Shown: positions 1-64,000 of the stretch, in pieces | How the letters are laid out: the number at the start of each line of letters is the position of its first letter | How positions within the stretch are numbered: position 1 is the first letter of the stretch | Assembly (NCBI GenBank): GCA_043732305.1 | Contig: JAYTHU010000031.1 | Location: 4,739-68,738, forward strand | Source: Oligoflexia bacterium | Lineage (GTDB): Bacteria > Bdellovibrionota > Bdellovibrionia > JABDDW01 | DNA length: 64,000 nt | Direction: 5' to 3' | Made by a program: the position numbers and the translations under genes | The notes under the pieces: model-generated | What the model was told of the DNA's origin: nothing | What the model saw: the letters and a program-made list of their open reading frames with translations, nothing else | Database searches by the model: none

Positions 1-867
1 TTTTGAACAACCGGCTTTTTCCATTTTTTGCATCAGTGGGACGAGTGCACTTTCTGATGATGATGTCCCAAGAACCAAAAGAATTTCTTCTTTGATATAG
101 AATAAAAATTTAAAAATATTAAATCGACAGTAAACTCCCACGAGTCCTAGAAATGCAAAAACGAAAATCACACAGGTTAGGTAAAAACATCCCATCAAAG
201 ATGCTAGTGGCGCAAGCGCGTGAAGCCCGTATTTTCCAATGGTGAAAGCCATGGCCCCGCCGGCACCAAGTGGCGCAAGCATCATGACGGTTTTCATCAT
301 CGCAAATAAAACTGCAGAAAGTTTTTCGATCAGATCGTGAACTGTTTTTCCGGACTCACCAATCTTATTCATCGCATAACCAAAGAGAACGGCAAGAAGC
401 AAAACTTGTAAAAGATCGCCTGATCCGGTGAACGCTTCAACAAAAGTTTTTGGAACTATGTGAGCAACAATACCGACAAGACTATTTCCATATCCACCGG
501 CCACATTCGCTTTTTGAGTGTACTGAGAAACAGCGGTTGCATCGAGGGTCAGTGGATTCACATTGAAGCCTTTGCCTGGCTTCAACACGTTTGCAATCAA
601 GAGCCCAAGCGCAAGAGCGATTGTCGAGAGCACTTCAAAATACAGAAGTGTTTTCAGACCAACTCGACCAACTTTTTTCATGTCGCCCGCGCCAGAAATT
701 CCCAAAACCACGGTACAGAAGATGAGTGGAGCAATCAGCATTTTGATCAGAGAGATAAAAGTATCTCCCAAAACTTTCAGCTGCACACCCACGTCTGGTG
801 CAAAAAACCCAATGAGCGCGCCGGTTGCAATGCCAATGAGTACCCATAAATAAAGATGTTTAGTCAT
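1..867 (-). CDS. dctA: C4-dicarboxylate/amino acid:cation symporter (DAACS family), 3' end outside window
   Basis: Reverse-strand translation from ATG at 865-867 gives MTKHLYLWVLIGIATGALIGFF...LIKMLIAPLIFCTVV...AMAFTIGKYG, nearly colinear with the E. coli DctA N-terminal half. The frame stays open to position 1, so the gene is partial. The three small ORFs at 460-853 are shadow frames of it. Confidence 0.8.
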   Translation of the reverse strand, partial: MTKHLYLWVLIGIATGALIGFFAPDVGVQLKVLGDTFISLIKMLIAPLIFCTVVLGISGAGDMKKVGRVGLKTLLYFEVLSTIALALGLLIANVLKPGKGFNVNPLTLDATAVSQYTQKANVAGGYGNSLVGIVAHIVPKTFVEAFTGSGDLLQVLLLAVLFGYAMNKIGESGKTVHDLIEKLSAVLFAMMKTVMMLAPLGAGGAMAFTIGKYGLHALAPLASLMGCFYLTCVIFVFAFLGLVGVYCRFNIFKFLFYIKEEILLVLGTSSSESALVPLMQKMEKAGCSK

Positions 868-1696
868 TTGATTTTTGACTGCGACCACAAACTTGAGGAG
901 CCCGGAAAAATCTTTTTTGTGATTTCACTGTGAGGCAAAGATCATCTTGAGCACAACCGGCCACCGGCAATGATTCAGTGGGAATCAGACGCGGCGGTTG
1001 TTTACCTTTTGGAATCGGAACAATAGACCAAGTCCCTTTGGTGGTGACCTTGAGCCACACACCTTCAATATCTAAACTTTTAAATATGTCATTGCCCGAA
1101 ATAAACCAAGGGCCATCATCCATGGGCAGCGCCCAGGATTTAAATGGTACACCTTTTTTATTTACTTCATTCAGAGTGAGAACTTCTAGCCCCGAGTGAT
1201 GAAGCTTAAATTTCTTGAGCTTGCCATTGGTGGTCAAAATAGAAATACTTTTTCCACCCTCTATTTGTGAGGCAAACACCTGATGAATTCGTCCCTGACA
1301 CGTGGATTTACAATTATTGTAAACAATTTGATTTTGGTCTGCAAAACTTGGATCGATCATAAGCGAAAGTGGAAGACCGTTCTTTTTTCTCCACTCTTGA
1401 ACTGTGAGAGCAAATTGCTTACGGTTACCCTGACGCAACAAATGATCATTTACAGTTGTGCCAAGATCTTTTCTGAACGTCATGTATTCTTTTTGAGGCT
1501 GACAAGTTTTTGGGATCACGGGATCAGGAGAAGGCGCCACCACGACGGCGGGTTGCGTGGGCGGGACAGCAACAACCACTACCGAAGGAGCGGGCGTAGC
1601 TGTCAATTCTTTTTTCATTTTTTTTGCGTAAAATGCGGACATAACGAGTAGCGCCACAAGTAAGATCAAAGAAACTAGCGAGGCATTGCGCTTCAT
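860..1696 (-). CDS. hypothetical membrane-anchored protein with Pro/Val-rich linker
   Basis: 278-aa ORF with an N-terminal hydrophobic anchor, then PAPSVVVVAVPPTQPAVVVAPSPDP. No family recognised. Its stop overlaps the dctA start by 8 nt. Confidence 0.5.
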   Translation of the reverse strand: MKRNASLVSLILLVALLVMSAFYAKKMKKELTATPAPSVVVVAVPPTQPAVVVAPSPDPVIPKTCQPQKEYMTFRKDLGTTVNDHLLRQGNRKQFALTVQEWRKKNGLPLSLMIDPSFADQNQIVYNNCKSTCQGRIHQVFASQIEGGKSISILTTNGKLKKFKLHHSGLEVLTLNEVNKKGVPFKSWALPMDDGPWFISGNDIFKSLDIEGVWLKVTTKGTWSIVPIPKGKQPPRLIPTESLPVAGCAQDDLCLTVKSQKRFFRAPQVCGRSQKSND

Positions 1697-2736
1697 TCTA
1701 TACGCGCGGCCATGCGAGCGTCAAACTTAGTGAGCCATCTGTCTTCTTCGGCGGGAATAGTTTCGCCCACAATTTTTCTTTCACGCAAATCCTGAGCACG
1801 CTCAGCTTCTTTGCGTTCACGTTCGCGAATTTTTTCTTTTTCGAAAAATTCCGTTGTGGTAGTGATTGTTCCCAGTTCTTCAGTGATGGAGAGGAGTTCA
1901 TTTTCGCTATCGGAATATGATTTTCCAGACGGAAGACCAATCTTATCACTCAATGTTCCAAGAGTTTCTGATTCTAAACCCGTGACATCACTGTTTTCTC
2001 CGATGCCTTCAGGAATGAGCTCGTCAATTTCACTAAGTGTAGGAAGTTCGCGAATATTTCTGAGACCAAAAAGTTCCAAAAATTTTCGACTGGTTCCGTA
2101 GAGCATGGGCTTTCCAGGCAAATCTGATTTTCCAGTAAATTTAATGAGATCTTTTTCCATCAGAGCGCGAACCAAATGTCCAGATTCAACTCCGCGAATT
2201 TGATCAACTTCAGCTTTCACAACGGGTTGCTTGTAAGCAACGACGCTCAAAACCTCAAGCGCAGGGCCTGATAGTTTAAACGGACGAGCCTTCACCATGC
2301 GTTTGATCCAAGGAGAATTATCCATCTTTGTTCTCAGCTGAAATCCACCGGCCACTTCTTCTAAAGTGATCCCACGATTTCCCCCTGCATATTCGGTTTG
2401 CAAAAGATCGAGAACATTTTTAACTCGGTCAGTGTCTACGTTTGTTCCGTAAAAAAGTGCCGCAATAGTTTTCACACTCATAGGATGCGGAGAAGAAAAC
2501 AACACGCTTTCCACAATAGATTGAGTTTCTATCGTGGTAAGTTCAGAAGGTAAAATTTCTTCCACTAATTCAAGAGCAGGATTGCTTAAATTTGCAGTTC
2601 TCGTCTCTTCGCTGACTTCAACAAGTTCAGCGCTTTCTTCCGGAATATCCATAGCCATTTCCAGATCCATCTCTTCTGTTAGACCTAAACCGATTTCTTG
2701 ATTTTCAGTATTTTCTAAATTTTCCATTTCGCTCAT
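1693..2736 (-). CDS. scpB: segregation and condensation protein B
   Basis: Central region FQLRTKMDNSPW...RPFKLSGPALEVLSVVAYKQPVVKAEVDQIRGVESGHLVRALMEKDLI is the ScpB winged-helix signature. 4-nt overlap with scpA upstream. Confidence 0.85.
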   Translation of the reverse strand: MSEMENLENTENQEIGLGLTEEMDLEMAMDIPEESAELVEVSEETRTANLSNPALELVEEILPSELTTIETQSIVESVLFSSPHPMSVKTIAALFYGTNVDTDRVKNVLDLLQTEYAGGNRGITLEEVAGGFQLRTKMDNSPWIKRMVKARPFKLSGPALEVLSVVAYKQPVVKAEVDQIRGVESGHLVRALMEKDLIKFTGKSDLPGKPMLYGTSRKFLELFGLRNIRELPTLSEIDELIPEGIGENSDVTGLESETLGTLSDKIGLPSGKSYSDSENELLSITEELGTITTTTEFFEKEKIRERERKEAERAQDLRERKIVGETIPAEEDRWLTKFDARMAARIE

Positions 2737-3785
2737 TCTATTTCTCCTGATTCAACGGCCAAAACTTCAGCGTCATTTTCTAAAGAAGCTAAATCCAATT
2801 GAGATTCCACTGACTCTTGAATACTTTCAGTTTCTAAATCTGCTTTTGCTTCCACCATAATTTTGTTGGCGGTGATCTCAGCATCCAAATTGTCGAATTC
2901 CTGAACGCGTCTGACAATGTCATCCGTGCTCACAAGCTTAACAGTATCGATGTAAATGGGCGCAAGTGGTTCGGTCTGAAATATTCTCGTATAACCTAAG
3001 CGCGAAAGTTCAAGCAAACTCAAAAACGTGATCATGAGTTCGGTTCTAGTGAACTCTGCGTTTAGTAAATCTCTGAACTCAATTCTCTGACCAACAACCA
3101 ATCTGTCTTTAATCTCCAGAAGTCTCGCAGCAATACTAAGACCTTTGTTATTGACCGTGTGAACAGTCGCAACCACTTCTTTTTGCAATTGGCGGAAAGC
3201 AGAAATAAGTCCAAAGAGACCTTTGTCGTCCACAATAATTTCATCATCACCACTGGCAACAATGTTTTCACGAGATCCTCTGAGCCAAATGTCCCGGCCC
3301 AGCAAAGGACGTTTATAAAGTTGTCTCCCCGCTTCTTGATATTTTTGATACTCAAGAAGTTTTTGAACGAGTTCCTTGCGAGGATCCACAGCAATCTCTT
3401 CGCCGTTTTCTCCGTAGCTCGGAACCAACATGCGACTCTTGATGTAGATGAGAGTTGCGGCCATGGCCACAAATTCGCCAGCCACTTCCAGATTCAATTC
3501 CTTCATGATCTGGATATATTCGAGATATTGCTTGGTGATGGTGTGAACCGGAATATCGTAAATGTCTAATTCGTCTTTTTTGATGAGATATAAAAGTAGA
3601 GAAAGCGGTCCTTCAAAAGTATCAAGTTGGACATTCAGCGGCATGATTGAAGCAAAGCCCGCGAGTACTGGCGAAGTTTCAGCCGTGGTGAGAGCTGTGG
3701 CCAATTGATTGCTTGTGTGTCCAAGCTGAGTGAGTCCCGCCGAAACGGAGCCCATTCCCCTTGTAGGTGTGGCGACTGAATCCAA
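2733..3785 (-). CDS. scpA: segregation and condensation protein A
   Basis: FEGPLSLLLYLIKKDELDIYDIPVHTITKQYLEYI is the ScpA kleisin N-terminal motif. Classic scpA-scpB order. Confidence 0.8.
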   Translation of the reverse strand: MDSVATPTRGMGSVSAGLTQLGHTSNQLATALTTAETSPVLAGFASIMPLNVQLDTFEGPLSLLLYLIKKDELDIYDIPVHTITKQYLEYIQIMKELNLEVAGEFVAMAATLIYIKSRMLVPSYGENGEEIAVDPRKELVQKLLEYQKYQEAGRQLYKRPLLGRDIWLRGSRENIVASGDDEIIVDDKGLFGLISAFRQLQKEVVATVHTVNNKGLSIAARLLEIKDRLVVGQRIEFRDLLNAEFTRTELMITFLSLLELSRLGYTRIFQTEPLAPIYIDTVKLVSTDDIVRRVQEFDNLDAEITANKIMVEAKADLETESIQESVESQLDLASLENDAEVLAVESGEIE

Positions 3786-4835
3786 TTACTTTCCCCTTGT
3801 GTTACTGATTCCCATGGAGCCTTTGACCATCTTCATAGTCTCTGCGGCTTCCGCTTTTGCCCGAGAGCATCCATCGCCAATGATTTCATCAAGCTCTACT
3901 GGATTATTCAAGAGACTTTTTTTCTTTTCGAGAGGTTCTTTCATAAATTGATTGATATTGGCCGCTAATTTCAACTTGCAATCGCCGCAACCAATGGCCG
4001 CAATCCGGCAATCTCGGTCGATCTCGGCTCGTTCTTGATCATTGGAAAATAGTTTGTGAAACGAAAAAACGGGACAAACATCAGGGTTTCCGGGATCGTC
4101 ACGTCTGACGCGCGCAGGGTCGGTCACCATCTTTTTAGTGATGGTAAAGACTTCTGCAGGCTCTGCAAGCAGCGGCATAGTGTTGTTATAGCTCTTGCTC
4201 ATCTTTCGGCCGTCGAGACCAGGCAGCACCGGTGTTGAGGTCAACATGGCTTCAGGCTCAGGAAGTTTTCCTTTGTAGAGAAAATTAAATCTTCTTACAA
4301 TTTCGCGGGCAAGCTCCAAATGCGGAACTTGATCTTGCCCCACCGGAACTTTATTTCCTCTGAAAAGTGCAATATCCGCCGTTTGCAGCACTGGATAGGA
4401 ATATCTTCCAAGATTGTGTGCGTCTTTGAGCTTCATCTCCTCTATGGAATCTTTCCAGGTCGTGACACGGTCGAGCCAACCGAGCGGTGTCAGCAGATTG
4501 AAAATCTGATTGAGTTCGAGAAGTTCAGGGATTTCACTCTGGATGAAAATCACGGATTTCCGAGGATCGACACCAAAAGCTATCCACTCGGCAATAATGA
4601 CGCGATTGAATTTATAAAAATAATCCGGAGTCTTGTAATGATCAGTTAATGCGTGCCAATTCATGGCGCCAAAAAAACACTGATAGTTTTTCTGCAGCTC
4701 GACCCAATTTTTCAGCGCGCCAAAGTAATTTCCAATATGAAGCTGATTGGTCGTGCGCATTCCGCTAAGCACTCTTTGCGGTGACTTGATGGGTTTGCCA
4801 TCGGTTAGGTTTTTAATTTCAGGAGAGGCCGACAT
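3786..4835 (-). CDS. trpS: tryptophan--tRNA ligase (class I aaRS) with Cys-rich C-terminal extension
   Basis: HIGNYFGAL (HIGH-type motif) and KMSKS motif. Overall TrpS-like length and order. Extra CPVF...GCGDC Cys cluster at the C-terminus. Confidence 0.75.
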   Translation of the reverse strand: MSASPEIKNLTDGKPIKSPQRVLSGMRTTNQLHIGNYFGALKNWVELQKNYQCFFGAMNWHALTDHYKTPDYFYKFNRVIIAEWIAFGVDPRKSVIFIQSEIPELLELNQIFNLLTPLGWLDRVTTWKDSIEEMKLKDAHNLGRYSYPVLQTADIALFRGNKVPVGQDQVPHLELAREIVRRFNFLYKGKLPEPEAMLTSTPVLPGLDGRKMSKSYNNTMPLLAEPAEVFTITKKMVTDPARVRRDDPGNPDVCPVFSFHKLFSNDQERAEIDRDCRIAAIGCGDCKLKLAANINQFMKEPLEKKKSLLNNPVELDEIIGDGCSRAKAEAAETMKMVKGSMGISNTRGK

Positions 4836-5501
4836 TTACATGACTCCAAAAAGAGTCAGACTACTTGAGAGCATGAATTCAGCTGTTTTAATCACAGGAG
4901 TAAAAATAATTTTACCGAATCCACCAAAAATAAATAGCGCAATCAGCACGATGCTAAAAACTGGTTGGAGCTCTTCTAACTTTCGATTCATTTTTTCTGT
5001 CAAAAAGATGGCAATAATTTTTCCACCATCGAGTGGATGAATGGGGATTAAATTAAAAAATGCCAATGACAAATTTATCATGATGAAAGTTTTTGCAAAT
5101 TCGACAATCGCATGAGAGAAGGTGGCATTCTCAAAAAATCTCAAAGTTCCTGCAAAAATTAGAGTGCCAATGATCGCCATGATCACGTTTGATGCCGGCC
5201 CAGCACTCGCAACCAGCGCCATTCCCGCGCGACGATTTTTGAAGTTTCGATCATTCACCGGCACAGGCTTTGCCCATCCAAAAAAAGGCGCACCAGTTGT
5301 GATAGCAATAATCGGCAGAATAAATGTTCCTAAAATATCCGCATGTGCGAAAGGATTTATTGTGAGGCGCCCCATAAGTTTGGCGGTGTTGTCACCAAGC
5401 CTCGCTGCGACAAATCCATGAGCGTACTCATGCACTGAAAGGGCAAACAAAAACGGGATGAGAAACATCCCAACTCTAACGGCGGTATCGGCTATATCCA
5501 T
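4836..5501 (-). CDS. M50-family (site-2 protease-like) membrane zinc metallopeptidase
   Basis: HEYAHGFVA HExxH motif inside a polytopic hydrophobic protein. Second motif LDGGK is typical of peptidase M50B. Confidence 0.7.
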   Translation of the reverse strand: MDIADTAVRVGMFLIPFLFALSVHEYAHGFVAARLGDNTAKLMGRLTINPFAHADILGTFILPIIAITTGAPFFGWAKPVPVNDRNFKNRRAGMALVASAGPASNVIMAIIGTLIFAGTLRFFENATFSHAIVEFAKTFIMINLSLAFFNLIPIHPLDGGKIIAIFLTEKMNRKLEELQPVFSIVLIALFIFGGFGKIIFTPVIKTAEFMLSSSLTLFGVM

Positions 5502-5650
5502 AGGCTAGAAAATAACACCGGACGTCTGGATTTTGCAATTGTAGATAGTTAATAATTTGGCAAAATCTTGAGCCGAGCACAGATATAAACAGTGCCGGGC
5601 CAGCCCTAGAGCCCGTAATTTTCAGGTTAAAGCTCCTGCTACGCTGAACT

Positions 5651-6235
5651 CTACCCAAGCTTATCGAGAATCATCCGAGCTTCGGGCCGGGAGTTGCCAA
5701 GCCCTTCAAGTTTATTGATATCCAGGTAATCTTGCATCCTAAGTTTGGCGGCAAATCCAATAACAATTCTAGTGTATGGCCTGAAATCCCAAAACTTATC
5801 TTCAGGCCGGCGCGGCCCCTTGTTTTTATTCCATTTCGTGAGATGCAGACTGATAGCACCCGTCACTCCGCAAATAAATTTTTCATAGGTGAACCGATTT
5901 TTTAATTTGATCATGAGATGCAGATGATTCCCAACGTTGGCGCAATTGAGAATCTCGACGCCCCACTTCTTAGATATTTTTTTTAAAATATATTGAATGA
6001 ATCTGGCGTTTTCTTTTTTCCAAAACGACTTGCCTTCCTTAGCCTGGGAAGATCTCAACACGAGATGAATCGGATATTTTGTCGAAAGCGGCCGAGCCGT
6101 CCGATGCGCCCTCTCCGTGGTCAGCAATCCCCCAAAAAAATGCTGAATATTAAAAGTTTTCCCGCCAAAGCTCTGCTGCGCATTTCTCTGCCTGCGTTTT
6201 GCTTTTTTCCTGGGTCGCCCTTTTGCTTTGCTCAC
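5651..6235 (-). mobile_element. IS200/IS605-family Y1 (HUH) transposase, RAYT-like
   Basis: HUH motif GNHLHLMIKL, FWDFRPYTRIV and the downstream catalytic-Tyr region MQDYLDINK match the IS200/REP-associated tyrosine transposase pattern. Basic N-terminal tail. No second (TnpB) gene. Confidence 0.55.
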
Positions 6236-6488
6236 GATCGTCTAATCCTCACTTCTAAATCTAATACTGTCTGAATCCAAATCTGAGCTATAAGCTCTAG
6301 CTCTAAGCTACTAAATTCAATCCACCTTCAACAGAAAAACCAGCTTAAAAGTTTTATCCTATTTTCAATCATAACTTTCAATAAAATAATGTGAGCGCAG
6401 GTATATTTATGATCAAAATATTGAGTGAAGACATGTTCAACCTGCACTCGAATATCTAAAGACGCCGTCTAAATAAGTTCAAAAAAAA

Positions 6489-7514
6489 CTAGATTAAAAA
6501 TTTGGCGACGGAGATGAGATCGGATTTTTGGAAATAGCTGGATACGTACGGGCATTTAGTTGTTAGCAAACACATCACGGGTTTGGCCAATTGTTTTTGA
6601 TGATCAGAGAAGAGATAAAAATTTGCTTGGCCTTTGCTGATGATCAAATCGCATTTCTGAAGGGCTTCTTCTAATTCGGGAGATTTTTCTTCCCATGAGA
6701 TTCCGAGGGTGTCCGGACCGGCGCAAATAATCATGTCGGCATAATCTTGCATCTTCACATAGAGTCCATCTTCCAATGTCGCATCACTGGTGATGGGGCC
6801 GCCGCGCAGAGCACTCATCACAAACCAACCGCGAGCGCGTAAATCTGCAATCAGATAACGATCAAACGCAATCTCGCCAACATTGTCATGAATAAAAAGG
6901 GCATGAGGTTTTGCAAAATTATTATGATGAGGCGCCGATCTTGCGCCAGGATTTTGAGGGCTCGACGTTCCGCCCAATCCCATAGTACCGCCTATTCCAC
7001 CGTCAGAAACGGCAGCATTCATAGCCCATGTTTTTGGAACTTCGTTTACAAATTTATAAAAAACGGGAAGGTCATTCACTTGAAGGGGTTCACGCACTTT
7101 AGTCAAAACATGTTCTTCGATCTTAGCGATCGGCACTTCATAACCGGTGCCAACGGTTCTGAAATCAAGATGATTGGACGCAATCACCCATTTCACCAAA
7201 GTTTCAAAACGTTCCAACGTGTCTGGCATTGAAGCTAGTTTCAATGCGAGCTTATCAGATAGCGCGAGCCCAACATCGTTGCAGTTTTTTCGAAGCTGTT
7301 CGAAAGGAAGTCTTTGGCCCGTGACTTTTTTAGCTATGCGGTGAACTTCTGTGATGTAAACGCTAGGCAAAGTGTCGAAATTGAAATTTTCGCTGAGATA
7401 TTTCATCGCCTGGTTCATAACCGTGAGCTGAGTGGCATTGTCCACACCCATGAGTTTCACCGCGCCTGAGATATCGTCTATAATGCAACCGGCACAACCT
7501 TGCTCAGCTTTCAA
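6489..7514 (-). CDS. DUF89/ARMT1-like damage-control phosphatase family protein
   Basis: C-terminal motif LIISKGQANFY and overall size (341 aa) are typical of the DUF89 (ARMT1-like) family. Confidence 0.6.
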   Translation of the reverse strand: MKAEQGCAGCIIDDISGAVKLMGVDNATQLTVMNQAMKYLSENFNFDTLPSVYITEVHRIAKKVTGQRLPFEQLRKNCNDVGLALSDKLALKLASMPDTLERFETLVKWVIASNHLDFRTVGTGYEVPIAKIEEHVLTKVREPLQVNDLPVFYKFVNEVPKTWAMNAAVSDGGIGGTMGLGGTSSPQNPGARSAPHHNNFAKPHALFIHDNVGEIAFDRYLIADLRARGWFVMSALRGGPITSDATLEDGLYVKMQDYADMIICAGPDTLGISWEEKSPELEEALQKCDLIISKGQANFYLFSDHQKQLAKPVMCLLTTKCPYVSSYFQKSDLISVAKFLI

Positions 7515-7523
7515 AATTCAACC

Positions 7524-7982
7524 TCATGCTTGCGCCACAAAATCGTTGATCGTTTGCAGCGAAGTTCCGGGAGTAAAAATTCCGGTGACGCCCATTTTTT
7601 TGAGTTTTGGAATATCGTCCTCTGGAATAATCCCCCCGACAAAAACGCGAATATGCAAAAGTTTTGCGGCTTTCATCAATCGCATGATTTCTCGCACCAG
7701 GTGAATATGCGCACCGGAAAGAATACTCAAGCCCACAAGATCAACGTCTTCTTGAAGCGCCGCCGCCACAACCATTTGCGGTGTTTGATGGAGCCCTGTA
7801 TAAATGACTTCGTGGCCTGCATCGCGTAAAGATCTAGCGATCACTTTCGCGCCCCGATCATGCCCGTCAAGCCCCGGCTTCCCAATGAGCACCCGCTTGG
7901 GCCCAGTCGCCTTCGCAGGCTTTGCGGCTTTGGATTGAGTTTTTAACACAGGTTTTTTCGCTTTTGTTTTTTGTCTTGCCAT
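7524..7982 (-). CDS. stand-alone cobalamin (B12)-binding domain protein (methylmalonyl-CoA mutase C-terminal domain-like)
   Basis: [16 protein letters not shown] contains the DxHxxG B12 lower-ligand motif, followed by the GG..P motif (FVGGIIP). Lys/Ala-rich disordered N-terminus. Confidence 0.75.
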
Positions 7983-8028
7983 GGTGCCAATATCCTATAA
8001 AAATGACGGGAATTAAGAAAGAAAAATA

Positions 8029-9180
8029 TTGTTCAAGGAGATCCCCATGTCTTTCCTATCCGAAGATGAAACCGCATTCCGTATGGCCGTCCGTGAATTT
8101 GCTGAAGGTCAAATCAAGCCTTTGGTTAGTAAAATGGATCATGAAGCGCAGATGGATGCCGGCTTAGTAAAGCAATTTTTCGAAATGGGACTCATGGCTA
8201 TCGAATCACCAGAAAAATACGGCGGCACTGAATCTAGTTTCTTTAATGCCTGCTTGGCAGTCGAAGAAGTTTCCCGCGTCGATGGATCATGCGGTGTTTT
8301 AGTGGACGTTCAAAACACTCTCGTCACGAACGCATTTTTAAAATGGGGCAATGAATCTCAAAAAGAAAAATATCTCAGCAAAATGTCACGCGAATGGGTT
8401 GGCGCATACGGCCTATCTGAAAGTTCCAGCGGATCAGATGCATTCGCTCTTCAATGTCGAGCCGAGAAAAAAGGCGAAAAGTGGATTTTGAACGGCCACA
8501 AACTTTGGATCACCAATGCAAAAGAAGCTGAATTATTTTTAGTTTTTGCAACCGTTGATAAAACTCTTGGCTACAAAGGGATTACCGCTTTCATAGTTGA
8601 AAAGTCTTTTCCCGGATTCACTATCGGAAAAAAAGAAGACAAGATGGGCATCAGAGCGTCTTCCACATGCGAATTGACTTTTGAAAACTGTGAAGTTCCT
8701 CTCGAAAACGTCATGGGCGATGTTGGCAAAGGTTACAAAGTGGCTATCGAAACTTTGAACGAAGGCCGCATCGGAATTGGTGCGCAAATGGTTGGAGTCG
8801 CTCAAGGTGCATTCGACATGACATTGAATTACATCAAGGGCCGACAACAATTTGGGAAATCTATTTCTGAATTCCAAGGCGTGCAATTTCAGTTGGCCGA
8901 AATGGCCATCAGCTTAGAGAGCGCGCGATTGATGGTTTATCACGCCGCTCGATTGAAAGACGCAAAACAGCCGTTCTTACGAGAAGCCGCGATGGCCAAA
9001 TATCATTCAAGCAAAGTCGCTGAAAAAGTAGCCTCGATGGCCGTTGATCTTTTGGGTGGAAATGGATTCACCAAAGAATATCCTGCCGAGAAATTCTACC
9101 GCGACGCCAAGATTGGCCAGATTTACGAAGGCACGAGCAACATGCAGCTCCAAACCGTCGCAAAATCATTCCTCGGGTAG
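8029..9180 (+). CDS. acyl-CoA dehydrogenase (short/branched-chain type)
   Basis: ACAD fold motifs (GxxGSDA-like SESSSGSDAF, YEGTSNMQL...) and 383-aa length. Start may be M7 (MSFLSEDE). Confidence 0.8.
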   Translation: MFKEIPMSFLSEDETAFRMAVREFAEGQIKPLVSKMDHEAQMDAGLVKQFFEMGLMAIESPEKYGGTESSFFNACLAVEEVSRVDGSCGVLVDVQNTLVTNAFLKWGNESQKEKYLSKMSREWVGAYGLSESSSGSDAFALQCRAEKKGEKWILNGHKLWITNAKEAELFLVFATVDKTLGYKGITAFIVEKSFPGFTIGKKEDKMGIRASSTCELTFENCEVPLENVMGDVGKGYKVAIETLNEGRIGIGAQMVGVAQGAFDMTLNYIKGRQQFGKSISEFQGVQFQLAEMAISLESARLMVYHAARLKDAKQPFLREAAMAKYHSSKVAEKVASMAVDLLGGNGFTKEYPAEKFYRDAKIGQIYEGTSNMQLQTVAKSFLG

Positions 9181-9259
9181 GCCGGTACGCCGTACCATAT
9201 CCGGAGTTGTAATCGATTTAAAAACAAATGTAGTTCCGGATATGGTACGGCGTACCGGC
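9181..9259. repeat. 25-bp perfect inverted repeat (GC-rich hairpin, 29-nt loop) immediately after ACAD stop
   Basis: Arm 9181-9205 gccggtacgccgtaccatatccgga is exactly complementary to arm 9235-9259 tccggatatggtacggcgtaccggc. No T-run follows. Confidence 0.8.
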
Positions 9260-9266
9260 TTAAACT

Positions 9267-10397
9267 TTGCAATTAATGGGATCAATGAAGTACAAAATCG
9301 ATCAAAATAACTCGAGGCTTGCCATATTGATTTTGGCGACATTCACGATGACAGCCTTTGTCATTGCGATGCCTGTTTTTGCTCATGCCGGCGACGTCAT
9401 CAACTGCACGTTTAAATTAAACAAAATCCGTTCGACAGAAGCCATTGATACCGTCGGAAAAACCGATATTGCCAATGGTGGCGAGATTATGATGGAGAAG
9501 CCCTTCGCACTAAAATCGTGGAGAAACGCGAACCTTTGGAAACAATTCAAAGCGTTCCCTGAACTATCTGTGCTGAGAGGAAATCAAGCCGTCGAAAGCC
9601 AACGTCAGTCGGAAAAAGGATTTTCACCCCCATTCCACACAGCTTCGGGTGCTCGAATTTTATTGAGAAGAGCAATCCTCACCGAACTTGCCTATTTTCA
9701 TCCCGATCAAGTGTCAGAGCACTTCTTCACTTCAAAACTCCTTAGCCCTGAAGCCAAGGGAATATATCTAAAGCAAATTGAACTCAAACAACTGCTCAGT
9801 GAATTAAAAAGACATCCTGCGCTTGGTGCACACAACATTGAACTGCTAATGAGAACACAAGACACGTTAATGATTGTTGCTGGCTACTGGAGAAGTTTCG
9901 TGATTCGTAGACCCGTGGACCTTCGCGGCGAATATGAAGCGGCGAAACTCGCTAACAGTGAGCTTGAAAAAGAGACCTCAAAAATATTTGGCATTCTCTA
10001 TGGTTATTTAAATCATGCCGCCGAAGCTGCAGCTACGTTCGAAAGACAAAACCGAACGTATTATTATTCTAAGGTTTTGGAATATCTTACTCAGCTCAAA
10101 CCAAGCGCATTCGCCCAAATAGCTTACGAGCGGTACAGTAAATTTAGATTAGATTCCAAAACTGAGACGCTAGCGCAGCCACCTCACCTCAGCGATCTCC
10201 ATGACATGGCAGTTAGAACACAAACGGAAATTGAAAATCGTCGTGGCGAAGATTTGGCGAAACGCGAAAAAGTCAGAATGAATATGATATTGATTCAAAA
10301 CCCACAAGCTGTGACCTCAGGAAATAAGGCGACCCTCACGGCCGTTTCTAGAGAGACCGGCGATACTCCCCGCCCACTTCAAAAAGACAGTGAGTGA
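9267..10397 (+). CDS. hypothetical secreted protein
   Basis: N-terminal signal-like segment (probable start [20 protein letters not shown]... at 9285). No recognised domain. 3' end overlaps the convergent icmF by about 50 bp. Confidence 0.45.
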
Positions 10398-13300
10398 TTT
10401 GCCCAAGAGAGCAAACTCGCGAAGCATCCATCAGTTCGATAAAAACATTTCCGCCATCTAAAACAGTTTGACGCAATTTAGCGAGCGCCGGCGGAGCTTC
10501 ATGCGCGTGACGTTTTTGAAACTCTGCGAGTGATTTAATTTGCGCTTGTTTTTCCTCAACGGTCGATCGTCTCAATTCAATTTTTGGATGCTTGAATCCA
10601 TGCTCCAAAGTTTTTGGGTCAATGAAAGTATTCACACCAATAATTGGAAGCTTTCCACTGTGCTTGAGAGTTTCGTAATAGAGACTCTCTTCCTGAATTT
10701 TCCCGCGCTGATATTGAGTTTCCATCGCGCCCAAAACTCCACCACGTTCTGCCAAACGATGGAATTCAGCGAGCACCGCTTCTTCCACTAAATCCGTCAG
10801 CTCACTCATAAAGTAACTGCCCTGCAGTGGATTCTCATTTCGAGTTGTGCCAAGTTCCTGATTGATGATCATCTGAATGGCCATAGCACGTCTCACACTA
10901 GCTTCAGTGGGCGTGGTGATCGCTTCATCATAGGCGTTGGTGTGCAGACTATTGCAGTTGTCGTAGATGGCAAAGAGCGCCTGAAGAGTAGTTCTGATAT
11001 CGTTAAAGTCTATCTCTTGGGCATGCAGAGATCTGCCGCTGGTTTGAATATGATATTTTAATTTTTGCGAGCGATCGTTCGCCTTATATTTATCTCGGAG
11101 TGTGACAGCCCAAATTCTTCGCGCAACACGTCCAATGACAGAGTATTCCGGATCTAAACCATTGCTGAAGAAAAAGCTTAAATTTCCAGCGAAGTCATCA
11201 ATCTGCATTCCTCGGCTCAGATAATATTCCACGTAAGTGAAACCATTGGCCAAAGTGAATGCGAGTTGACTGATGGGATTAGCGCCCGCTTCTGCGATGT
11301 GGTAACCACTGATGCTGACAGAATAATAATTCTTCACACCGTTATCGGAAAAGTATTGCTGAATATCTCCCATAACTTTTAAGGAAAATTCAGTCGAAAA
11401 AATACACGTGTTCTGTGCTTGATCTTCTTTAAGGATGTCAGCCTGAACAGTTCCGCGAACAAGCTTCAGCGTTTCCGCTTTGACAGCCTCACGATTCTGT
11501 TCTGTCTTAGCGCAGTCTTTAGTTTCCAATCTTTGATCAATGGCTGCGTTCAAGTAAAAAGCTAGAATTGTTGGAGCAGGACCGTTGATGGTCATACTCA
11601 CGCTGGTCTTTGGATCACATAGATCAAAACCCGCATAAAGTTTTTTAATGTCCTCAATAGTGCAAATGCTCACGCCGCTCTCACCCACTTTTCCATAAAT
11701 GTCGGGACGTTCGTGAGGATCTTCTCCGTAAAGAGTGACACTGTCAAAAGCAGTAGAAAGTCTTTTTGAATCTTCGTTTTGCGTGAGGTAATGGAAACGT
11801 GCATTGGTTTTTTCTGGAGGTCCTTCGCCGGCAAATTGCCTTCGAGGTTCTTCAGTGTCACGCTTGAGTGGAAAAACACCCGCAGTGTAAGGAAAAAATC
11901 CAGGGACGTTTTCTTTTCTCAAAAACCTGAGGCGATCTCCCCAATCATTTAATTTTGGGACAGAAACTTTCCTAATTTTGTTATGGGACAAACTGGTAGA
12001 AAAAAGCGCCATTTTAATTTCGCGGTCGCGCACATGATAAGTAAGGGCATCTTGAGAATATTTTTCTATCAAATGATCCCACGAATTGATTTCAGAAAGG
12101 GTTTCAAGTCCCACTTCTTTTTCTATTTTCTCTTGGCGATTTTCCAGAGCGGCCAATCCCGAATCTAAAGATTCTCCAGAAGATTTAGAATTTTTAAAGA
12201 TAGGCAGACATTTTTCAATGGCACCAAGTTCAGAAACCAAGACCGCATCTTTTTCGGTTTTGAGAATGTAACTTTTAATGGTCTTTACAATCTCCGCCAT
12301 GTAGCTTTGATTTTCAACCGGGAGTATGACCTGCCGCTTGGTGGTCAAAACCTTATGTTGCACTTTTTTAGTGAAACCTTTTTTAGCAAGTTCTGTGATC
12401 AATTTCGCAAACAAGGTATTCACACCCTGATCGTTAAATTGGGAAGATATGGTCCCGTAAATAGGCAATTCGGAATCTTGTGGCTCGTGAAAAAGTTTTC
12501 GGGATCTTCGATACTGTCGCCTGACATCTCGGAGCGCATCTTCGGCGCCACGACGATCAAATTTATTTATTGCAATGACATCCGCAAAATCGATCATGTC
12601 AATCTTCTCTAATTGCGAAGGTGCACCGTACTCACTTGTCATGACGTAGAGAGAAAAATCCACGCTATCTGTGATAGCGGTATCACCTTGACCTATGCCA
12701 ATAGTCTCTACAAAAATCAAATCGAAATCAGAATTTTGACATAAATTAATAGCTTCTTTAAGTGAGTCAGAAACTTCCCGCCCGCTTCCACGAGTCGCAA
12801 GCGAGCGCATGAAAATTCCGCCGCGTGAGAGCGAATTCATACGGATGCGATCCCCCAAGAGAGCACCGCCCGTTTTCTTCTTGGTGGGATCAACTGACAA
12901 AACGGCAATTCTAATTCCGTCAATGTGATTCAAAAATCTTTGAAGTATTTCATCGGTCAGAGAACTTTTTCCAGCTCCGCCGGTACCGGTTACCCCAACC
13001 ACCAATGCAGTTTTTTTGACAGGAAGATTTACCAGCTGAACATCAGCGTTCTTAGATTTCTTTTCTAGCGACAGTAAGTTTTCATTGATGGTTATTGCGC
13101 GCGCCAGTTGCTGCGGCCATTCTAATTTTGTCTGGTAGCCTCCCGGAGATTTAAATTCTGGGAGTTTTCGCTTTGACACCGCCATCAAATCATAATCAGA
13201 TTTATTTAAAACATCCTGGATCATTCCCTCAAGACCGAGCCTTCGCCCGTCATCAGGATGATAGATCGCAGTGATTCCGTATTTTTCTAACGCTTCCTTT

Positions 13301-13608
13301 TCATCATGGACAATAACTCCGCCGCCACCACCAAATATTTTGATGTGACCGGCGTCGTTTTCTCTCAGCAAATCAAGAGTGTATTTGAAAAACTCCATAT
13401 GCCCGCCCTGATATGAGCTGATAGCAATGGCGTGAGCGTCCTCTTGAATGGCTGCGGTCACAATATCTTTAACAGAGCGGTTATGCCCTAAGTGAATGAC
13501 TTCCGCACCACCAGCTTGAAGCAGGCGTCTCATGATGTTGATGCTGGCGTCATGCCCGTCAAAGAGACTCGTTGCGGTGATAATTCTCACATGATTCTTG
13601 AGCGCCAA
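10348..13608 (-). CDS. icmF: fused isobutyryl-CoA mutase IcmF (B12-binding domain + MeaB-like G-protein + mutase catalytic domain)
   Basis: N-terminal B12 domain ([13 protein letters not shown]...), P-loop GTPase ([13 protein letters not shown]) and a C-terminal substrate-binding TIM-barrel region in one 1100-aa protein. The longest ORF reaches 13740, but the likely start is the TTG at 13606-13608, 1 nt after the crotonase stop. Confidence 0.8.
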
Positions 13609-13609
13609 T

Positions 13610-14386
13610 TTATTCCCCTTGGAAAGCTGCCGGGCGTTTTTCGATAAAAGCTTTTGTGCCTTCGCGCATGTCTTCAGTTTCAAATAAATCGCTGAAAAGA
13701 TCCGCTTCAAATCCAAGTCCTTTATCGATTGGAACGTCAAAGCCGTCGCTGATGGCTTCTTTGCTAGCGGCTACTGCAAGAGGAGCAAGTTTTGCTATTT
13801 CCTCCGCGGTTTTCATAGCTTCAGCCATGAGTTCATCTGGACTACAAAGTTTATTTACTAAACCGAGTCTGAAACCTTCTTCAGCAGAAATTTGTCGTCC
13901 AGAATAAATAAGTTCACGAGCCATTGGCAATCCAACAAATCGAGCCAAACGCTGAGTGCCACCAAATCCGGGCATCAGTCCAAGCATGACTTCAGGTTGA
14001 CCAAACTTTGCTTTGGTAGACGCGTAAATAAAATCACAGCTACAGGCAATTTCCGTTCCGCCACCAAGTGCAAATCCGTTGACTGCTGCAATAACTGGAA
14101 TTTTCAAAATTTCTAAACGTCTCAAAACAGCTTGGCCTTTTTTAGAAAACTTTCTACCATCTTCGCCAACCATGGTGGACATCTCTAAAATGTCCGCACC
14201 GGCGACAAAAGCTTTGTCTCCGCCACCAGTGATAATCAAAACACGAATGTCTCGATCGGAATCAATGATGTCGATTAAAGCGTCTAATTCGGTGAGCATT
14301 TCAAGATTGATTGCGTTCAGCGCTTTAGGCCGATTGAATTTTAGAACGCCAATATTTTTAACTTTTTCGTAAACCAGGGTTTCCAT
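13610..14386 (-). CDS. enoyl-CoA hydratase (crotonase family)
   Basis: Crotonase fold, 258 aa: [35 protein letters not shown]. Confidence 0.85.
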
Positions 14387-14394
14387 GATTCTCC

Positions 14395-15240
14395 TTAATA
14401 TTTATAAAATCCGTGACCGGTTTTTCTACCGAGCCATCCCGCTTCAACATATTTTACTAACAGCGGGCAAGGGCGATACTTCGTATCACCGAGCTCGTTA
14501 TGCAATACCTTCATTATTGAAAGACAAGTGTCTAACCCAATTAAATCAGCCAACGCAAGTGGCCCCATGGGTTGATTGGTTCCAAGTTTCATCGCCTCAT
14601 CAATGGCTTCCGGCTTAGCAATGCCTTCAAGCAAAACATAAACAGCTTCGTTGATCATGGGCATAAGAATGCGGTTAACTACAAATCCGGGAAAATCTTT
14701 TGACTCAACAAAAGTCTTTCCCATTTTTTCCGCAAGCTCGCGAGTGAATTTAAATGTTTCATTACTAGTAGCCAAGCCCTTAATGCCTTCGACCAACTTC
14801 ATGACCGGAACTGGATTCATGAAATGCATGCCCACAACTTCATCGGGACGTTTAGTGACGGCCGCAATTTTAGTGATGCTAATGGAACTTGTGTTGCTGG
14901 CAAGAATAGCTTCCGGCGCAAGCACAGCGTCCAGCTGTCTGAAGATCTCGAGTTTTAAAACTTCGTTTTCCGTCACGGCCTCAATAGCCATGTTTACGGA
15001 AGTGAGATCAGTAAATTTCGAGGTGGTTTTGATTCGTTTAAGAACATCTTCTTTTTGAGCAGCGGTGATAATTTCTTTTTTAATCAGGCGGTCTAAACTT
15101 CCTGAGATAGTGCTACTTGCTTTAGCCAAAGCTTCATTTTTCAAATCATAAAGCACAACATCTATTCCTTGTTGGGCGGCCACTTGAGCGATGCCACTTC
15201 CCATTTGGCCAGCGCCCAATACACCTATGGTTTTAATCAT
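14395..15240 (-). CDS. hbd: 3-hydroxybutyryl-CoA (3-hydroxyacyl-CoA) dehydrogenase
   Basis: N-terminal Rossmann [15 protein letters not shown] and the 3HCDH C-terminal domain. 281 aa. Confidence 0.85.
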
Positions 15241-15423
15241 ATGAATTGTCCTTTTTTTAGAGATAGTTTTTACTCCTAGTTTTTACTCTTTAGGCCTGCC
15301 GGCTGCAAGTCTAAAACATGAGGCACAAAACATAAGGCTGAGGCAAGAATTTCCTCGATCGGAATTTCGTCCAGGTAAAAGCGAGTCACAAGCCCTTCGC
15401 AGAGGCGCGCGAGTGAGACCAGC

Positions 15424-16959
15424 TTGCTTTACACCACAACTTTAGAAGCTTTGTGCAAGGAAGCTTGGGCCTTGTTTGTGCATTACTTAAAACTAATGCT
15501 CAGCCTCCATTACTCACGCATTTTAATGATCCAAGTTTGCCTGTTGGTTGGTTCCGGCTTTTTTGCGTCCACGGGTAGTCTGGCCTCTCAAATTTACCGT
15601 GACCCCGATTCCTCATTTTCATCCGGCGATGAACCTATTACTCAGCTTAAAATGGATGGAACGGCGATAAACCGGACTTGGATTAAAATGCCAAACGGAA
15701 AATGGATTTCACGAAAAGAAATTTTAACAATCATAGATTTCAGTGACAAAGTGATCGCTCGGAATAATACACTCTTGCTTTCTGACAGTCATGACCAAGC
15801 AAGACCGGTAGCCACCGTCAAAGTTGGTGAAACTCTAAAAATTATTAAAATTGAAAATTCCTGGGTGAAAGTGTCGCGGGAGATAAAATCGGGACTGAAA
15901 ATGGGATGGATCCAAGAAAAGCAAATTGGTCCGGATCCTGGCGCGTTCGGTTTTATTTACACAAAAAGTCCAATCATCATGCGCATCAAACCAAATTTTA
16001 CCTCTCACAAAGTGCGGGATCTCCCAGAACTATATAAAATCAAACCTCTCAAACTTCAAGGACCCTGGCTTTTTGTGAAAGACGCTGGCTACCAGGGATG
16101 GATTCATATATCTGACGTTTATTCAAAGTTAGATTTCGCCGAAGCGGTGCTTCCACAAAAAGAAAATGAGTATCGCAAAGTGAAGTTTCATCAGGGGTCG
16201 TGGATCGAAACAAAGGAAGCTCACTTTTATACCTTGCAAAAAATCGCAAAAATCAAAACAAGCGAACGAATTTTTCTAGTAAAGAAAAGCAAAGTTATGG
16301 GGAAAATAATGAACACTCAGACAGTCACGTGGCAGAGAGCCTACTCCAGACATTCAGGCACAGTTTGGTTCGCGGAAAACAATATTTTTCAGAAAAAAGA
16401 AAATACAGAAATTTATCTTTCTAACGATGATTTTTTCCAAAGAAAAATATTTGATATGGCCGAGCACCCTCTTCTCCCCGATTTTAAATTGGCGTCAAGC
16501 CGAGGCATATTTAAAACTACGGATAGTATGACTTGGGAAAAAATAGAACGTTTTGGAGAAGAAAATTACCCTGTCTGTATCACCCAAAGCGGAACAATGT
16601 TTGTGGGACCATACGTCAGTCACAATGCAGGAAATAGTTTCCAATCGTACTTGCGATTCGACAAGCTTCTAAACGCTTTTTATAAAGCAGGAAAAAAACT
16701 TCCATCTCAGTTACTAATGACAGCTATTGATTACAATGAAACCGGAAGTGCTTTGCATGTGACTTTTAATAGTACTCTTACGCTTGAGTCGGCAGACGCA
16801 GGGAAGAATTGGCTTCTTCTTGAAGGCCAACATAAGCCTCAAGAATCTGTTTTCTCACGGCGTTTCGCAATTCAAATCGATCGGCCATGGTCATCCCCTT
16901 CGTCTCTATCGGGGGCAAAATCTGAACATAAACGTCTTGCCACAATTGTGTCCTATTAG
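15424..16959 (+). CDS. hypothetical secreted protein (SH3b-like segment)
   Basis: Probable real start at 15526 (MIQVCLLVGSGFFAST signal). KVGETLKIIKIENSWVKV resembles a bacterial SH3 motif. The last ~60 codons overlap the convergent plsC. Confidence 0.45.
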   Translation: MLYTTTLEALCKEAWALFVHYLKLMLSLHYSRILMIQVCLLVGSGFFASTGSLASQIYRDPDSSFSSGDEPITQLKMDGTAINRTWIKMPNGKWISRKEILTIIDFSDKVIARNNTLLLSDSHDQARPVATVKVGETLKIIKIENSWVKVSREIKSGLKMGWIQEKQIGPDPGAFGFIYTKSPIIMRIKPNFTSHKVRDLPELYKIKPLKLQGPWLFVKDAGYQGWIHISDVYSKLDFAEAVLPQKENEYRKVKFHQGSWIETKEAHFYTLQKIAKIKTSERIFLVKKSKVMGKIMNTQTVTWQRAYSRHSGTVWFAENNIFQKKENTEIYLSNDDFFQRKIFDMAEHPLLPDFKLASSRGIFKTTDSMTWEKIERFGEENYPVCITQSGTMFVGPYVSHNAGNSFQSYLRFDKLLNAFYKAGKKLPSQLLMTAIDYNETGSALHVTFNSTLTLESADAGKNWLLLEGQHKPQESVFSRRFAIQIDRPWSSPSSLSGAKSEHKRLATIVSY

Positions 16960-17551
16960 CCATCAGGTCGCCTTTAGGCAAAACCTTGTGCGTGCCATAA
17001 ATGCAAATGGGCACGATGGGTTCACCGGTTTTTAATGCCAAGTGAAAAGCTCCGCTTTTAAAATCTCCAACACCTTCGCCCTTGAATCTAGTTCCTTCTG
17101 GCGCCATCCAAAAGCTTTCACCGTTGGTGAATTTTCGCTTCATACGATCCAAAGTTTTCTGAGACGCATCGACCCGCTTTCTATCGAGCGGCATGAAGCC
17201 CGCTTTCCATAAAACCTGACCAAATATAGGAATAAGAAACAATTCCTTTTTAGCAGCCATTCTGAAGGATTGCGGCACGGACCAAAATAAAACGGGAATG
17301 TCATAATGACTTTGATGATTGCTTAAAAAAAGTGCGGAACTGATTCCTTTAAGATTCTCAACACCTTCGCAGTGCACGCGAACGCCAGAAAGTTCACACA
17401 AAAGCTTCGACCAAACAAAGATCACCCGGTCCATAGTCTTGCGACTTGAAAACGGGATGAAATAGATCACACAGGCGATACTAAATAGAAAAGTTATCGA
17501 AGGGAGAAGAAAAAATAATACACCAGCTCTTATTGAAAGCATCAGTTTCAT
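16778..17551 (-). CDS. plsC: 1-acyl-sn-glycerol-3-phosphate acyltransferase
   Basis: NHQSHYD (HX4D) and APEGTR acyltransferase motifs. N-terminal TM anchor. 257 aa. Confidence 0.8.
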   Translation of the reverse strand: MKLMLSIRAGVLFFLLPSITFLFSIACVIYFIPFSSRKTMDRVIFVWSKLLCELSGVRVHCEGVENLKGISSALFLSNHQSHYDIPVLFWSVPQSFRMAAKKELFLIPIFGQVLWKAGFMPLDRKRVDASQKTLDRMKRKFTNGESFWMAPEGTRFKGEGVGDFKSGAFHLALKTGEPIVPICIYGTHKVLPKGDLMANRTQLWQDVYVQILPPIETKGMTMADRFELRNAVRKQILEAYVGLQEEANSSLRLPTQA

Positions 17552-17554
17552 GAT

Positions 17555-18658
17555 TTAAATCTTATGGGGCGCAAAGTATATTTCTCCCAGGACTCGGTCA
17601 TGAGCAGCTTTTCTTTGTCTCAACTTATATTCTCCGTGCGCGGAAGTACCAGAAAGATTTTGAACGTAGGTTTGATAATCCATGATTTGAATTTCGTAGG
17701 GATAGAAAAACCGAATCACGCCGTTGCTAGTTTTAACTTTGACCAAACTTCGGGAAATAAATTTAATCGCTTTGTAATGAATGTCGGAGAATGGATTATA
17801 CTTTTCTTTATATTCCGCCCGTTTAGAATCCTGGTTTAATGCTTCCAACATGATTTTATCGATCTCGTCGGAATCTAAATTCTTTTTCTCGGCGCCTAAT
17901 TTCTCAATCACTTCCATAAAAATATTTGTCGGGAATAAAGTATTTTTTGATTGGTGAGGAACCACATTGGCAAAGCTGACTAGGTTTTCTCTCCGTAAAA
18001 AACGTATCACGCGAAAAGCATCAAAAACAGTGGCGGTGATAAATCTCACTCCCATTTTATCAAAAATATCCATGGCCACACTTTCAGGCTTGCTGAGAGT
18101 TTTAATCACCATGCTGTGCATTTCTTTAAATGCTTTGACTTCGAATTTCATCAATGGAATTTGCTCAGAACTTTGCTCGGTCCCCAAGAATAACTTCCCG
18201 TTGTCATCACCGGAGACTTTAGATTGAATGGGACTAAAAATCTGATTTTGAATCTCGCTGGTGTAATTAAAAAAAAGATCATTCTCAACGTGAGCCACAC
18301 AGTGCATGACTCGAAGAATCGCACAGCTCCAAAGCTGCATTGGATTCTTGTCATGATCCCGGGTACTGGCGTATAAAAAAAGCCGCCGAATGTCTTTTAC
18401 CGCAGCGCGAGTTGCCAAAACTTCCGGAACTCGCTCATGAGAATCTAAAATATACTTATGCAATATATGGATAGCCTGTTCATACATTTGCCAAACAGTT
18501 TCATCTTCTTCTTTGATAGAGATATCATAACCGTAGGTTTTTAAAAATTCGCCGCCTTCTTCCAGAGACCTGAAGTCAAGCCTCGGCACGTCGATGGTGG
18601 AATAACCACCAATGATTGTTTTGATCATTTGGCTTGGAAAATCGAAATTACTGATCAT
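17555..18658 (-). CDS. RelA/SpoT-synthetase-domain protein (stand-alone nucleotidyltransferase, no HD hydrolase)
   Basis: GVRFITATVFDAFRVIRFL and YPYEIQIMDYQ...SAHGEYK match the RSH synthetase motifs (G.R.I...YRV / EVQIRT...AAHWRYK). The ~230-aa N-terminal region is unassigned. Confidence 0.5.
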   Translation of the reverse strand: MISNFDFPSQMIKTIIGGYSTIDVPRLDFRSLEEGGEFLKTYGYDISIKEEDETVWQMYEQAIHILHKYILDSHERVPEVLATRAAVKDIRRLFLYASTRDHDKNPMQLWSCAILRVMHCVAHVENDLFFNYTSEIQNQIFSPIQSKVSGDDNGKLFLGTEQSSEQIPLMKFEVKAFKEMHSMVIKTLSKPESVAMDIFDKMGVRFITATVFDAFRVIRFLRRENLVSFANVVPHQSKNTLFPTNIFMEVIEKLGAEKKNLDSDEIDKIMLEALNQDSKRAEYKEKYNPFSDIHYKAIKFISRSLVKVKTSNGVIRFFYPYEIQIMDYQTYVQNLSGTSAHGEYKLRQRKAAHDRVLGEIYFAPHKI

Positions 18659-18680
18659 GATGATTTTAACTTAGCGAATA

Positions 18681-18719
18681 AAAAGACCTTTGCCAAATTT
18701 TATTTGGTAAAGGTCTTTT
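18681..18719 (-). terminator. intrinsic terminator-like hairpin downstream of lipoprotein gene
   Basis: aaaagacctttgccaaa / tttggtaaaggtctttt is a 17-bp stem with one mismatch. On the minus-strand RNA it is followed by UUUUAUUCG. Confidence 0.6.
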
Positions 18720-18739
18720 AGATAAAGCTTAATATTTCT

Positions 18740-19570
18740 TTATTGACATCTAAAAAATGCGCAGGCGTTTCCGCTAAATTGTCCAAGAGTTCCTGAAGCC
18801 ACACTGGTTTGACCATTGATGGTGTTGACAGAAGTTTGATTGGTAAACCCAATGGTTCCGCTCAAAGTGTAGTTCACTCCGGATCCTGATAAAGTTCCTA
18901 TGACGGTGATTGTTCCTTCGCCATCGCTGAACACTAAATTAACTTTATTTCCCTGCACATAAGAACCTTGAGTCTGCAATCCAACATTGACAGGAATTGC
19001 AGGAACCACACCACCGCTAGGATCAGCAGTTCCGGTCAATGAATCCCAGAAGCCCATAGTAATACCACCGCTTGAAGGAGCCACTTGCTGATTAGACGCG
19101 ACAACAGCAGAGAGTGTCTGATTGCTAGTGAAAACCATTGGCGCAGAGCTAGATCCACTAGGATTTGTGCCCATGGTCATTCCCACAACGCAATTTGAAC
19201 CGTTGCAAGGAATCTGAGTGTAGCTTGCGGGTGTTCCAAAAATTGCAGAATTCCAATTGGTGTCCGTCGTTGTTGATGTGGCGCCAATAGCACCCCACGC
19301 CCAGTCAGTGCTCAAGAAATAGCGGGAGACGTCGTTGCTGTTCATACTTAAGCCAGGAGCCATGCCAGAGGTGACCTGACCCGAACTGGTGTTCACTTGC
19401 GCCCATATAGAACTGCTCACTCCACTGGGAGCGGCTGGGACACTGACGCCACCACGGATGTTATTACCGTTGGTGCGACTGGTTGAATTTTTGTCTTTAT
19501 TGTTGCTACCGCAGGCCGTGAATAGGAGCGTTGCTGCAACCGATAATGCTACTAATAAATTGTTTCTCAT
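18740..19570 (-). CDS. Ser/Thr/Gly-rich lipoprotein, hypothetical
   Basis: MRNNLLVALSVAATLLFTAC lipobox, then low-complexity S/T/G/N-rich sequence. Start chosen at the second Met of the ORF. Confidence 0.55.
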   Translation of the reverse strand: MRNNLLVALSVAATLLFTACGSNNKDKNSTSRTNGNNIRGGVSVPAAPSGVSSSIWAQVNTSSGQVTSGMAPGLSMNSNDVSRYFLSTDWAWGAIGATSTTTDTNWNSAIFGTPASYTQIPCNGSNCVVGMTMGTNPSGSSSAPMVFTSNQTLSAVVASNQQVAPSSGGITMGFWDSLTGTADPSGGVVPAIPVNVGLQTQGSYVQGNKVNLVFSDGEGTITVIGTLSGSGVNYTLSGTIGFTNQTSVNTINGQTSVASGTLGQFSGNACAFFRCQ

Positions 19571-19749
19571 AAATCTCCACTTTGAAAATAGGTCCATCCG
19601 TATTCTCTCAAGTTTATGTATTACAAGGGTTGGGCCATGGTTTTGGTCCTAGGGAATGACAGGTTGACTATAGGATTGATTGTCAGGAGTGCAGTTCGAA
19701 TAGGCCTTGAGTCGTCAGACAACTGTCTAATTTTTAGCCAAGTCGGTTT

Positions 19750-21591
19750 TTACCGAGGTGCCAGTAATGACTCGATCCTATTCACGGTGAATTTCTCCAG
19801 CCCCGGTTTGTCTTGCCATTTCTTGTCTGCAAGAATCTCGATGATTATCTCTCGTGCTTGGTTCTTAGTGAGATTTGGTCCACTCCCAAACGACACTTGT
19901 GTCAGCATTTTAAACAGAATAATTTGAGCTAAAGAAAACTTCAAATTCTTTGAAGAATCATGGGGTGCAAAAAATACGGTTGGAGCAGCGTGAATTTGAA
20001 AAGAATAATTCTCTTTTTGAACCACCAACGTTAGCTCATCCAAATAAGATATCATCTCCCTCAACACCGCGACGGGAATCCTCTTATTTTCAAGGTAACT
20101 ATCTAATAGTTCAAGTCTGGCAGCTGGACTGACCGGTAATTTCAAAACCTCCATCATTCTATCGAAATGAATTTGTTCTTCCGAACCCATTTTAAATCGA
20201 GGACGAGGTCTCTTATTGGAAACCTGTTGTAGGATTTTCTCAACGGCGAACATTTCTAACTTAGGAACATTCGACCATTTTTTAGTGTTAAAAAGTTTGC
20301 GGGCTATTTCCTGGGCCTCTTCCTTTGACAACGCTCCGTGCGCTCCGGGGATCAAACGCTTCAGCATCTTAAACAAAATCACATCACTATACCCAAATTT
20401 AGAATTGGAACGGGAATGGGGACTTTTGATTGAATAGAATATTGATTCTGGAAACGCAATAGACTGCATAGCTTCATTATCCTTGGCAATTGAGTCTTTA
20501 TTCAAAACAGGAATCATTTTCATAAACACCATGACCGGCACGCTCGTAGATTCGACATAACTTTCCAAAACCCCGAGAACACTTTCTAGACTTGCGGGGG
20601 ATTCCAAAAGAAAAAGCATGTGATCATAAATTTTTTGGTCCTCGGGGTCCAATTGAGACGAGCGTGGTCCATCTATGCCATTCTCACTGTCCATCAAAAA
20701 ATCGAGATCGATACCTTGTCGAGACGCCGAGATAACCGATTTCATAATTTCAATATCGCTGACTCCGTCGGCCAGTTCCTTGACCTCACTGACTTTCCCG
20801 ATAATTGGCGAAAGAGCGTCGATCATCATCACGACCTGCATTTGGAGAGCTTTTAGTTTCTGTATCTCTTTAGTGAAAGTCGCGACAAAAACATTTTCGC
20901 CCATTGAATTTTGAGTTGCTACCTCCAGAACGCTTTTTCGTTCGGCAATCGTGCTCTGTGTGACCCGAAGCAAAATGTATTCTTCATTCAATTGGCGAGA
21001 TATTTCCGGAAATTCAATTTTACACAGGGCAATACTTTGCTTGCAGCCTTTAATTTTATTAGCAATCTCGGTAACGGAAACTTTATAATTCTTGCTCAGC
21101 CCAAGAAAATGGCTCACCGAAGATGGCTTACCGACTGTTAGTTTTTTCTGAAGCTCCGTAGTCAAAGCGGAAACATTCTGCATCCCAAAAAATACGGTAC
21201 GAACCTTCTCCAAGCTTTCTTTATTTCGGTTCAAGGACAGGCCCGTCTGCTGCTTTGAAACTTCCAAAACCAAATCAAAAATCGGCTGATCCCAATCTTG
21301 CATAAATTCATTAGCCAGATACTGAGGATGAGAAAATCGAGAAGATTCGAGTTTGGACCTAAGACCTTCCACCAAAAAATGTGCAGCTTTCTGGATTTCA
21401 GAGTCATCCAGACTTTTTATCGTATGTTCGAACTCTGGCAAAGACGAACCGGACTTCAGAGTTTCAAGGATGGATGCGCACCTGTCCCCGAGAGACATTT
21501 CTTTTGGCGGCTGGGCACGGTGCCCTTCAATCTCAGAAGCCTCAACAAGGCCGGGGATTAAAAAGATAAAAACTAACATAAGAAACTTCAT
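19750..21591 (-). CDS. secreted protein, paralogue family member 1 (subgroup A)
   Basis: Signal peptide. Shares RC.S.LE.L, SRFSHPQYLA, C-x6-C (GCKQSIALCKIEF), NEEYILL and DLDFL blocks with 21598-22989 and 22986-24395. Confidence 0.6.
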   Translation of the reverse strand: MKFLMLVFIFLIPGLVEASEIEGHRAQPPKEMSLGDRCASILETLKSGSSLPEFEHTIKSLDDSEIQKAAHFLVEGLRSKLESSRFSHPQYLANEFMQDWDQPIFDLVLEVSKQQTGLSLNRNKESLEKVRTVFFGMQNVSALTTELQKKLTVGKPSSVSHFLGLSKNYKVSVTEIANKIKGCKQSIALCKIEFPEISRQLNEEYILLRVTQSTIAERKSVLEVATQNSMGENVFVATFTKEIQKLKALQMQVVMMIDALSPIIGKVSEVKELADGVSDIEIMKSVISASRQGIDLDFLMDSENGIDGPRSSQLDPEDQKIYDHMLFLLESPASLESVLGVLESYVESTSVPVMVFMKMIPVLNKDSIAKDNEAMQSIAFPESIFYSIKSPHSRSNSKFGYSDVILFKMLKRLIPGAHGALSKEEAQEIARKLFNTKKWSNVPKLEMFAVEKILQQVSNKRPRPRFKMGSEEQIHFDRMMEVLKLPVSPAARLELLDSYLENKRIPVAVLREMISYLDELTLVVQKENYSFQIHAAPTVFFAPHDSSKNLKFSLAQIILFKMLTQVSFGSGPNLTKNQAREIIIEILADKKWQDKPGLEKFTVNRIESLLAPR

Positions 21592-21597
21592 TTTTCC

Positions 21598-22989
21598 TTA
21601 CTCCGAAACCAAAGTGTGCAAATGACTGATCACGTATTTTTCCAGACCACCGTAATAAGACCACGTTGAATCGGTCAAAATTTCCCCGGCAATGACATGA
21701 GCATCCTCTTTAGATATTTTTCTCAAGTCGCTTTGAGTGACACGGCTTAATATTTTTGTAATGACAATGATTTTAAGCGGAAACTTCGAATTGACATTCA
21801 TGAAATTATGGGGAAGGAACTCGGTCGCCGGGTAAACTATTTTTTGGATAAACTGATCATCTCTCCAACTCGAATCATCAAATTTATAGATAATAGGTAC
21901 AATCTCTCTCAGCACATCAATAGAGATAGGAGTGCTATTTGCATAATCCTCGAGAATATTCAGAGCAATCCTGGAAGACGTCGGTGAGCTAAGAAGGTAA
22001 ATCATATGATCGAGGATTTGTCTATCACCGAGGCTGATTTTTACCAGACTTAAAGAAGGATTTAATTTAGAATCTCCTTCCACGAGAAAATCCAGATCCA
22101 ACCCTTGCGAAGAGGCACTGATCACTGATTTTACAATTTCACTCTCGTTCACGGCATCCGCCCGCTCTTTAATTTCCCGAACTTTTCCTAAGATCTGAGA
22201 AAGTCCACCAGTCATAGCGGAAACTTGCAACTGTTGAATCCCCAGCTTTTCTAGCTCTCGTTTGAAAGACTCAACTAAGATTTTCTCACTCGTCTGTTCC
22301 ATAGCCTCCCTTAAAATTCGTTCTCGCTCGACCATTAAACTGGAGGTAGCTTGCAGCAAAATATATTCTTCATTCAAATCTTGAACAATGGCGGAAAATT
22401 TAATTTTGCAAAGACCAATGGTTTTCCGGCACCCGCTAATTTTCTTAGCGAGTACCAAAACCTTAAGTTTATAGTCCGGTGATAACCAACGGCTGAGCTT
22501 GAAAACCGACGGCTTTCCCTCAGCTAAAATATTCTGTAACTTTCCCACAAGCAATCCGATGCTTTGGGTTCCATAAAGGGCGGCGTTGGCTCTCGCCATA
22601 CTTTCTTTATACCGAGAAACATCAAGACCGATTTTCTGCTTTGAAATCGCCAGTACAAGATCAAAAACTGACTGATTCCAGTTCGCGAGGACTTCACTGG
22701 CTAAATGCTGCGGATGAGAGAAACGTGAAGTGGAGATTTTTTCTTTTACTGCCATCACCAATTTTGAAGCTTCTTCCCGAAGAGTGGCTTCTCCTAAATC
22801 ACCCAATTTAGTTTCAAGTTCCAAAACTGTGGATCTATTTTCAAGCGCCTCTAGGACGCTGACGCAGCGAGTATGCAGATCAGAAGACTCCTGTGTTTTT
22901 TCTTCAGATAAAGATCCATGGAGTTCGGATGCCCTAGCGAAATTAGTCATACAAAAAATAAAAACTATAATAAATAATAAATATTTCAT
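21598..22989 (-). CDS. secreted protein, paralogue family member 2 (subgroup A)
   Basis: Signal peptide. SRFSHPQHLASE, GCRKTIGLCKIKF, NEEYILLQ and SVISASSQGLDLDFL are near-identical blocks to member 1. Confidence 0.6.
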   Translation of the reverse strand: MKYLLFIIVFIFCMTNFARASELHGSLSEEKTQESSDLHTRCVSVLEALENRSTVLELETKLGDLGEATLREEASKLVMAVKEKISTSRFSHPQHLASEVLANWNQSVFDLVLAISKQKIGLDVSRYKESMARANAALYGTQSIGLLVGKLQNILAEGKPSVFKLSRWLSPDYKLKVLVLAKKISGCRKTIGLCKIKFSAIVQDLNEEYILLQATSSLMVERERILREAMEQTSEKILVESFKRELEKLGIQQLQVSAMTGGLSQILGKVREIKERADAVNESEIVKSVISASSQGLDLDFLVEGDSKLNPSLSLVKISLGDRQILDHMIYLLSSPTSSRIALNILEDYANSTPISIDVLREIVPIIYKFDDSSWRDDQFIQKIVYPATEFLPHNFMNVNSKFPLKIIVITKILSRVTQSDLRKISKEDAHVIAGEILTDSTWSYYGGLEKYVISHLHTLVSE

Positions 22990-24395
22990 TTTATAACTCC
23001 ACGCACAGAGGCAATTCCCGAGTTCTGAAGAGCAACTTTTCGGAGGCCACAGCCAGACTTCAAGGCAAAAAACTCCCCGTTCGAATACAACTGGGTCTCA
23101 AGCTTTTTATAAAGCTCCAGATGCCCGTCTGAAGTGAGACTCATTTTTTTCGCCATCTGGCTGAGAGTTTTTGCGGAGAGCGTTTCACCTTGAAACAAAA
23201 TCAATTTTTTTGATGCCATGTAAGGAATGACAAATTTCAAATAATACTTATAGTTTTGGGAACCGTCGAAAACTCTTCTCACCTTATAAATTTCTTGTTG
23301 TGGGGCGGATTTTGCATAGATAAATATTGATCCCGTGAAAGGTTTAACCGCTTTGAGAAGAAACAAAAGGCTTTCGAGAGAAATGAATTTCATTACTTCA
23401 ATCTCTGCGAGAATCATGTCTCCTATTTCATCGTTAGAAAGTTCCGAATGAATAGCGCGCGCCACCTTCAATTTGAACTGCTCCTGTTGATCCAAATCCG
23501 TGTCTGTACGACTCGGAGACAAAGTCACGTCGTTTTCACCGATTAAAAATCCTAAATCAAAACCTTGAGATGCCGCTTCCATCACCGTTTTATGAGTAGA
23601 TCCTGTTTGAAAAATATCAGCCTGAGACATGACGTGGGAGATCTTGTCGATGGTCTCAGCCAGCTTTTCAGTTTTAATTTGCAATAAAGTTTTCTGCATG
23701 CCAAGCCTTTCGAGCTCAGTCTCAAGAATCCTTAAAAGCCCTGGGTGAGAAGTTATTTTCTTGGCCGCGACAAGAATCTTCATCTCATCAGAAAATGTCA
23801 TTTTTACGGCGTTGAGAAAAATCAGATCGGAATTGATTTGCTTTGATATGGAAGGCAAATCCAGTTGGCATTGGGCGAGAGATTTTTTACACAGGGCCGC
23901 TTTGCGGGCTAGGTCTTTGATTTTATTTGAATGGGTGCTTTTCAACATCAAAAATCTCCGCCCGCGGGAAATGGCCTTCTGAAGTTCATCAAGAACTATG
24001 GTCACATTCCTTGATCCGTAAAGGAGATTTTTCGCATTGGTCAGAGCCGGAGCTTCAAGCAGTTGCCCCGCCCCAAGATAACGTTTAGAAATAGAATTCA
24101 GAAGTTCATTCAAGTCCGAGTGATTTTCGGCCATACCCTCGCGCAAGACGTGCACTGGCTGGGAAAGGGAATGATCCGTCAGACTTTTTTCTAAGTGAGA
24201 AATGAGATCTCGACTCTCCGCTCCAATCTTCTCGTCGCTCAACGGATGAAATTCTTTTTCCAAATCGTGATTTCTATTTTGGCTCAGATTTTCAAGTAAG
24301 AGTCCACAGCGAAGAGAAAGATCACCGGCATTTAAAAACGGAGAGAATAGAAAGACTAGTTCTAGAAAAAGTAGACCTATAATTTTCGATCTCAT
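22986..24395 (-). CDS. secreted protein, paralogue family member 3 (subgroup A, diverged)
   Basis: Signal peptide. LRCGLLLENL, C-x6-C (LCKKSLAQCQLDL), EAASQGFDLGFL. 4-nt overlaps with both neighbours. Confidence 0.55.
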   Translation of the reverse strand: MRSKIIGLLFLELVFLFSPFLNAGDLSLRCGLLLENLSQNRNHDLEKEFHPLSDEKIGAESRDLISHLEKSLTDHSLSQPVHVLREGMAENHSDLNELLNSISKRYLGAGQLLEAPALTNAKNLLYGSRNVTIVLDELQKAISRGRRFLMLKSTHSNKIKDLARKAALCKKSLAQCQLDLPSISKQINSDLIFLNAVKMTFSDEMKILVAAKKITSHPGLLRILETELERLGMQKTLLQIKTEKLAETIDKISHVMSQADIFQTGSTHKTVMEAASQGFDLGFLIGENDVTLSPSRTDTDLDQQEQFKLKVARAIHSELSNDEIGDMILAEIEVMKFISLESLLFLLKAVKPFTGSIFIYAKSAPQQEIYKVRRVFDGSQNYKYYLKFVIPYMASKKLILFQGETLSAKTLSQMAKKMSLTSDGHLELYKKLETQLYSNGEFFALKSGCGLRKVALQNSGIASVRGVIK

Positions 24396-26248
24396 TCCGT
24401 CCTCAAAATGGCTTCGCTTACAAGCTGATCCACAACTTCACTTATCTTTGCGTCTCGCTCTGGATCAAGATGAACCCCTCTAGAAAGAGCTGTTCTTTCT
24501 ATCACTTTCTTAAGATTTTCCCTCGCTGTAGTTTCAAATTCAGAAATGTTATCTTGCCCAAGGATTTGAACATGGCGCAAACCCACTACCGCAAAAAATA
24601 TACTCGCATTGAATGCCTGTTTTTCGTGACTCATTCCTATCGCATTATAAATACTGTCAGGAATTTGCGCGTATGTGTCCACCCAATTCACAGATTGGTT
24701 CTTGCGAGAAAAAAGAAGCGTCGACAGAGAAAGGTACTGCGCAATGGTGATGCGACGATTTTCCTTGAACAAATGAGTCCAAATTCTCGAGGCAATACGG
24801 CTTGCAGAAATCTGACTCAGATAGGTTGTTTCCATTTCTTTTTTAATTCCCACGAGATAATCAGAAACACCTAAATCAACCAAAGGCTCAAGCAGTCCTC
24901 GAAGTGACTGATTCAATGCGAGGCCCAATTTGTCATTTTTATGATGGGACAAAACATAACCGATGAACTTTGGAATTTTCGATGCGAAAACAGGATCTTC
25001 AAAAAGAAGGTTGAATCCCTGAAAGAGAACTCTTTGATCCGTGTTTTCGAGAAGATTAGTGGCCATTGTGCCGAATAAATGACTAGCCAAAAGTTCATCA
25101 TCTTCACTGTTGGCAGCAAACTTTTCCACTCTAAGCATGGTTTCAGCAACCAAACGTGTATCTAACCACTTCACAGAAAGAAGAGCAGTGAGTTGTAAAA
25201 AATCTGCATTTTCCTGGAGCTTTTCCACTGCATGACCATAAGCTGCAGATGTGAGGGGCAATGATTTTAAAAGATTCCATGACTCTTCTTTTATACCCCA
25301 AATACTTACACTTTTTTGTTCGCGCCTATGCCACTCCATTTTCCATTCGATAGGCTCCACGTCATCTTCTCGCGGCACTAGAAGAGGCTGGAGATCCACG
25401 GGCACTTTCAGTGATTGGGCTTTGATAATCAAACGGTGGCTAAACTCAACCCTGGATTCCCGAGCGTTACTGCCCACTTGATCGGCGGTAATAATTATTT
25501 TTTCTAAAGTCTCACTCATAATCAAAAAATAGGACTCAAGCTTAGCTATCTCTAGCCTTTTGTTATTTAGCGCCGTTATCACGGAACTTTGAGGGAAAGT
25601 AGATGGCAACCAGTCAGATAGATTTTCCAAAAGGAGATCTAAAATTTTAACTTGATCTTGCAGTAACGACTCCACATTTTTGACCGTCGCGAACTCCTGA
25701 TTGAGATTTTCAATAATTGTTTTAAGCTCTTTTGAACAATGGTTGATCGATACCCGACACTCTCTCACTCGAGCGACTTGTTTGAGAAGTTCCTGCTTTT
25801 TTTTCTCGATGTTGAATCGAGCGCGACCGTATTGATCGATCCTTACATCTAAACTATTCAAAAGTTTCTGTTCGCTGTCCACACCAAAGAGAAGCGTTTC
25901 TAATTCTTCTAACTTTTTAGGCTTAGAGTTTGTGTTTTGAGAAACTTGTCTTTGGCTCACTGCTCGTACCATTTCTAAAAGAGGTTCAAAATGATCTTGA
26001 AGCCGAGTTTGAATTTGAAAATACGGACTAGAGAATTTTTCTTTTTCTAATGCAAAAACTAAATCCTTCACTAATTTTTCATAGACTTGTTTCTGGTCCA
26101 CAGGTTGGGATGCCTTGAATTCCAAAACTTTTTCAAGCTCAAGGATACATGGTTGTGCATTGATAAAGGTGGGAGAAGAAGTAACTGCTGAAAAAGCGTT
26201 GCCACCTAGAAAAAAAACGGGAAACACTAAAGATAAAAACACTTTCAT
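24392..26248 (-). CDS. secreted protein, paralogue family member 4 (subgroup B)
   Basis: Signal peptide. FSSPYFQIQ, LEELETLLFG, C-x6-C (ECRVSINHCSKEL), NQEF and WLP blocks shared with 26248-28161 and 30205-32106. Confidence 0.6.
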   Translation of the reverse strand: MKVFLSLVFPVFFLGGNAFSAVTSSPTFINAQPCILELEKVLEFKASQPVDQKQVYEKLVKDLVFALEKEKFSSPYFQIQTRLQDHFEPLLEMVRAVSQRQVSQNTNSKPKKLEELETLLFGVDSEQKLLNSLDVRIDQYGRARFNIEKKKQELLKQVARVRECRVSINHCSKELKTIIENLNQEFATVKNVESLLQDQVKILDLLLENLSDWLPSTFPQSSVITALNNKRLEIAKLESYFLIMSETLEKIIITADQVGSNARESRVEFSHRLIIKAQSLKVPVDLQPLLVPREDDVEPIEWKMEWHRREQKSVSIWGIKEESWNLLKSLPLTSAAYGHAVEKLQENADFLQLTALLSVKWLDTRLVAETMLRVEKFAANSEDDELLASHLFGTMATNLLENTDQRVLFQGFNLLFEDPVFASKIPKFIGYVLSHHKNDKLGLALNQSLRGLLEPLVDLGVSDYLVGIKKEMETTYLSQISASRIASRIWTHLFKENRRITIAQYLSLSTLLFSRKNQSVNWVDTYAQIPDSIYNAIGMSHEKQAFNASIFFAVVGLRHVQILGQDNISEFETTARENLKKVIERTALSRGVHLDPERDAKISEVVDQLVSEAILRTE

Positions 26249-28161
26249 TAATTTAACTGCCCCACCGTTCTATTCAGGAGATTGTCTATGTATTTTTCGA
26301 CTCCCAGCTGATAGGATTGACTGGATCTCTTGTGACCGGGCATATGCTGAAGCACGATTCTCAACAGACGAGCATGCGCACGCTTTCTAAAATTAGGAAT
26401 ATTATCCATGCTCAGAATTTGAATCTTACTCAGTGCTTTTACGGCAAAAAATATTATTGGATTGAGCCTGACGTAACCATCCCCTTGGAATGGCCCATAA
26501 AATTCTTTGGGTAGAACTTTAAGTTCATCGTTGCTCCAACCTCCCGGACAGAGATCCCAGACAGAGGTTGCTCCGTGATTTACCGATACTTCTAAAAGTT
26601 TGAAATAATCTTCTGCAACCAAACGAGTCTTAGGATCGTTCAAATAATCCCACATCAGCTTGACTTCAAGATCTCGCGAGTCAGTGCCTTCTCCCGCAAG
26701 CTCGCCCATCCTCTGCATAAAATTAAAATCAACCATCACCGTGGGTCCCAGCATGAGGGCTTGTGTGATAATCAGGCGGGCTCGATCCGCGGTGCCCACT
26801 GGGTGCAGTTCACCCAGGAAAAGTGGAATCTGCCCGAGGACATCTCCCTGGAAAAGCCCACTGAACCGGCTGTGAATCCAATCATTCTCCATACGGTGAT
26901 TGAGACGTGACATAAGAAAGTCCACGGCAAGTTTTCCTCGAGCCTTAAATATCACGTCTTTGGATTTGAGAAAGCCTTCGATTGCACGAACAATCTGCAG
27001 AAGGTCAGGTGCTCCGCCAATGTTTAAGGAAAATAATTCTATTTTCCTCATGAGACTTTCCGTCTGACCTAATTCATCAGCCAATATTTTAAATTGCCGG
27101 CTGTTTAAGGGAAGCTTCAATAAAACCTGCCACGAAGGGTATTTATCATCCCAAACAGCACTCTCCATGTTGTCTTCGCTAGCGGCTATGTTCGCTGGCT
27201 TGTCGGGTCCCGGTAAAAACTGGTCTAAATTTATATTTATATCCCAATAAGTTGATTTCAGTTCATCCCGCTCTTTCAAGATAAAATTGAGATCAATGGC
27301 CGGTGACTCCGAACCAGCGCGGATGATAGCCCTTTGAATCCCTTCTATTTGGGTTGAGCCTGCGTGGCTTGCGGACTGATCTGCTCCGATCATGATTTTT
27401 TCAATGGCGTCAGCCATCAATGTGAAATAACTCACCGATTGACCGAGCTCTTGAATCTTATTTGAAATAGCTTTCTTGACAGAATCACTTCCCGATTTCA
27501 CAGGCAACCAGTCATTGGTATTCGAGAGGACAAGTTCGAGAATTTTCGTTTCATCTTCCAAAACACTGAGCACGGTTTTTACAATTTTATATTCGGCGTT
27601 CATTTCTGAAAGCAGAACGGTCACATCAGTAGTGCATTTCTTAATGGCAGCACGGCATGCTTTCAATTTGTTCCCGGCATCTACAACCGCTCTTACCCTA
27701 TCGGCTATTTTCTCGCCCGTTGTTTTGAATGAAATCAGCCCCCCCTTCCGCTTAGCACTGAGGGTATTATTTAATTGCTCGAGTAATTTCAACTCCGTGT
27801 TTGTTCCAAAAAGAAGGGTTTCCAATTCTTCCAGAGCCTTGGGCTTTGTCGTCGAACTATTAGAAATTTGTCGGAGACTCACTTCCAGCGCAAGTTCAAT
27901 GATGGGTTTTAGATATTCGCTCAAACTATTTTGAATGACAAAATAACTACTGGAAAAAAAATCACTTTTGAGAGCCGCTTCGAGCTGCTTTTGTAAAATA
28001 GAATATCTAATCTCGATCGACTCACCATTGTTTTTGACGATGCTTTCAAGAGACGCTTTGCATGGGGGCCGGCTGAGCTCGGCACTTTTAGCGCAGGAAA
28101 TCCAAAGGCACCCTGCCAGAAATGCCATTGCCAAAATAAAAGGCTTTTTGTCCCCGCTCAA
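26248..28161 (-). CDS. lipoprotein, paralogue family member 5 (subgroup B)
   Basis: LAGC lipobox. FFSSSYFVIQ, LEELETLLFG, ACRAAIKKCTTDV, NAEY, NDWLP. TAATG stop/start overlap with member 4. Confidence 0.6.
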   Translation of the reverse strand: MSGDKKPFILAMAFLAGCLWISCAKSAELSRPPCKASLESIVKNNGESIEIRYSILQKQLEAALKSDFFSSSYFVIQNSLSEYLKPIIELALEVSLRQISNSSTTKPKALEELETLLFGTNTELKLLEQLNNTLSAKRKGGLISFKTTGEKIADRVRAVVDAGNKLKACRAAIKKCTTDVTVLLSEMNAEYKIVKTVLSVLEDETKILELVLSNTNDWLPVKSGSDSVKKAISNKIQELGQSVSYFTLMADAIEKIMIGADQSASHAGSTQIEGIQRAIIRAGSESPAIDLNFILKERDELKSTYWDININLDQFLPGPDKPANIAASEDNMESAVWDDKYPSWQVLLKLPLNSRQFKILADELGQTESLMRKIELFSLNIGGAPDLLQIVRAIEGFLKSKDVIFKARGKLAVDFLMSRLNHRMENDWIHSRFSGLFQGDVLGQIPLFLGELHPVGTADRARLIITQALMLGPTVMVDFNFMQRMGELAGEGTDSRDLEVKLMWDYLNDPKTRLVAEDYFKLLEVSVNHGATSVWDLCPGGWSNDELKVLPKEFYGPFQGDGYVRLNPIIFFAVKALSKIQILSMDNIPNFRKRAHARLLRIVLQHMPGHKRSSQSYQLGVEKYIDNLLNRTVGQLN

Positions 28162-28178
28162 TTCTTCCCACCCTGATC

Positions 28179-30092
28179 TTATAATTTAGTTTTTGCTATA
28201 TTTTCGAGCTCTGAAGTGCAGTCCGCTCCATCCATGGTTCCGCCCACACTACGACTCACTAAATTTTGAGCTTCAATGGCCGCAGAATTGAGACGGCCCA
28301 TCGCGATAAAACTCTTACTTGCTTCTATTTCCATGCGGGCTTTTTCAGAGATAATAAAGTCGGCCGTTTCCTTGATTGTCTCGGCGCTGAAGTATGCCGT
28401 GGTATTGATCTCAATGATCATGTCATTGGCGCGCGCGACTTCAACTCGCAATTGTTTCAAACCTGCCTCTTGAGTGGCTCGCACCGCTTTGTTTGTACCT
28501 ACGGCCATTTCTAAAGTGGAGTTGGTGTTTTTGATCATTTCCAAGGTGGTAAAAATAGGCATGCCATTTCTCACGTTAGCGATGTCTTCTCTTACAAAAT
28601 AAATAGTGTCTAGCTGTTTGGCCATAGCTTCACCTATGAGTTCCATAGCTGAGGCCTGACTCAAACCCGCATTGAGACGGTTTCTGAGCTTCTGGCCCAC
28701 ATATGAAATCACGGCTTTCTCATCTTCAAAACGTCCATTGAGATGAAATTCTTCAACGACTCTGGCGATTTCATCGTCGACGAGTTTCCCGAGAGCTACT
28801 TTCATTTTCAAATCTTGGAGGTATCCAGACATCTCATGAAGAGTCGTGATGATTTGCACGCCACTTTCCTTCAATGTTTTAGAGTTGCTCAGCAATACAT
28901 TGTCGACACTCGTGATGCCTTGGCGGTGACTCAACAGTGCCAAACGATCTTTCTTAGGTTTAACGGCGGAAGTCAATTTTCGTTTCACGTAGCCTGGATT
29001 AGGAGCTGCCGAAAGTTTTCCATGCCATCGTTCACGTATCGTGGATTTCCCCACTTCATGCCCCATGCTCTGAAGAAGGTAAGACAAGTCCTTGATGTTT
29101 TGAAGAGATTTTAATTGGGTGTCGTTGATAGCAATATATTGTTTCGAGTTGCGATCTAAAATCTTATTGTTATTCAAGAAGCGTGTGGCCTGCTCGGAAG
29201 AAGCACTCAACTCACTTTCTAACGTTTGCATATTTTCTTGGCGGATTTGCGTTCGCCCCTCGGGAGATAATGTTTTTTCAATAAGTTCTAGAGCCAGCTC
29301 CTTAGCTTTTTTAGTGAGAGCGTCTGCGGAAACTCTGCTCATACGAACTTCAAGAGGCTTGGTTTCGCCCTCACCATTTTTATAATCACCAAGCAAGATT
29401 GTTCGAGTTTGATTTCGAGCGTAGAAAATTTCATCCACGCCATCACGTCTGCGAGAAGCGGCGTCTATCTCCTCGATTTCAAAAAGAATGCCGTCTCCGT
29501 TGGACAAAATATCTTTCGCATACTTCAAGAGACTAGCAGCAGGAATTTGCTGAGTGAGTCCTTGCCGAAGCACATCAAAATACATTTTTAAATTTACTAG
29601 AGAATCCGCATTTAATTTTCCCGGAGCAGTGGTCGTCACTAAAGTCACGAGATCTCTTAAACTGGGATCAGATGTCAATTGAGAGATATCAAAGGAACCA
29701 AGAGTCGCCAGAATCTCAAGTCTGATTTGGTTGACGTCAATGACTTTTGAATCTTTGGTTTCTTGAGCCACAATTGTTTGCAGGGCGGTGCTTACTGCAG
29801 GAAGTTTGTCACCAATCACGGCGATGGAAGATATCGCTTCGGGACTAAGTTTGTATTGAGTTTTTCCACTCTTAAATCTTTCTTGCAGCCGTCGAGTGAT
29901 TTCCGCAATCATGCTAGTTTGCACTACCTCAGTTTGCATTGCCTCCAATTGCCCGTGTTTATAGCTTGGCAGCTGAGTTGTAGTCACCTGACCGCCGGCA
30001 AAAGCAAGACTGCTCACCAATAAAAGGCTCAATGATTTTCCAAGAAGTTTGAGAAAAAAATTATTCTTTTGCATACTAGAAATCCCCTCCAT
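28179..30092 (-). CDS. secreted alpha-helical protein, first gene of the operon, not a family member
   Basis: 637-aa ORF with signal peptide (LLLVSSLAFAGGQ). No shared blocks with the paralogue family. No recognised domain. Confidence 0.5.
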   Translation of the reverse strand: MEGISSMQKNNFFLKLLGKSLSLLLVSSLAFAGGQVTTTQLPSYKHGQLEAMQTEVVQTSMIAEITRRLQERFKSGKTQYKLSPEAISSIAVIGDKLPAVSTALQTIVAQETKDSKVIDVNQIRLEILATLGSFDISQLTSDPSLRDLVTLVTTTAPGKLNADSLVNLKMYFDVLRQGLTQQIPAASLLKYAKDILSNGDGILFEIEEIDAASRRRDGVDEIFYARNQTRTILLGDYKNGEGETKPLEVRMSRVSADALTKKAKELALELIEKTLSPEGRTQIRQENMQTLESELSASSEQATRFLNNNKILDRNSKQYIAINDTQLKSLQNIKDLSYLLQSMGHEVGKSTIRERWHGKLSAAPNPGYVKRKLTSAVKPKKDRLALLSHRQGITSVDNVLLSNSKTLKESGVQIITTLHEMSGYLQDLKMKVALGKLVDDEIARVVEEFHLNGRFEDEKAVISYVGQKLRNRLNAGLSQASAMELIGEAMAKQLDTIYFVREDIANVRNGMPIFTTLEMIKNTNSTLEMAVGTNKAVRATQEAGLKQLRVEVARANDMIIEINTTAYFSAETIKETADFIISEKARMEIEASKSFIAMGRLNSAAIEAQNLVSRSVGGTMDGADCTSELENIAKTKL

Positions 30093-30204
30093 AAAAGTAC
30101 TTCATCCATCTTAACGCAATGCGTAAATAAATTTAAATTGTTTCTGCTAACCGCCACACTGCAATTTCTAAGCCCACGGAACGCAACTTGCAGTTGTTAA
30201 TTTT

Positions 30205-32106
30205 ATGACCTTATTTTTTTTAAACACAGGCGGGTTCAATGATCATCGCCGTGGAAAAAGAACTCGACCCTACCCGAAAAGCGGGAATTTTTTTCAGGAG
30301 AAAAAAAGCGGAGCCATTCTATTCGTTTTACTAACTTCGCTATGTTCGTTTCTCGTAACTGGTGCAAGTCAGGCTCAAGAAGTCACCTCATTAACCATCA
30401 GTGATGCCTGTCAGGCTATCTTGAAAACCCTAAAGGCAACGTCCAACCCGCATGAAAAAGACTCCGTCAATTACACTCCTATCAATGATCAGCAAATCGT
30501 GGATGGAGGAAAATCAATATCCAGCGTGCTTGCTGCCGCCCTGAGGGAAGATTTTCTCTCAAGTCCCAAATACATCATGCACGAACATCTCACAGAATTT
30601 TTGGAACCTGCCATGGATTTGGCTAGAGAAGTGAGCGCAAGGCAATTGGTCGGCCAAACCAGAGAAAAACCAAAAAGCATTCTAGAGATAGAAACTCATC
30701 TTTATGGAAATAAAAGTTTAACGGCGAAGATTGAGGAAGCTGAACTGGCTCTCGACAAGCTTCAGAAAAAAAGTATTTTTCGCAAAAAAGCGACAGAGGA
30801 GGTATTTAAAATTGCGAATGAAATTTTATCCTGTCGCACTGCCATTCAATCTTGCAAGCTTGATATCAAAGGGACTCTCATTCAACTGAACCACGAGTAC
30901 CGCCTGTCCCATGCTGTTGAACTTATTTTGACCGATCACTTAAAAATCCTCGAGAATCTTCAAGGACGTCACACCGAAACATCAATTCAGACAGTGATAG
31001 AAATTAAAAAAGCGGAGTTGAATAGACTGCTGGCGATTTTCAAAGCGGTTTCTACGCAGATTGAATCAGTCATTGAAGTCGGACATACCGTGGTGAAAGA
31101 TGCGGACCAGCTTTCATCCGATAGAATTTCGCAACTCGTGATCAATGCCGCCAAGCAAAGTCCTTCCTTAGATTTGACGTATCTAAATCCGGAGACTGAA
31201 GAAGAAGTACAAGAAAAACTTGATCCCGGAGTGATCTTCAAAGATCCCGCGACGGCGGCTCTGCAAAAACTGATTGACCTCACAACTTCCGATATAGGCA
31301 TACGCGAAACCCTATTGAATAAAATTTATCCTCAGATCTACACACCCTCTGGATACTCTTGGATGGTGAGGTACAAAACCCGGAAAGCCCTTGATCGAAT
31401 AAAAAATCAAATTAACATTGGCGGTAAAATCAACATCTACCTTCTTCCATCAGTGATGGAGATTCTTGTGGAATCTTTGGAAACTCTTGATGAGCCAGCA
31501 CTTTTTGCGATCTTGTTAGACCCGGACATTGACCTGCCTGGGTCTCTGCCACAGCTTTTTTCAGCAATCACTCAGCACCCTAAGGCAAAGAAAATACAAA
31601 ACATTTTGCCCAGTTTTTTAGCCGGCAAAACCAGTTGGACAAGGAGCCGTGATTTTAGTGATCAGGTGACGGAGATTTCGAATTACTCCATCGGAGATCG
31701 GTCAAAACTTGATTCACTGGAGATTCTCATACGTAAATCGACGACCATATCACAAGACGAGTTTCTGCTTTTGGCAGCGAAAACTCCTTCTAACGTTCCC
31801 TGGGGCCTCCCAACCGATGTTTACCTTAAAGGAAAACTCACCGCCTATGGTTTCGCGAAGCGAGATCTGATGGCAATACACATCAAGATAGAATTTAATA
31901 TCATTTTTGATGCTCTCGAAAAAGTCTCAATCAGAGATATTGAGTCAAAACAAAATTGGGAAAGGAAGGTCATTGGAATACTCACCACCCGGTTAAGGGC
32001 AGCCTATCCAGATGACAATTTTCCTAAAGAGGTGACGTTGGTTACGGCTTTGGACAATTTGCTCTTGAGAGCCATGCAATATTCCAGCAAAAGGTGTTAC
32101 GAGTGA
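30205..32106 (+). CDS. secreted protein, paralogue family member 6 (subgroup B-like), divergently transcribed
   Basis: DACQAILKTL, FLSSPKYIMHE, LEIETHLYG, SCRTAIQSCKLDI, NHEY, SLDLTYL. The real start is probably downstream of the annotated Met, at the signal peptide ...AILFVLLTSLCSFLVTGASQAQ. Confidence 0.55.
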   Translation: MTLFFLNTGGFNDHRRGKRTRPYPKSGNFFQEKKSGAILFVLLTSLCSFLVTGASQAQEVTSLTISDACQAILKTLKATSNPHEKDSVNYTPINDQQIVDGGKSISSVLAAALREDFLSSPKYIMHEHLTEFLEPAMDLAREVSARQLVGQTREKPKSILEIETHLYGNKSLTAKIEEAELALDKLQKKSIFRKKATEEVFKIANEILSCRTAIQSCKLDIKGTLIQLNHEYRLSHAVELILTDHLKILENLQGRHTETSIQTVIEIKKAELNRLLAIFKAVSTQIESVIEVGHTVVKDADQLSSDRISQLVINAAKQSPSLDLTYLNPETEEEVQEKLDPGVIFKDPATAALQKLIDLTTSDIGIRETLLNKIYPQIYTPSGYSWMVRYKTRKALDRIKNQINIGGKINIYLLPSVMEILVESLETLDEPALFAILLDPDIDLPGSLPQLFSAITQHPKAKKIQNILPSFLAGKTSWTRSRDFSDQVTEISNYSIGDRSKLDSLEILIRKSTTISQDEFLLLAAKTPSNVPWGLPTDVYLKGKLTAYGFAKRDLMAIHIKIEFNIIFDALEKVSIRDIESKQNWERKVIGILTTRLRAAYPDDNFPKEVTLVTALDNLLLRAMQYSSKRCYE

Positions 32107-35045
32107 AACCGAAATTTTCTGCTTCCACATTTCTAATTTTCGATTTTTTAATCTTCGCAACTCTTTTAAGCTTCGGCTTATGTTCAAGCTTAGGCTTTGG
32201 CGCCGAGCTTTTACGTTTCCCTTTCCAAGACGGAAGAAAAATTCTGGTGACTCAGGGTGATTCGGGCGTTCACGTTTCTTATGTCAGAAAAATAGATTCT
32301 TCGAATACAATCAGCAGCGCAGGCAAAGAAGTGGAAATAGAATTTCTCACTTTGCCAGAGCTAACGGGTTTTTCAGTCTTTAATAATTCCGACGTTTCAA
32401 ATCACATTCCGAAAGAAATCAAAGCTTATAAAGTTGTTCAATCCAAAAAGTCGAACTTTGAGTTTAAAAACTGGTTGATCCTATCGGATAAAACCCATGG
32501 CTATTTTATACGGCAACATAGTTTTTCTGGAAATAGCAAAATCCCTCTGGTGGTTTTTAAATTCAAAATGCCAAGCGACGTCAAAATGATTTCATCAAGT
32601 TATGGGATGGGACCGGAAGGATCGCGATTTCTATATTTTATTTCTGTCGATGGAAAAACAGCCAAAACTATGGTTTTTAGTCCAGAAGAGGGAGACCAAC
32701 CACTCAAATTAATTCCTCAATTTGTAGATCTTGGAAATATTCAGGAGCCGGTTTTCCAAATTGTTGGCGATGAAATCGTTTGGAAAGAACGATATCTGAA
32801 AAAATATAATTTCGACCTTCCTGAAATCAAAGACATTAAAACAGGGAATTCAAAAAACAATCCCATGGGTGATATTGAGAATTCTCAGGCGAATTTGCAA
32901 AACACCGCCCGCATGGCTCATGAAGCTGCCACGGAATTATCCAAACCTGCGAACCAAAGAATGAAATCCGCAGAACGGACCCAGAATTTCAATCATTCTC
33001 TTGCCACACCTGATGCTGATGTTGAATACAAAGGCCTTCATTACAAAATTGAAGAGTCACTTGAAGGAGTCGAAATTGTCAGGCTCAAAGATCTTAAAAG
33101 CCTCACTGTAAGCAAAGGAAGCTATAACTCAACTCATATTTTAGATGGCGGAATACTGAAATTTTCGGATATCTCTCGAGAAATATCTCTAGATCACTTT
33201 GATGCCGAATGTGCCTTCATGCCCACTGGAAACAATCCCCAAGAAGTAAAGTTCATGGAAGGAACTTATGAAAACTTTAGAAAGACCGGATCAATAAATC
33301 TCGTTCTTCCTGATTCGCGAAAAGAACTGGTCAGACAGGCGGTAAAACGCATGCTCGGTGAAAAGAAAAACAGCCTGCTTCTGACTGAAGGTTTTGGAGA
33401 TCGAAAGTTCATTGTTCAAAATATAGTTCAGGCCTTGCCACCCACCTGGCGCGTGCTTACGCTTTCACCGGGACCACTCTCTAAAGACATCAACTACTCG
33501 GGAAAAATTCAGGAAAACGTTTCCCATATTTTGGAAGCGGCAAAGACGACGCCTCTGGTTTTGGTGGCCGAAGACTTTCATATCTACAAAGGTTTGGGAT
33601 CTACTGGTGGCAATCAAACTGATGTGCTTGAACTGATCCGTGATGCGGTCTTGAGTGGCCAACTGCGGTTGATTGCACTCTCCGGAGAGGAATTTAACGA
33701 GCGTGTTCATGATCCTGCTTGGGACCGAGCCCTTTTTAAAATTCCCCTTACTGATTTGAGTCAGGTAGAAGTTTTTGAATTCTTAAAAAATCTTTGGGCG
33801 GTAGATGGAAAAGGACTTCCACTTCCGAGCGCCAAAACTCTAAATAAAATAATCGATGTTGCGGGGAAATTCAATGTGACTGAAGAAGACCCCGCCCGCT
33901 CCGCCGATTTCATGGCTGCATACATTTCAGAATTGAGCGAGACAACGTCTCCATCCATCGACGTGAACGATGAAGTTTCTCTTTTGAAATCAGCTAAAGA
34001 TTTCTATCGACTAGATCCTTCACTGATTGATCCAAAAATTTTATTCTCTAAAGTTCAGAACTTTATTCCTAAGGTTCGCGATTACGGTCTCATGGGGCAT
34101 GATCATGTGATTGCAGCGGCAAAAAAAATGATTGCAAACTCCCTTTCTGGCGCATCACTTGATCCCGGGCCTGGATTTATTATGTACGTGGATGGTCCAC
34201 CCGGCGTTGGAAAAACCGAAATGGCTAAGAGTTTTGCTTCGGCCATGGATTGGAACATCAAAAGAATTGTCATGCACCAGGCAATGACCTCAGACACTCT
34301 GCTTGAAAATCTTTATCGCGCACTGAAAAAAAATCCACACTCTCTGATTTTTCTCGACGAGATAGAAAAAGCATCTCCCGACACTCTCAAGGGACTTCTT
34401 CAAACCATGGACAATGAGTACTTCAACGTGGATATGGAGATTGGCGACAAACAAAAACGCACGGTGCGCGCGTCTACTAAACATGCGAAGTTTATGCTCG
34501 CTGGAAATGTACTGGGCGAAGCAATCTCCCATTGGTGGCATGATCATCCGGAATATATTAACTCTCTCACACCACCTCATATGCAATTCATAAAGGACAT
34601 GGGCGGCGAAGAACGTTTGCGGCAACTATTGATTCAAGAAGGTCTTCCGTCCCCGCTCATTGATAGGGCCTACGTGACTTATGCTTTTCCGCCGACACGA
34701 GAACAGATAAAAGGTTTCCTCACTTTTAAGATCAACCTGATGATAAAAATATTTGAAAAAAACAATGATCGAAAATTAGTCTTCACTGGTCTTGAAAAAT
34801 ACATTGAAGATGTGACTGATTTTGCTATTCGGGAAAAGCTTGGACCAAGATCCATTTTGCGCGCCACCACGGGCTCTAATGGAGATTTCGCAAGCATTCT
34901 GGCAAACCTTGCAAGCACGTACGCTGCGGCACCGGGGAGTCATGACGGGCCGGTGAAGCTTCGATTCGATGAAAAAAGAACGGATCCCACCCACGACTGC
35001 CAAAATATTTTGGCAGAAATGGAAAATGAGATCCGAGAAAACTAA
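32094..35045 (+). CDS. Clp/Hsp100-like double AAA+ protein with degenerate D1, intact D2 and novel membrane-anchored N-terminal region
   Basis: D1-like segment aligns with ClpB but has GFGDRK for Walker A GVGKT and AEDFH for Walker B DELH. D2 has GPPGVGKTEMAK, LIFLDEIEKA and a sensor-1-like MLAGN (AAA_2 type). The N-terminal 40 aa are hydrophobic and a ~400-aa unique domain follows. 13-nt overlap with the preceding paralogue. Confidence 0.65.
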   Translation: MLRVKPKFSASTFLIFDFLIFATLLSFGLCSSLGFGAELLRFPFQDGRKILVTQGDSGVHVSYVRKIDSSNTISSAGKEVEIEFLTLPELTGFSVFNNSDVSNHIPKEIKAYKVVQSKKSNFEFKNWLILSDKTHGYFIRQHSFSGNSKIPLVVFKFKMPSDVKMISSSYGMGPEGSRFLYFISVDGKTAKTMVFSPEEGDQPLKLIPQFVDLGNIQEPVFQIVGDEIVWKERYLKKYNFDLPEIKDIKTGNSKNNPMGDIENSQANLQNTARMAHEAATELSKPANQRMKSAERTQNFNHSLATPDADVEYKGLHYKIEESLEGVEIVRLKDLKSLTVSKGSYNSTHILDGGILKFSDISREISLDHFDAECAFMPTGNNPQEVKFMEGTYENFRKTGSINLVLPDSRKELVRQAVKRMLGEKKNSLLLTEGFGDRKFIVQNIVQALPPTWRVLTLSPGPLSKDINYSGKIQENVSHILEAAKTTPLVLVAEDFHIYKGLGSTGGNQTDVLELIRDAVLSGQLRLIALSGEEFNERVHDPAWDRALFKIPLTDLSQVEVFEFLKNLWAVDGKGLPLPSAKTLNKIIDVAGKFNVTEEDPARSADFMAAYISELSETTSPSIDVNDEVSLLKSAKDFYRLDPSLIDPKILFSKVQNFIPKVRDYGLMGHDHVIAAAKKMIANSLSGASLDPGPGFIMYVDGPPGVGKTEMAKSFASAMDWNIKRIVMHQAMTSDTLLENLYRALKKNPHSLIFLDEIEKASPDTLKGLLQTMDNEYFNVDMEIGDKQKRTVRASTKHAKFMLAGNVLGEAISHWWHDHPEYINSLTPPHMQFIKDMGGEERLRQLLIQEGLPSPLIDRAYVTYAFPPTREQIKGFLTFKINLMIKIFEKNNDRKLVFTGLEKYIEDVTDFAIREKLGPRSILRATTGSNGDFASILANLASTYAAAPGSHDGPVKLRFDEKRTDPTHDCQNILAEMENEIREN

Positions 35046-35053
35046 ACCTTAAA

Positions 35054-37192
35054 TTATATCTTATAGAACTTCTGGCCACCACGAGCCATCTGCAAGAGTG
35101 CTTCAGACGGTTTGAATCTCGGAGCCTTATTCTTAACAGACAATTCTTCGAGCTCATCCACAATGGCGTTTACACCAAGGCTATCGGCCCATTTAAGTAG
35201 TCCACCTCTGAAGGGCGGAAAACCTGTGCCCATTATCATGCCCAAGTCGACATCGTCAGGGCGTTCGACGATTTTTTCCTGCATACACATGGCGGCTTCA
35301 TTGATCATGGGAAACAAAACACGTTTCACCATTTCATCTGGATTGAACTTTCCGGGCGTTTTGGTAACTCCGGTGATTTCATAAATTTTAGGATCCACGT
35401 GCAACATTTTTCCAGTCGCATCGTAAAGATAAAATCCTGAACCATTTTTCTTGCCGAATTTTTTTGCATCGACAACTTTGTGCATAACAGGTGAAGGCTC
35501 CGCGCGAACTCCGAAAGCTTTAAATAAAATTTTCGCCACTTTTTCCGCAACATCGATCCCCACTTCGTCGATCAAATGCATTGGACCCATGGGCATTCCA
35601 AAATTCAATAAAGCTTTATCAATATTTTCAATGCTCTCGCCTTCACTGAATACGTAACAAGCTTCGTTCAAATAGGGCATGAGCAAACGATTGACTAAAA
35701 ATCCGGGACATTCCTTAACCACTATGGGAGTTTTTCCCATGCGTTTGGAAAGTGCAAAAATAGTTGCAGCTGCTTTGTCGCTGGTTTTTTCTCCTCTGAT
35801 CACTTCGATCAAAGGCATTTTTGCGACGGGATTGAAAAAATGCATACCCACAAAATTTTCTGGCTTCGGCAAAGCGGATGAAATTTCATTGATGCTCAAA
35901 CTCGAAGTGTTACTGGCAATAATGACATCGTCTTTGCATTGACCTGCGACTTCGGCTAAAACTTTTTTCTTCACATTTATATCTTCAACGATCGCTTCAA
36001 TCACTACGTCCAAAGTTTTGAACCCAGCAAAGTCTACTCCACCGGAAATGTGATCCATCTTTCTTTGATATTCAAACTTGTTGATTTTCTTTCGTTTGAC
36101 ATCTTTTGAAAATAAATCCGCCGCGGTTTTTATTCCTTTGGCGATAGCATCAAGATTCACATCTTTCACTCGGACCATCATGTTTTTGTCCGCAGCGAGT
36201 TGTGCAATCCCGCCCCCCATTGTGCCCGCTCCAAGAACGCCGACGTGTTCAATGGGAGAAAGATCAATTTTTTTATTTCCCGGGAGACCAGTTTGTTTTT
36301 TCACAGCCTCAGTCATGAAATAAAGAGAGATTAAATTTTTACTGACAACAGTTGCCGCCATTTCACCGAATCCATCGGACTCGATTTTCATTCCTTTGAC
36401 GAAATTTCCGCCGTAGGTTTTTTTAATGACTTCAAGTGCTTTCAAAGGCGACGGATAATGTCCACCCGTTTTAGCCATGAGAGCTTGTTTAGCTTTTGAG
36501 AAAATCACAGCTTTCGCAGGACCTTCTAAAATAACATTTACCAAACCCTTGGGTTTGAAAAACTTTCGGCGCTTGCCTTTTACAACAGCGTCTTTGGTGA
36601 ATTTCACCACCTGCTCATGCAGAAGTTCTTTAGGCACGCACAGATCTATAAGGCCGATTTTATATGCTTTGCTTCCATTCACAGATTTACCGGCAAGAAT
36701 GATATCTAAACTTTGCTGAAGTCCAATCAAACGGGGCAACCTCTGAGTTCCACCGAACCCTGGAAAAACTCCCAAATTAACTTCTGGTAAACCAATTTTG
36801 GTTGATGGGTCATCGGTCGCGATCCTATAATCACAAGCTAATATCAGTTCGCATCCGCCCCCCATGCACGCTCCGTGAACGGCCGCAATGGTAGGCATGG
36901 GAAGAGCTTCAAGCAAAGTAAAAATACTTTGGCCAAAGGCTGCCGCTTCGGCGCCTTCCTCTTTTGTTTTAAGTGCTTTAATTTCTTCTATGTCAGCACC
37001 GGCAATAAAAATATTTGGCTTTTTAGAAATGAAAACAACAGCTCTATATTTTGATTGCGCAAGTTCTTCGATCACCTGCAACAGGCGTAAAAGAACACCA
37101 CCGGTAAGTTTATTTATTTTTTCACCGGGAAGATCAAATTCAACCCATGCGGTATCACCATCAGCCTTGATAGTGATCGCCTCATTCATAGG
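35054..37192 (-). CDS. fadJ: fatty-acid oxidation complex alpha subunit (enoyl-CoA hydratase / 3-hydroxyacyl-CoA dehydrogenase)
   Basis: N-terminal crotonase domain, central NAD Rossmann (GVLGAGTMGGGIAQ) and 3HCDH C-terminal domains. Start set at the internal Met (MNEAITIK) so it no longer overlaps the upstream thiolase. Confidence 0.8.
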   Translation of the reverse strand, partial: PMNEAITIKADGDTAWVEFDLPGEKINKLTGGVLLRLLQVIEELAQSKYRAVVFISKKPNIFIAGADIEEIKALKTKEEGAEAAAFGQSIFTLLEALPMPTIAAVHGACMGGGCELILACDYRIATDDPSTKIGLPEVNLGVFPGFGGTQRLPRLIGLQQSLDIILAGKSVNGSKAYKIGLIDLCVPKELLHEQVVKFTKDAVVKGKRRKFFKPKGLVNVILEGPAKAVIFSKAKQALMAKTGGHYPSPLKALEVIKKTYGGNFVKGMKIESDGFGEMAATVVSKNLISLYFMTEAVKKQTGLPGNKKIDLSPIEHVGVLGAGTMGGGIAQLAADKNMMVRVKDVNLDAIAKGIKTAADLFSKDVKRKKINKFEYQRKMDHISGGVDFAGFKTLDVVIEAIVEDINVKKKVLAEVAGQCKDDVIIASNTSSLSINEISSALPKPENFVGMHFFNPVAKMPLIEVIRGEKTSDKAAATIFALSKRMGKTPIVVKECPGFLVNRLLMPYLNEACYVFSEGESIENIDKALLNFGMPMGPMHLIDEVGIDVAEKVAKILFKAFGVRAEPSPVMHKVVDAKKFGKKNGSGFYLYDATGKMLHVDPKIYEITGVTKTPGKFNPDEMVKRVLFPMINEAAMCMQEKIVERPDDVDLGMIMGTGFPPFRGGLLKWADSLGVNAIVDELEELSVKNKAPRFKPSEALLQMARGGQKFYKI

Positions 37193-37214
37193 CTTGATCG
37201 TGGTTTTAAATTTA

Positions 37215-38558
37215 TTAATTTTCTCGTTCGACAATGACAGCTCCACCTTGTCCTCCTCCGATGCATAATGTTGCGAGTCCAAATTGGACTGATCTTCTCT
37301 GCATTTCTTTTAATAGTGTCAAAATCAATCGAGAGCCGGTCGCTCCGACTGGATGACCAAGCGCAATCGCTCCGCCATTCACGTTCAAAATAGAATCGTC
37401 GAATTCTCCGAGCGCTTCATTCACACCCATGCGTTGCTCATAAAATTTAGCCGACGCCATAGCTCTGCGACACGCAATGACTTGCGCAGCGAAAGCTTCG
37501 TTGAGTTCAATGAGACCAATATCTTTCAATTTTAATCCAGCACGTTTCAATGCGAGTGGAGTCGCGAGTGCGGGACCAAGTCCCATGCGCTCGGGTTCCA
37601 AACCAGCAAAACCGTAAGAACGCATAACGCCCAGTGGTTTGTAGCCCATGCTCTCAGCTTTTGCTCGAGACATCATGAGCATCATGACGGCTCCGTCAGT
37701 GATGGGACAAGAGTTTCCAACAGTGATTGTTCCAAACTTTTTATCAAAAAAAGGTTTTAGTTTTGCGAGTTTTTCCATGCTGATATCTTTGCGTGGACCG
37801 ACATCTTCTTTAAGATATTTGTCAAACTTAGGAGGCAAGAAAACAGCAGTCATCTCTTCTTGAAGTCTAGCTGCTGCAGCGAGCGCTTTTTTATGCGAAT
37901 TAAAAGCGTACTCATCTTGCTCTGTGCGAGAGATCTCAAATTCTTTGGCTAAAATTTCTGCGGTCTGGCCCATGTTGATTCCACAAACAGGATCAGTCAG
38001 GCCTTGCACAAGAGCAATATTTGGTTTGTTGGGAGTTTCTGCCATTGGACCGGTAGTCATGATGTCTTTGATCTGTGCAAAATCAGATTTGATCAAATTC
38101 ATTAATGCGCCGATTCTCTGACCGCCACTCTTGGCAGAACCCAAAGCTTCAAGCGCTCTGACTTGAGTCTGACTCATCATGATGGGCATTTGTGACATGC
38201 TCTCAGTGCCGCCTGCAATAACGGTATCAACCATCCCGCTTCGAATTTTATCAAACGCTTGAGAGACTGACTCCATGGCGGAGGCACAATTGCGATGCAC
38301 ACTGTAAGCAGAAACTTCTTTGGGAATTCCTGCATTGAGCGCAATCACGCGAGAAATATTCACGGCATCTGCTGGGCTGCCAGTATTTCCGATGATCACT
38401 TCTTGAATCGTTTTCACATCAAGATTAGTTTTATTTATTAATTCTTTTAAAGCCTGACGACCAAGCTCCACAGGATGCACATTCTTAAAGTTTGCTCCCG
38501 CTTTGACAAATGGCGTTCGTACGCCTTCAACAATGACAACATCATTCGGTGATTTCAT
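37215..38558 (-). CDS. fadI: acetyl-CoA C-acyltransferase (3-ketoacyl-CoA thiolase)
   Basis: Thiolase active-site regions (NRQCASAM-like NCASAMES, GGIGQG-like CIGGGQGGA at the C-terminus). Immediately upstream of the fadJ-like gene. Confidence 0.8.
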   Translation of the reverse strand: MKSPNDVVIVEGVRTPFVKAGANFKNVHPVELGRQALKELINKTNLDVKTIQEVIIGNTGSPADAVNISRVIALNAGIPKEVSAYSVHRNCASAMESVSQAFDKIRSGMVDTVIAGGTESMSQMPIMMSQTQVRALEALGSAKSGGQRIGALMNLIKSDFAQIKDIMTTGPMAETPNKPNIALVQGLTDPVCGINMGQTAEILAKEFEISRTEQDEYAFNSHKKALAAAARLQEEMTAVFLPPKFDKYLKEDVGPRKDISMEKLAKLKPFFDKKFGTITVGNSCPITDGAVMMLMMSRAKAESMGYKPLGVMRSYGFAGLEPERMGLGPALATPLALKRAGLKLKDIGLIELNEAFAAQVIACRRAMASAKFYEQRMGVNEALGEFDDSILNVNGGAIALGHPVGATGSRLILTLLKEMQRRSVQFGLATLCIGGGQGGAVIVEREN

Positions 38559-38675
38559 CTGGGTCCTCTCAGGTAAAGGTGCAACTCAAAAGTAGCATTG
38601 ACACCCCGACCCCCACAAGTCTAATCTCTGCCTAATCTCTGGCCTAATCTTTGGTCACTATAAACAGGAGAATCC

Positions 38676-40955
38676 ATGCCCTTTGAAAAAGACGCGCTTG
38701 AGTATCATAGTTCTGGTCGCAAGGGAAAAATCGAAGTCGTTTCCACCAAGCCCTGCTTCACTTCGCGAGATCTTTCGCTCGCTTATACACCTGGCGTTGC
38801 TGAGCCGTGTAAAGCCATCGCTAAGGACGAAGAAAAAGTTTACGAATACACAACCAAAGGTAATTTGGTCGCAGTCATTTCGAACGGAACAGCCGTTTTA
38901 GGTCTAGGCAATATTGGCCCCTATGCCGGGAAACCCGTCATGGAAGGTAAAGGTATTTTATTTAAACGATTCGCGGATATCGATGTTTTCGATATTGAGT
39001 TAGACACTCAAGACCCCGTTAAATTTGTCGAGGCAGTTAGACTTCTTCAACCCACCTTTGGTGGAATCAATCTTGAAGACATCAAAGCTCCTGAATGTTT
39101 TTACATCGAAGAAGAACTCAAGAAAATCATGAAGATCCCCGTTTTTCATGATGATCAACATGGAACAGCCATTATCAGTGGCGCCGCATTCATCAATGCG
39201 CTAGAAATCACCGGAAAAAAAGCTGACGAAGTCAAAGTTGTTTTCAATGGTGGCGGTGCCGCAGCTATTGCGTGCGCTAAACTTTTTGTAAGTCTTGGCG
39301 TTCAGTACAAAAATCTTTTGATGTGTGACACCAAAGGAGTGATTTACAAGGGCCGCACTGAAGGCATGAACAAATATAAAGAAATCTTTGCCGCGGAAAC
39401 AGCCAGACGCACTCTGACTGACGCGCTCATTGGTGCAGACGTTTTTGTAGGTGTCAGTGTCAAAGGCGCTGTCACCAAAGACATGCTCATGGGCATGGCA
39501 AAAGGTCCTATTGTTTTTGCAATGGCCAATCCCGACCCCGAAATCTCGTACGAAGACGCTATTGCTGCTAGACCCGATGTTTTGATGGCTACTGGCCGCA
39601 GTGATTATCCTAATCAAGTGAATAACGTTTTGGGTTTCCCGTTTATTTTCCGCGGGGCACTCGATGTCCGCGCGACTACCATAAATGAGGAAATGAAAAT
39701 TGCAGCAGTGCACGCACTTGCTCAATTGGCGCGCGAAGATGTTCCCGATTCCGTTTCACGCGCCTACGGCGGGAAGAAATTTAAATTTGGTCCTGAATAT
39801 ATTATTCCGAAACCTTTTGATCCCCGTGTTTTACTCTGGGTTGCTCCCGCAGTCGCAGAAGCTGCCGGTAAATCCGGAGTCGCCAAAAACCCCATCAAAA
39901 ATATGGCGGAATATAAAGAACAGCTCGAAAAGCTTTTAGGGACATCTCGCGGAATCATTCGAAACGTCATCAACAAAGTCAAACACACCTCTAGCAACTC
40001 TTCATTGCCTTCGATTGTTTTCCCCGAAGGCTACAACGATAAAGTTTTAAGAGCATGCAACGCTATTTTAGAAGAAGGAATGGCACGCCCCATTATATTG
40101 GGCAATGAAACCAACGTCCGCAATCGAATCAAAGAACTAGATTTAAAAATACTCAATAATGTTCCGATCATTCAGCCCATCAAATCGCCAAAGTTTGCAG
40201 TTTATGCTCGAAAATTTCATGACATGCGAAAACGCAAAGGTCTCACACTCGCTGAAAGCGAACGTTTGATCTATGACCCAAATTATTTTGGCGCCATGAT
40301 GGTTCACATGGGCGATGCCGATGGATTCATCAATGGAGTCACGCAAAGTTATCCTGAAGGTGTCAGACCCATTCTGCGTGTGCTTGGTGTGAACCCCGGC
40401 GAAGTCGCATCTGGCCTTTACATGATGGTCATGAAAAATCGCCTGCTCTTTTTTGCCGACACCACAGTAAACATTGATCCGACAGCAGAAGAATTAGCCA
40501 TCATTGCTATTCACAGTGCAGACACTGCTCGTTTTTTTGACGTCGAGCCTCGCATTGCCATGCTGAGCTTTTCTAACTTCGGCAGCATGAAAGCAGCAAC
40601 GACTGTAAAAATGCAAAGGGCTGCAGAAATCGTCAGACAGAAACGTCCAGATCTTATTGTCGATGGAGAAATGCAGGCCGATGCGGCCGTTGATCCAAGA
40701 ATAATTAAAGAGCAATTTCCTTTCTGCGAAATCAAAGATGGCGCGAACGTTTTGATTTTCCCCGATTTAAATTCTGGGAACATTTCATACAAACTCATGC
40801 AGCGCTTAGGCGGAGCGGAAGCTATCGGTCCCATTTTGATGGGCGTGACCAAACCTGCCAACACCATGCAACGTGCAGTAGATGTGAATGACATAGTAAA
40901 TATGGCAGCCATCACGGCCATTCAATGTCAAAGTTTGAGAAATCCAAACGCATGA
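38676..40955 (+). CDS. maeB: NADP-dependent malic enzyme with C-terminal phosphotransacetylase-like domain
   Basis: Malic-enzyme N-domain motifs ([21 protein letters not shown]) plus the ~330-aa PTA-like C-terminal domain. 759 aa. Confidence 0.85.
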
Positions 40956-42211
40956 TTGATTTAGGTACTCAGCAAGAAAAAGTAATTCTGTGCGGAGTCG
41001 GATTAAGATCCGATCCTACGGGGCAAATCCAAGACAACTTGAATGAACTGGCTCTTCTTTGCGAAACCGCGGGCGGACTTGTTGTCGGAATCACGTCTCA
41101 AAAACTAGAAAGAATTGTCTCATCCACATTTATTGGCAAAGGCAAGGTAGAAGAACTCGCTAAACTCCGTGAGGAAACTGGCGCTAACTTAGTGATTATA
41201 GATGCTAAACTTTCTGGCGCTCAGCAAAGAAATCTGCATGAAATTATCAAGTGCCGAGTCATTGATCGATCACAGCTTATCATAGATATTTTTGCTCAAC
41301 GTGCACGCACTCGAGAGGGTCAGCTTCAAGTTGAACTGGCACAATTGAAAGATCAATTGCCTCGTTTGATCGGGGAAGCCATCGCAGGTTTATCCAAACT
41401 CGCCGGCGGAATTGGAACCAGAGGTCCTGGTGAAACTAAACTTGAAATGGATAGGCGAAAGGTCAAAGAAAAAATCGAACACGTGACCAAAGAATTGGAA
41501 CATGTTCGAAAATCTCGAGCACTGCATCGGTCACGAAGAAAATCTTCGCACATTTCTACTTTGGCTCTGGTTGGTTACACCAACTCCGGAAAATCAACGC
41601 TTTTGAATGTGATGACAAATGCTAACGTGGTCGCCGAAAATAAATTATTTGTAACCCTCGATCCCACCACTCGAAAATTATTTTTACCAAGTGGACGCCA
41701 AGCCGTCATAACGGACACCGTCGGTTTTATCAATAAACTTCCCACGCATTTGATTGAAGCTTTCAAAGCGACATTTGAAGAAATCAAAGAAGCTGACATG
41801 GTTTTGCATGTTCACGATTCTTGTCACCCACTTTATGCTCAGCATGCTCAAACGGTGATTGGTTTGCTTGCCGAATTAGAAGTGGATCCGAAAAAAATCT
41901 TCAACGTTTACAATAAAATGGATTTGATTGGGACTGCACTCGACAAGCAGATTGCACGTATTTCTCCATTCGTGAATGTGTCAGCCTTGACTGGTACCGG
42001 GCTCAAAGAACTTGTCACTGCTATTGAAGAGTCATTCGAGTCTCAAGTTTTCCCTGTGGATCTTTACCTGCCAACCAGTGACCCCCGACTTATTTTCAAA
42101 CTTGCTCGTGATGGTAAGATTCTCTCACAGGAATCCGGACCCAACATCACTCACTGCAAGGTGGAACTGAGCGAAGAAGCTCTGCAACGATGGTCAGAGT
42201 ACCTGGGTTAA
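40952..42211 (+). CDS. hflX: GTPase HflX
   Basis: HflX N-domain followed by the G-domain ([19 protein letters not shown]). ATGA-type 4-nt overlap with the maeB stop. Confidence 0.8.
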
Positions 42212-42340
42212 AGAAAGTTACTGTGCTTTTGGAGGAGCCCAAGGGCTCGAGAAATCGTAATTTAGTTTTTCTCGACCAGTGATTTCAATTTTTGCTTTGC
42301 TGAAACTTTCCATTCCAGACTTTTTGCCCTTCATAGACGA

Positions 42341-42541
42341 TCAAAATCCACTGACCATTTCAATTGGTAGATGATGAATACCTTGGGCTTCTAGTCTTCT
42401 AAAAAGAACAACTGCGCCAATTTTAGCAAAAAGAATTCCACCAACAGAAACGCCAGCAGGATCTTTCACACGAATTGTAAACCCTTCGCCAACCCGAAAC
42501 TGGCGCATTTTCTCTTCAAGATATTTCGTGTCTCTGTTCAT
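42341..42541 (-). CDS. small hypothetical protein (66 aa)
   Basis: ORF only, at the tail of the lolC-like operon. Confidence 0.25.
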   Translation of the reverse strand: MNRDTKYLEEKMRQFRVGEGFTIRVKDPAGVSVGGILFAKIGAVVLFRRLEAQGIHHLPIEMVSGF

Positions 42542-42630
42542 TGAAGAATTTTAAGCGAAGGATCTTTAAAAGAATTCGGAGTATCCGAAATAAATCCTCG
42601 AGAGCCTTTGGCACTCCGAATTACGGTATT

Positions 42631-43872
42631 TTAGGAGCGAAAGCTATCGAGAGGATCTGTGTTTGCGACCTTGATAGCAGGGCCGATGGCGCTGAGAAAA
42701 GTCAGAATAGCCCCAAGCAAGACAATTCCAGCTATGACTAAAAATTCAATTTTTACCGGAAAGTGAGTGTCTAAAAAAACATCGGGCAGATGAATAATAG
42801 GGAAAGTTTTTATGACCCAACAAATCAAAAGTCCGAGGAGAGTTCCACTTCCAATCCCCAAAGCTCCAAGAATCAAACCAATGTAAATAAAAATAGCCAT
42901 GATCTGTTTCTTCTTGGCGCCTAGAGCTTTTAAAATTCCTACGTCCTTTTCTTTTTCTGTCACCAGTAGAAACAAAACGGACATGATAGAAAAACTGCTA
43001 ATTAAAATAGTTAGACCCAGAAACATGCTCATGAGCCGTTTTTCCATTTTGAGCGAATAAAAAAGAGCTGAATTGAGATCCTGCCAAGTCTTCACACCGG
43101 TCACTCCCTCAGCAATTAATCGCTCTTTGACCTGCAGAGCGTAGTCGGGACTAGGAAGCATAATTTCAAAACCGCTTTCAAGAGAAGCTGTGTCACGAAA
43201 TTTCCGCAGACCATTGACTTGGGAATCCTGGCGAAAATAAATGTATTTCGAATCATAATCAGAGAAATCTGCTCGCAAAAGTGCACGCACTTTTACTTTT
43301 TGGTAAGTCGGAGTTTCTCCAGGAACAAGTAAACTCTCGGGTGAAATAACGGTCACTTCATCCCCTTCAAAAACTCCAAGACTTCGAGCTAGATCAACAC
43401 CAATGGCAATTTCATCTTTTCCTAAAAGTAACTTTTCATCAGAAGACTTTGTCTTGCCGGTGGAATAAGTGCCGTTTGCATCTTCAATAATTTCAACCGA
43501 ATGACCAACTCTTTTACCCATCTGATTGATACGTGAAAGTTCGGCGCCGTAAGCTTCGGCACCAGTAAAAAGACCATCCACTGTTCGCACGATCACGTCT
43601 TGACGACTAAAAGATGTCATGGACTGCGTAGAGATATCTTTTTTGAGTGTTATTTCCTGCGCAGGTGTCAGACCGGTAATAGTGAGGTGTGGCTGAGAGT
43701 GCAAAAGTCTTTTCTCAATCGCTTCGTCGAAGCCGCTCATCACCGATAAAACCACAATCATTGTCAAAACACCAAGTGAAATGCCCGAGATTGAAATCCA
43801 CGCAAGGACACGGACGACGGATGAATGCGACGACGTCAGCAGGTAACGTTTTAAGAAAAGCTTCTCTAACAT
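42631..43872 (-). CDS. FtsX-family ABC permease (LolC/LolE-like)
   Basis: N-terminal TM, large periplasmic loop, then a C-terminal FtsX 3-TM bundle (LGAKKKQIMAIFIYIGLILG...). 413 aa. Confidence 0.7.
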   Translation of the reverse strand: MLEKLFLKRYLLTSSHSSVVRVLAWISISGISLGVLTMIVVLSVMSGFDEAIEKRLLHSQPHLTITGLTPAQEITLKKDISTQSMTSFSRQDVIVRTVDGLFTGAEAYGAELSRINQMGKRVGHSVEIIEDANGTYSTGKTKSSDEKLLLGKDEIAIGVDLARSLGVFEGDEVTVISPESLLVPGETPTYQKVKVRALLRADFSDYDSKYIYFRQDSQVNGLRKFRDTASLESGFEIMLPSPDYALQVKERLIAEGVTGVKTWQDLNSALFYSLKMEKRLMSMFLGLTILISSFSIMSVLFLLVTEKEKDVGILKALGAKKKQIMAIFIYIGLILGALGIGSGTLLGLLICWVIKTFPIIHLPDVFLDTHFPVKIEFLVIAGIVLLGAILTFLSAIGPAIKVANTDPLDSFRS

Positions 43873-43876
43873 TTTC

Positions 43877-44329
43877 CTATTTGATTATACTTTTTCGAAT
43901 TTTTCCAAGGAAATCAAACAAACGATGAATAGGTTGACCAAGCGCCGCTTTTAATTGCAATGAAGACTTGGCGCTTTTCTTAAAATTAGAGATCATTTGC
44001 TTTCGCAAAATCTCCTCTAAGCTCTCTTTCTCCAAAATATTCAATGCCATTTTCACGGCCTCGAAATTTGGAGATGAATCAAATCGAACAGCTTGAGTGA
44101 CATTGCCCTCTTTACCTGACTCGACAACTAAGCCTGTCTTGATCCCCTCGACACAATTCCACTCTGTCAGTTGACCATGAAACATGAGCTGTTGTTTGAT
44201 GACCTGTTTTGCGCCGTTGATCCATGTGACAAGATCCGCATTGCCTTCACTGCGATACCAAAAGCTCACAACCTCTTGAGGTTTGCCCTTGGTTGGAACC
44301 TGAATGACGTTCATGGCCATCATTTTCAT
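43877..44329 (-). CDS. hypothetical protein
   Basis: 150-aa ORF between mlaD-like and the FtsX permease. No recognised domain. Confidence 0.4.
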   Translation of the reverse strand: MKMMAMNVIQVPTKGKPQEVVSFWYRSEGNADLVTWINGAKQVIKQQLMFHGQLTEWNCVEGIKTGLVVESGKEGNVTQAVRFDSSPNFEAVKMALNILEKESLEEILRKQMISNFKKSAKSSLQLKAALGQPIHRLFDFLGKIRKSIIK

Positions 44330-45279
44330 TGGCTTGCAGGAATTCTTTGTTGTTTCTTGAGAAGCTCAGCTGCGACGGCAGCGGCTTCTTCTTCTTTTAC
44401 TTCTTTAACCGAACTCTTCAGTAAAAAAGAGCGCTGCATGGCTTTTAGAACCACCACGGCTTCACGAATAGCTTGCACACTCTGTGCGCTCACCTCAGGA
44501 ATTTGGGGCGCAACCTGCGCGATTACGGGGAGAATTTTATTTAGTTCTTCCGTCGTCTTTTTAAGTTCAGACATGACGGCCATGCTATCAGCGCCAAGCC
44601 TTGGAAGATTTTTGGAAAACTCTTTTACCTGAGGTAAAAGTTCTGCAGTTTCTTGCAAAGTTTTAGCAAGATTTTTTCGACGAGTCATCTGCTCCGCCAT
44701 TTCGTTTAAATTCCGCATGGTAGGAAGTGCTTGATCGAATATTCCAATAAATTCTTCAGAACGCTTAGGATCGGAAAAAGCCTGAGCCACAAATTGTAAG
44801 TTCTTAAGTAGCGAATCAAGAGTTTTAAGATACGGTCCCAAGTGGCCGCCACCAAGCAAATCCATAAGATCTATGGTCTCCTCGCTTGCAATCCACTCGC
44901 CAGATTTTGTAATATCGCCTGAGCTGCCGGCTGTTATCTCAAGTGATTTATCACCAATGATAAAAGGTCTGATCACTCGCGCAATAGAATCTTTTTTTAT
45001 TTTCTTAGCAAAATCAGAACGTACACTGAGGGTGACTTCAATCTGATTGTCTTCGGTGATGTTTACTTTTTCTACAGATCCAGCTCTCAGACCTAGCATT
45101 TGCACGGCAGTGCCAGCATGCAACCCATCTCCCTGAACGAGCTTTGTTTTAAAGGTAGATCGACTTGCAAACCAACCTTGTTTCATAGCAATGAAAATTG
45201 TAAACACAGCAAAACCCACGAAGCTTATCGCAACAAATAATCCGGCGGTTTTCTCTATTTTACTAAACTGCTCGCGCAT
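44326..45279 (-). CDS. MCE/MlaD-family substrate-binding protein
   Basis: N-terminal TM plus MCE domain (LGLRAGSVEKVNITEDNQIEVTLSV...). Long coiled C-terminal region. Confidence 0.7.
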   Translation of the reverse strand: MREQFSKIEKTAGLFVAISFVGFAVFTIFIAMKQGWFASRSTFKTKLVQGDGLHAGTAVQMLGLRAGSVEKVNITEDNQIEVTLSVRSDFAKKIKKDSIARVIRPFIIGDKSLEITAGSSGDITKSGEWIASEETIDLMDLLGGGHLGPYLKTLDSLLKNLQFVAQAFSDPKRSEEFIGIFDQALPTMRNLNEMAEQMTRRKNLAKTLQETAELLPQVKEFSKNLPRLGADSMAVMSELKKTTEELNKILPVIAQVAPQIPEVSAQSVQAIREAVVVLKAMQRSFLLKSSVKEVKEEEAAAVAAELLKKQQRIPASQ

Positions 45280-45964
45280 CGAGCTTGCCTTCCTTCAACG
45301 TCCATTGTTTTGCACCAATGCTCTCAACAAATTTAGCATCTTGAGTGCTGAAGAGCAGAAGACTGTCCTTCACACTTACTTCTCGGAATTTTTTAATCCA
45401 TTTCTTAAGTGATTCTACCGCTTCTTCACCAATGCCTAGACTAGGCTCGTCCAGAAAAATAATTTGCGGGTTCACAAGAAAACAACGCACGATCCCCGTC
45501 ACCTTACGCACGCTTGGAGAAACTTCGTCTGGCTTTAAGTCCAGGAATTTCGCGAGTTTAAAATCGGAAACCAAAGCGTCGTACAGGTCCTGACTTCGCT
45601 GAGATCTCCACTGATTGTGATAATTGAGTGAAAGTTTTAAGTTTTCGTCGATAGTTTTATTCATCATCACACCGCCATTTTCAAAACAAAAAGCCGTGCT
45701 GAGTTTGAGAGGAATCAATTCTTCGAAAGGAAGAACATTCACATTTTTGTTATTGTATAGCACTTGTCCACTGGTAGGCCGACTAAGCCCCGCGATAATT
45801 TTTAGCAGCAAGGATTTACCTGAAGAATCTCCACCGTATATCGCAATGCATTCGCCGAGCGGAATCTCAACGTTGATCGAGTCCAAAATTTCTTCCCGAG
45901 TTTCAAATTTGAGTGAAATATTTTCCAATATAATTTTTATGACGCGCTCTCGGGGTTTAATCAC
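45263..45964 (-). CDS. ABC transporter ATP-binding protein (MlaF-like) with degenerate signature motif
   Basis: Walker A GGDSSGKS and Walker B IIFLDEP are present. The LSGGQ signature position reads VSPSV. Confidence 0.6.
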   Translation of the reverse strand: MIKPRERVIKIILENISLKFETREEILDSINVEIPLGECIAIYGGDSSGKSLLLKIIAGLSRPTSGQVLYNNKNVNVLPFEELIPLKLSTAFCFENGGVMMNKTIDENLKLSLNYHNQWRSQRSQDLYDALVSDFKLAKFLDLKPDEVSPSVRKVTGIVRCFLVNPQIIFLDEPSLGIGEEAVESLKKWIKKFREVSVKDSLLLFSTQDAKFVESIGAKQWTLKEGKLDARAV

Positions 45965-46782
45965 AATATCCCCAATTGCTTTAAGCTTTGAAGGTAAACG
46001 CCTAACGAGACTAGGCTATTGAATGAGACCGTGTAAAGGATGCTGTTCATAACCGCACTCGTTGTCATTCTTGGAACCTCGGTGAATGAACTCTTCACAC
46101 TCATGCCCTGATAGCAAGAAACACTGAAAATAATCAGGCCGCTAAAAATATTTTTAAGAAGAAAGAGCAAGACATCAGTTCCAGAGATCGCATTGGCAAT
46201 GCTCTCAGAGAAAAAATCGAAAGAAATGGGATGAATGATATTTACTAAAAAATAACCACCAAAGAGAGCCACCATGCTGAAGAAAAATCCCAAGCAAACC
46301 ACACTGACCACGCCTGCCACAATTCGGGGAAAGACAATATAACTCAATGGATTTATTCCCACGCTTTCAAGCAGGGTGATCTCGCTATTCACACGCATAT
46401 TGCCAATCTCACTAGCCACGGCGGTTCCTGAACGCGCAATCACCACCAATGCCACAATGAGAGGGCCAAGTTCCCTCACAATTAAAACCACCAGTAGATT
46501 TCCGAGCATTTCTCCGCCACCCAGTTTAGACAACTGGGAAACACTCTGCAATATGGCGAATGATCCAGTGATGAGAGCAAGCAATCCAATCAAAGGCATG
46601 GCTTGAAAACCTGTGAAATAAATCTGTGCCAAAATGACTTTTAGAATTTCAATAAAACTTTGCTCGCGCATTCTTGTGATGGAAGTCTTCGTGGTGAAAT
46701 AAACCATCTTGCAGATTTCGAAGGAAAATAAGAAAAAATTGAGAATTTTGAGTCCAAGACGATTGGCTAGTTTTATAATCAC
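45961..46782 (-). CDS. MlaE-family ABC permease
   Basis: MlaE-type polytopic permease (273 aa). 4-nt overlap with the ATPase. Confidence 0.7.
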   Translation of the reverse strand: MIIKLANRLGLKILNFFLFSFEICKMVYFTTKTSITRMREQSFIEILKVILAQIYFTGFQAMPLIGLLALITGSFAILQSVSQLSKLGGGEMLGNLLVVLIVRELGPLIVALVVIARSGTAVASEIGNMRVNSEITLLESVGINPLSYIVFPRIVAGVVSVVCLGFFFSMVALFGGYFLVNIIHPISFDFFSESIANAISGTDVLLFLLKNIFSGLIIFSVSCYQGMSVKSSFTEVPRMTTSAVMNSILYTVSFNSLVSLGVYLQSLKQLGIL

Positions 46783-46860
46783 TGTCTTTACCTCCCATTT
46801 AACTGTCGGCCAGGCAAAGGAAGGGCTTTAGAATATATTGGCGCTAACCGAAAAATATTT

Positions 46861-47841
46861 ATGGACCAAAACTCTTATTGTGTCATGGCTATCGATGTCT
46901 TTATGAAAATGCAGGGACATATCCCGTTTGACGTTTACGTTAAACGCGCGGATAAAACCTTCACAAAAGTCTTTCAAAAGGGCGACATGATTGATCTTAA
47001 ACGCTTCGAAATTTATGTCACCAAAGGTGTTGATTCGATTTTCATTCTTAAAAAAGATCGTCGGCAATACATCAATTCCACTGACAAGATGATCACAAAG
47101 ATGTTGGGCGTGCAAAAGGTGAAATTGGCCGATGCCTCATTTGCAGTTCAAGAACTTACCGAACAAATTTTGTTTGAGATCTATGAAGACAATGTTTTTG
47201 ATGAAGAAACGTTGAACATCGCGCAACGCTATACAAAATCATTTGTGCAACTGATGAGACAAGACGTTTCGGTACTGACCGCATTTCTGAAAATGTCTCA
47301 CAATGAAACTTTCATGGTGAGACATTCCCTTTCGACCGCCATTTTTGGATTGCTTCTCGCAAAATCTGATGGAATCTCGAGCGATAAAATGCTGGAAATC
47401 ATTTGTCTTGGAGGACTACTTCACGATATTGGAATGTCGACGCTATCAAATGATCTTAACGTTTATGAAAAACCACTCAGCCGCTCGGAAGCAGTGCAAG
47501 TGAAAGCTCATACTGAGAATGGCACCAAACTCATAGACAAGATTCCGGATTTCCCCGAGGAAGTAAAACTCGTGATTCAACAACATCACGAGTCTTTCAA
47601 CGGCCAAGGATATCCGAACGGTCTATTTGGTGACAGTATTTTTTATCCCGCACGCGTGATCAACATTGCAGACGCATTCTCCGCCCTGACCACCCGTCAT
47701 GCCGGTCGCCAAATCTATACGCCCAGTCAAGCTATGGATTTGATGATTAGAGAAAAAGCTAAGTTTGATCCAAAGCTTTTAAAGAAATTCGAAGCGCTAT
47801 TTCAGCCACCGCGCACTCCTACAAAAAAAACAGCAGCATAA
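46861..47841 (+). CDS. HD-GYP domain protein (putative c-di-GMP phosphodiesterase)
   Basis: HD motif LLHDIGM, HHE..NGQGYPNGL (the GYP signature). 326 aa. Confidence 0.8.
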   Translation: MDQNSYCVMAIDVFMKMQGHIPFDVYVKRADKTFTKVFQKGDMIDLKRFEIYVTKGVDSIFILKKDRRQYINSTDKMITKMLGVQKVKLADASFAVQELTEQILFEIYEDNVFDEETLNIAQRYTKSFVQLMRQDVSVLTAFLKMSHNETFMVRHSLSTAIFGLLLAKSDGISSDKMLEIICLGGLLHDIGMSTLSNDLNVYEKPLSRSEAVQVKAHTENGTKLIDKIPDFPEEVKLVIQQHHESFNGQGYPNGLFGDSIFYPARVINIADAFSALTTRHAGRQIYTPSQAMDLMIREKAKFDPKLLKKFEALFQPPRTPTKKTAA

Positions 47842-47860
47842 AATCACAGACTGAAATCGC

Positions 47861-48442
47861 TTAAAAAATAAATACACGGTAAAAAACATATTTGTAGAAT
47901 TCGTCAAACGTGGTCACCCAAAGTTTTAAACCTTGAGTGCGGTCACTCGGCACCACGTACGGAATGATTGTCACAACCGGTGGAAACACATGCTCAAAAG
48001 TCTGCAGCGCACGATTCATATGATAATCAGACGTGATCAAGAGAATACTCTTACAACTCAAAGCTTCCACCAAAGCTAAACTCTGTTGGGCGTTTCCGGC
48101 AGTAGAATTAGAACGTCGTTCTAAAATAACTTTTTCCAAATCTATTTCCGGAGAAAAAACTACTTCAGGAATCATATCCATCAGTGTCGAGTGTTGATGA
48201 ACGCCAGAAATAATAAGTCTTTTGATTTGTCTGCGGCTCATTAGCGCGAGTCCTTCACGGATCCGCCCTGGCCCCCCAGTAAGAACGACACCACAATCAG
48301 CGCGACTATTGTAAGAACGCGGGAGAGTGCCTCTAATGATCTCTGAGTACTCGTTCATTCCAAAAATCGGAATAACAATCCACAAAAAGATCAATAGATA
48401 GATGAGATATTTAAATAGCCGCGATAATTTCGATTTCAACAT
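47861..48442 (-). CDS. DUF218 (YdcF/ElyC-like) domain protein
   Basis: GVVLTGGPGRIREG...ISGVHQ...LITSDYHMNRA is the DUF218 signature. The start is uncertain because the long ORF overlaps the ridA 3' end. Confidence 0.6.
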   Translation of the reverse strand: MLKSKLSRLFKYLIYLLIFLWIVIPIFGMNEYSEIIRGTLPRSYNSRADCGVVLTGGPGRIREGLALMSRRQIKRLIISGVHQHSTLMDMIPEVVFSPEIDLEKVILERRSNSTAGNAQQSLALVEALSCKSILLITSDYHMNRALQTFEHVFPPVVTIIPYVVPSDRTQGLKLWVTTFDEFYKYVFYRVFIF

Positions 48443-48794
48443 CAACCCCTTTAGGGAGAGCCGAAACTTCAACTGTGCTTCGCGCTGGTGGATTTTCTGT
48501 AAAATACCCACCGTAAACTTCATTGACCGCAGCAAAGTCACTCATGTTTTTTAGAAATATCGTGGTCTTGACGACATTTTTAAAATCGCCTCCAGCCTCA
48601 GTCAAAACGGCTTTAATATTTTTCATGACTAGTATGGCTTGTTCTGTGACAGTGCCTTTCAGCACTTCGTTGGTTGCAGGATCAATCGCGATTTGACCGC
48701 TACAAAATAGTAATCCATTAGAAAGCACGGCCTGACTGTAGGGGCCGACAGGAGCGGGAGCATGAGCGGTACGAATTATTTTTTTTCCGGACAT
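48411..48794 (-). CDS. ridA: RidA/YjgF-family reactive-intermediate deaminase
   Basis: PAPVGPYSQAV...GQIAIDP...TIFLKNMSDFAAVNEVY is canonical RidA. Start taken at MSGKKII. Confidence 0.8.
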   Translation of the reverse strand: MSGKKIIRTAHAPAPVGPYSQAVLSNGLLFCSGQIAIDPATNEVLKGTVTEQAILVMKNIKAVLTEAGGDFKNVVKTTIFLKNMSDFAAVNEVYGGYFTENPPARSTVEVSALPKGVDVEIEIIAAI

Positions 48795-48858
48795 TTGAAA
48801 ACCTCCAAGGTTTGAGATTACCATTTTGCCGGTTTAATAGAGCAAATGCCAATGAGAA

Positions 48859-49332
48859 TTAAACGATGCGGGTCTTTTTCTTTCCACTGCGCTTGTGCTC
48901 TTTAAGTGCTTGCCTGATCATAGGAGCCATATCTGCGATGTATTGAAAAATAGGATTTTTAAATTCAAACTCCATTGTTTCCACACCCATCAAAACGAGA
49001 TTAACCCAAAAAGTAGGGTCAGAAATCGTATTTTCATCTTTCCCATCAATCTTTTGTGATTCAATCCATAGTGCAACCCACCGGCTAACTGTCTGTTGAG
49101 TTTTAGTTTGAAGATCACGGACAGAGTTTTCCATTCGTTTAATAAAAAATAAAGGCAAACCAATTCCAAAAATGAGAACCCCTAAGCCAATGAACATCAT
49201 GGCTTCAGGTTGAACCATTCCAGTTTTAAAAAAATAAAACGCAGCCACTATTCCCGTGAACAATAAAAAGAAATTGATCAAGAGTAACGCTTGAAGATAT
49301 TTTTTTAACATTCGATATTTCGCTAAACTCAT
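48859..49332 (-). CDS. hypothetical membrane protein
   Basis: Two to three TM segments. No family recognised. Confidence 0.4.
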   Translation of the reverse strand: MSLAKYRMLKKYLQALLLINFFLLFTGIVAAFYFFKTGMVQPEAMMFIGLGVLIFGIGLPLFFIKRMENSVRDLQTKTQQTVSRWVALWIESQKIDGKDENTISDPTFWVNLVLMGVETMEFEFKNPIFQYIADMAPMIRQALKEHKRSGKKKTRIV

Positions 49333-49509
49333 ATGCTTCCTATCGGGTTGAAATCATCAGACCTAACCTAGACTCTGGTCCAAATATACTCAGCGTTGCT
49401 GACTCGAACACTCATCTGGGTTTGGCGGAATCGATACCGACAGGGTACACGTATATTTTCTAATTCCCTTGACGGCACATTTTTTATCTTCGATCATGTT
49501 TATAACATA

Positions 49510-49719
49510 ATGACGACACCAAAAAAAAACGACAAGCCTCAAAAAATTATTTTGCAATCCACTCTGATCGAACTTCAAAAAGCTTTCGATGATTGGGATA
49601 AAGTCGTTGTGCCCGAACCAGTGAAACCGGAAGTAGAAGGCGCAGAAACGGAAATTAGGAAAAAAACTCAAGAAATTTTACAGAAGCTCAATGAGCAAAT
49701 TAAAGAGTTCGACCTTTAA
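49510..49719 (+). CDS. small hypothetical protein (69 aa)
   Basis: Internal ATG of the 49396 ORF (MTTPKKNDKPQK...), charged helical. Confidence 0.3.
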   Translation: MTTPKKNDKPQKIILQSTLIELQKAFDDWDKVVVPEPVKPEVEGAETEIRKKTQEILQKLNEQIKEFDL

Positions 49720-49755
49720 CTTCCCGCTCTAGTAAGTTTCAAATTTTATAATTTT

Positions 49756-50439
49756 CTAAAAATGATAAATTCCCAAGAAAACCAGTCCACCGAGTAGCGC
49801 AAATGCTGCTCCCCGTTTGCCAGCTGCAGAAATAGGCAGAAGCTGTGAAAACGTGATGTACACAAGAATCCCGCCTGAAATGGGCAAGAGATACTCCTGC
49901 CATTGCGAGAAAATCGAAGGAGCAAGCAATCCCAAACCTAATGCAGATAGCACGATTCCTAAAGACATGAGAGCTCGCCAAACTGTGGCTCCAGCGGCTA
50001 ATGCGACCCCGAAAACAATCAATGATTCAGGGATGAGATGGAAAATTTGCCCAATTAAAACTTTTTGTCCCAAACCTGTGCTCGATAGAAAAGTAGTTCG
50101 AATGGCCACTCCGTCAAACAGCGCACAGAAAGTAAGACAACCAACCGTCGAACAGGCCGCAGCGACATCCAGCAAAGGCGCATGCGAATGCCCATGACCG
50201 TGGTCATGCGAATGATCATGATGAGAACAAGAATCTACACTGGTATTTAAAAAATTGAGATGAGGGGAAACAAATCGATCGAAGATAAATACTAAAACAA
50301 CGCCCGCCAGGATCCACGGCGAGCGATTTTTTACTGTAGGAATGAGATCGATGAAAATCAGCGCGGATAAGTAGCCCGTGCCGAATGCCATCATGGACCT
50401 TAATATTTTATTTGATGCTAGGCTTTTTTCGCTTTTCAA
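49756..50439 (-). CDS. zupT: ZIP-family zinc transporter with His-rich loop
   Basis: Polytopic membrane protein with loop CSHHDHSHDHGHGHSHAP. Conserved ZIP TM motifs (HLIPESLIVFG...). The start may be MMAFGTGYL at 50394. Confidence 0.7.
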   Translation of the reverse strand: MKSEKSLASNKILRSMMAFGTGYLSALIFIDLIPTVKNRSPWILAGVVLVFIFDRFVSPHLNFLNTSVDSCSHHDHSHDHGHGHSHAPLLDVAAACSTVGCLTFCALFDGVAIRTTFLSSTGLGQKVLIGQIFHLIPESLIVFGVALAAGATVWRALMSLGIVLSALGLGLLAPSIFSQWQEYLLPISGGILVYITFSQLLPISAAGKRGAAFALLGGLVFLGIYHF

Positions 50440-50701
50440 GACTTCTCTTTATTTTCACCAAGCGCGCGGAGAGATTTTCTTCACGAGCTTTGAAAATGGC
50501 ATTGGCAATTCCGCCCTGCTTTTGAATTGTCTTGATTCCGTTAGCAGAAATCTTCAAAGTGATCGAACGCCCGATCTCTTCAATGATATATCTCTTGTGA
50601 GTGATATTTGGCAGCCAACGCGTTCTATTTTTATTGTTCGCGTGACTGACCAAGTTTCCTGATCTGGGACCGATACCGGTAAGTTCACAAAATTGAGACA
50701 T
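50408..50701 (-). CDS. rpmB: 50S ribosomal protein L28
   Basis: [33 protein letters not shown]...ISANGIKTI aligns with E. coli L28 along its length. Confidence 0.8.
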   Translation of the reverse strand: MSQFCELTGIGPRSGNLVSHANNKNRTRWLPNITHKRYIIEEIGRSITLKISANGIKTIQKQGGIANAIFKAREENLSARLVKIKRSLEKRKKPSIK

Positions 50702-51255
50702 TATTCAGCTCCTCGTTGATGACCACCACCGAAACCACCACCGCCGTGTCCACCACGGTCTCCACGATCGCCTCTATCATGCCCGCCGCCAAATCCACCG
50801 CCGCCGCCACGATCAAAACCGCCGCCACCGCCGCGATCTCCACCGTCACGGCCGCCGCCGAAACCGCCGCGACTTCCGCGATCACGATAGCTGCTTTGTT
50901 GTTCTTCGTAGTTGATATATTTTGTTCCAACAGGAAGAAGTGCAAGTGTGCGAGCACGTTTAATGTGCACTTTTAATGATCTTTGTTGTTTAGCACTCAG
51001 TCGGCTCACACGAGCAGGAATAATTTTTCCATGTTCGGTAACAAACGGTCTGAGACTTTCAGGATCTTTGTAATCGAAAACCAAATCGACTGCGGGACGT
51101 GGTCGTCCTCGGCGTCCTCCGCCTCGGAATCCTCCGCCTTTTTCATCGCCACCGTCACGGCCGCCACCATCGCGTCCGCCACCGTCACGACCACCAGCAC
51201 TTCGGTCAGAACCGTGTGCGCCTCTTGAATCTCTAGTTTCTCTTTGTTCTCTCAT
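50701..51255 (-). CDS. rpsR: 30S ribosomal protein S18 with Gly/Arg-rich (RGG-type) N- and C-terminal extensions
   Basis: Core [53 protein letters not shown] is S18. About 50 aa of GGRDGGG repeats precede it and ~65 aa of [18 protein letters not shown] repeats follow. The shadow ORFs here are repeat artefacts. Confidence 0.75.
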
Positions 51256-51266
51256 TTAAAAAATCC

Positions 51267-51434
51267 TCACTTAATTTCTTTGTGCAAAGTATGTCTTCGC
51301 AGGAACGGATTGAACTTCATTTTCTGAAGGCGATCCGGTGTCTTAGTTTTGTTTTTTGATGTGGAGTAACGAGAGGGCGGTTTGCCTTCTTTACGTGCTT
51401 CTGTGCATTCCAATGTGATTAGAACTCGTGCCAT
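51267..51434 (-). CDS. rpmG: 50S ribosomal protein L33 (Cys-poor, zinc-independent type), not in ORF track (<60 aa)
   Basis: Reverse translation gives [55 protein letters not shown], colinear with L33 (...[31 protein letters not shown]). It has a single Cys and lacks a CxxC pair. Confidence 0.75.
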
Positions 51435-51533
51435 AAAATAAACCTTTCTTGATCTTTATCTGAGCGCTTGAAATTACCCCTACTCCCCGCTATTTTGCAA
51501 CTGTAAATATTTAAATAATAAGGGAGCGGTTCA

Positions 51534-52865
51534 TTGACTCAATCATCACACACACCAAACGCATCAAAACTTCTGATTAAAAACTGTGATCTTTGGACAA
51601 CGTCAGAGGTGAAAGTCGCTCAAGACATCATCGTTCACGATGGAAAAATCGTCGATATTTATCCATCTTCGATCTCAAACGGTGAAAATTTTCATGATCA
51701 CGTCGTGTATGAACCCAAGGACGCATTGATTCACCCACTTGGCGTTGACCCTCAAGCCCACTTGCGTGTTCCAGGTCAGAGTCAGAAGGAAACAGCCGAG
51801 ACCGGTATCAAAGCAGCGCTTCGCGGGGGTTACGGGGCTCTTCTCACCATGCCAAACACTCAGCCTGTAATTGATACTCCGGAAATTTGTGACATCGCCA
51901 TGAAAGAACTTAAACCCTGGATGGACAAACTCGGGGTGAATGTCTATTTGTCTGCCGCCATGACAGTGGGGCAAAACGGAAAAATGCCAGTCGAAGGACT
52001 CTCGCTTAAAAAATGGGGCGTGAAAGCACTGACTGATGACGGGAAAGGCCTGGCCTCTGACGAACTCATGGAAAAACTTTTTCAAATTTCAGAGCAGACA
52101 GGTCTTCCTTTGCTTCAGCACGCAGAATTTCCTGGTCACGGAGGTGTTCTTGCTCCGGGGAGCGTGCAAAAGAAACTTGGCGTGAAGCCCTATTTTGCTG
52201 ATCCTGAAGTTGAAATGGTAAAAAGAGACATCGCGCTATTGAGAAAACATCCAAAAGCGCATTATCACGTGCTTCACGTCTCAAGCGCGCAGACAATTGA
52301 ACTTGTAGCCCAGGCTAAAAAAGAAGGATTGCCCATCACTTGTGAAGTTTGCCCTCACCATCTTTTATTCACCACAGAAGACATCCGTGAAAACGATAGC
52401 TCGTTTAAGATGAATCCACCTCTGAGATCAGCCAACGACCGCAAAGTTTTACAGCAGGGTTTAGATGAAGGAATTATTGATTTTGTTTCGACTGATCATG
52501 CTCCGCACGAGGCATCATTAAAAACTCGCGAATTCACTTCTGCGGCCTTCGGAACAACGGGACTGGAAACTGCGCTGAGGGCATTGCTGTTTTTAGAAAG
52601 CGAAAATCTACTCTCGAAGAAAAGAGTGGTTGAAACGTTCTCTCACCGCCCGGCCATGTTTTTGAAAATTGAGAATGAGATCAGTCAACTTTCTAAGGGA
52701 GATTTTTTTCATGCAGTGATTGTCGAAAATAAATCCAAGGCCACTAAAATAGAAAAAGCTGATCTAGCCAGCCTTTCTTCGAACAATTGTTTCCTAGAAT
52801 TTGCAATGCCCGGGAAAATCACTAGGGTCTACAATAGAAAAGGCCAATTTGATTTCTCAAATTGA
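51534..52865 (+). CDS. dihydroorotase-like cyclic amidohydrolase (PyrC paralogue-like) with altered first metal-site motif
   Basis: Amidohydrolase fold with STDHAPH and HVLHVSS blocks. The canonical N-terminal D.H.H motif reads DPQAH. TTG start at 51534. Confidence 0.6.
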   Translation: MTQSSHTPNASKLLIKNCDLWTTSEVKVAQDIIVHDGKIVDIYPSSISNGENFHDHVVYEPKDALIHPLGVDPQAHLRVPGQSQKETAETGIKAALRGGYGALLTMPNTQPVIDTPEICDIAMKELKPWMDKLGVNVYLSAAMTVGQNGKMPVEGLSLKKWGVKALTDDGKGLASDELMEKLFQISEQTGLPLLQHAEFPGHGGVLAPGSVQKKLGVKPYFADPEVEMVKRDIALLRKHPKAHYHVLHVSSAQTIELVAQAKKEGLPITCEVCPHHLLFTTEDIRENDSSFKMNPPLRSANDRKVLQQGLDEGIIDFVSTDHAPHEASLKTREFTSAAFGTTGLETALRALLFLESENLLSKKRVVETFSHRPAMFLKIENEISQLSKGDFFHAVIVENKSKATKIEKADLASLSSNNCFLEFAMPGKITRVYNRKGQFDFSN

Positions 52866-52899
52866 CCTTCTAATTTCCCTCTTAGACTGAGAGGATGAA

Positions 52900-53205
52900 C
52901 TACCAGCTGGCTTTTGTTACGCCAGGCAAGAGACCTTTGAGGGCCATCTGTCTGAACGTCAAGCGAGACAATTCAAATTTCTTGTAAACCGCACGTGGGC
53001 GGCCAGTCACTCGGCAACGATTACGAATTCTGTTTTCACAGGAATTTCGTGGCAGAGCTTCGAGTTTACGTCGAGCTTCAGATCGGTCTTCAGGAGACAA
53101 TTTGATACTCTTAGCAAGAGCACGCAGTTCCTGTCGGACTTCACGATACTGTTCAGTCACTCGTTTTTTTCGGTCATTGTTCGCAATTTTTGATAATTTA
53201 GCCAT
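52900..53205 (-). CDS. rpsN: 30S ribosomal protein S14 (long, Cys-poor form), stand-alone
   Basis: ...[51 protein letters not shown] is colinear with E. coli S14 (101 aa). It has only two Cys and is not inside an S10/spc operon context. Confidence 0.75.
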
Positions 53206-53351
53206 CGAGTTAAAACTCCATTTGTTTTTAAATTCGCTCCAAACTACTTCAGGACGAATTCTTTTTCAATACATTTGTTTTTGGCCCTGCTATTGCATTA
53301 GAAAGCTAACAAAACACAACAACATGCTCTCCAAAGGATTAAGGGATAGGA

Positions 53352-54014
53352 ATGAAGCCATTCGTAATAGTATTTAGTCTGCTACTGGCTGGTTTCACAT
53401 CAACGGCGCTCTCAAAAGTAACGGAAACTGACTATGCTTCGGCTTTCGATGCATTGAAGACATTTAGTGAAAGACCCGGCCGCGGGCCCTATGAATCTTG
53501 GGAAAAGCTTGAGGCCAACCTGGCAAAATCATTTGTTGTCATCAAAGAGCCAGAAACAGACATTCAACCGTATAATTTTGTTGTCTACTCGCCCTTTGAT
53601 CTTCCAACTAAGTTCGGTGCAGCCGCTCACACTTTTGTATTAAGGCGCACCAAAGCTTCTCGCTTTCAGGTTCTCGTTTCAAGGAATGAAGACCTGACTC
53701 TCTCAAGTTCGCTTGTTCCCACATTGTTTGAAGAGAATGAAAAATCAAATCCGATAGTGCGAGACGTTGTCATTTCACGTTTTAAGTTTGAAAACGAAAC
53801 TTCGCTTCAAGAATTCTTAAACAAATGGAAAAATGCTCGCTCTGCTTACGTCGGAGATGGGTCAGTTCGCTACCCCCAACAAGCCAGAGCAATTAGATCA
53901 ATATTTACCGAAGCTTTTCCGTATATCTGGCTGAAAGAAAAATTTGCCTCTGGGAAATCATGTTTGAATCGACTCAAAAATGTGACTGACGGAAATCAGC
54001 CTCTGAGGAAGTGA
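53352..54014 (+). CDS. hypothetical secreted protein
   Basis: Signal peptide MKPFVIVFSLLLAGFTSTALS. No domain recognised. Confidence 0.4.
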   Translation: MKPFVIVFSLLLAGFTSTALSKVTETDYASAFDALKTFSERPGRGPYESWEKLEANLAKSFVVIKEPETDIQPYNFVVYSPFDLPTKFGAAAHTFVLRRTKASRFQVLVSRNEDLTLSSSLVPTLFEENEKSNPIVRDVVISRFKFENETSLQEFLNKWKNARSAYVGDGSVRYPQQARAIRSIFTEAFPYIWLKEKFASGKSCLNRLKNVTDGNQPLRK

Positions 54015-54484
54015 CAAGTGTAACCACCAGGATTTTTCTGCAGGTAATCCTGGTGATAGGTTTCGGCAGAATAAAACTGTTCGGCGGGAATAATTTCAGT
54101 CACAATCGGCCTTGACCAGCGTCCGGAATCTTGAACTTCTTTCTTTTTATTTTCGGCGACGGTTTTCTGATCTTCGTTTTGGTAAAAAATTATTGAACGA
54201 TATTGTGAGCCCATGTCATTGCCCTGTTGATTCTTGGTAGTGGGGTCATGCATGCGGAAGAAAAAATCTAAGATTGCTTCAAATTTAGTTTGCGTGGGAT
54301 CAAACTCTATTTCAATAGATTCGGCGTGACCGGTTTTCCCAGTCTTGACTTCTTCATAGCGGGGATACTTTGTGGTTCCGCCGCAATAGCCAACCTCAGT
54401 TTCAATCACTCCAGGGATTTTTCGAATGATATCTTCCATCCCCCAGAAGCATCCACCGGCTAAAACAGCAACTTCAGTTTTCAT
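53996..54484 (-). CDS. msrA: peptide methionine sulfoxide reductase MsrA
   Basis: GGCFWG active-site motif and HDPT, YHQDY blocks. Confidence 0.85.
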   Translation of the reverse strand: MKTEVAVLAGGCFWGMEDIIRKIPGVIETEVGYCGGTTKYPRYEEVKTGKTGHAESIEIEFDPTQTKFEAILDFFFRMHDPTTKNQQGNDMGSQYRSIIFYQNEDQKTVAENKKKEVQDSGRWSRPIVTEIIPAEQFYSAETYHQDYLQKNPGGYTCHFLRG

Positions 54485-55436
54485 TTTTTCTGCTCTCCAA
54501 AAATCTTTTTCTACAGGGACTGATGAAACTCAAAACTGATTCTTGAGAATTCATATGACCCAAAAGTTCTCTCAGAGAATGTGGCGGATGAAAATAAAAG
54601 TCAAAATGATTCCATAAAGCTTTGAGAACAGGCTGCATTTCGTGAGCTACTGGGCGGTAATCGACGGACTTTCCTTTTACAAACACAAAGCTATTGGTGA
54701 TTTCTGACTCTAGAGGAATGTCCAAATTCAGACCGTAAGAATAAGCTAAAAAATTTCTTGGACTCTCATTGTATAGGCGAGTGTAGAAACGTTCACTGTC
54801 CACGCATGAGTTTCGTCCAAAATCAAACATGTTCTGGATCAAAATGTTTTTGACGTTTTCTAAAAGAGTTCCAAAAACTTCTTCGTGATAATAGGCAAAG
54901 ATCTCAGACATCAACACTCGGAGATCGCTCGATGACAACTCCGGGGCGATTCTTTTTGAAATGACATATGCTGTTTTAAAAAGTGCGTTGTAGAGTTCAA
55001 AATCCACAGGATTGCGCTGCTTCTTCACAAACATTTCAAATTCAGCGTGCGCCATCTCGTGAAAAACCAACCCTTGGGCAACCATCGCACTTATATCGTG
55101 CTGATCGCGAGCTTCGCCTAAAGTTTTTAATCTCATTCCGCTAGATTCGTGAACCAAACTATTTTCTCTGATCTTGAGGACGTTTGTCCAATCGTTGTAA
55201 GTCGCAGCTCCATCTGGAGTCAAAAATTGATCGATCACACCGAGTGCACTGAGATGGACGTGGCTAGCTACCAAATCAAAGTGATCCATGTTTAATCCAA
55301 GGTATTTGGAAATGTCGGCAGAATATTTGGTGGTGCTGCTTGCTTGCACTCGACAGGGAAAAAATCCAAGAGAAATGAAAACGACTAAAATCAACATGCC
55401 TACAGAATGTAGGCGCCCCTTTAAGAACGATCGCAT
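54474..55436 (-). CDS. secreted HExxH-motif protein (putative zinc-dependent hydrolase)
   Basis: Signal peptide. LVFHEMAHAEFEMF contains HEMAH. No further family assignment. Confidence 0.4.
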   Translation of the reverse strand: MRSFLKGRLHSVGMLILVVFISLGFFPCRVQASSTTKYSADISKYLGLNMDHFDLVASHVHLSALGVIDQFLTPDGAATYNDWTNVLKIRENSLVHESSGMRLKTLGEARDQHDISAMVAQGLVFHEMAHAEFEMFVKKQRNPVDFELYNALFKTAYVISKRIAPELSSSDLRVLMSEIFAYYHEEVFGTLLENVKNILIQNMFDFGRNSCVDSERFYTRLYNESPRNFLAYSYGLNLDIPLESEITNSFVFVKGKSVDYRPVAHEMQPVLKALWNHFDFYFHPPHSLRELLGHMNSQESVLSFISPCRKRFLESRKNEN

Positions 55437-55473
55437 AATATTACCCCCCGGTAAATGTCAGGCAGAGCCTATG

Positions 55474-56826
55474 TCAGGGGGTCTTTTGCACGCAAGCGAG
55501 AAATGATTTCTTATGAGAATCTTCATTCATTTGGCACAGGCTTATGACTTGACCTTTTTGATCATGGATACGCACTTTCCATTCTCCTTGGGTCACGAGG
55601 TCAATAGTCAAATAACCAAAACTGTCAAAGCTGACAAAATCAGGATCTTCTTTTGGAAATTTATCCAGAGCCGTGCCGCTCGCACCAACTATAAATTCAA
55701 GGGGACGATTGTCGTTGAATCTATTTAAACTCAAAATGTGGATGTGGCCGGCAATGACAACTCCGACATCCATGTTTTTTGGTATTTTAGTTTTAATTTT
55801 ATTTTTTATTAATTTGGTTTCAGTTAAAAACGGTCGATGAGTTAAAATCCATAGTTTTTGATTTTCTAAAGTTTTATTTTTAGAAAGAATATCTAAACTT
55901 CTTTGAATGTTTGTTTCATCAGTGGCATCGATCACGGCTAAAACCACAGAGCCCATGGGGATCAAGTAAGGATCAATATTGTTCACACAGTTTGCAGTGT
56001 AAGGATGGGGATCTAAGAATCTCATCCAACCTTCTTTTGAGCGATTGCAATCCTCATGATTGCCACGTACAAAAATAAAGGGAGCCGTCTTTAACAAAGG
56101 ATCAGCGGGCAAAATAAAATCTTCCATCCAACTGTTAGCCACATCACCTGAAGTGATGCCTTGGCATTCGGGATGTCCTACAGGACAAGCCGATTCTCGG
56201 TAATGATAATCCCCCACATGAATCACAAGCTCAGGATTCTCTTGCGCCATTGAGTTCGCTAAGCTTGCAAAGGGCCAAGAATTCTTATCTCCACAACCTT
56301 GAATCGCGGCACCTTTTTCATTCACCTTCACTCGACAGCCAGTGTCACCCATAACGGCGATTCTTGTGATTCGAGACTTTGGTAAAGGGATCTTATCAAA
56401 ATCCAATATGTAACTTGGTACCTCACTTATAGGAACAGTGGCTTCATTTGGATTTTTTTCCGTCGTCCAAACACCTGATGGCTTTCTCTTGAGGCCCAGT
56501 TCACAAATTTGACTTGGGAAAGTCTTGGTAATAGCGGCTCGTCCATAAAGGGGAATAGAGCTAGACCCAACTTTTAGTGCAGGGCAGGTTCCACCGCCCT
56601 CGCTTATGGTCCTTAAAATTGCATTTCCCCTGATTCCTTCTTCAACCCAATAATAAGGCGCGCCTTCATTGTAAACGAGGCCACTCTTCTTTTTGACAGC
56701 CGGATTTGCGAATGGTGCCTTTGCAACTTCAGCGGATTGACATGCCGTGAGAAAGACGGCAGAAAAAATAATTGAAACAAAATTTAGTTTGGAAAGTTTG
56801 ATTTTCATATGAAATGATAAAACCAT
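55474..56826 (-). CDS. calcineurin-like metallophosphoesterase lipoprotein
   Basis: Lipobox LTAC. Metallophosphatase motifs GDTG, GDYHY, GNHE and GHIH in canonical order. Confidence 0.65.
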   Translation of the reverse strand: MVLSFHMKIKLSKLNFVSIIFSAVFLTACQSAEVAKAPFANPAVKKKSGLVYNEGAPYYWVEEGIRGNAILRTISEGGGTCPALKVGSSSIPLYGRAAITKTFPSQICELGLKRKPSGVWTTEKNPNEATVPISEVPSYILDFDKIPLPKSRITRIAVMGDTGCRVKVNEKGAAIQGCGDKNSWPFASLANSMAQENPELVIHVGDYHYRESACPVGHPECQGITSGDVANSWMEDFILPADPLLKTAPFIFVRGNHEDCNRSKEGWMRFLDPHPYTANCVNNIDPYLIPMGSVVLAVIDATDETNIQRSLDILSKNKTLENQKLWILTHRPFLTETKLIKNKIKTKIPKNMDVGVVIAGHIHILSLNRFNDNRPLEFIVGASGTALDKFPKEDPDFVSFDSFGYLTIDLVTQGEWKVRIHDQKGQVISLCQMNEDSHKKSFLACVQKTP

Positions 56827-56838
56827 AAAGGGGGCTTC

Positions 56839-57216
56839 ATGAATAGAAAAATTTTAGTTGCTAGTCCAATCGCTGCGATTGCATTTTTGAATCTATTTTC
56901 AATTTTTATTTGCGGTTTTATTTCCTCCAACTCTAGTGCGTCAACACTGAGTTGCACGAGTGTTTCCCAAGGGAAACTTGGTGGTCAGGACGTAGAAGTT
57001 AAAACTGGATTTGCTCAAGTCGAGTTCACCGATAAAGGTGTAAAATTTAAAGCCGACGTTGCAGAGGGCCACATTAATACGGTGTCGATTGAAAACCTAG
57101 CCACAAGCGTCAGCACTCTCGCTTATTCAAGTGATGGCGAAGCTAAAACGCTTTCAACACAAATGCGCGTCCATGACAGCCTATTTGCGGGACTCGATTG
57201 CGACCTCGTCAATTAA
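56839..57216 (+). CDS. small hypothetical secreted protein
   Basis: Signal peptide. 125 aa. No domain. Confidence 0.35.
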   Translation: MNRKILVASPIAAIAFLNLFSIFICGFISSNSSASTLSCTSVSQGKLGGQDVEVKTGFAQVEFTDKGVKFKADVAEGHINTVSIENLATSVSTLAYSSDGEAKTLSTQMRVHDSLFAGLDCDLVN

Positions 57217-57305
57217 ATTACCAGGAGACTCTAAATATTCATAAGCTGGTCCTAAGTCTCATTAATTTCAGTAAAACTTCGCGTTTGCAAAGCCGATATA
57301 AACTC

Positions 57306-59009
57306 ATGCCATTAAAAAGTCACGAGCTAGCAAAAGTCCGAGTCCGCATGCTCTATCAGCAAAATACGATAACGGAATTCAGTGCACTCTTCGTTGCAGC
57401 AGTGTACTTCTCCGCCTATCGCACGGTCGTCCCAAAAACGTTACTCATTGCTTGGTCTATGGAATTTGTAGCGCTGTCTATCATTAGGGTTGTTATTTCC
57501 CTTAGATTTTTGAGAAAAATAATTCACGAAGGAAAGGATTTCGATCCGGTTTATTGGGAAAGACTTTTTTGTGTTGGAGTTTTTCTTTCAGGCTTATCCT
57601 GGGGAATTGCTGGCTCTGTTTTACTTCCGGAATCATTTACTCATCAGGTCATGATGGGCTGTATGCTTTCAGGAATTACCGCAGCCGCCTCCATTGCATT
57701 TTGCTCATCTTCAATGGCGGCACAAATATTCCTTTTCACTTGTCTTACTCCTTACATTCTAACTCTCTTTTTTTCAAAATTTACCATGGGACATGAATTA
57801 GTTGCGGTGGCCCTAAGCTACCTCGTGATCTTTAGTATTTTATCTTTAAGGGTAAACAAGTTCGCTCTGTCGACATTTTCGCTCGGCTATGAAAAAGATC
57901 GATTGATTGAGGAAATTAAAAGCAGTAAGGAAGCTTTAGATCTAGCACAAGCCATTGCCCATGTAGGCAACGCAGTCATTAAACCCAAAACAGACACAAT
58001 CACGTGGTCTGATGAAATATTTCGCATACTTGAACTAGATCCCAAAATCGATAAACCAAGTTCAGAACTTTACTATTCCCTTGTGCATCCCGACGATGTT
58101 CATGACGCAAGAAGCAGCATCGCAGATTCCATAAAAACAAAAACTTCCCGCGCAAAGGACAGAAGAATCATAACGAGATCCGGAAACCTCAAGCATATCT
58201 CAACAAAAATAGCGATTAGTACGAATGTCGCCGGCGAAGTCACCACCATCAATATTGTTGTGCACGACATCACAGACAGAAAAAAAGCGGAGATAGTTCT
58301 AGCGCAAAATTATAAAATGTCCGCACTTGGTGAAATGGCGGGAGGCATAGCGCATGAGATCAACACTCCCCTCGCAATTGTTGCTGGTAAGATCGATCAG
58401 CTCAAAGATATGCTCATGAGGCCTTCCCTGGATTTAGAAAAAGCTATTCAGTGGTCAGATAAAATCAAAACAACTATCACGCGGATGGCAAAAATCACTC
58501 AAAGCTTAAAAACATTCTCAAAAGATGCTGATGAAGATTCGTTTGAAAACACCAAACTAACTGATGTTGTCACCGAAAGCACAAACCTTTATTTGAATAA
58601 ACTAAAAGAAAACGGCATAAAATTCTCGATTGAAATTCCAGTAAATATGGAATTAGAATGTCGATCTATTCAACTGTGTCAGGTTATATTTAGCTTGATC
58701 TTGAATTCCATTGACGCCATTCGAGAACTTCCGATCAAGTGGATTAAAATTACGGCGCAAGACATTGGCTCTGAAATTAGATTTTCCGTCATTGATAGCG
58801 GAACTGGGATTAAAGAAGAGCTCAGAAATAAAATCATGCAGCCATTTTTTACTACCAAGGAAATTGGTAAAGGCATGGGATTGGGCTTAAGCGTTTCCAG
58901 AGGAATGATTGAAAGTCATTGCGGTCGTATTGAAATCGATCCAACCAATCATCACACCTGCTTCACAATCACACTTCCAAAAAAGCAAAATAGAAAACTC
59001 GCCGCCTGA
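57306..59009 (+). CDS. membrane sensor histidine kinase (polytopic N-terminal sensor + PAS-like + HisKA + HATPase_c)
   Basis: 6-7 TM N-terminal region, H-box AHEINTPLAIV, then N, G1 (DSGTGI) and G2 (GKGMGLGLS) boxes. Start chosen at the internal Met of ORF 57198. Confidence 0.75.
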   Translation: MPLKSHELAKVRVRMLYQQNTITEFSALFVAAVYFSAYRTVVPKTLLIAWSMEFVALSIIRVVISLRFLRKIIHEGKDFDPVYWERLFCVGVFLSGLSWGIAGSVLLPESFTHQVMMGCMLSGITAAASIAFCSSSMAAQIFLFTCLTPYILTLFFSKFTMGHELVAVALSYLVIFSILSLRVNKFALSTFSLGYEKDRLIEEIKSSKEALDLAQAIAHVGNAVIKPKTDTITWSDEIFRILELDPKIDKPSSELYYSLVHPDDVHDARSSIADSIKTKTSRAKDRRIITRSGNLKHISTKIAISTNVAGEVTTINIVVHDITDRKKAEIVLAQNYKMSALGEMAGGIAHEINTPLAIVAGKIDQLKDMLMRPSLDLEKAIQWSDKIKTTITRMAKITQSLKTFSKDADEDSFENTKLTDVVTESTNLYLNKLKENGIKFSIEIPVNMELECRSIQLCQVIFSLILNSIDAIRELPIKWIKITAQDIGSEIRFSVIDSGTGIKEELRNKIMQPFFTTKEIGKGMGLGLSVSRGMIESHCGRIEIDPTNHHTCFTITLPKKQNRKLAA

Positions 59010-59043
59010 GAATTAGTAATACAAAGCGTGGAGGAATTTTCTT

Positions 59044-59481
59044 CTACTTAAACTCAGAGGATTTGGCAGCAGCCTTCTTTTTCTGATGGAATAAGTAAGG
59101 CAAAATAAATGCCAGGCCAACGTAGGTGTGCAGGCCCGTGACCAAATTTTTGAAATTTTCGTCAACTGCGTAAAGAATAAAAGGTACCGTCAAAGTTAGA
59201 AATCCCAGTATGGCGAGATTAAACAATCCTCCGCGTTTCCTCTCAACTCCTTTTAATCCCGGTTGAATGTGAACGCGGATGAAATACCCAAAGACAATCA
59301 AGAAAGCAAAACTCACAACCGCATGAGCTTTCAAAATCCAGATTCGCGAAGGCGGTGATTCTAATCCCATTCCGTAGTCGTGAGATAAAAATTTCTGCAT
59401 GAGCCAAACAATCAAACCCGTGACATAGAGTGCAAGAAAACTATAAATAAATATTTTCTTGAATCTCCCTTGAAGCTTCAT
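59044..59481 (-). CDS. hypothetical 4-TM membrane protein
   Basis: Four hydrophobic helices. Last gene of the ApbE/FMN_bind operon (4-nt overlap). Confidence 0.45.
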   Translation of the reverse strand: MKLQGRFKKIFIYSFLALYVTGLIVWLMQKFLSHDYGMGLESPPSRIWILKAHAVVSFAFLIVFGYFIRVHIQPGLKGVERKRGGLFNLAILGFLTLTVPFILYAVDENFKNLVTGLHTYVGLAFILPYLFHQKKKAAAKSSEFK

Positions 59482-60407
59482 GGGGCTATAAGTTCAGAGA
59501 ACAAATCCAAGGTTTGATCATCCTGGATTATATTTTCTGTGAGCAGTGTTTCATCATGGAAATATCTTTCCGCCACTTCGCCAAAGGAATCAAAAATCAA
59601 AATTTCAGATTTAAATTGATCGCAGGCTTTCTGAATTGTTGAAGGCGTGCCAAACAAGGCCACCTTGGTCAGAGCATCAGCTACGCTGCAGGTGTCAGCC
59701 AGCACGACGGCCGCATGATCACTCGTGAGATTCGCACGAAGCGGAAGTTCATATCTAGTGGTCGATTGTGCATTGTTTTTCGAAACCGTTAATGAACTTG
59801 TCGCAATGGCTTTAAAATGGGTTTCGATCTTCCGTAATACTGGGATATCATAATTTCCGAGTCGCAAATCGATCTGCGAATTCACTTTGTTAAAAAAGCG
59901 CATGTCGCCACCGGCATTCACTACTCCACTGACAAGCAAACTTTCAAATAGACCATTGGGAGCCACTCCACCAAAAACTTTCGACTCAGAAAAGATTCTC
60001 AAGAAATCTTTACTAGAAACAAGAGTCAAAATCTCCTCAACAACAGCATCGACAATAAAGCCTTTTGAAATTCCATCCAGATCGACAGAAAATCCAGCGT
60101 CTTTACGAACTCTAAAAACTGAATCCGTCTTTTCTTGGATATCCAAAGCCAATCCTAACAGAAGATTAAAATCTTGGTTGTTTTCTCGCCGCTCAAAAGG
60201 TTCATTTGAAAATCGAGAAAATATTTTTTCTAAGTTATGCGCCTTCTCAAAGGCCGCTGCAAAAATGGCATCGGCGAAAACTTCAGTGTCGAAAGTTGAA
60301 AAAAATCCTTCGGCTAAAGTAGAACCGGGCGCCAAATCGAGAGAGACTTGAAAAAACGTACCCAGCAAGGGTTTAGATCTTTTATATTTCTTGTTTAATG
60401 ATGTCAT
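59478..60407 (-). CDS. apbE: FAD:protein FMN transferase (ApbE family)
   Basis: KPLLGTFFQVSL (LMGT-type start), GISKGFIVDAVVE and NAGGDMRF are ApbE motifs. Confidence 0.65.
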   Translation of the reverse strand: MTSLNKKYKRSKPLLGTFFQVSLDLAPGSTLAEGFFSTFDTEVFADAIFAAAFEKAHNLEKIFSRFSNEPFERRENNQDFNLLLGLALDIQEKTDSVFRVRKDAGFSVDLDGISKGFIVDAVVEEILTLVSSKDFLRIFSESKVFGGVAPNGLFESLLVSGVVNAGGDMRFFNKVNSQIDLRLGNYDIPVLRKIETHFKAIATSSLTVSKNNAQSTTRYELPLRANLTSDHAAVVLADTCSVADALTKVALFGTPSTIQKACDQFKSEILIFDSFGEVAERYFHDETLLTENIIQDDQTLDLFSELIAP

Positions 60408-60912
60408 ATGATTCCAACACTCTCTTGACTCCCGCAGTGACGTGAGAAGAAGAAAGGGTAGCTCCGCTGATGTTTTTGATGTCTTTGTCGAGTTTGAAAA
60501 GAGCTGTTTTATCTTTTCCTACAAATTGATTTCTCCAAGCATCGCGCTTGATCTCATGCCCGTATGATTCTCGATATTCCAATATCTCAATGCCTTTGAC
60601 TTTACCTTTGGAAGTGATTCCCACGGCATAGGTGATCATCTCGTGTTTCCCGAGAGCCCGATCAATCACAACAACATCTTTATTTTTATTTTTCCAGACG
60701 GTGATTGTTTTATTTTTCACGGAATCATCAGATAATTTCTCAATCAAAGTGATCTGATTCGAAGTCAAAAGAATCTGACTCTTGACCATTTTCTGGCCGG
60801 GGAATATTAAATCCACAGCTTTGTGCTCAGTCATATAAATTTCGCAATGAGCAGTCACCGCGTACGCGGGTCCAAGTAGGCTGAGAACTAAAACTCCAGG
60901 CTTAGAAAACAA
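60382..60912 (-). CDS. FMN-binding domain protein (NqrC/RnfG/NosR-type FMN_bind), secreted
   Basis: Signal peptide. ISGATLSS flavinylation motif (S/T-G-A-T) in an FMN_bind-like domain. Adjacent to apbE. Confidence 0.65.
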   Translation of the reverse strand: MFSKPGVLVLSLLGPAYAVTAHCEIYMTEHKAVDLIFPGQKMVKSQILLTSNQITLIEKLSDDSVKNKTITVWKNKNKDVVVIDRALGKHEMITYAVGITSKGKVKGIEILEYRESYGHEIKRDAWRNQFVGKDKTALFKLDKDIKNISGATLSSSHVTAGVKRVLESYDIIKQEI

Positions 60913-60950
60913 GGTCCATCTCCTTTTCTAGAACTAATAAATAGCTAATA

Positions 60951-61874
60951 TCAATGTGCGTGAGAGTGCTCCGTGCCCAATGGAATTCCGAATGCCACCC
61001 GAAACTCAATATTCTCGTGTTGCCCCAGATGCGCATAAGAGCTGGTCACAGGAACACCATCATTACCAATACCGAGATTTCTCGGCCAGCCGGCAATTTG
61101 CGGCAACACAGTAACCGTCCACCAGTAGGCTTCACCACCATAATGCACATCTACCCCAGCAAAATAAGCCGAGTGTTCTTGGGTTTGAAGATTCATGTCC
61201 GTGAACTCCATATGATTTCTTAATTCGACCCCTAAAAACCAATTGTCATGAACGCGGTAATTTGCGCCCAACGTGAATTCTGCCCAGAGCTCTTTCGATG
61301 AAGCTCCATCGTTTATTTCCCACTCGGGTTCCAACATAAAATTAAATGCTGTAACCATCTGATCACCAAAGAAATCCTTTTGCAAAATTATTCTGGTCTC
61401 GAGTGATCTCTCGATTTTATCTTGCCCCGTCTGTTTGTCTCTGACTGCAACTTCAGGCTCGATATAAAAGCCTAGACCTACGCCGTCTTTATAAGGGCTC
61501 AATACACGATAAATGAATTCTACCGACACTCCATTCACATTGAATTCGTTTTTATCCGGCAGATTGTTTGAGATATCCTCTGGGAGATAAATGTTTTTTA
61601 GGTAGTTGTAAGAGCTATTTATATAGAAAGCGGCCTGAAATTTGTCAGTGACTCCGTATTCGAACTCATTTCTGAGATCGACTGCCGTGTAACTCCCGCG
61701 AGCCTTCCCAGTGCGCATGGTCTGCTTCTGTTCATACTCCCAGTGATCGGCAGGGGTCGTATCTAAAGTGTAAACGTAACCGAAGTAACCTTCGCTGGCA
61801 TGGGCTTTCTCAGAAAGCAGCAAGAGTGGTGATAAGAGTGCAAGCAGAGTCAAAATTGCGCGCGATCGGGCCAA
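60951..61874 (-). CDS. putative outer-membrane beta-barrel protein
   Basis: Signal peptide, alternating amphipathic strands with an aromatic-rich terminus. First gene of a 4-gene minus-strand operon. Confidence 0.4.
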   Translation of the reverse strand: MARSRAILTLLALLSPLLLLSEKAHASEGYFGYVYTLDTTPADHWEYEQKQTMRTGKARGSYTAVDLRNEFEYGVTDKFQAAFYINSSYNYLKNIYLPEDISNNLPDKNEFNVNGVSVEFIYRVLSPYKDGVGLGFYIEPEVAVRDKQTGQDKIERSLETRIILQKDFFGDQMVTAFNFMLEPEWEINDGASSKELWAEFTLGANYRVHDNWFLGVELRNHMEFTDMNLQTQEHSAYFAGVDVHYGGEAYWWTVTVLPQIAGWPRNLGIGNDGVPVTSSYAHLGQHENIEFRVAFGIPLGTEHSHAH

Positions 61875-62106
61875 TGGGAACCTCCATAAGTGATAGTTAC
61901 TATCATATAGCTTTAGTTGACCGTAAACTCAAACAGTGACGGCAATTATTGTCACTGAGTGTAACCATTTCATATCAACGGCGGTTTAACCCATTTTGGC
62001 GCTGGCACCTTCATTGCTTTATACCAAGCGAAAGACAAATTCTGAAACGGAAGCCGACTTCGGCACCGATCAGAGATGAATTAATTTTTAAAAAGCGAGG
62101 AAGTAT

Positions 62107-62775
62107 ATGGGTCTGTTTTCAAGTGTTGTGGGTGCGTTTCAACATGGCGGCATCTGGATGTGGGTTATTTTCGTAGCTCAAATGTTTTCTTTAGCCATCA
62201 TTGTAGAGAGAGTTTCAGCTCTGTACTTCAAACGTAACGACAAACAAAAAGCCGTGGCTCGTTTGTTCGAAGATGATATCCGCAAAGGCCAAATCGATAA
62301 AGTTCTCACTCGCGCCATGAAAATGGGCGATTCCGAAGCCATCACTCGCGTGATTCAAGTTGGAGCTCAAGCGTCTTTAGACATGGGTGGACGTGAAGAA
62401 ATTCAATCCCGCATGGATGAAGTTTTACTCGCAGAAAATTCTAAATTAGAAAAACGCACTGGATTTTTGGCGATGATCGGAAACGTCGGAACATTATTAG
62501 GTCTATTAGGAACCATCGTTGGCTTGATTGATTCATTTGCATCAGTGGCTAACGCTAACCCAATGGAAAAAGCCGCTTTGCTTTCCCAAGGTATTTCAAT
62601 CGCGATGCATTCTACCGCTTACGGGTTGATCATGGCGATTCCTGCTCTCGTGATGTACGCAGTTCTCACAAACCGAGCTAACGCACTTTCTGAAGATTTA
62701 AATCAAGCAGCACTCATGGTTTTCAACTGGCTCAGCTTTAACAATGAATCAGTCTCAATCAAAAAAGCTAGATAA
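62107..62775 (+). CDS. MotA/TolQ/ExbB-family proton channel
   Basis: 3-TM protein with LAMIGNVGTLLGLLGTIVGLI and AMHSTAYGLIMAIPAL blocks typical of TolQ/ExbB. Confidence 0.75.
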   Translation: MGLFSSVVGAFQHGGIWMWVIFVAQMFSLAIIVERVSALYFKRNDKQKAVARLFEDDIRKGQIDKVLTRAMKMGDSEAITRVIQVGAQASLDMGGREEIQSRMDEVLLAENSKLEKRTGFLAMIGNVGTLLGLLGTIVGLIDSFASVANANPMEKAALLSQGISIAMHSTAYGLIMAIPALVMYAVLTNRANALSEDLNQAALMVFNWLSFNNESVSIKKAR

Positions 62776-62793
62776 CCGGAAAAGGAGAAACTT

Positions 62794-63219
62794 ATGTCAC
62801 GCAAAAAAGAATTAGACTTCGAATTAAATATCATCCCGATGATCGATATTCTTTCCGTCTGCATCTGTTTTCTCCTGATGACTATCGTTTGGATTCAAGT
62901 GGGAGCAATAAAATCGGCTCAGAGTTTGGGTGGACAGGCAAAAACTGCCAAAACTAATCCCCCTGCTATTTGGGCCACTCTTACTCCTAGCGGAATGATC
63001 CAACTCGATTTGAAAGACGTTCCTAAGAACGAAAGATTTTCTAAACAAGTTCCGCTCTCGGCAGTGCCACAGGTAATGGCGTTTGTGAAAAGTCATGTTC
63101 CAACAATCAACACGGGTCTGGTGATGCCATCAAAGCTCACCGCCTATAGCGACATTATCAGCGTGATGGACCAAATGAAAAAAGTGGGAATCAAAGACGT
63201 AGGAATTTCGCCACTCTAA
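62794..63219 (+). CDS. ExbD/TolR-family protein 1
   Basis: ELNIIPMIDILSVCICFLL single TM, then ExbD-type periplasmic domain. 141 aa. Confidence 0.7.
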   Translation: MSRKKELDFELNIIPMIDILSVCICFLLMTIVWIQVGAIKSAQSLGGQAKTAKTNPPAIWATLTPSGMIQLDLKDVPKNERFSKQVPLSAVPQVMAFVKSHVPTINTGLVMPSKLTAYSDIISVMDQMKKVGIKDVGISPL

Positions 63220-63246
63220 TGAGTGATGAAAATAAAGGAATAGAAG

Positions 63247-63738
63247 ATGTTAGGTAGAAGTTTTTTAAAAGAACAAAGTCTAAAGGGATTGCTGAGCACC
63301 CAATCAATGCTCCGTCCTGAAAAGGCGGCCAAAAAAAAATCCATGATCTTCAGCATCATGCTGACATCTTTGGTCGACGCATTTTGTATTTTGGTTATAT
63401 TTCTTCTCACCAATGCCACTAATTCTGGCCAGCCTCTCGATTGGAAAGGCAAGTATCAACTACCTGGCGCCACACAAAGTGAAGCGCTCGGATTTGGAAC
63501 AGTCGTTAAAATTCAAGGCAGTGGCAGTTCCCTCACCTACTCGGTAGATAACAAACAGATCTCCATTGGAAATTTGGTCAAAGAATTAATCAGCATCACC
63601 AATAAAGAGAATCTCATAGTTCAGGCCGATCGCGGAACATCATATGAAGCGCTCAATCCTATTATTCTTGCCGCAGCTCACGCAGGATTTGAACACTTCC
63701 AATTTGCGGTCTTACCGACTCAAGTGGTAAGCAAATGA
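63247..63738 (+). CDS. ExbD/TolR-family protein 2
   Basis: FSIMLTSLVDAFCILVIFLL TM plus ExbD-like C-domain. 163 aa. 4-nt overlap with the next gene. Confidence 0.6.
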   Translation: MLGRSFLKEQSLKGLLSTQSMLRPEKAAKKKSMIFSIMLTSLVDAFCILVIFLLTNATNSGQPLDWKGKYQLPGATQSEALGFGTVVKIQGSGSSLTYSVDNKQISIGNLVKELISITNKENLIVQADRGTSYEALNPIILAAAHAGFEHFQFAVLPTQVVSK

Positions 63739-64000
63739 AAAATTTAGCACTGGGCCTTCTTACATTTTTAATGAGCACTCATATAAGTGTGCAAGCCCAT
63801 GCTGAAACTATGAATTTGGAATCGACAAATCTTGTCATCACCAAGCTTGAGCATCTCCTCACTTATACTCAAAACCAAGCAGATCAAAATGATTCCACCG
63901 GGAGCTCTTCAAAGATCGCTTTGAAGATGAGATTGGCAGATCTTTATTCTGATCGCGCTCGTTTAGAAGAACAGTTGCAACAAGTAGAAAAATCCAAGGC
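63735..64000 (+). CDS. secreted protein, 5' fragment (continues beyond window)
   Basis: ATG at 63735 followed by the signal peptide MKNLALGLLTFLMSTHISVQAHA. Open to the end of the window. Confidence 0.4.
   Translation, partial: MKNLALGLLTFLMSTHISVQAHAETMNLESTNLVITKLEHLLTYTQNQADQNDSTGSSSKIALKMRLADLYSDRARLEEQLQQVEKSK

Follow-up and report, generated by a model that had tools for sequence, protein, structure and literature searches.

Gene layout and composition of the locus

Within the window analysed here (the whole stretch of 64 000 nt of DNA) we examined eight adjacent genes, named g1 to g8 (Table 1). Their positions agree exactly with those given in an earlier sequence-only reading, although that reading had spoken of seven consecutive minus-strand genes from 30092 to 19750 and we counted six. 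The junctions were found as described, with 4-nt overlaps, a TAATG junction, a 6-bp gap and a divergent gap of 112 bp, and so was the overlap of the 3′ end of g7 with g8, where the TGA stop of g7 (32104–32106) and a GTG at 32103 together read GTGA. The database version of g8 starts at this GTG and comprises 980 aa; g7 and g8 are translationally coupled. Promoter and terminator scans yielded sites no commoner than in shuffled sequence, and an Rfam search gave no match.

An AT-rich, accessory composition had been proposed for the locus and was not borne out (GC 0.424 versus 0.433, GC3 0.420 versus 0.415). GC, GC3 and synonymous codon use lay inside the range of the window's other genes. Long flanking repeats that would mark a mobile element were not found, and on account of this result and the native composition a horizontal-transfer island was rejected. 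The locus is surrounded by housekeeping and beta-oxidation genes. The flanking gene labelled 'icmF' (10348–13740) combines MeaB with a B12 mutase and is thus an isobutyryl-CoA mutase fusion. As it encodes a CoA mutase, a link to type VI secretion (T6SS) through this gene was rejected; T6SS genes were absent from the window and T6SS domains from the flanking genes.

Table 1. Genes, ATPase segments and cysteine motifs of the locus (window positions)
Feature	Residues	Position (nt)	Strand	Description
g1		19750..21591	-	613 aa; paralogue with signal peptide
g2		21598..22989	-	463 aa; paralogue with signal peptide
g3		22986..24395	-	469 aa; paralogue with signal peptide
g4		24392..26248	-	618 aa; paralogue with signal peptide
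g5		26248..28161	-	637 aa; TTG start; paralogue with LAGC lipobox
g6		28179..30092	-	637 aa; predicted exported, divergent TelA-like protein
g6-g7 intergenic region		30093..30204	.	112 bp, divergent; presumed control region
g7		30205..32106	+	633 aa; sixth paralogue
g8		32094..35045	+	983 aa (980 aa from GTG at 32103); signal-bearing two-ring Clp-like AAA+
g8 N-terminal hydrophobic helix	10-32	32121..32189	+	signal peptide or signal anchor; Lys/Arg on N-side
g8 N-terminal non-AAA+ region	38-372	32205..33209	+	without Pfam match
g8 D1 degenerate Walker A, TEGFGDRKF		33384..33410	+	
g8 D2 catalytic core	701-760	34194..34373	+	Walker A GPPGVGKT (701-708) to Walker B FLDEIEKA (753-760)
g8 C-terminal tail motif, CQNIL	C969	34998..35012	+	start of terminal helix 965-982
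g1 motif, RCASIL	C38	21466-21480	-	
g2 motif, RCVSVL	C42	22852-22866	-	
g3 motif, RCGLLL	C30	24294-24308	-	
g4 motif, PCILEL	C34	26135-26149	-	
g5 motif, PCKASL	C34	28048-28062	-	after LAGC lipobox
g6 motif, DCTSEL	C625	28206-28220	-	near C-terminal end
g7 motif, ACQAIL	C69	30409-30423	+	

The ATPase g8 and its predicted export

Like ClpA, ClpB and ClpC, g8 contains two tandem AAA+ modules homologous to Clp D1 and D2. Its best sequence matches are ClpA (aligned over residues 408–775, E 5e-15) and ClpB, and its best structural matches are CLPB/Skd3, ClpA and ClpB NBD2. The D1 ring had been described as dead, and we came to the same result: Walker A is degenerate and a Walker B-like AEDF (VAEDF) stands at residues 491–496, while GPPGVGKT and DEIEKA of D2 are intact. 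D1 is also degenerate in the closest clade (GD-K, no DE), and that of g8 has probably lost nucleotide binding. In an alignment of 48 sequences, D2 residues G701, G704, K707, D755, E756 and N805 (sensor-1) were invariant, and T708, R858 and R919 were conserved in at least 90%; the D2 positions that make up Walker A and B, sensor-1, the Arg residues and sensor-2 in ClpA/ClpB are thus conserved.

The designation as a Clp-type unfoldase holds for the two-ring Clp-like architecture, but g8 is not a standard member. It has no match to Clp_N (PF02861), which is replaced by novel beta domains, no coiled-coil insertion equivalent to the ClpB M-domain in its model, and no IG[FLM] tripeptide anywhere that could represent the IGF/IGL ClpP-docking loop. 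The D2 GYVG pore loop is missing as well, a 15-residue gap lying opposite ClpA 'ligappgyvGfdqggl' between Walker A and B. After D2 strand beta2 the family has EMNx[YF], where g8 reads VMHQAM and the aromatic residue is lost. Since g8 lacks both this aromatic and the GYVG loop, classical threading appears doubtful. The N-terminal region consists of a beta-rich domain (38–230), a disordered linker (242–306) and a small conserved beta domain (308–372) bearing the family motif GIL..(x)..R.I.L..F..E. Against the Clp NCBIfam models g8 scores far under the equivalog cut-offs (66 bits versus 993), and PADLOC and PHROG returned only generic AAA+ matches (DolB, 22.5 bits; phrog_4871, 'ATP-dependent protease').

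By an exhaustive HMMER search we obtained 34 cluster representatives of the g8 family at E<1e-30 and 295 at E<1e-10, which points to a family of Clp-like proteins with two rings that is large and as yet uncharacterised. Most members have a Sec-type signal peptide, the novel beta-rich N-domain and, close to the C-terminus, a conserved Cys, and most are without the ClpB M-domain and the D2 GYVG pore loop. Other searches were less productive: word-indexed searches with g8 and the ATPase-specific profile A3 retrieved nothing but proteins of the window itself or generic ClpB, the 80 loci listed in a contig scan by D2 Walker motifs were ordinary ClpB-type genes, and a metagenome scan with the ATPase N-region profile gave no confirmed relative among the at least 600 matches listed.

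Signal peptides or a lipobox had been claimed for the secreted proteins of the locus, and indeed all eight products begin with a hydrophobic signal-like segment (residues 33–57 in g7), g5 having the lipobox LAGC. All eight are therefore predicted to be exported, with export calls based on hydropathy and charge heuristics and AxA sites judged by eye. Of the g8 homologues, 134 are 700 aa or longer; at least 93 of these passed a stringent heuristic for signals, many others look by eye as if they began with a signal peptide, and a further TM-like segment was found in only 2.

In the sequence-only reading g8 was membrane-anchored. The N-terminal helix is present and an anchor is one reading of it, but the family-wide signals are of the classical cleavable Sec type. 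In the anchored version g8 stays fixed to the inner membrane, its AAA+ rings face the cytoplasm, and it would be a dedicated unfoldase or secretion chaperone that prepares or feeds the helical proteins for export. This would place the motor in the cytoplasm, where alone ATP is available, and would agree with the tight g7–g8 coupling, with the conserved synteny and with a hydrophobic stretch (residues 7–37, with an Asp inside) longer than is usual in signal peptides that are cleaved. However, the protein has one N-terminal helix with Lys/Arg on the N-side, so that by the positive-inside rule everything after it should lie outside the cytoplasm, and homologues have short h-regions followed by AxA-type cleavage sites (e.g. 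VLA|AN, ASA|SS, VSA|QS). Furthermore, the beta-rich N-domain of about 350 aa and the single conserved Cys suit an extracytoplasmic protein, and the ordinary Sec signals on the helical proteins make a special unfoldase unnecessary. Because of the cleavable Sec signals across the family and the positive charge on the N-side, we predict that the ATPase is exported rather than cytoplasm-facing, and we consider the anchored version unlikely.

Helical paralogues, a TelA-like protein and their recurrence in foreign loci

The proposed family of six paralogues was confirmed: g1–g5 and g7 have a common N-terminal domain of about 300 aa (blastp E 1e-6 to 1e-106) with three invariant Cys, their identity being 18–39% and their C-terminal parts variable. 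The proteins g4 and g5 are alike over their full length, the C-terminal part of g3 is unlike that of the other paralogues, and g1 has a C183/C190 pair besides C38 and a duplicated C-terminal module of about 130 aa. In the AF2 model the N-domain is all-helical with a long hairpin, and its likeness to ESCRT-III is no stronger than that to many other helical hairpins. The claim that no described domain can be assigned stands for these six proteins, which belong to no Pfam, NCBIfam, PADLOC or PHROG family and have no detectable enzymatic domain, but fails for g6, a relative of TelA. Profile searches of the PDB (window-family profile A2 and profiles A5 and A6) gave no match, and a word-indexed search with A2 found nothing beyond the window's own proteins or generic ClpB.

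The 637-aa protein g6 had been called distinct. It is unrelated to g1–g5 and g7, but it is not unassignable, since its orthologues identify it as a divergent relative of TelA (PF05816). Genes upstream of foreign ATPases match g6 by blastp (E 1e-9 to 1e-21), and a foreign-family profile built without g6 matches it at E 2e-50 over residues 19–603. Two orthologues exceed the Pfam TelA cut-off of 30 bits (L088_7977, 49.7 bits; L090_7869, 30.3 bits), and the orthologue matches cover profile positions 40–323 of 332. We assign g6 to TelA by transitivity because the orthologues pass the cut-off and g6 matches the orthologue profile; g6 itself has no direct match to Pfam TelA even at E<=1, and its sole Pfam match is sub-threshold (ArAE_1_C, 20.9 bits versus a cut-off of 22.4). 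In contrast to TelA/KlaA/YaaN, g6 has a signal peptide, an N-terminal extension of about 300 aa and a linkage to an AAA+ gene instead of ter/kla genes, and it may be a fixed adaptor or scaffold of the ATPase. A TelA structure was not found by sequence search, models from PADLOC and PHROG matched none of g1–g7, and a metagenome scan with the TelA-like profile gave no confirmed relative among the at least 600 matches listed.

For the analysis of synteny we used eight loci on unrelated metagenomic contigs, in which the ATPases of module loci are only 25–31% identical to g8. In six of the seven foreign loci with upstream sequence (L083, L084, L085, L087, L088 and L090), the gene immediately upstream of the ATPase is a g6 orthologue, and tandem arrays of helical paralogues with predicted export adjoin the ATPase in all seven informative loci (L084, L085, L087, L088, L090, L091 and L094), with 2–6 paralogues per locus and variable C-terminal parts. 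A profile of the window family only matches two array members of L088 (E 2e-6 and 2e-5), both with the three-Cys pattern. Comparison of the three-Cys window family with the single-Cys foreign arrays by hhalign (probability 19–53%, E 1e-3 to 1e-4) weakly supports a possible homology. In more distant family members that retain an intact D1, the gene stands alone, with neither arrays nor a TelA-like gene beside it, and for this reason we regard the module as a feature of a clade and not of the whole family. A J-domain protein with a signal is also encoded in one foreign cluster, and this protein, too, would depend on a partner from the cytosol, Hsp70.

A common element of these proteins is a Cys-x-x-hydrophobic-hydrophobic motif. 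By eye, 26 of 26 array proteins have a Cys soon after the signal peptide, with hydrophobic residues at +3 and +4 from it; the automated motif frequency table is approximate, as it picked signal-peptide Cys in g2, g5, g7 and L085_14293. Most foreign array proteins have no second Cys in the mature part. In 101 ATPase tails we observed a Cys with L/I/A at +3 and L/F/Y at +4, and the tail Cys (C969 in g8) is conserved in at least 90% of the family. A CaaX-type prenylation signal was ruled out, the C-terminal Cys standing 5–12 residues from the end and not 4, and so was a lipobox reading of the Cys in the array proteins, where the preceding residues are unfit save in the separate LAGC of g5.

It had been suggested before that the Clp-like gene works as a unit with the exported helical proteins, and the recurrence of these neighbours at such low ATPase identity speaks for it. 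The term 'undescribed' also proved apt, no described system matching: in the literature on exported or periplasmic AAA+ proteins, on TelA and AAA+ pairing and on links to Bdellovibrio or Leptospira, we found no description of such a module. Judged from gene content and predicted export, an ATPase, a TelA-like protein and an exported helical array make up an undescribed bacterial gene module that recurs, and the locus represents one copy of it.

Possible site and mode of action

Several known systems resemble parts of the module. ClpV (TssH) is a specialised Clp-like ATPase encoded beside dedicated helical clients, VipA/VipB, which it remodels. This may be a functional analogue of g8 and its adjoining helical proteins; however, ClpV is cytoplasmic, and its model TIGR03345 scores 32.8 bits on g8 against a cut-off of 884.95. 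Torsins in the ER lumen and Skd3/CLPB in the mitochondrial intermembrane space are Clp D2 relatives active outside the cytosol. Torsin has a signal sequence, no aromatic pore loops and functionally important C-terminal Cys residues, but these proteins are eukaryotic, single-ring and paired with other partners (LAP1/LULL1), and family membership was not seen at the sequence level. In the Plasmodium PTEX, a signal-bearing ClpB-like AAA+ protein is active outside the producer's cytosol with helical partners at a membrane (PMC6550532, PMC7355975). Its likeness to the g8 module is one of organisation and not of family relationship: neither EXP2 nor PTEX150 had a detectable homologue, and HSP101, unlike g8, is active in both rings and possesses pore-loop tyrosines as well as an M-domain.

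We favour, with a probability of roughly 45%, an ATPase/adaptor/client module that is exported and acts outside the producer's cytoplasm. All its proteins would be sent across the inner membrane. With a nucleotide-free D1 and a D2 that has every catalytic residue, g8 would be a two-ring motor, and g1–g5 and g7 its variable clients or co-assembling subunits. Once exported by Sec, a g8 hexamer, powered by ATP hydrolysis in D2, would build up, take apart or transport the helical proteins, acting at a membrane that lies outside the cytoplasm of the producer. This site would most likely be at or inside a target cell (prey or host), or in a compartment connected to one, because to our knowledge the bacterial periplasm has no ATP source. 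The Cys motif on the mature N-terminus of the clients and on the ATPase C-tail could be a docking element, possibly through an intermolecular disulfide. What the sequences show are the gene structure, the family relationships, the conserved synteny and motifs and the predicted folds, whereas export, the physical interaction, the direction of action and the biological target are inferred; the module may serve secretion or effector delivery.

A stress or maintenance system for the producer's own envelope seems to us still less probable than the anchored version. Here the TelA-like protein and the helical paralogues would, much like TelA and PspA, form coats on membranes or mend them, and the AAA+ protein would regulate or recycle these proteins. 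The match of g6 orthologues to Pfam TelA, the native composition and the housekeeping and beta-oxidation neighbours agree with such a role, and TelA/YaaN are treated together with the Psp envelope response in PMC12791056. However, rapid diversification with several paralogues per locus is more typical of proteins facing another organism, the likeness to ESCRT-III is as unspecific as noted above, and the problem of the ATP source equals that of the exported module. Classical TelA proteins, moreover, have no signal peptide as far as we know. Least probable is that the paralogues are duplicated variable surface or secreted antigens or toxins and the AAA+ and TelA-like genes mere neighbours: low identity, variable C-terminal parts, one lipoprotein and the missing enzymatic domain would suit this, but the adjacency recurs in at least seven independent loci with such divergent ATPases, the ATPase tail and the client N-termini have the Cys motif in common, and g7 and g8 are coupled.

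A more specific form of the exported module, for which we see a rather slim chance, is a bacterial counterpart of PTEX, in which a Clp-like hexamer would push or pull proteins across a target membrane with the target's ATP. Six Cys-bearing tails would dock onto a ring of motif-bearing helical proteins and the TelA-like protein, and this assembly would sit on the membrane of the target cell (prey or host).

All bacterial AAA+ unfoldases and disaggregases known to us are cytoplasmic, and we know of no ATP-driven protein-remodelling machine outside the bacterial cytoplasm. A large, conserved family of Clp-like ATPases with Sec signals, whose D2 catalytic residues are under purifying selection and one clade of which is tied to a TelA-like partner and to a diversifying array of exported helical proteins, challenges the view of an ATP-free periplasm: either the motors act in the cytoplasm or membrane of another cell, which would be a new principle of effector action or translocation, or ATP-dependent remodelling occurs in the bacterial envelope. 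The still poorly understood TelA-like proteins would gain a defined molecular partner, and the correspondence between the Cys motif of the motor tail and that of the client N-termini offers a simple handle for tests. Should the PTEX-like version be true, the module would represent a new class of protein translocation and the first AAA+ machine shown outside the bacterial cytoplasm, and if the host organism is predatory, for which one nearby gene of restricted lineage gives a hint, the findings could bear on how predators move proteins into their prey.

Layout and surroundings of the locus

We found all eight ORFs of the locus (g1-g8) exactly where the sequence-only reading had placed them, together with the two 4-nt overlaps, the TAATG junction, the 6-bp gap and the 112-bp divergent gap it described. 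Its seven consecutive minus-strand genes were, by our count, six (g1-g6); the seventh may stem from a putative lipoprotein gene that follows g1 on this strand after 152 bp. This gene encodes a 285-aa Ser/Thr/Gly/Asn-rich protein with an LLFTAC lipobox, for which we observed neither a family match nor a tblastn match among the translated foreign proteins (a set without L092-L094). The stop codon TGA of g7 (32104-32106) overlaps a GTG at 32103 as GTGA, and the 980-aa version of g8 in the protein collection starts at this GTG.

An AT-rich, accessory composition had also been proposed, which our values contradict: GC was 0.424 in the locus compared to 0.433 elsewhere and GC3 0.420 compared to 0.415, while synonymous codon use deviated from that of the other genes by no more than about 1 SD. 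As composition is native and no long repeats were found flanking the locus, it is not a compositional island. The flanks consist of ordinary chromosomal genes, namely beta-oxidation enzymes, an IcmF-type isobutyryl-CoA mutase fusion, ScpAB, TrpRS, Mla and an HflX-type GTPase. The flanking 'icmF' was ruled out as a T6SS gene; it encodes a fusion of B12-binding domain, MeaB GTPase and methylmalonyl/isobutyryl-CoA mutase, densely surrounded by genes for acyl-CoA dehydrogenase, enoyl-CoA hydratase, 3-hydroxyacyl-CoA dehydrogenase, a FadB-like protein and thiolase. Its TTG start is probably over-extended. A nearby TIGR04552/TIGR04562 protein (343 bits) belongs to a family whose name was mentioned, among the papers searched, only in those on Myxococcus (M. 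xanthus) and Bdellovibrio, which weakly hints at a host of Bdellovibrionota-like lineage. The transposase ORF of the window has a homologue (E 2e-12) on L085, an unrelated contig which also bears the ATPase module.

Coordinates of features in the window and on foreign metagenomic contigs carrying g8 homologues (L083-L094)
Sequence	Positions	Strand	Feature
Window	5651-6235	minus	IS200-like Y1 transposase ORF
Window	7524-9180, 13610-15240, 35054-38558		beta-oxidation surroundings
Window	10348-13740	minus	IcmF-type fusion
Window	13610-14386		ORF overlapping the fusion by 131 nt (13610-13740)
Window	17555-18658	minus	TIGR04552/TIGR04562 protein
Window	18740-19597	minus	putative lipoprotein
Window	19750-21591	minus	g1
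Window	21598-22989	minus	g2
Window	22986-24395	minus	g3
Window	24392-26248	minus	g4
Window	26248-28161	minus	g5
Window	28179-30092	minus	g6
Window	30205-32106	plus	g7
Window	32094-35045	plus	g8
Window	19750-32106		six array proteins
L088	13116-23096		six array proteins
L085	16716-17252		transposase homologue
L084	6336-7736		J-domain (DnaJ) protein, C-terminal Cys
L090	13096-15285, 15334-15786, 898-1410		C-terminal-Cys ORFs
L094	1-420, 11203-11802		C-terminal-Cys ORFs
L084	1-1053		large multi-Cys family
L085	8550-11045		large multi-Cys family
L090	4662-7649		large multi-Cys family
L094	7896-11090		large multi-Cys family
L090	1598-2347		Phage_30_3-like protein
L093	12959-13594		Phage_30_3-like protein
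L092	12017-12457		small DnaJ protein
L092	12534-14187		large ankyrin-repeat protein

The Clp-like ATPase and its family

The g8 product aligned to ClpA across both AAA+ modules, D1 and D2 (residues 408-775, E 5e-15). Its AF2 model, calculated from a 48-sequence alignment (mean pLDDT 83.9), begins with a helix (10-32), followed by a beta-rich domain (38-230). A disordered linker (242-306) leads to a small beta domain modelled with very high confidence (308-357), after which come D1, D2 and a terminal helix (965-982); a coiled-coil M-domain is absent. D1 is dead, as had been claimed, with TEGFGDRKF as Walker A and AEDF at the Walker B position. D2 is complete: G701, G704, K707, D755, E756 and N805 are invariant, and conservation reaches at least 90% at T708, R858 and R919, as it does at C969 near the C-terminus. 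According to the ClpA alignment, the GYVG pore loop of ClpA/B is missing from D2, and its place is taken by EMNx[YF] in the family and by VMHQAM in g8. Neither a Clp_N domain nor an IGF/IGL tripeptide was found in g8, and its N-domains matched no Pfam family. g8 descends from the Clp/Hsp100 proteins and would work likewise, but it lacks several features that define ClpA, ClpB and ClpV (active D1, GYVG loop, Clp_N, M-domain and ClpP loop). In organisation it comes closest to eukaryotic extracytosolic Clp relatives, namely HSP101 of the Plasmodium export machine PTEX, torsins and Skd3.

An exhaustive HMMER search returned 34 cluster representatives with an E-value below 1e-30 and 295 with one below 1e-10; at E<1e-3 the number rose to 2244, generic AAA+ proteins included. 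The relatives listed share the architecture of g8 at 800-1100 aa, and most start with classical Sec signal peptides (e.g. ...VLA|ANTG, ...ASA|SSG, ...VSA|QSS). We compared 134 homologues with a length of 700 aa or more: a strict signal heuristic was passed by at least 93, a Cys lies within the last 16 residues in 100, and a further TM-like segment was seen in only 2. The view of the sequence-only reading that g8 is an anchored unfoldase facing the cytoplasm appears unlikely. The degenerate D1 is common to g8 and its closest clade, and more distant members have an intact D1 (GxGKT/DE) with an aromatic pore loop.

Predicted exported partners in the window and at foreign loci

All-against-all blastp confirmed a common N-terminal domain of roughly 300 aa in g1-g5 and g7 (E 1e-6 to 1e-106), while g6 proved unrelated to these six. 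A hydrophobic signal-like segment starts all eight products, and g5 has the expected lipobox (LAGC). The family alignment contains three invariant Cys (C38, C183 and C190 in g1). From a six-sequence alignment, AF2 predicted that the N-domain consists of helices throughout and contains a long hairpin (193-255 and 259-302); overall pLDDT was 68, with 80-90 reached from residue 130 on. Profiles of the paralogue families gave no match when searched against PDB sequences. A C-terminal module of about 130 aa is common to g1 and g2 (residues 476-611 and 326-462, 28% identity, E 4e-13) and is internally duplicated in g1.

We retrieved contigs encoding nine homologues and sampled co-occurrence in eight foreign loci, among which g6 orthologues and exported arrays recur beside the Clp-like gene. 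In L083, L084, L085, L087, L088 and L090, the gene immediately upstream of the ATPase encodes a g6 orthologue (blastp E 1e-9 to 1e-21), and a profile built solely from these foreign proteins matched g6 residues 19-603 at E 2e-50. In L094 the upstream 139-aa fragment shows no recognisable relationship to g6, and in L091 the upstream DNA is too short to judge. Two orthologues exceeded the Pfam TelA (PF05816) cut-off of 30 (49.7 and 30.3 bits), which g6 itself does not. At seven foreign loci, tandem Pfam-less, signal-bearing proteins of 490-840 aa adjoin the ATPase (3 in L084, 5 in L085, at least 1 in L087, 6 in L088, 1 in L090, 2 in L091 and 2 in L094). The window-only family profile matched two L088 members (E 2e-6 and 2e-5), which have the same three-Cys pattern; the remaining foreign proteins form a single-Cys family, whose relation to the three-Cys family is weakly supported (hhalign probability 19-53%, matches co-linear). 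The distant intact-D1 homologues in L092 and L093 are solitary genes; therefore, the linkage is a feature of the degenerate-D1 clade and the P0025 lineage. That the ATPase is merely adjacent to variable surface proteins seems improbable.

Both the window and L088 have exactly six array proteins, the number of subunits, and hence C-terminal tails, in an AAA+ hexamer. This may be coincidence; other loci have 1-5, several on contigs that end early. Another recurrent neighbour of the ATPase is a family of large (830-1064 aa), multi-Cys, Pfam-less proteins, which match one another across loci at E 1e-19 to 4e-33 and several of which have a signal-like N-terminus; tblastn found no member of this family in the window. 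Small exported proteins weakly matching Pfam Phage_30_3 (49% mutual identity) are encoded in the vicinity of two very different ATPase family members.

Cysteine motifs and a predicted extracytoplasmic module

Reading the sequences, we observed in 26 of 26 array proteins a Cys whose +3 and +4 positions are hydrophobic, located within about 25 residues after the hydrophobic core of the signal peptide (QCAEAF, RCAEVL and NCELVL in foreign proteins; RCASIL, RCVSVL and ACQAIL in the window). The automatic tabulation picked the signal-peptide Cys in four array proteins, so that its frequencies are approximate. The motif Cys is the sole Cys of the mature protein in most array members from foreign loci; such a single conserved Cys, in proteins predicted to be exported, may point to an intermolecular disulfide. 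The ATPase tails (101 sequences) show a Cys followed by mostly E/Q, any residue, L/I/A and L/F/Y, 5-12 residues from the end, and g6 ends in DCTSEL. Several other cluster or nearby proteins, including an ABC1-kinase-like protein, a J-domain protein and small ORFs, likewise have a Cys in the last 3-8 residues.

Our preferred reading, to which we assign a probability of about 0.45, is that the ATPase acts on the helical array proteins outside the producer's cytoplasm, remodelling, assembling or moving them, with the matching Cys motifs as docking elements. As ATP is required, the site of action would probably be at or in a target cell. The signal-bearing J-domain protein within the L084 cluster fits action in a foreign cytosol. 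J-domain and ankyrin-repeat domains, the latter seen with a small DnaJ protein near the solitary L092 homologue, are typical of proteins acting in another cell's cytosol. An envelope-maintenance system we regard as rather doubtful.

In the literature library searched, we found no description of an exported bacterial AAA+ protein or of a TelA-AAA+ module. The best-supported statement is organisational: a conserved module unites an exported Clp-like ATPase with dead D1 and live D2, a TelA-like partner and diversifying exported helical proteins. At the system level this module would be new, its export and function being predictions.

Follow-up and report, generated by a model that had tools for sequence, protein, structure and literature searches.

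On the evidence of sequence comparison, six genes in the 64,000-nucleotide stretch of DNA analyzed here (the window), which comes from an uncultured relative of the predator Bdellovibrio, are a very rare and previously undescribed orphan family. Their products are probably Sec-exported proteins with cleavable signal peptides, as judged from predicted signals, and the domain that they share is marked by three cysteines. The explanation tentatively favored here, to which we give somewhat less than an even chance, is that they are a modular family in which a disulfide-joined helical scaffold bears exchanged C-terminal domains and serves at the cell envelope or surface.

The paralogues and their genomic block

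Six open reading frames were found where the earlier note had placed them, five on the minus strand and that at 30205-32106 on the plus strand. They are designated M1 to M6 in order of position.

19598-35053: lineage-specific block, 15.4 kb; its genes span 19750-35045
19750-21591, minus strand: M1, 613 aa; predicted signal peptide, then N-domain (20674-21591); C-terminal part made up of two copies of a ~150-aa domain (20197-20661 and 19753-20196); early Cys codon 21478-21480; C-x6-C 21022-21045
21598-22989, minus strand: M2, 463 aa; predicted signal peptide, N-domain (22057-22989), one C-terminal domain of the M1 type; early Cys codon 22864-22866; C-x6-C 22408-22431
22986-24395, minus strand: M3, 469 aa; N-domain (23490-24395), C-terminal domain of its own type; early Cys codon 24306-24308; C-x6-C 23868-23891
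24392-26248, minus strand: M4, 618 aa; N-domain (25355-26248), ~320-aa C-terminal domain common to M5 only; early Cys codon 26147-26149; C-x6-C 25736-25759
26248-28161, minus strand: M5, 637 aa; N-domain (27256-28161), C-terminal domain of the M4 type; early Cys codon 28060-28062; C-x6-C 27634-27657
28179-30074, minus strand: o637, predicted exported orphan, 631 aa in public assemblies and a 637-aa ORF
30075-30204: divergent intergenic region, 130 nt, between o637-M5-M4-M3-M2-M1 (minus strand) and M6-AAA+ (plus strand)
30205-32106, plus strand: M6, 633 aa; N-domain (30205-31212), C-terminal domain of its own type; early Cys codon 30409-30411; C-x6-C 30832-30855
32103-35045, plus strand: AAA+ ATPase, orphan, 980-983 aa; GTG start 4 nt before the end of M6

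The paralogues are translationally coupled in tandem. The five on the minus strand are spaced by 6-17 nt or overlap by 1-4 nt, and the M3 frame has 4-nt overlaps with both M2 and M4. Scans for sigma-70, sigma-54 and terminator patterns remained at chance level.

In all-versus-all BLASTP every pair of the six matches across ~300 N-terminal aa, with E from 1e-6 to 1e-105, and the 71 window ORFs that reach 120 aa include no seventh member. MAFFT alignments keep the motifs in the same order; together with BLASTP they uphold the earlier view of one paralogue family with colinear motifs. M1 and M2 are indeed nearest to each other (N-domain identity 43%, the closest pair). Their duplication had been described as recent, but it must be old, since synonymous sites are saturated (pS 0.80 for M1/M2). 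Saturation extends to all pairs (pS 0.74-0.80), so that no dN/dS can be computed for any of them. The proposed subgroup of M1, M2 and M3 is recovered with 100% bootstrap support; of the second subgroup, M4 and M5 group equally firmly (100%), but M6 joins them in only 50% of replicates.

An exhaustive HMM search of 1.84 billion representatives returned only seven further family proteins, all metagenomic, and no protein from a Bdellovibrio genome was among the matches. The family numbers about 15 genes among about 15 billion proteins. In a second organism (L084) three consecutive family genes are joined by 4-nt overlaps; the most divergent homologue, P0013, is apparently a single gene. There is no Pfam or NCBIfam match to the six proteins at E up to 0.1, no PADLOC or PHROG match to the family and no Pfam match to the metagenomic homologues, and the family profile finds nothing below E 0.08 among PDB sequences. 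When the six-sequence alignment was used in a word-index homology search there was no match, the query proteins themselves also being missed, and a search with M2 alone returned M2 only. Scans of a genome collection with M1 and of metagenomes with P0008/P0009 found nothing.

At least eight C-terminal sequence types occur, without detectable relation to each other. Near N-domains may be followed by differing C-termini, as in P0008 and P0009 (N-domain identity 41%) and in M3 compared with M1 and M2. The best explanation appears to be that the C-terminal domain has been exchanged repeatedly in evolution. The C-terminal domain of M4, the one tested, has no PDB sequence match, and no known toxin domain is found in the C-termini of the window proteins with Pfam, PHROG or PADLOC.

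The minus-strand operon begins with o637, which has no relation to the three-cysteine family and no match in Pfam, NCBIfam, PADLOC, PHROGs or PDB sequences. Its sole cysteine is C625 (numbered on the 637-aa ORF), within the C-terminal sequence GADCTSELENIAKTKL. The o637 C-terminus is the top non-family match in the window to a profile of the helix-1 motif, at E about 1, which is a lead only. Profile-profile comparison rejected both o637 and the N-terminal region of the AAA+ ATPase as cryptic family members.

The AAA+ ATPase comprises a hydrophobic N-terminal segment, a unique region of ~440 aa, a degenerate first AAA module and a second module with intact Walker A and B motifs (GPPGVGKT and IFLDEIEKA). 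Its matches to the AAA_2, AAA_5 and AAA models have E of about 1e-11; that to the ClpA model has E 1.6e-18 but falls far under the cut-off of the model. No Clp_N match was obtained, and for the first 446 aa neither the PDB nor Pfam gave a relative. Alignment to VAT/Cdc48 places HQAMT at pore-loop-1 instead of the expected K-[YW]-x-G. Like its neighbors the ATPase is poor in cysteine, with three in 980-983 aa.

In Bdellovibrionota the place between the conserved fadB and lipoprotein genes varies in content, and here it is taken up by the block. The block is flanked by a conserved fadB-like gene (35054-37282) and by conserved lipoprotein, o367, plsC and SH3 genes, and it is missing from about 30 syntenic Bdellovibrionota loci. 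No tRNA or flanking repeats marking the block were found. Because its base composition and GC3 are those of the flanks, recent foreign acquisition is unsupported.

Export, cysteines and the helical domain

Signal peptides were judged from hydropathy and by eye. In each member the 19-residue window of highest hydrophobicity is a signal-like segment at the N-terminus, and the maximum 19-residue hydropathy of the mature parts does not exceed 1.58. The exported nature of the proteins, claimed earlier, therefore holds as a prediction for every member. In M6 a long charged N-terminus precedes the hydrophobic signal segment; the signal region of M5 contains a lipobox-like L-A-G-C.

The columns invariant in the MAFFT alignment of the six proteins are, in M1 numbering, C38, L42, S87, S112, G136, C183, C190, N202, L222, A274, A289, D295 and L296. 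The C-x6-C strings quoted in the earlier note match the translations exactly. The early cysteine is conserved, as had been asserted, but it lies 7-22 aa past the likely signal cleavage site and not 15-25 aa. N202 of the proposed N-x-E-Y block is invariant, although M3 has NSDL there, and the final acidic block retains D295-L296 throughout but departs from the suggested pattern in M4 (DLQPL) and M5 (DLNFI). When the metagenomic homologues are added to the alignment (13 sequences in all), conservation of 90% or above is reached, start column aside, only by the two C-x6-C cysteines. Other cysteines have been purged: the mature proteins contain three non-motif cysteines in 3,268 residues, against a background of 0.85% in the 42 other window genes (binomial P = 3e-9). 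Conservation and purging together bear out the three cysteines as a hallmark of the family.

Two AlphaFold models, of moderate confidence (pLDDT 67 and 72), are all-helical. The early cysteine is on the first helix, and in both models the C-x6-C cysteines lie inside one continuous 62-residue helix. In the family alignment a hydrophobic stripe of 3-4-3-4 spacing, whose periodicity is 103-104 degrees, runs unbroken between -10 and +42; the cysteines occupy successive core positions at 0 and +7, with a conserved Ile or Val at +4. Residues i and i+7 of a helix are ~10.5 Å apart, and a disulfide requires a C-alpha distance of at most about 7 Å. C183 and C190, being on one predicted helix, should therefore not bond each other; the models and the heptad stripe thus disfavor a disulfide between the two, which the earlier note had proposed to check. 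On the models, a bond from these cysteines to another helix or another subunit appears more likely.

It is nevertheless conceivable, if unlikely, that the C-x6-C cysteines bond each other through a short loop or helix kink, in keeping with the disulfide plus free thiol of the earlier note. The early cysteine would then be the free thiol and could take part in catalysis, redox sensing or bonding between molecules. In the homologue P0010 both C-x6-C cysteines are gone but the early one remains, and such paired loss would be equally expected if the two were bonded to each other. There is also a slight dip in pLDDT at the motif in both models (73-84 for blocks 181-200 vs 85-94 farther along the helix). 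The segment is helical in both models all the same, no conserved Gly or Pro lies between the cysteines, the stretch is Ala-rich, and the Ile or Val at +4 carries the heptad stripe on in both directions. These features, like the i/i+7 distance, argue against a direct bond.

Possible functions of the family

According to the favored explanation, cleavage of the signal peptide would leave an elongated all-helical domain of ~270 residues, the probable common scaffold, followed by an exchangeable C-terminal domain. The three cysteines would occupy buried heptad positions, one on helix 1 and two, one heptad apart, on the long helix. Disulfides may join helix 1 to the long helix within a chain, or the long helices of two chains, with no link between the C-x6-C cysteines themselves. 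Such links could lock the helical bundle, or covalently join paralogues from the same coupled operon, and a stable assembly outside the cytoplasm, bearing a variety of C-terminal domains for display, would result. It might act at the cell envelope or surface in contact with prey or the environment, a role that seems most likely because the host is Bdellovibrio-like and the block is lineage-specific. We infer the disulfide pattern, the oligomerization and the biological role alike. Obligatory hetero-oligomerization is ruled out by the apparently solitary gene for P0013. The odd number of cysteines fits poorly with a purely intramolecular disulfide scheme.

The helical proteins might instead, or in addition, be clients or partners of the co-transcribed AAA+ ATPase; this is decidedly unlikely but could coexist with the favored explanation. 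The ATPase would assemble or disassemble the bundles or, should it be anchored in the membrane and face the cytoplasm, prevent them from folding before export through Sec. Its start lies 4 nt before the M6 stop, both operons diverge from one 130-nt region, the ATPase and the family are confined to the same lineage-specific block, and its Walker A/B module is intact. However, no AAA+ gene is seen on the short contigs that carry the other family loci, and replacement of the aromatic pore-loop-1 motif argues against substrate threading.

A multi-component alpha-helical pore-forming toxin, resembling ClyA, Hbl, Nhe, XaxAB, AhlABC or MakABE and secreted to permeabilize prey membranes, would also be exported, elongated and helical and would be encoded by tandem paralogues in one operon. 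This reading is quite improbable. MakE, AhlB/C, XaxB, SmhB and MakA do appear among weak Foldseek matches, but at E 0.1-0.6 and TM 0.10-0.21, no better than designed helical bundles. Foldseek searches of the PDB with the two models gave no match at E 0.001 and only generic helical bundles, as did the viral BFVD set. The lack of any Pfam match argues in the same direction. Nor do the mature proteins show a hydrophobic head or tongue: their hydropathy is low throughout, and the long hairpin ends in a polar tip whose length varies. An analogy to SNARE and NSF, drawn from viral matches resembling syntaxin/t-SNARE and SNAP, was rejected (E 0.06-0.3, TM at most 0.3).

It is very improbable that the three core cysteines form a trigonal thiolate site for Cu(I), Zn(II) or a thiophilic toxic metal, with a function in extracytoplasmic storage, sensing or detoxification. 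Three conserved cysteines, an odd number, at buried helical positions that are able to converge would suit such a site, and designed three-cysteine helical bundles that bind these metals provide a precedent. P0010, however, retains only one of the three ligands, the family alignment shows no conserved His or Met around the cysteine positions, and thiolate sites are unusual in an oxidizing exported compartment. A metal site would also leave the variable C-terminal domains and tandem arrays unexplained.

Equally slight is the chance that a Clp-like AAA+ ATPase and disulfide-linked helical proteins with different C-termini form an exported machine delivered into prey. The N-terminus of the ATPase is signal-like, and ATP is available inside prey; the closest parallel to an AAA+ ATPase preceded by a signal sequence would be the torsins of the eukaryotic ER lumen.

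Significance and comparison with known systems

Recognition, entry and consumption of prey rest on exported proteins, and much of the repertoire of predators is uncharacterized. The family adds a helical scaffold without described relatives that echoes the “constant base, exchangeable tip” logic of Bdellovibrio MAT fibers, and it has a clean cysteine signature that lends itself to testing. Should cross-links between paralogues be formed by these cysteines, the family would be a simple case of covalent hetero-oligomers from a coupled gene array. Rarity and poor sampling limit its general importance, barring discovery of function.

The ClyA superfamily (XaxAB/YaxAB, AhlABC, SmhABC, Hbl, Nhe, MakABE) likewise consists of exported, elongated bundles of ~300 aa encoded by adjacent paralogous genes. 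There is, however, no significant sequence or fold match to it, the mature proteins described here lack its hydrophobic head or beta-tongue, and only they have large variable C-terminal domains and a three-cysteine signature. Twin CX3C/CX9C proteins of the Tim9/10 and Cox17 type, in the mitochondrial intermembrane space, also carry cysteines spaced along one face of an amphipathic helix in an oxidizing compartment, and these bond to the neighboring helix, not to one another. They are small and non-homologous, with four cysteines in two pairs on two antiparallel helices, whereas the present proteins have one C-x6-C pair and a single cysteine in a domain of ~270 residues.

Polymorphic toxins resemble the family in their constant N-terminal module, diverse C-terminal modules and clustered paralogues. 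Here, in contrast, the genes abut or overlap with no small immunity-like genes between them, and the proteins have ordinary signal peptides, with no dedicated secretion-system domain and no known toxin domain at the C-terminus. The neighboring AAA+ ATPase shares Walker A and Walker B with Clp/Hsp100 proteins but lacks their aromatic pore-loop-1 motif and Clp_N domain.

MAT fiber proteins of Bdellovibrio bacteriovorus have a beta-rich N-domain of ~130 aa right after the signal peptide and form trimeric beta-helices or prisms, some with an S74 chaperone-protease (PMC10769870). The present family has no sequence relationship to them, as the exhaustive HMM search matched no protein of a Bdellovibrio genome; its conserved domain is all-helical and ~270 aa long, and its genes are tandem and translationally coupled. 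Both nevertheless are sets of multiple paralogues in predatory Bdellovibrionota that carry signal peptides and combine a constant N-domain with swapped, variable C-terminal domains (PMC10769870 for the MAT proteins).

Six paralogues of an orphan family

The earlier note had described six paralogous genes, and six long open reading frames are indeed found exactly where it placed them; M1-M5 lie on the minus strand, M6 on the plus strand.

Paralogous open reading frames
19750-21591, minus strand, M1, long ORF
21598-22989, minus strand, M2, long ORF
22986-24395, minus strand, M3, long ORF
24392-26248, minus strand, M4, long ORF
26248-28161, minus strand, M5, long ORF
30205-32106, plus strand, M6, long ORF

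When each was compared by BLASTP with the 71 ORFs in the window that reach 120 aa, the six were all connected through their N-terminal ~300 residues (the N-domain), with E values from 1e-105 (M1/M2) to 3e-6 (M2/M4), and no further relatives were found among these ORFs. MAFFT alignments of the six sequences place the motif blocks colinearly and in the order proposed. Residues C38, L42, S87, S112, G136, C183, C190, N202, L222, A274, A289, D295 and L296 (M1 numbering) are invariant. The C-x6-C strings that had been quoted are exact translations; together with the colinear invariant columns, they indicate that the motif correspondence is real and not an over-reading of low-complexity helical sequence. 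Some details require amendment. The early Cys, thought to follow signal cleavage by 15-25 residues, lies 7-22 residues past the probable cleavage site. The N-x-E-Y block holds generally but is NSDL in M3, and in the last block D-L itself is invariant but the residues that follow are not (DLQPL in M4, DLNFI in M5).

The proposed division into two subgroups is only partly recovered by neighbour-joining of the N-domain: M1, M2 and M3 group in 100% of bootstrap replicates, as do M4 and M5, but M6 joins the latter pair in only 50%. The six together are monophyletic in 53% of replicates. The suggestion that M1 and M2 duplicated recently is not supported. Synonymous differences are saturated for all pairs, M1/M2 included (pS 0.74-0.80), which prevents calculation of dN/dS and means that none of the duplications is recent; no DNA-level repeats are left between the genes.

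None of the six matches any Pfam, NCBIfam, PADLOC or PHROG model, and a profile search of PDB sequences found nothing for the family. Searched exhaustively with an HMM, 1.84 billion representative proteins yielded 13 matches: the window's own six and seven homologues (P0007-P0013) from short metagenomic contigs, annotated as 'hypothetical protein' or unnamed. On one unrelated contig, from a second organism (L084, 1-3248; Logan SRR26871262), P0007 has family genes on either side with 4-nt overlaps, making at least three consecutive members, and the downstream gene contains all motifs (E 2e-56 against the domain profile). Two further contigs have the same overlapping layout; P0013, the most divergent member, is a lone gene. 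Since truncated genes at contig ends are absent from protein libraries, the count of 13 is an underestimate.

Cysteines of the predicted helical scaffold

The mature M1-M6 proteins contain essentially no cysteines beyond the conserved three. Exactly three occur in M1 (613 aa), M4 (618 aa) and P0007 (588 aa), and the remaining extra cysteines lie mostly within signal peptides. Non-motif cysteines make up 3 of 3,268 mature residues (0.09%), compared with 0.85% in 42 other window genes (binomial P = 3e-9). Proteins folding in an oxidising compartment are expected to be purged of spare cysteines, and the removal seen here implies that the three survivors are functionally meaningful. Six of the seven homologues have the C-x6-C pair; P0010 has lost both of these cysteines at once (L and N stand in their place) and retains the early Cys. 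In P0013 the helix-1 column of the alignment has no Cys, although one follows immediately on the signal peptide. Across the 13 sequences, the only columns conserved at 90% or more, start Met aside, are the two C-x6-C cysteines.

Two AlphaFold models, of the M1 N-domain (pLDDT 67) and of full-length M2 with 13 sequences (pLDDT 72), both predict an N-domain made entirely of helices, two of them long (62 and 44 residues), and both place C183 and C190 within the 62-residue helix. Column-wise hydropathy of the 13 sequences reveals an unbroken 3-4-3-4 hydrophobic stripe from -10 to +42 around the first C-x6-C Cys; the periodicity that fits best is 103-104 degrees. Both cysteines of the motif fall on core positions, one (0) directly preceding the other (+7) in the stripe, with a conserved I/V/L at +4 and no Gly or Pro conserved between them in the 13 sequences. 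The early Cys begins a C-x-x-[hydrophobic]-L-x-x-[hydrophobic] stripe in helix 1. Given that the two long helices pair in antiparallel fashion, the C-x6-C segment should adjoin the 'VI-A-A--G-DL' block, which is conserved, and so lie at that end of the bundle which leads into the C-terminal domain; at the opposite end, the tip of the hairpin is polar and carries insertions.

An internal disulfide between the two C-x6-C cysteines would fit their joint loss in P0010. Helix residues i and i+7 are ~10.5 Å apart, beyond disulfide reach, and the two side chains are thus more likely to face neighbouring helices, leaving the internal bond the weaker reading. Bonds within the chain might instead link helix 1 to the long helix, with one Cys to spare; alternatively, the cysteines could form bonds between chains. 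A ClyA-like multi-component pore-forming toxin would also be an exported helical protein, but it too is a weaker explanation: searches of the PDB and a viral structure set with the two models gave generic or designed helical bundles only (best E 0.02-0.03, TM 0.36 or less). Three conserved cysteines might likewise suggest a three-thiolate metal site, again a weaker proposal beside P0010, which keeps one of the three.

C-terminal domains and neighbouring genes

Past the D-L block the family proteins diverge completely, and BLASTP and HMM comparisons sort the C-terminal parts into at least eight unrelated types, none of which matches a known domain.

C-terminal types
M1 (two copies) with M2
M3
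M4 with M5
M6
P0010 with P0011 (P0013 weakly)
P0007 with the gene upstream of P0007
P0008
P0009

Unlike C-termini are carried by closely related N-domains, as in P0008 and P0009 (41% identity) and in M3, which lies inside the M1/M2 clade. M1 has two tandem ~150-aa domain copies (19753-20661, minus strand) and M2 has one; the M1 copies are ~28-32% identical to the M2 domain, so that the internal duplication is old. At the other terminus, M5 has a lipobox-like L-A-G-C in its signal region (28108-28161, minus strand) and may be a lipoprotein, whereas the other five look ordinarily secreted.

On the minus strand the order is o637, M5, M4, M3, M2, M1, with overlaps of 1-4 nt or spacings of 6-17 nt. 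The first gene, o637 (28179-30074), is an orphan for which no relatives were found; its product is 631 aa in public assemblies (637 aa for the whole reading frame), has a signal-like N-terminus and contains one cysteine, within its last 13 residues. This Cys lies in the terminal GADCTSELENIAKTKL (28179-28230, minus strand), which resembles the helix-1 motif x-D-x-C-x-S-x-L-E-x-L. The o637 C-terminus is the top non-family match of the helix-1 profile in the window, at E about 1, and the resemblance may be due to chance. It could serve as a docking helix for a spare cysteine of the paralogues.

M6 and an orphan AAA+ gene (32103-35045, plus strand) form a pair that diverges from the minus-strand genes, and the AAA+ gene begins 4 nt ahead of the M6 stop codon. 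The annotated product, 980 aa from GTG 32103, has ClpA-like proteins as best relatives (24% identity over one third of its length), a unique ~440-aa region and few cysteines (3 in 983 aa). Walker A is degenerate in the first module; the second has intact Walker A/B, with HQAMT in place of an aromatic pore loop. The charges flanking a signal- or anchor-like N-terminal hydrophobic segment of about 19 residues are compatible with export or with a cytoplasm-facing anchor; export, if true, would be highly atypical of bacterial AAA+ proteins. That the paralogues are clients of this ATPase would suit the pairing with M6, but is likewise a weaker reading.

A lineage-specific block in a variable slot

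The conserved flanks of the block were compared with loci L004-L066.

Conserved flanks
15424-19597, first flank
35054-42211, second flank

In about 30 related loci the genes run thiolase, fadB, variable gap, (lipoprotein), o367, plsC, SH3-domain protein, hbd, and the series that is conserved across Bdellovibrionota also takes in hflX and maeB, in that order, ahead of the thiolase gene. Conservation is strong (E 1e-90) for the 367-aa protein (17555-18658), for which Pfam has no family. Directly downstream of the minus-strand lipoprotein gene, an 18-bp inverted repeat that is nearly perfect and has a loop of 3 nt (18681-18719) is probably the terminator that closes the minus-strand transcription unit. 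Amid the beta-oxidation genes, 10348-13740 (minus strand) encodes a 1,130-aa IcmF-type fusion (B12-binding, MeaB GTPase, methylmalonyl-CoA-mutase-like) of ordinary metabolism. The fadB-like neighbour shares 57-59% identity with Bdellovibrio and Pseudobdellovibrionaceae proteins, and the window therefore derives from a divergent member of the Bdellovibrionales outside the reference genomes.

The gap measures 0.7-1.5 kb in many MAGs and 5-9 kb in Bdellovibrio species, and its content depends on lineage: the two Bdellovibrio genomes that were inspected have a POT transporter and a Met-zincin there, and the closest locus (L006) has different genes after fadB. In the window it spans 15.4 kb (19598-35053) and contains only the six paralogues, o637 and the AAA+ gene, all absent from every one of the about 30 related loci. 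Base composition and GC3 of the block equal those of the flanks, and no tRNA, integrase signal or flanking repeat was found at it. The block at 19598-35053 is specific to its lineage, has long been resident and occupies a variable slot.

What is sound here is the description of an orphan family, not the demonstration of a new mechanism. In the best-supported reading, M1-M6 belong to a new family of exported modular proteins in which a cysteine-stapled helical scaffold carries exchangeable C-terminal domains, the scaffolds possibly being cross-linked between paralogues; the function is one that we infer. The same design logic is seen in the MAT fibres of Bdellovibrio (PMC10769870), although their fold is unrelated to that of M1-M6.

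Follow-up and report, generated by a model that had tools for sequence, protein, structure and literature searches.

A Clp-like ATPase with a degenerate first AAA+ module and a predicted Sec signal peptide, encoded in a gene island of an Oligoflexia bacterium

The window analyzed here is a 64,000-nucleotide stretch of contig JAYTHU010000031.1 (assembly GCA_043732305.1) from an Oligoflexia bacterium of the Bdellovibrionota, and all coordinates below are positions within it. One of its genes codes for a Clp-like ATPase and sits in a 15-kb island in which a signal peptide is encoded by every surrounding gene. A MaeB protein encoded nearby is 79-83% identical to proteins labeled 'MAG: Oligoflexia bacterium'. 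Searches of the window for Rfam families and tRNAs found none, and scans for promoters and terminators did not rise above shuffled expectation. The genes of interest are as follows.

19750-28161, minus strand: five secreted proteins of 463-637 aa, paralogous to one another and arranged as an array, grouped by paralogy and Cys positions
28179-30092, minus strand: exported partner of ~630 aa (TelA-like family), divergent from the ATPase gene and one gene away from it
30205-32106, plus strand: seventh member of the secreted paralog family, its gene translationally coupled to that of the ATPase
32103-35045, plus strand: predicted exported Clp-like ATPase, delimited from the ORF list, the start of the NCBI protein, ClpA/ClpB homology and a fold match

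The ATPase reading frame beginning at GTG 32103 runs uninterrupted for 980 codons plus a stop, and residue numbers below refer to this 980-aa protein. When it was compared with the PDB using phmmer, residues ~408-775 aligned to ClpA 191-584 in one continuous alignment (E 5e-15), and the top Foldseek matches of the predicted structure were ClpC, ClpA and ClpB (E~1e-28 over ~600 residues). Both results bear out the preliminary description of a protein of Clp/Hsp100 type built from two AAA+ modules in tandem. The protein is nonetheless far from any of the standard family definitions, with equivalog scores of 66 bits for ClpA (cut-off 993), 35 for ClpB (1232) and 33 for ClpV (885). A coiled-coil M-domain was not found: there is no large insertion relative to ClpA, and the AlphaFold2 (AF2) model has no long coiled coil at residues 554-660. 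In the AF2 model, pLDDT values are above 90 over residues 305-930. The two modules and the C-terminal tail contain the following elements.

33312-34067, plus strand: D1, degenerate pseudo-ATPase module, residues 404-655, from alignments with ClpB, ClpA and the family
33384-33407, plus strand: D1 P-loop TEGFGDRK, residues 428-435, in place of GEPGVGKT
33489-33506, plus strand: D1 pore-loop position INYSGK, with the Tyr (Y465) kept
33555-33575, plus strand: D1 Walker B LVLVAED, residues 485-491, in place of hhhhDE
33717-33737, plus strand: former Arg-finger site of D1, RR changed to RA at 542-543
34080-34937, plus strand: D2, catalytically complete AAA+ module, residues 660-945, from Pfam AAA_2, invariant columns and alignment
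34194-34217, plus strand: D2 Walker A GPPGVGKT, residues 698-705
34269-34295, plus strand: D2 beta2-alpha2 loop of ~6 aa with no GYVG pore loop, from alignment and AF2 secondary structure
34344-34373, plus strand: D2 Walker B LIFLDEIEKA, residues 748-757
34416-34475, plus strand: D2 extended pre-sensor-1 hairpin
34998-35042, plus strand: C-terminal Cys motif and terminal helix (C966-QNIL...), from conservation and an AF2 helix at 962-979

The first module is the counterpart of ClpB D1, as had been proposed from the sequence of the window: phmmer aligns it to ClpB 174-342 with an E-value of 3e-12. It was also correctly described as inactivated, since TEGFGDRK stands where the P-loop should be, LVLVAED occupies the Walker B position and RR has become RA, leaving the module without Walker A, Walker B or either Arg finger. 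A sequencing error had been raised as a possible cause of this defect. That explanation fails because the dead D1 is common to at least 17 divergent representatives, each from a separate 50%-identity cluster. Throughout this clade the P-loop carries a one-residue deletion and an invariant Asp (D433) with no conserved Lys, and the DE and RR motifs are missing. The D1 of more distant family members retains GxGKT, DE, RR and a (Y/F)xG pore loop.

D2, by contrast with D1, proved as intact as the preliminary description held, since in addition to GPPGVGKT and LDEIEKA it keeps sensor-1 N802, the Arg finger R855 and sensor-2 R916. In a 45-sequence family alignment whose members are only 18-25% identical to the window ATPase, G698, G701, K704, D752, E753 and N802 never vary, and for R855 and R916 conservation reaches 90% or more. 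The loss of motifs from D1 serves as an internal control here, indicating that this family does not preserve catalytic motifs for which it has no use. Set against this rapid decay, the fact that the Walker B Glu, both sensors and the Arg finger have stayed invariant suggests that D2 is under selection for ATP hydrolysis and not mere nucleotide binding. The suggested search for a pore-loop Tyr in each module found one in D1, which has Y465 in NYSG, but not in D2, where the GYVG loop has been deleted throughout the family and the Walker A-Walker B spacing is 50-55 residues versus 68 in Clp proteins. The IGF/IGL ClpP-docking loop that follows sensor-1 in D2 is absent from the window ATPase and its clade. 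An (I/L/M/V)G(F/Y) tripeptide occupies this position in 34 of 80 intact-D1 relatives, and at the two loci of IGF-bearing relatives that were examined no adjoining gene for ClpP or another peptidase was found. Because the D2 pore loop has been lost family-wide and the docking loop is absent in the clade, polypeptide threading in the manner of ClpA or ClpB is unlikely.

Relatives were collected with an exhaustive HMMER search, which yielded 295 family representatives (E<=1e-10); counts of signal peptides and motifs given here refer to the best 149-150 of these. A word-indexed search with the ATPase or the family profile returned mostly canonical ClpB, the sole family match being the query itself, and a contig profile search with a 10-sequence alignment returned 80 ordinary Clp loci that matched through generic D2 motifs only. 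At 90% identity the ATPase is a singleton. So are its housekeeping neighbors, which is why we attribute this status to an under-sampled lineage. One family member, P0123, is located in a 'MAG: Oligoflexia bacterium'. Our literature searches brought up no account of bacterial AAA+/Clp proteins that are exported, secreted or periplasmic, and these more than 100 predicted exported Clp-like ATPases apparently constitute an undescribed family. A ClpA/ClpB paralog that no longer functions and is on its way to becoming a pseudogene within a horizontally acquired island might show the same missing D1 motifs and D2 pore loop, the same singleton status and the same location in a variable island missing from a close relative, but this idea is scarcely credible and is largely refuted by conservation, given the uninterrupted 980-codon frame, the full set of D2 catalytic residues, and an architecture that recurs, along with the synteny to the partner gene, across dozens of representatives sharing 20-32% identity.

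The 5' end of the gene determines whether the protein carries an export signal, and the relevant features are these.

32091-32096, plus strand: Shine-Dalgarno-like AAGGTG, 6 nt 5' of GTG 32103, an optimal spacing
32103-32201, plus strand: N-terminal export signal, residues 1-33, consisting of MKPK, a hydrophobic stretch and SSLGFG, from hydrophobicity and family signal peptides
32214-32234, plus strand: mature-N-terminus motif RFPFQDG, residues 38-44, in the first strand of the N-domain

The ORF list called the gene at 32094-35045 on the plus strand (983 aa, GTG start), and the preliminary description had adopted this start. We moved it 9 nt downstream to GTG 32103, where protein P0001 as deposited at NCBI also begins. 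This codon follows the Shine-Dalgarno-like sequence and overlaps the stop of the upstream gene in the sequence GTGA (32103-32106); the in-frame GTG 32094 is less likely. It had further been suggested that the start might be mis-called and the hydrophobic segment not translated. If the true start lay downstream, for example at GTG 32247 or a later ATG, the product would be an ordinary cytoplasmic Clp paralog and its apparent export an annotation artefact. In-frame GTG, TTG and ATG codons are indeed present 3' of 32103, at residues 52, 80, 87 and beyond in the 983-aa numbering counted from GTG 32094 (residue 52 there is residue 49 of the 980-aa protein). Against such a start stand the Shine-Dalgarno sequence and the GTGA overlap, as well as a motif, [FY]x[FY]x[ND]G, that immediately follows the signal peptide in 27 of 150 family representatives where 0.3% would be expected. 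In the window ATPase this pattern matches FPFQDG at residues 39-44, and the start-codon table lists only 32094 and 32103 as in-frame starts 5' of it, so the hydrophobic segment must be translated. The N-terminal region can also be aligned with that of relatives, and independent gene calls place a signal-peptide start on 105 of 149 of them. A downstream start is thus highly improbable and, judged from these features, largely refuted.

The translated N-terminal stretch is the sole strongly hydrophobic part of the ATPase (mean Kyte-Doolittle (KD) value 2.1 over 19 aa). Signal peptides were called heuristically from a hydrophobic window, charge bias and family conservation, and by this measure a Sec-type signal-peptide-like N-terminus was present in 105 of the 149 best family representatives versus 1 of 47 canonical Clp controls (1/14 and 0/33 in the two control sets). 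The features of SPase I-type signals, namely a charged n-region, an h-region of 7-15 aa and small residues at -3/-1, are present family-wide: the mean charge is +1.5 before the hydrophobic segment and -0.6 after it, the uncharged stretch has a median length of 14 aa, and AXA-type cleavage sites are present in aligned relatives. Other routes were considered and discarded, with a lipobox in 1 of 114 family N-termini and a Tat twin-Arg motif in 5 of 114 arguing against lipoprotein and Tat export; the window ATPase itself has neither motif. The family N-termini therefore look like cleavable Sec signal peptides and not like reversed anchors, and we infer that the window ATPase is exported as well.

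The window ATPase is not a typical example, and this bears on whether the topology might be inverted, as the preliminary description had allowed. An uncleaved anchor with its N-terminus outside would leave the ATPase body in the cytoplasm, tethered to the inner membrane with normal access to ATP, and would resolve the ATP paradox directly. The segment of the window ATPase is atypically long, with ~29 uncharged positions including one Asp, and could span the membrane as a helix; its cleavage site is non-canonical (SSLG/FG) without a clean AXA; and the 15 residues that follow carry a net charge of +1, so that the difference from the n-region is small. Nevertheless that n-region, MKPK, has a charge of +2, and the positive-inside bias runs in the direction of export in 89 family members and is reversed in only 8. 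Most relatives combine short h-regions with AXA-like sites, signal peptides are present on all the co-clustered proteins, and Cys is scarce in the family (0.26% versus 0.52% in Clp controls), with a single conserved Cys. An inverted topology is accordingly a distinctly unlikely reading, and the earlier proposal that an export-type segment places the ATPase body outside the cytoplasm gains support from the charge bias and the family signal peptides.

Between this segment and D1 lie three regions.

32205-32807, plus strand: beta-rich, beta-propeller-like N-terminal domain, residues 35-235, from the structure model
32808-33008, plus strand: low-confidence, probably disordered linker, residues 236-302, with pLDDT <50 in both models
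33015-33224, plus strand: small beta-domain (305-354) and signature (348-374) preceding D1, pLDDT >85

The preliminary description had seen no recognizable N-domain or M-domain before D1. This is right in that Pfam (E<=1) detects no Clp_N, M-domain or other domain in residues 1-400, but the region is not featureless, as the modeled beta-propeller-like domain, linker and small beta-domain indicate. The signature, DGIL..R.I.L..F..E..F.P, starts inside the small beta-domain and is conserved family-wide, with R359, L363 and E369 nearly invariant in the 45-sequence alignment. At the other end of the protein, at least 90% of the same sequences share C966. More broadly, a Cys falls within the last 30 aa in 123 of 150 family representatives, with a hydrophobic residue at +3 in 70% and at +4 in 88%, defining a near-C-terminal motif that consists of a lone C-x-x-hydrophobic-hydrophobic.

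A corresponding Cys motif is found at the mature N-termini of the secreted paralog arrays. Each array paralog in the window has a signal peptide followed by a lone Cys-x-x-hydrophobic-Leu motif and a CxxxxxxC pair, and none has a Pfam match. The coupled paralog at 30205-32106 has a signal peptide and the Cys69 motif DACQAILKT; it matches the six upstream paralogs with BLASTP E-values of 1e-8 to 8e-28 and, weakly, the protein at 12116-13849 in the array of related locus L093 (E 5e-5). Homology of the window paralogs to the arrays of loci L082 and L084 was considered but is not supported, the hhalign probability being 34% and covering the signal peptide and Cys region only. Adjacency and the shared short motif suggest that the ATPase and the paralogs are probably functionally linked.

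The sixth minus-strand ORF beside the array, at 28179-30092, encodes the TelA-like partner. In L081, L082, L084, L089 and L093 a homolog of it immediately precedes the ATPase gene, so that the partner is found beside or near the ATPase gene at six loci by homology, the window included. A seventh, P0030, is assigned by gene size only (a 628-aa gene with no Pfam match in the same place), and the partner is absent from three intact-D1 loci. The L093 partner matches Pfam TelA (PF05816, toxic anion resistance protein) through its C-terminal ~280 aa with 49.7 bits (cut-off 30); the window partner has no direct match to this model and is connected to it through homology to the L093 partner (E 2e-21 over ~500 aa). 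It contains a single Cys, C625, near its C-terminus. Compared with TelA, the partners are longer, at ~630 aa, and possess an additional N-terminal half as well as a signal peptide. We know of no molecular function established for TelA. Metagenome scans with partner alignments gave no matches, and no sequence relatives of the partner or the paralogs were found in the PDB. A third component of ~830-990 aa recurs in L082, L084 and L089, and tblastn did not find it in the window. The possibility of a defense system or phage element was rejected because PADLOC and PHROGs gave only generic AAA matches for the ATPase and nothing for the partner or paralogs.

Comparison with characterized Clp proteins places the ATPase closest to ClpA/ClpC, with which it shares two tandem AAA+ modules, the best structural matches, the lack of a coiled-coil M-domain and an HCLR-type D2 equipped with both sensors and an Arg finger; in some of the intact-D1 relatives the ClpP-docking-loop position is also occupied by (I/L/M)G(F/Y). 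Unlike ClpA/ClpC, it has a predicted Sec-type signal in place of Clp_N, a dead D1, no D2 GYVG, no IGF/IGL loop, a near-C-terminal Cys and a dedicated TelA-like partner. ClpB/Hsp104 resembles it in the D1 that aligns with ClpB 174-342 and in lacking the ClpP-docking loop, but the window protein has no M-domain, N-domain or D2 pore loop, its D1 is dead and it has a predicted export signal.

Two eukaryotic systems offer further parallels. Plasmodium HSP101 (ClpB2), part of the PTEX translocon, is a signal-peptide-bearing Clp/Hsp100 ATPase that acts outside the producer's cytoplasm; its partners have no known homologs (PTEX150, 993 aa), its exported cargo carries a short N-terminal motif behind the signal peptide, and its C-terminal domain is the docking site (PMC7355975). 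The window and related loci likewise combine a predicted exported ATPase, a conserved partner, a third protein of ~830-990 aa (in the related loci) and arrays with an N-terminal motif. However, HSP101 has two active nucleotide-binding domains, Tyr pore loops and an M-domain and threads its cargo, whereas only one module of the window ATPase is active and its D2 lacks the pore loop, and no membrane-pore component was identified. The likeness is organizational, not a demonstrated homology of the systems. Torsin, for its part, is a signal-sequence-bearing, Clp-D2-related AAA+ protein of the ER lumen, an extracytoplasmic compartment, with functionally important conserved Cys residues; it lacks the pore-loop motif, is thought for that reason not to thread, and is paired with LAP1/LULL1, which lack Walker motifs (PMC4999309). 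The signal sequence (predicted in the window ATPase), the relation to Clp D2, the absence of a D2 pore loop, the presence of conserved Cys and the pairing of a degenerate AAA+ module with a live one are common to both proteins. Torsin nonetheless differs in being a single module that takes its Arg finger from LAP1/LULL1, while the window D2 has its own R855 and the degenerate module is fused to it as D1. The window Cys is in a C-terminal tail helix rather than in sensor-2, and Pfam gives no Torsin match in the ATPase at E<=1.

An AAA+ protein outside the cytoplasm raises the question of its ATP. To our knowledge the periplasm has no ATP supply; in the textbook view both it and the cell exterior are free of ATP, so that chaperones and proteases of the envelope are ATP-independent. 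Since Sec exports unfolded chains, nucleotide cannot travel along with the ATPase. One way out is that the protein is exported but kept in the producer's periplasm or at its surface, using trace extracellular or periplasmic ATP or serving as an ATP-independent scaffold or holdase. AAA+ motors generally need ATP far above the concentrations reported outside cells, which speaks against such a location, and the invariant residues of D2 (Walker B Glu, Arg finger and both sensors) argue for hydrolysis. In its favor are the Sec-type signal peptides, the pore-loop loss, which would suit a non-motor, binding role, and the precedent of the DNA ligase Lig E, a periplasm-targeted ATP-dependent enzyme, along with measured extracellular ATP (preprint 10.64898/2026.03.22.713542). 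On balance we regard retention by the producer as unlikely, with perhaps one chance in a handful of being correct.

Our preferred reading, to which we give a probability of roughly 0.55, is that the protein is a Sec-exported, non-threading remodeling ATPase that works outside the producer's cytoplasm, together with its partner and the paralogs, at prey or host cells. It would be a translated member of an undescribed Clp/Hsp100 branch (class I, ClpA-like, without an M-domain) in which D1, as in the rest of the dead-D1 clade, would be a structural pseudo-ATPase and D2 the only motor. We infer that it assembles into a hexamer in which nucleotide cycling by D2 would remodel, assemble or release partner proteins rather than thread them. 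The N-terminal beta-domains and the flexible, Cys-bearing C-terminal helix are candidate binding elements, and the ATPase would act with the co-inherited exported TelA-like partner of ~630 aa and probably also with the neighboring secreted paralog arrays. Because the periplasm has no ATP supply known to us and the organism is a member of the Bdellovibrionota, the ATPase would most likely act at or within a prey or host cell, or in a compartment leaky to that cell's ATP, which would then be the ATP source. A more elaborate version of this remodeling ATPase can be offered only tentatively and is itself rather improbable: an extracytoplasmic machine in which the ATPase and the TelA-like partner dock clients through matching Cys motifs, by disulfide or helix pairing, and prey or host ATP powers their assembly, activation or delivery.

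Should such a docking machine exist, it would be a prokaryotic counterpart, in organization, of PTEX or of the Torsin-LAP1 logic and an exception to the ATP-independence of bacterial extracytoplasmic proteostasis. Even without it, export of the ATPase, if real, would mean ATP-dependent protein remodeling outside a bacterium's own cytoplasm, or AAA+ machines that other cells receive by injection or secretion. The family is also of interest for its natural gradation between intact and dead D1 modules, for a Clp D2 motor that lacks its pore loop, and for a new short Cys motif common to the ATPases and the secreted proteins encoded with them. Finally, its dedicated exported partner may give the first functional handle on TelA.

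The longest reading frame of the ATPase gene opens at 32094, where the preliminary description had placed the start of the protein. That frame exists and overlaps the end of the 633-aa reading frame upstream (30205-32106), but the deposited NCBI protein (P0001, 980 aa) begins with MKPKF at a second GTG, 32103. This codon has AAGGTG 6 nt before it and shares a GTGA overlap with the upstream TGA, an arrangement typical of translational coupling. Residues are numbered here from GTG 32103; the 983-aa version is offset by +3.

Features of the ATPase
32094-35045 (+): longest reading frame, 983 aa, GTG start
residues 35-235: beta-rich domain in both AlphaFold2 models, pLDDT ~80-90 in the dedicated one
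residues 236-302: disordered linker in both models
residues 305-354: small confident beta-domain in both models, running into the family signature motif
residues ~404-655 (+): D1, the first AAA+ module, catalytically dead
residues ~660-945 (+): D2, the second AAA+ module, with a complete set of catalytic residues
residues 698-705: D2 Walker A, GPPGVGKT
residues 748-757: D2 Walker B, LIFLDEIEKA
residues N802, R855 (PLIDR) and R916 (GPRSILR): D2 sensor-1, Arg finger and sensor-2

The reported kinship with Clp proteins was borne out by both homology and fold. In a phmmer search of all PDB chains, ClpA 191-584 aligned continuously to residues ~408-775 (E 5e-15), and T. thermophilus ClpB 174-342 aligned separately to D1 (E 3e-12). 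In Pfam the D2 module alone was detected (AAA_2 with 46 bits, cut-off 27, alongside AAA and AAA_5), with no Clp_N, lid domains or Torsin family, and the NCBIfam equivalogs scored far under their cut-offs (ClpA 66/993, ClpB 35/1232 and ClpV 33/885 bits). An AlphaFold2 model built on a 45-sequence family alignment has a mean pLDDT of 80.5, exceeding 90 over most of residues 305-930. Compared with the PDB by Foldseek, it was matched best by ClpC, ClpA and ClpB protomers (E~1e-28, ~600 aligned columns). The region ahead of D1 had been described as lacking a recognizable N-domain or ClpB middle domain; Clp_N and the M-domain are indeed absent, but the models place folded beta-domains at 35-235 and 305-354. 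On this evidence, all of it computational, the protein is clearly a Clp/Hsp100 derivative without several defining features of ClpA, ClpB, ClpC, Torsin and HSP101.

At 90% identity the protein clusters with no other. A word-indexed search of 5.8 billion proteins returned the self-match alone from the family, and canonical Clp proteins saturated the candidate list. An exhaustive HMMER scan of 1.84 billion cluster representatives gave 2247 matches at E<=1e-3, 295 at E<=1e-10 and 34 at E<=1e-30. Apart from the protein itself, the top match has 31% identity (E 1e-75), and homology covers residues ~340-920. Among the 45 aligned sequences, whose members are 18-25% identical to the target, G467, G499, P597, G665, G698, G701, K704, D752, E753 and N802 are invariant, and R855, R916 and C966 are conserved in at least 90%. 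A motif, DGIL..R.IDL..F..E..F.P, lies directly ahead of D1, and PRTW follows the P-loop helix; these, together with the D2 spacing, an N-terminal signal peptide and a near-C-terminal Cys motif, are the hallmarks of the family. In the literature searched, the phrases periplasmic, extracytoplasmic, secreted or exported AAA+ were not found, work on Bdellovibrio/Oligoflexia with AAA+, ClpB or signal peptides contained no description of such proteins, and a comparative-genomics paper on lineage-specific Bdellovibrionota families mentions neither AAA, Clp nor ATPase. Elsewhere in the expansion, a signal peptide and Clp-D2-like AAA modules are joined to an FtsH-type metalloprotease: a 1419-aa protein at locus L087 (1-2495, -) carries a signal peptide, AAA_2 and Peptidase_M41, and the C-termini of representatives P0047 and P0055 carry HELEGH and HELRGH. 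These architectures point to exported AAA+ protease fusions within the lineage.

In the target, strong hydrophobicity is confined to residues ~9-30. Scoring a 12-residue window with mean Kyte-Doolittle >=2.0 beginning within the first 45 residues, 105 of the 149 best family representatives were positive, against 1/14 and 0/33 canonical Clp controls; the negative representatives were mostly fragments or true Clp proteins. In the 114 members that have a segment of this kind, the median uncharged stretch is 14 residues, and mean net charge falls from +1.5 before the segment to -0.6 over the next 15 residues. Of these members, 89 have a more positive N-flank and 8 a less positive one; five carry a twin-Arg motif and one a lipobox. 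Canonical AXA-type sites are present in close relatives (VLA|AN, ASA|SS, VSA|QS, VFA|AN). A motif, [FY]x[FY]x[ND]G, directly follows the signal peptide in 27/150 members, compared with 0.3% in shuffled or internal sequence. Cys makes up 0.26% of family residues and 0.52% of those in Clp controls, and every other gene of the island encodes a signal peptide; both observations back export indirectly. On these heuristic features, the export signal appears to be a real, family-wide trait. The segment of the target itself is atypical, being unusually long, with one Asp inside and no clean AXA site, and may be either a cleaved signal peptide or an N-in signal-anchor as first proposed. Under both readings the prediction places the body outside the cytoplasm.

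The preliminary description had offered an inverted topology or a mis-called start as ways of reconciling this location with an ATPase. A membrane-anchored enzyme with a cytoplasmic body would remove the ATP paradox, but the charge bias of the family, its short h-regions and its AXA-type sites are at odds with this arrangement. Three observations refute a start downstream of the hydrophobic segment: the Shine-Dalgarno sequence, the GTGA overlap, and the conserved motif, which is FPFQDG in the target (residues 39-44). The only in-frame starts upstream of it are 32094 and 32103, so the segment must be translated.

The claim that D1 is inactivated and D2 intact was confirmed. In D1 the Clp P-loop GEPGVGKT has become TEGFGDRK (428-435) with one residue deleted, Walker B hhhhDE reads LVLVAED, and the Arg-finger pair of ClpB (ALERRF) is replaced by AWDRALF. 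Y465 (INYSGK) is kept at the pore-loop position. The shortened P-loop is common to at least 17 family representatives, one per separate 50%-identity cluster (the target, P0016-P0024, P0029-P0034, P0037 and P0038). Their P-loops read GxxGD- or GxxTD-, with an invariant Asp (D433 in the target) and no conserved Lys; they lack the Walker B DE and the RR fingers, and mostly the pore-loop aromatic residue. D1 of more distant family members retains GxGK(T/S), DE, RR and a (K/S)(Y/F)xG pore loop. The dead D1 is thus a trait of the clade.

D2 keeps GPPGVGKT, LDEIEKA, N802, R855 and R916. The preliminary description had advised looking for a pore-loop Tyr in each ring; in D2 the canonical pore loop 1 is missing: the ClpA/ClpB segment GAPPGYVGYEEGG is deleted, leaving no GYVG-type segment. 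AAA+ pore loops lie between strand beta2 and helix alpha2 (PMC4999309), and in the model six residues (HQAMTS) remain there. Walker A and Walker B of D2 are separated by 50-55 residues in the family as opposed to 68 in three canonical Clp proteins, which makes the pore-loop deletion a feature of the whole family. Relative to Clp, the pre-sensor-1 beta-hairpin (772-791) is extended, and no IGF/IGL ClpP-docking loop was found in the target; this loop is missing from the D1-dead clade. Among members with an intact D1 (e.g. P0036, P0042, P0049, P0123), (I/L/M/V)-G-(F/Y) follows D2 sensor-1 in 34/80 as compared with ~10% by chance (KPIGF and RSIGF are examples), at the place where ClpA/ClpC/ClpX carry their ClpP-docking loop; two tripeptide-bearing members (loci L090 and L092) had no ClpP-like gene beside them.

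The decay of catalytic motifs where they are dispensable, in D1, serves as an internal control: against it, the strict conservation of every D2 catalytic residue speaks for ATP hydrolysis by D2. A possible but less likely alternative is an exported protein that needs no ATP or runs on trace amounts of it; this fits the selective retention of all D2 catalytic residues poorly. A decaying pseudogene is contradicted by the intact reading frame, the D2 invariants and conserved synteny, and a sequencing error in D1 is refuted by the conservation of the degenerate state across the clade.

The gene sits at the edge of a cluster of genes for secreted proteins.

Island and flanking genes
18740-19597 (-): flanking gene for a predicted lipoprotein, 285 aa, LLFTAC lipobox, Cys-rich C-terminus ACAFFRCQ
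19750-28161 (-): five mutually paralogous secreted proteins
28179-30092 (-): partner, 637-aa secreted protein
30205-32106 (+): sixth paralog, translationally coupled to the ATPase gene
35054-37282: FadB gene, the other flank

A relative's locus, L085 (GCA_016715815.1), keeps the backbone (367-aa gene, lipoprotein at 41% identity, FadB, thiolase, MaeB, HflX, FtsX). Its lipoprotein-FadB gap is ~2.9 kb with unrelated genes where the window has 19750-35045, and the cluster is therefore a ~15-kb variable island. At the same site L087 (GCA_034439615.1) has two genes, for P0123 (intact D1) and the AAA_2/Peptidase_M41 protein. The MaeB neighbor (38676-40955) is 79-83% identical to 'MAG: Oligoflexia bacterium' proteins, and the organism is accordingly assigned to the phylum Bdellovibrionota; even the housekeeping neighbors form single-member clusters at 90% identity, a sign of an under-sampled lineage. 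The mechanically listed ATG of the upstream paralog (30205-30345) leaves ~35-45 residues ahead of the signal peptide (KKSGAILFVLLTSLCSFLVTGASQAQ); its true start probably lies further downstream. A terminator-like hairpin and T-run at 34978-34992 (-) lie inside the 3' end of the ATPase gene. The convergent FadB gene stops (35054) ~60 nt before the hairpin, which is a possible FadB terminator, in a scan that as a whole was not above shuffled expectation.

Each of the six paralogs has a conserved CxxxxxxC pair, and neither they nor the partner had a Pfam, PADLOC, PHROG or PDB relative. Partner homologs lie directly upstream of the ATPase gene in L081, L082, L084, L089 and L093, with BLASTP E-values of 4e-7 to 2e-21 against the window copy and up to 1e-136 among one another. 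The L093 copy (6977-8902) matches Pfam TelA significantly over its C-terminal ~280 residues (49.7 bits, cut-off 30), and the C-terminal half of the exported partner is accordingly taken as TelA-like. The P0030 locus has a 628-aa gene without a Pfam match in its place, assigned by gene size and position. The partner is present at all D1-dead loci examined and was not found at three intact-D1 loci (L087, L090, L092); in this small sample it thus goes with the D1-dead clade. In L082, L084 and L093 the ATPase gene is flanked by tandem arrays of three to five secreted proteins, ~500-580 aa long. A third protein of ~830-990 aa without a Pfam match recurs beside the pair of partner and ATPase in L082 (8550-11045), L084 (1-1053) and L089 (4813-7776), with which a 969-aa gene at the P0030 locus is counted; it was not found in the window. 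An ABC1-kinase gene neighbors the ATPase in L089 and at the P0030 locus.

A Cys lies within the last 30 residues of 123/150 representatives, against ~7-8% expected from composition and 3/33 Clp controls. A median of 8 residues follow it, and in 70/150 it is the sole Cys of the mature protein. As a consensus the motif reads C-x-x-[L/I/A]-[L/F/Y], with +3 hydrophobic in 70% and +4 in 88% (background 32%). The target's copy, C966-QNIL (34998-35042), lies near the beginning of the terminal helix (962-979), past a low-confidence linker in the AlphaFold2 model; of 43 window reading frames of at least 200 aa, only this gene matched the strict C-terminal pattern. The partner's only Cys, C625, is also near its C-terminus (GADCTSEL). 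Two genes upstream of the L084 ATPase, the product of 6336-7736 has a DnaJ domain (42 bits) straight after its signal peptide, with its HPD changed to HPS; among bacteria, export of a J-like protein is unusual. Its last residues are VRCEFIF, and those of the ATPase at that locus VRCELLFN. In every locus examined the arrayed secreted proteins carry the motif at the mature N-terminus, often with their sole Cys.

N-terminal Cys motifs of arrayed secreted proteins
window: DRCASILETL, TRCVSVLEAL, LRCGLLLENL, DACQAILKT
L082: APRCAEVL, APFCSNVL, AELCSQVL
L084: SNQCAEAF, SIECQDVF
L093: QNCELVLGA, QTCNMVLNS, SNCEMILGT, SSCSMVFNA

The motif may serve for docking through an intermolecular disulfide, for pairing of helices, or as a common signal for sorting or processing.

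We infer that the ATPase is exported from the producer's cytoplasm and that D2 would hydrolyse ATP at its final site. Because its sole active module lacks pore loops, the protein would be a remodelling, assembly or release factor and not a processive unfoldase, an argument also made for Torsins (PMC4999309). There is an organizational parallel in Torsin-LAP1/LULL1 (PMC4999309), and another in PTEX of Plasmodium, with its exported ClpB-type HSP101, partners without known homologs and cargo bearing an N-terminal motif after the signal peptide (PMC7355975). In bacteria, DNA ligase Lig E sets a precedent for targeting an ATP-dependent enzyme to the periplasm (preprint 10.64898/2026.03.22.713542). 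The clients of the ATPase may be the TelA-like partner and/or the Cys-tagged secreted paralogs. The exported J-like protein of L084 hints at a compartment containing Hsp70, although its HPD is degenerate. Since we know of no ATP supply in the periplasm, the ATPase would act at or inside a cell of the prey or host, or else in a compartment into which ATP leaks from that cell; affiliation with the Bdellovibrionota does not prove such a site of action but plausibly fits it.

Follow-up and report, generated by a model that had tools for sequence, protein, structure and literature searches.

A Bdellovibrionota locus for L33, S18, L28 and S14 proteins lacking zinc-ribbon ligands, possibly a former island of alternative copies that became resident

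Within a 64 kb stretch of DNA from an Oligoflexia bacterium (the window), we found a ribosomal-protein locus that appears to be specific to one uncultivated lineage of Bdellovibrionota. In it, L33, S18, L28 and S14 forms that are Cys-free with respect to the zinc ribbon sit together with a dihydroorotase whose first zinc site is seemingly weakened, and most lineages also have a ZIP permease there. The explanation that we favour, and to which we give roughly an even chance, is that this is a former island of alternative ribosomal proteins, whose zinc-free copies are now resident and constitutive. These would be the resident, and probably the only, copies in the clade. A near-consensus sigma-70 promoter, in full overlap with that of the divergent dihydroorotase gene, would drive constitutive expression of L33-S18-L28(-ZIP), and S14 would be transcribed from a promoter of its own; translation of S18 and L28 may be coupled via an ATGA overlap, and the ZIP gene, 16 nt downstream, would be reached by read-through. 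We infer all three elements of this explanation, namely single-copy status, constitutive expression and origin from a once-regulated island of paralogues. Copy number was judged from relatives and by parsimony, and the evidence on it points towards single copies.

All six genes are present and each matches its family in profile searches, in agreement with the sequence-only reading as regards gene set, positions, minus-strand unit, divergent dihydroorotase and convergent S14. The minus strand encodes a ZIP-family metal permease (49756..50391, 211 aa), L28 (rpmB, 50408..50701, 97 aa, one Cys and no CxxC), S18 (rpsR, 50701..51255, 184 aa, no Cys) and L33 (rpmG, 51267..51434, 55 aa, one Cys), with 11 nt between L33 and S18 and an ATGA overlap of the S18 stop with the L28 start. 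A type I dihydroorotase-like amidohydrolase (51534..52865, plus strand, 443 aa) is divergent from this unit, and the monocistronic gene for a long-form S14 (rpsN, 52900..53205, minus strand, 101 aa) is convergent on it. The conserved border of the locus is marked by a small conserved ORF (49510..49719, plus strand, 69 aa, ...LQKAFDDWD...KKTQEILQKLNEQIKE) convergent on the ZIP gene; it has no Pfam match, and its homologues, of 58-74 aa, occupy the same position in L002, L003, L005, L093-L095 and L181. An Rfam scan of 48800-54100 returned a chance miRNA as its sole match. The 64 kb window contains no ribosomal protein gene beyond the four of the island and, when queried with approximate E. coli sequences, no homologue of Fur/Zur, ZnuA or PyrB. 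Taking as canonical context rpsR between rpsF and rplI, and rpsN between rplE and rpsH, both S18 and S14 lie outside it, as S6, L9, L5 and S8 are absent from the window and from every locus of the clade.

The locus is kept in six Bdellovibrionota lineages (the window, L003, L002, L005, L094 and L181), and the occurrence of the same arrangement in five lineages besides the window means that it is neither a chance juxtaposition nor an assembly artefact. Identity among lineages is 84-93% for L33, 72-82% for S14, 60-75% for the dihydroorotase and 51-83% for ZIP; the better conservation of the ribosomal proteins than of their two neighbours argues for resident copies.

The four ribosomal proteins were assigned to bL33, bS18, bL28 and uS14 (long form), all above curated equivalog or Pfam cut-offs. 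L28 matched PF00830 (E=1.2e-20) and TIGR00009 (69.9 bits against a cut-off of 48.3), S18 matched PF01084 (E=2.5e-19) and TIGR00165 (61.6 against 38.75), and S14 matched NF006477, the long form (124.4 against 77). The matches of L33 to PF00471 (E=2e-18) and NF001860 (79.3 against 50) bear out the earlier placement of its gene at 51434-51267. The Cys ligands of the zinc ribbons are missing throughout, with counts equal to or lower than those first proposed: none in S18, one each in L33 and L28, and two in S14 (Cys55 and Cys63, arranged as C-x7-C) outside any CxxC pair. L33 has a remnant, CTEA, at the CxxC position of the zinc-ribbon forms.

L33, S18, L28 and S14 are the same four proteins that are encoded by the mycobacterial AltRP operon (PMC5912738, PMC6103462). 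Like that operon (rpmB2-rpmG1-rpsN2-rpsR2) and the Zur-regulated rpmG2/rpmB2/rpsN2/rpsR2 genes of Streptomyces coelicolor, the window locus has four Cys-poor families outside their usual operons and near zinc-related genes (PMC5912738, PMC6103462); unlike them, it has a ZIP gene inside the operon, an S14 on its own promoter across the dihydroorotase gene and an S18 with long low-complexity tails, it belongs to Bdellovibrionota, and no Zur box was found in it. Genes qualify for a Zur regulon only if zinc limitation induces them or binding of Zur is shown (PMC6103462). Of the original proposal of a Zur-type island, the gene content of a classical Zur regulon was supported but the regulatory half was not, as there is no Zur box. 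It is possible, although we rather doubt it, that this is a genuine zinc-responsive island, in which second, zinc-independent copies and the ZIP permease would be repressed when zinc is replete and induced when it is scarce, with Zur or some other zinc sensor acting on an operator unlike the known consensus. Such an island is favoured by a content like that of the AltRP operons of mycobacteria and Streptomyces and of Pseudomonas PyrC2 (PMC5912738, PMC6103462, PMC11672702), and by the location of all four ribosomal genes outside their usual operons. The gene content is exactly that of a regulated Zur island (PMC6103462, PMC11672702), an observation that counts against resident copies.

For metal sparing, zinc-free ribosomal paralogues are the textbook example; nearly all work on them has been done in Actinobacteria, Firmicutes and a small number of Proteobacteria, and an AltRP-like set (L33, S18, L28 and S14 plus a PyrC2-like enzyme and ZIP) is now seen in Bdellovibrionota. 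The 'two C or not two C' model reportedly predicts, as an end point, that the alternative set takes over and the zinc switch is lost. Should no copies exist besides the zinc-free ones, the locus would record this end point and the clade would be a natural test of the cost of a ribosome without these zinc ribbons; if they are regulated, the locus would be a zinc regulon, in a predatory phylum, with an operator unlike the known consensus. Either way, the interest is a specialist one and no new principle is at stake.

Ribosomal protein genes are also found away from their usual operons in cyanobacteria and plastids, where rps14 and rpl33-rps18 have been relocated, rps14 lying outside the spc cluster and rpl33-rps18 being the only, primary copies. 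At the cyanobacterial locus L032, an L33-S18 gene pair lies away from S6 and L9, as in the window, which differs in the addition of L28 and ZIP, in an S14 gene 1.5 kb from the pair and in a dihydroorotase gene paired with it via overlapping promoters. The pair at L032 is a precedent for primary copies and thus supports the resident-copy explanation. It also suits a plain relocation without any zinc history, in which primary genes left their usual operons and met by chance, with the dihydroorotase and ZIP as unrelated neighbours. We consider this unlikely, because it needs a coincidence that brought together exactly the four ribosomal proteins known in zinc and non-zinc forms, every one of them in its Cys-free version, and placed a ZIP permease and a dihydroorotase with the Gln variant beside them. 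Moreover, in the related lineage L006, Cys-free L32, type B L31 and Cys-free S18 are clustered, which would have to be a coincidence as well, given that the operon-located S18s recovered do have Cys; the same cluster speaks in favour of a zinc-responsive island.

The genes of the island diverge from two fully overlapping sigma-70-type promoters on opposite strands (51468..51500). The plus-strand promoter, for the dihydroorotase, comprises TTGAAA (51468-51473), a spacer of 17 nt and TATTTT (51491-51496) and was detected by promoter scan, and the minus-strand promoter, for L33-S18-L28-ZIP, comprises TTGCAA (51495-51500), 18 nt and TAATTT (51471-51476), was below the scan threshold and was read from the sequence. 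In the six lineages, with dihydroorotase identity down to 60%, conservation of the intergenic region is limited to TTG(C/A)AA, TAATTT, TATTTT and TTGAAA; the spacers of 17-18 nt show no relationship between lineages, and in L005 and L094 the entire intergenic region is ~70 bp. No inverted repeat was seen in the divergent promoter region, and the Zur box that had been suspected in 51435-51533 was not found. This promoter-only conservation in six lineages argues for resident copies and, with free spacers and so short an intergenic region in two lineages, against an operator such as a zinc-responsive island would have; promoters that look constitutive would also suit a plain relocation.

Scanning the island with Zur/Fur consensus sequences of the E. 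coli, gammaproteobacterial, Firmicute, actinobacterial, cyanobacterial and Desulfovibrio types, from which the phylum's own operator may differ, gave no match, and no palindrome recurred among 15 regions lying upstream of Cys-free ribosomal protein genes. The second Zur box suggested, upstream of S14, was not found either. The same scan did find a clean Fur-like 8-1-8 box (GTGATAGTTACTATCAT, 61890-61906) before ExbB/ExbD. That no known motif is matched in the island, in a window where a Fur-like box stands out at another site, again favours resident copies over a zinc-responsive island.

The dihydroorotase passed TIGR00857 (pyrC_multi) narrowly, with 282.9 against a cut-off of 279.05. Residue-by-residue alignment to dihydroorotase entries 3gri, 4yiw and 3mpg placed a Gln at the first zinc-ligand His of the HxH motif (DPQAHLR), leaving the type I ligand set incomplete, with the other five ligands kept (TDDG, HAE, HVLHVS, DHAPH). 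Gln at the N-terminal site-1 His is the hallmark of the Zur-regulated PyrC2 (PMC11672702), and this replacement of the most N-terminal His of zinc site 1 is common to the window enzyme, Pseudomonas aeruginosa PyrC2 and the Porphyromonas gingivalis class III dihydroorotase, 2GWN (PMC11672702). Unlike these two, the window enzyme keeps the class I bridging Asp (TDDG), not a carboxylated Lys, and it matches 2gwn at 9e-27, compared with ~1e-57 to 1e-59 for 3gri, 3mpg and 4yiw (staphylococcal and Bacillus type I enzymes), 1xrf and 3d6n; in a further difference from PyrC2, no Zur box was found at its gene. As regards the suggested PyrC-like paralogue, the PyrC2-type Gln is present, and class III-like sequence and a Zur box are missing.

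The QxH variant is shared by 19 of the 150 nearest dihydroorotase representatives. The idea of an inactive PyrC' serving as a scaffold for ATCase was rejected, as the enzyme retains five of six ligands and has no pyrB next to it; with an approximate E. coli query, no PyrB-like gene was found in the window or in the loci of the clade, and ordinary HxH homologues from metagenomes have a PyrB-like neighbour in 53 of 80 loci. A metagenome scan with the QxH alignment, whose patterns proved too general, recovered HxH enzymes in 79 of 80 loci. The sole QxH locus that it returned, L101, lies beside ExbB/ExbD and away from ribosomal genes, as a plain relocation with unrelated neighbours would allow.

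The ZIP permease is a borderline pass for PF02535, with 35.4 bits where 35.1 are needed, and its orthologue in L002 has a strong precomputed match. The protein is His-rich, as first noted, with the loop CSHHDHSHDHGHGHSH, and has an HxxPE motif (FHLIPES). Its start is most likely the ATG at 50391, 16 nt past the L28 stop, and not the TTG at 50439 that overlaps L28; in an identical Logan contig the ZIP gene was also called at 211 aa, and no terminator was found in the 16 nt gap. The permease resembles E. coli ZupT in being a short bacterial ZIP with the HxxPE motif and differs from it in its length of 211 aa, in its location inside a ribosomal protein operon and in reaching only 31 bits with the ZupT equivalog model, whose cut-off is 252. 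As E. coli ZupT is expressed constitutively and is not known to be under Zur, Zur control does not necessarily follow from the presence of a ZIP gene.

In the window, L003 and L181, three lineages with dihydroorotases only ~62% identical, the ZIP gene lies 16-17 nt downstream of L28, and in L002 it is divergent from L28, with which it has a common intergenic region. This linkage in four lineages favours a zinc-responsive island, against which stands the complete lack of ZIP in two lineages, at the loci of L005 and L093-L095. A late insertion of ZIP in one sub-lineage was rejected in view of L181, since two of the three branches, which are roughly equidistant, have ZIP. A metal importer in a strong constitutive operon is odd, and counts against the resident-copy explanation, yet the arrangement persists between deeply diverged lineages. 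It is also conceivable, though improbable in our view, that the locus is a zinc-economy module of new design, with ZIP hard-wired to the ribosomal operon so that import scales with ribosome synthesis, control not by a Fur-type operator but by competition between the overlapping promoters of the ribosomal and dihydroorotase genes or by some other sensor, and a metal-buffering or RNA-binding role for the C-terminal tail of S18.

In S18, a conserved core (about 50902-51105, minus strand, as are both tails) is flanked by an N-terminal tail rich in R/G/D (51106-51255) and a C-terminal tail rich in G/R/D/H (50704-50901). The tails differ in length between relatives, and the Gly/Asp/His-rich C-terminal one occurs in ZIP-bearing lineages only. 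The N-terminal RGG tail first noted on S18 is not peculiar to this locus, as it is also present on Cys-containing, operon-located S18s. The core reads ...SRLSAKQQR where the operon-located S18 of Bdellovibrionota has KKVCRFC...GNCxxHQR. One Bdellovibrionota group was recovered with the S6-S18-L9 operon context, and its S18 has three Cys (CxxC...C).

Cys-free, non-operon S18 was found in 27 GTDB species genomes, none of which is listed twice among the best 80 of 121 matches. This lack of an S18 pair supports resident copies and counts against a zinc-responsive island; as strong evidence it was downgraded, because the scan pattern, F[IV]TEHGKI, fits only part of the phylum, although it does fit the three-Cys operon-located type, and a divergent zinc-binding S18 could have escaped a listing of the best 80 of 121 matches. 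S18 is essential in E. coli, and a sole copy can therefore not be kept repressed.

The island S14 has a derived motif, PRNSCENR, which among the 120 best homologues is restricted to clade members and P0127-P0130. P0127 and P0128 are S14s encoded between L5 and S8 in the spc operons of two sister lineages and, judging from this motif, the island S14 is the orthologue of these spc-operon proteins. The shared motif argues for resident copies and against a zinc-responsive island, and orthology to spc copies is also what a plain relocation would give. The annotated MAG of L005 has only one long S14 among the best 120 matches (MBK9294162.1), in line with resident copies. Another relative, L087, has a type Z S14 (CxxC...CxxC) inside its spc operon, which counts against resident copies; together with the three-Cys operon-located S18s it means that zinc-binding counterparts exist in the phylum, as a zinc-responsive island would require. 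The protein P0284, considered in a search for an spc operon of the clade with the L5 of a sister lineage (120 matches, clustered), belongs instead to a large 'Bacteriovorax sp.'-like group, and its sample accessions differ from those of the clade.

The likely S14 promoter (53241..53269, minus strand) was also read from the sequence, being below the strict promoter scan, and comprises TTGAAA (53264-53269, plus-strand numbering), 17 nt and TAGTTT (53241-53246). Upstream of S14 in L005, L093, L091 and L181, its equivalents (TTGATT/TTGAAA/TTGATA, 17 nt, TAATTT/TAGTTT/TAACTT/TAGTCT) are conserved and nothing else is. In codon usage, taken as a proxy for high expression and compared with the ribosomal operon of L084, a reference from another organism, the pooled z was 0.7.

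The island consists of six genes, all of them present where the sequence-only reading had placed them. On the minus strand lie L33 (51267-51434, 55 aa), S18 (50701-51255, 184 aa), L28 (50408-50701, 97 aa) and a ZIP-family permease (49756-50391, 211 aa); on the plus strand, a type I dihydroorotase-like gene (51534-52865, 443 aa); and, on the minus strand again, a long-form S14 (52900-53205, 101 aa). Family matches over curated cut-offs were obtained for all six, with the ZIP and dihydroorotase models barely passing. L33 and S18 are separated by 11 nt, S18 and L28 overlap in an ATGA junction, and between L28 and ZIP there are 16 nt in which no terminator-like site was found; the longest ZIP ORF, from a TTG start at 50439, runs into L28. 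Elsewhere in the 64 kb window there are no further ribosomal protein genes, and searches of it with E. coli sequences gave no homologue of Fur/Zur, ZnuA or PyrB.

The locus recurs in five more lineages, which carry the labels Bdellovibrionia, Oligoflexia or Bdellovibrionales and were identified by an S18-core scan of GTDB species genomes and by exact-protein look-ups (loci L003, L002/L004/L091, which are one MAG, L005, L093-L099 and L181); with the window they form the clade referred to below. All share the order S14, convergent dihydroorotase gene and divergent L33-S18-L28, beyond which lie a small conserved ORF, a membrane protein, RidA and DUF218. Dihydroorotase identity (60-75%) defines three roughly equidistant branches, namely the window with L003, L005 with L094, and L181, and L002 probably belongs with the first. 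ZIP is directly 3' of L28 in the window, L003 and L181; in L002, L28 is inverted and ZIP is divergent from it, and in L005 and L093-L095 ZIP is missing from the locus. Judging from this pattern, ZIP has long belonged to the locus but is dispensable.

The low-zinc character of the island is confirmed by its protein sequences. S18 lacks Cys altogether; the motif KKVCRFC...GNCxxHQR, with three Cys, was found in 14/14 Bdellovibrionota S18 recovered within the usual S6-S18-X-L9 operon. L33 keeps one Cys from a former CxxC (LECTEA), L28 has one, and S14 has two with no CxxC arrangement. Residue-by-residue alignment of the dihydroorotase with entries 3gri, 4yiw and 3mpg showed that the bridging Asp, both His and the catalytic Asp are kept, and that Gln stands at the first His of the HxH zinc-ligand motif. 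Of the 150 nearest 50%-identity representatives, 19 have this QxH form, and almost every one of the closest full-length sequences is among them. The substitution is a hallmark shared with Zur-regulated PyrC2 (PMC11672702), although in other respects the island protein resembles type I enzymes: it has the Asp bridge, and the type I structures 3gri, 3mpg and 4yiw are its best matches. The gene does not adjoin pyrB, which is adjacent in 53 of 80 ordinary homologues.

The four ribosomal proteins of the island are the same four as those of the mycobacterial operon of alternative, Cys-poor ribosomal proteins (AltRP) and of the Streptomyces Zur regulon (PMC5912738, PMC6103462). Because of this correspondence and the low-zinc features, the proposal of a Zur-type zinc-sparing island, with second, Cys-poor ribosomal protein copies, ZIP and a PyrC-like paralogue, was well founded as to composition, and the Cys-free or Cys-poor proteins and the Gln-for-His dihydroorotase bear out that the parts are zinc-independent. 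Such a composition speaks for an origin in zinc sparing, probably by descent from an AltRP-type island, and relocation of these genes with no zinc history appears improbable. The pairing of L33 with S18 has a precedent in the cyanobacterial locus L032; the cyanobacterial pair are primary copies.

S18 does carry the RGG extension ascribed to it, as an R/G/D-rich N-terminal tail, but this is not peculiar to the locus, being also found on Anaeromyxobacter S18s and on the Cys-containing, operon-located S18s recovered from the phylum. The C-terminal tail of S18, rich in Gly, Arg, Asp and His, is lineage-specific: its 65 aa in the window compare with shorter versions in L003, L002 and L181, and L005 and L094 have none. 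It is confined to ZIP-bearing lineages, a correlation that proves nothing because just two or three independent branches are involved.

The L33/dihydroorotase intergenic regions of the six lineages were compared in an alignment. TTG(C/A)AA and TAATTT are conserved in the six on the ribosomal protein strand, as are TTGAAA and TATTTT on the dihydroorotase strand, and since each -35 overlaps the other's -10, the predicted divergent promoters share one 33 bp stretch (51468-51500). The 17-18 nt spacer is unrelated between lineages, and in L005 and L094 the entire intergenic region is ~70 bp. The predicted S14 promoters (TTGAAA/TTGATT/TTGATA, 17 nt, TAGTTT/TAATTT/TAACTT/TAGTCT) have nothing else in common. 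No inverted repeats were reported in the L33/dihydroorotase and S14 upstream regions, and the best matches to six known Zur/Fur consensus sequences, which come from other bacterial groups, were 3-9 mismatches off and lay inside coding sequence. Furthermore, no recurrent palindrome was found over 15 regions 5' of Cys-free ribosomal genes (six clade lineages, Fluviispira and the loci L006 and L085), and an Rfam search found nothing. The palindrome and consensus method is able to see such sites, because it picked up a clean Fur-like 8-1-8 palindrome, GTGATAGTTACTATCAT, at 61890-61906 of the window. A Zur box is the first-listed requirement for Zur regulon membership (PMC6103462), and no such operator was found at the island. 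Zur control is thus not borne out, the conservation being that of promoter hexamers alone; the locus would function in the manner of an AltRP-type island, and it fails the regulatory test by which that family is defined.

GTGATAGTTACTATCAT sits in the spacer between two divergent sets of genes, a DUF6662/FMN-bind/ApbE cluster (59478-61874, minus strand) and, on the plus strand, ExbB-ExbD genes (62107-63219), the latter accompanied by a further ORF to 63738, and this is probably an iron-regulated uptake locus. Farther off in the window, at 19750-30092, the minus strand carries six genes in succession, of 463-637 aa, whose products all begin with a signal-peptide-like stretch and resemble one another in an early motif; they look like secreted paralogues in tandem, and two genes, of 633 and 983 aa, are divergent from the array.

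The bases just 3' of the L33-operon -10 (51455-51476, GTAATTTCAAGCGCTC) show little or no change across the four ZIP-bearing lineages (window, L003, L002 and L181) and differ in the two ZIP-less ones (CAAGGATCT and CAAGGGCCT); they may represent a GC-rich discriminator or else a site that went unrecognised. On the other strand, the dihydroorotase start codon of the low-GC branch (L005, 9646-9727; L094, 2028-2106) falls a few bases 3' of the -10, so close that the mRNA is probably leaderless there; the window gene has a leader of ~30 nt, a GGGAG ribosome-binding site and a TTG start. In the S14 leader of L005 (8012-8031), a perfect 9-2-9 inverted repeat, CTCCTTAAAGATTTAAGGAG, would pair the Shine-Dalgarno sequence and is not conserved in other lineages; a translational feedback hairpin is possible.

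Second copies are likewise unsupported by the evidence, which is indirect: the island S14 is orthologous to a primary S14, and no second S18 was seen in 27 species genomes among the best 80 of 121 matches. Among the best 120 S14 homologues, PRNSCENR is restricted to the clade and its nearest outgroup (proteins P0127-P0130), and the genes for P0127 and P0128 are flanked by L5 and S8 within complete S10-spc-alpha clusters (contigs of 2.4 and 1.3 Mb); the shared motif and this spc position identify the island S14 as the orthologue of a primary S14. In the three clade members with NCBI MAGs, a retained long-form spc copy would have shown up among the hits, and none did. A short, CxxC-bearing type Z S14 in the spc operon of the clade is possible; L087, which belongs to another group, large and Bacteriovorax-like, has one in its spc operon. 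Cys-free S18 occurs away from S6 and L9 in 27 species genomes (L004-L030), including Fluviispira multicolorata (L007, an NZ_ record without a MAG label), none of which had two S18 genes among those best 80 matches, although the scan pattern, F[IV]TEHGKI, fits the three-Cys operon type as well. This single-copy evidence is just moderate, since the matches considered were the best 80 of 121 and the pattern covers only part of the phylum.

Four observations favour copies that have by now become resident and constitutive: no operator was found, conservation is limited to the promoters, the S14 is orthologous to a primary one, and the S18 scan gave no second copy among its best 80 matches. On sequence grounds, the island may be a former alternative set that now provides the resident copies, a reading whose chances we consider evenly balanced. 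A tenable, if rather doubtful, alternative is that these are regulated second copies with an unrecognised operator; the conserved ZIP linkage is compatible with a working zinc operon and with the relic of one. Were it costly to express ZIP constitutively along with the ribosomal proteins, one might expect ZIP to be lost, as in one branch, or uncoupled, as in L002.

In related Bacteriovoracia-like genomes, the L5-S8 slot contains a 101-aa Cys-poor S14 in L084 (10001-10306) and L100, whereas in L087 (3339-3524) it contains a 61-aa CxxC type Z S14, and therefore this group has had its S14 exchanged in situ. In Silvanigrellales (Fluviispira, Silvanigrella and many MAGs; L007-L030) a short Cys-free S18 stands alone, as at L007 9971-10216, where the F. 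multicolorata gene is 3' of a 973-aa mutS-looking gene and neither S6 nor L9 lies within 10 kb. L006 (8013-10192; a related MAG, Bdellovibrionales bacterium, JAEUWC01) carries a second, different zinc-free ribosomal protein cluster of the phylum, in which a Cys-free L32 is grouped with a type B (Cys-free) L31, the latter directly 5' of a Cys-free S18, and no palindrome was found 5' of it.

The small ORF beyond the ribosomal operon (49510-49719 in the window) is invariably convergent on the operon's end and encodes 58-74 aa in the window, L002, L003, L005, L093-L095 and L181. Its product has the motif LxKAxDEWD...KKTQExLxKLNxQIKE, for which no family match was found, and in the window a 5-3-5 inverted repeat, ATGTT-TAT-AACAT, lies immediately 5' of its start codon.
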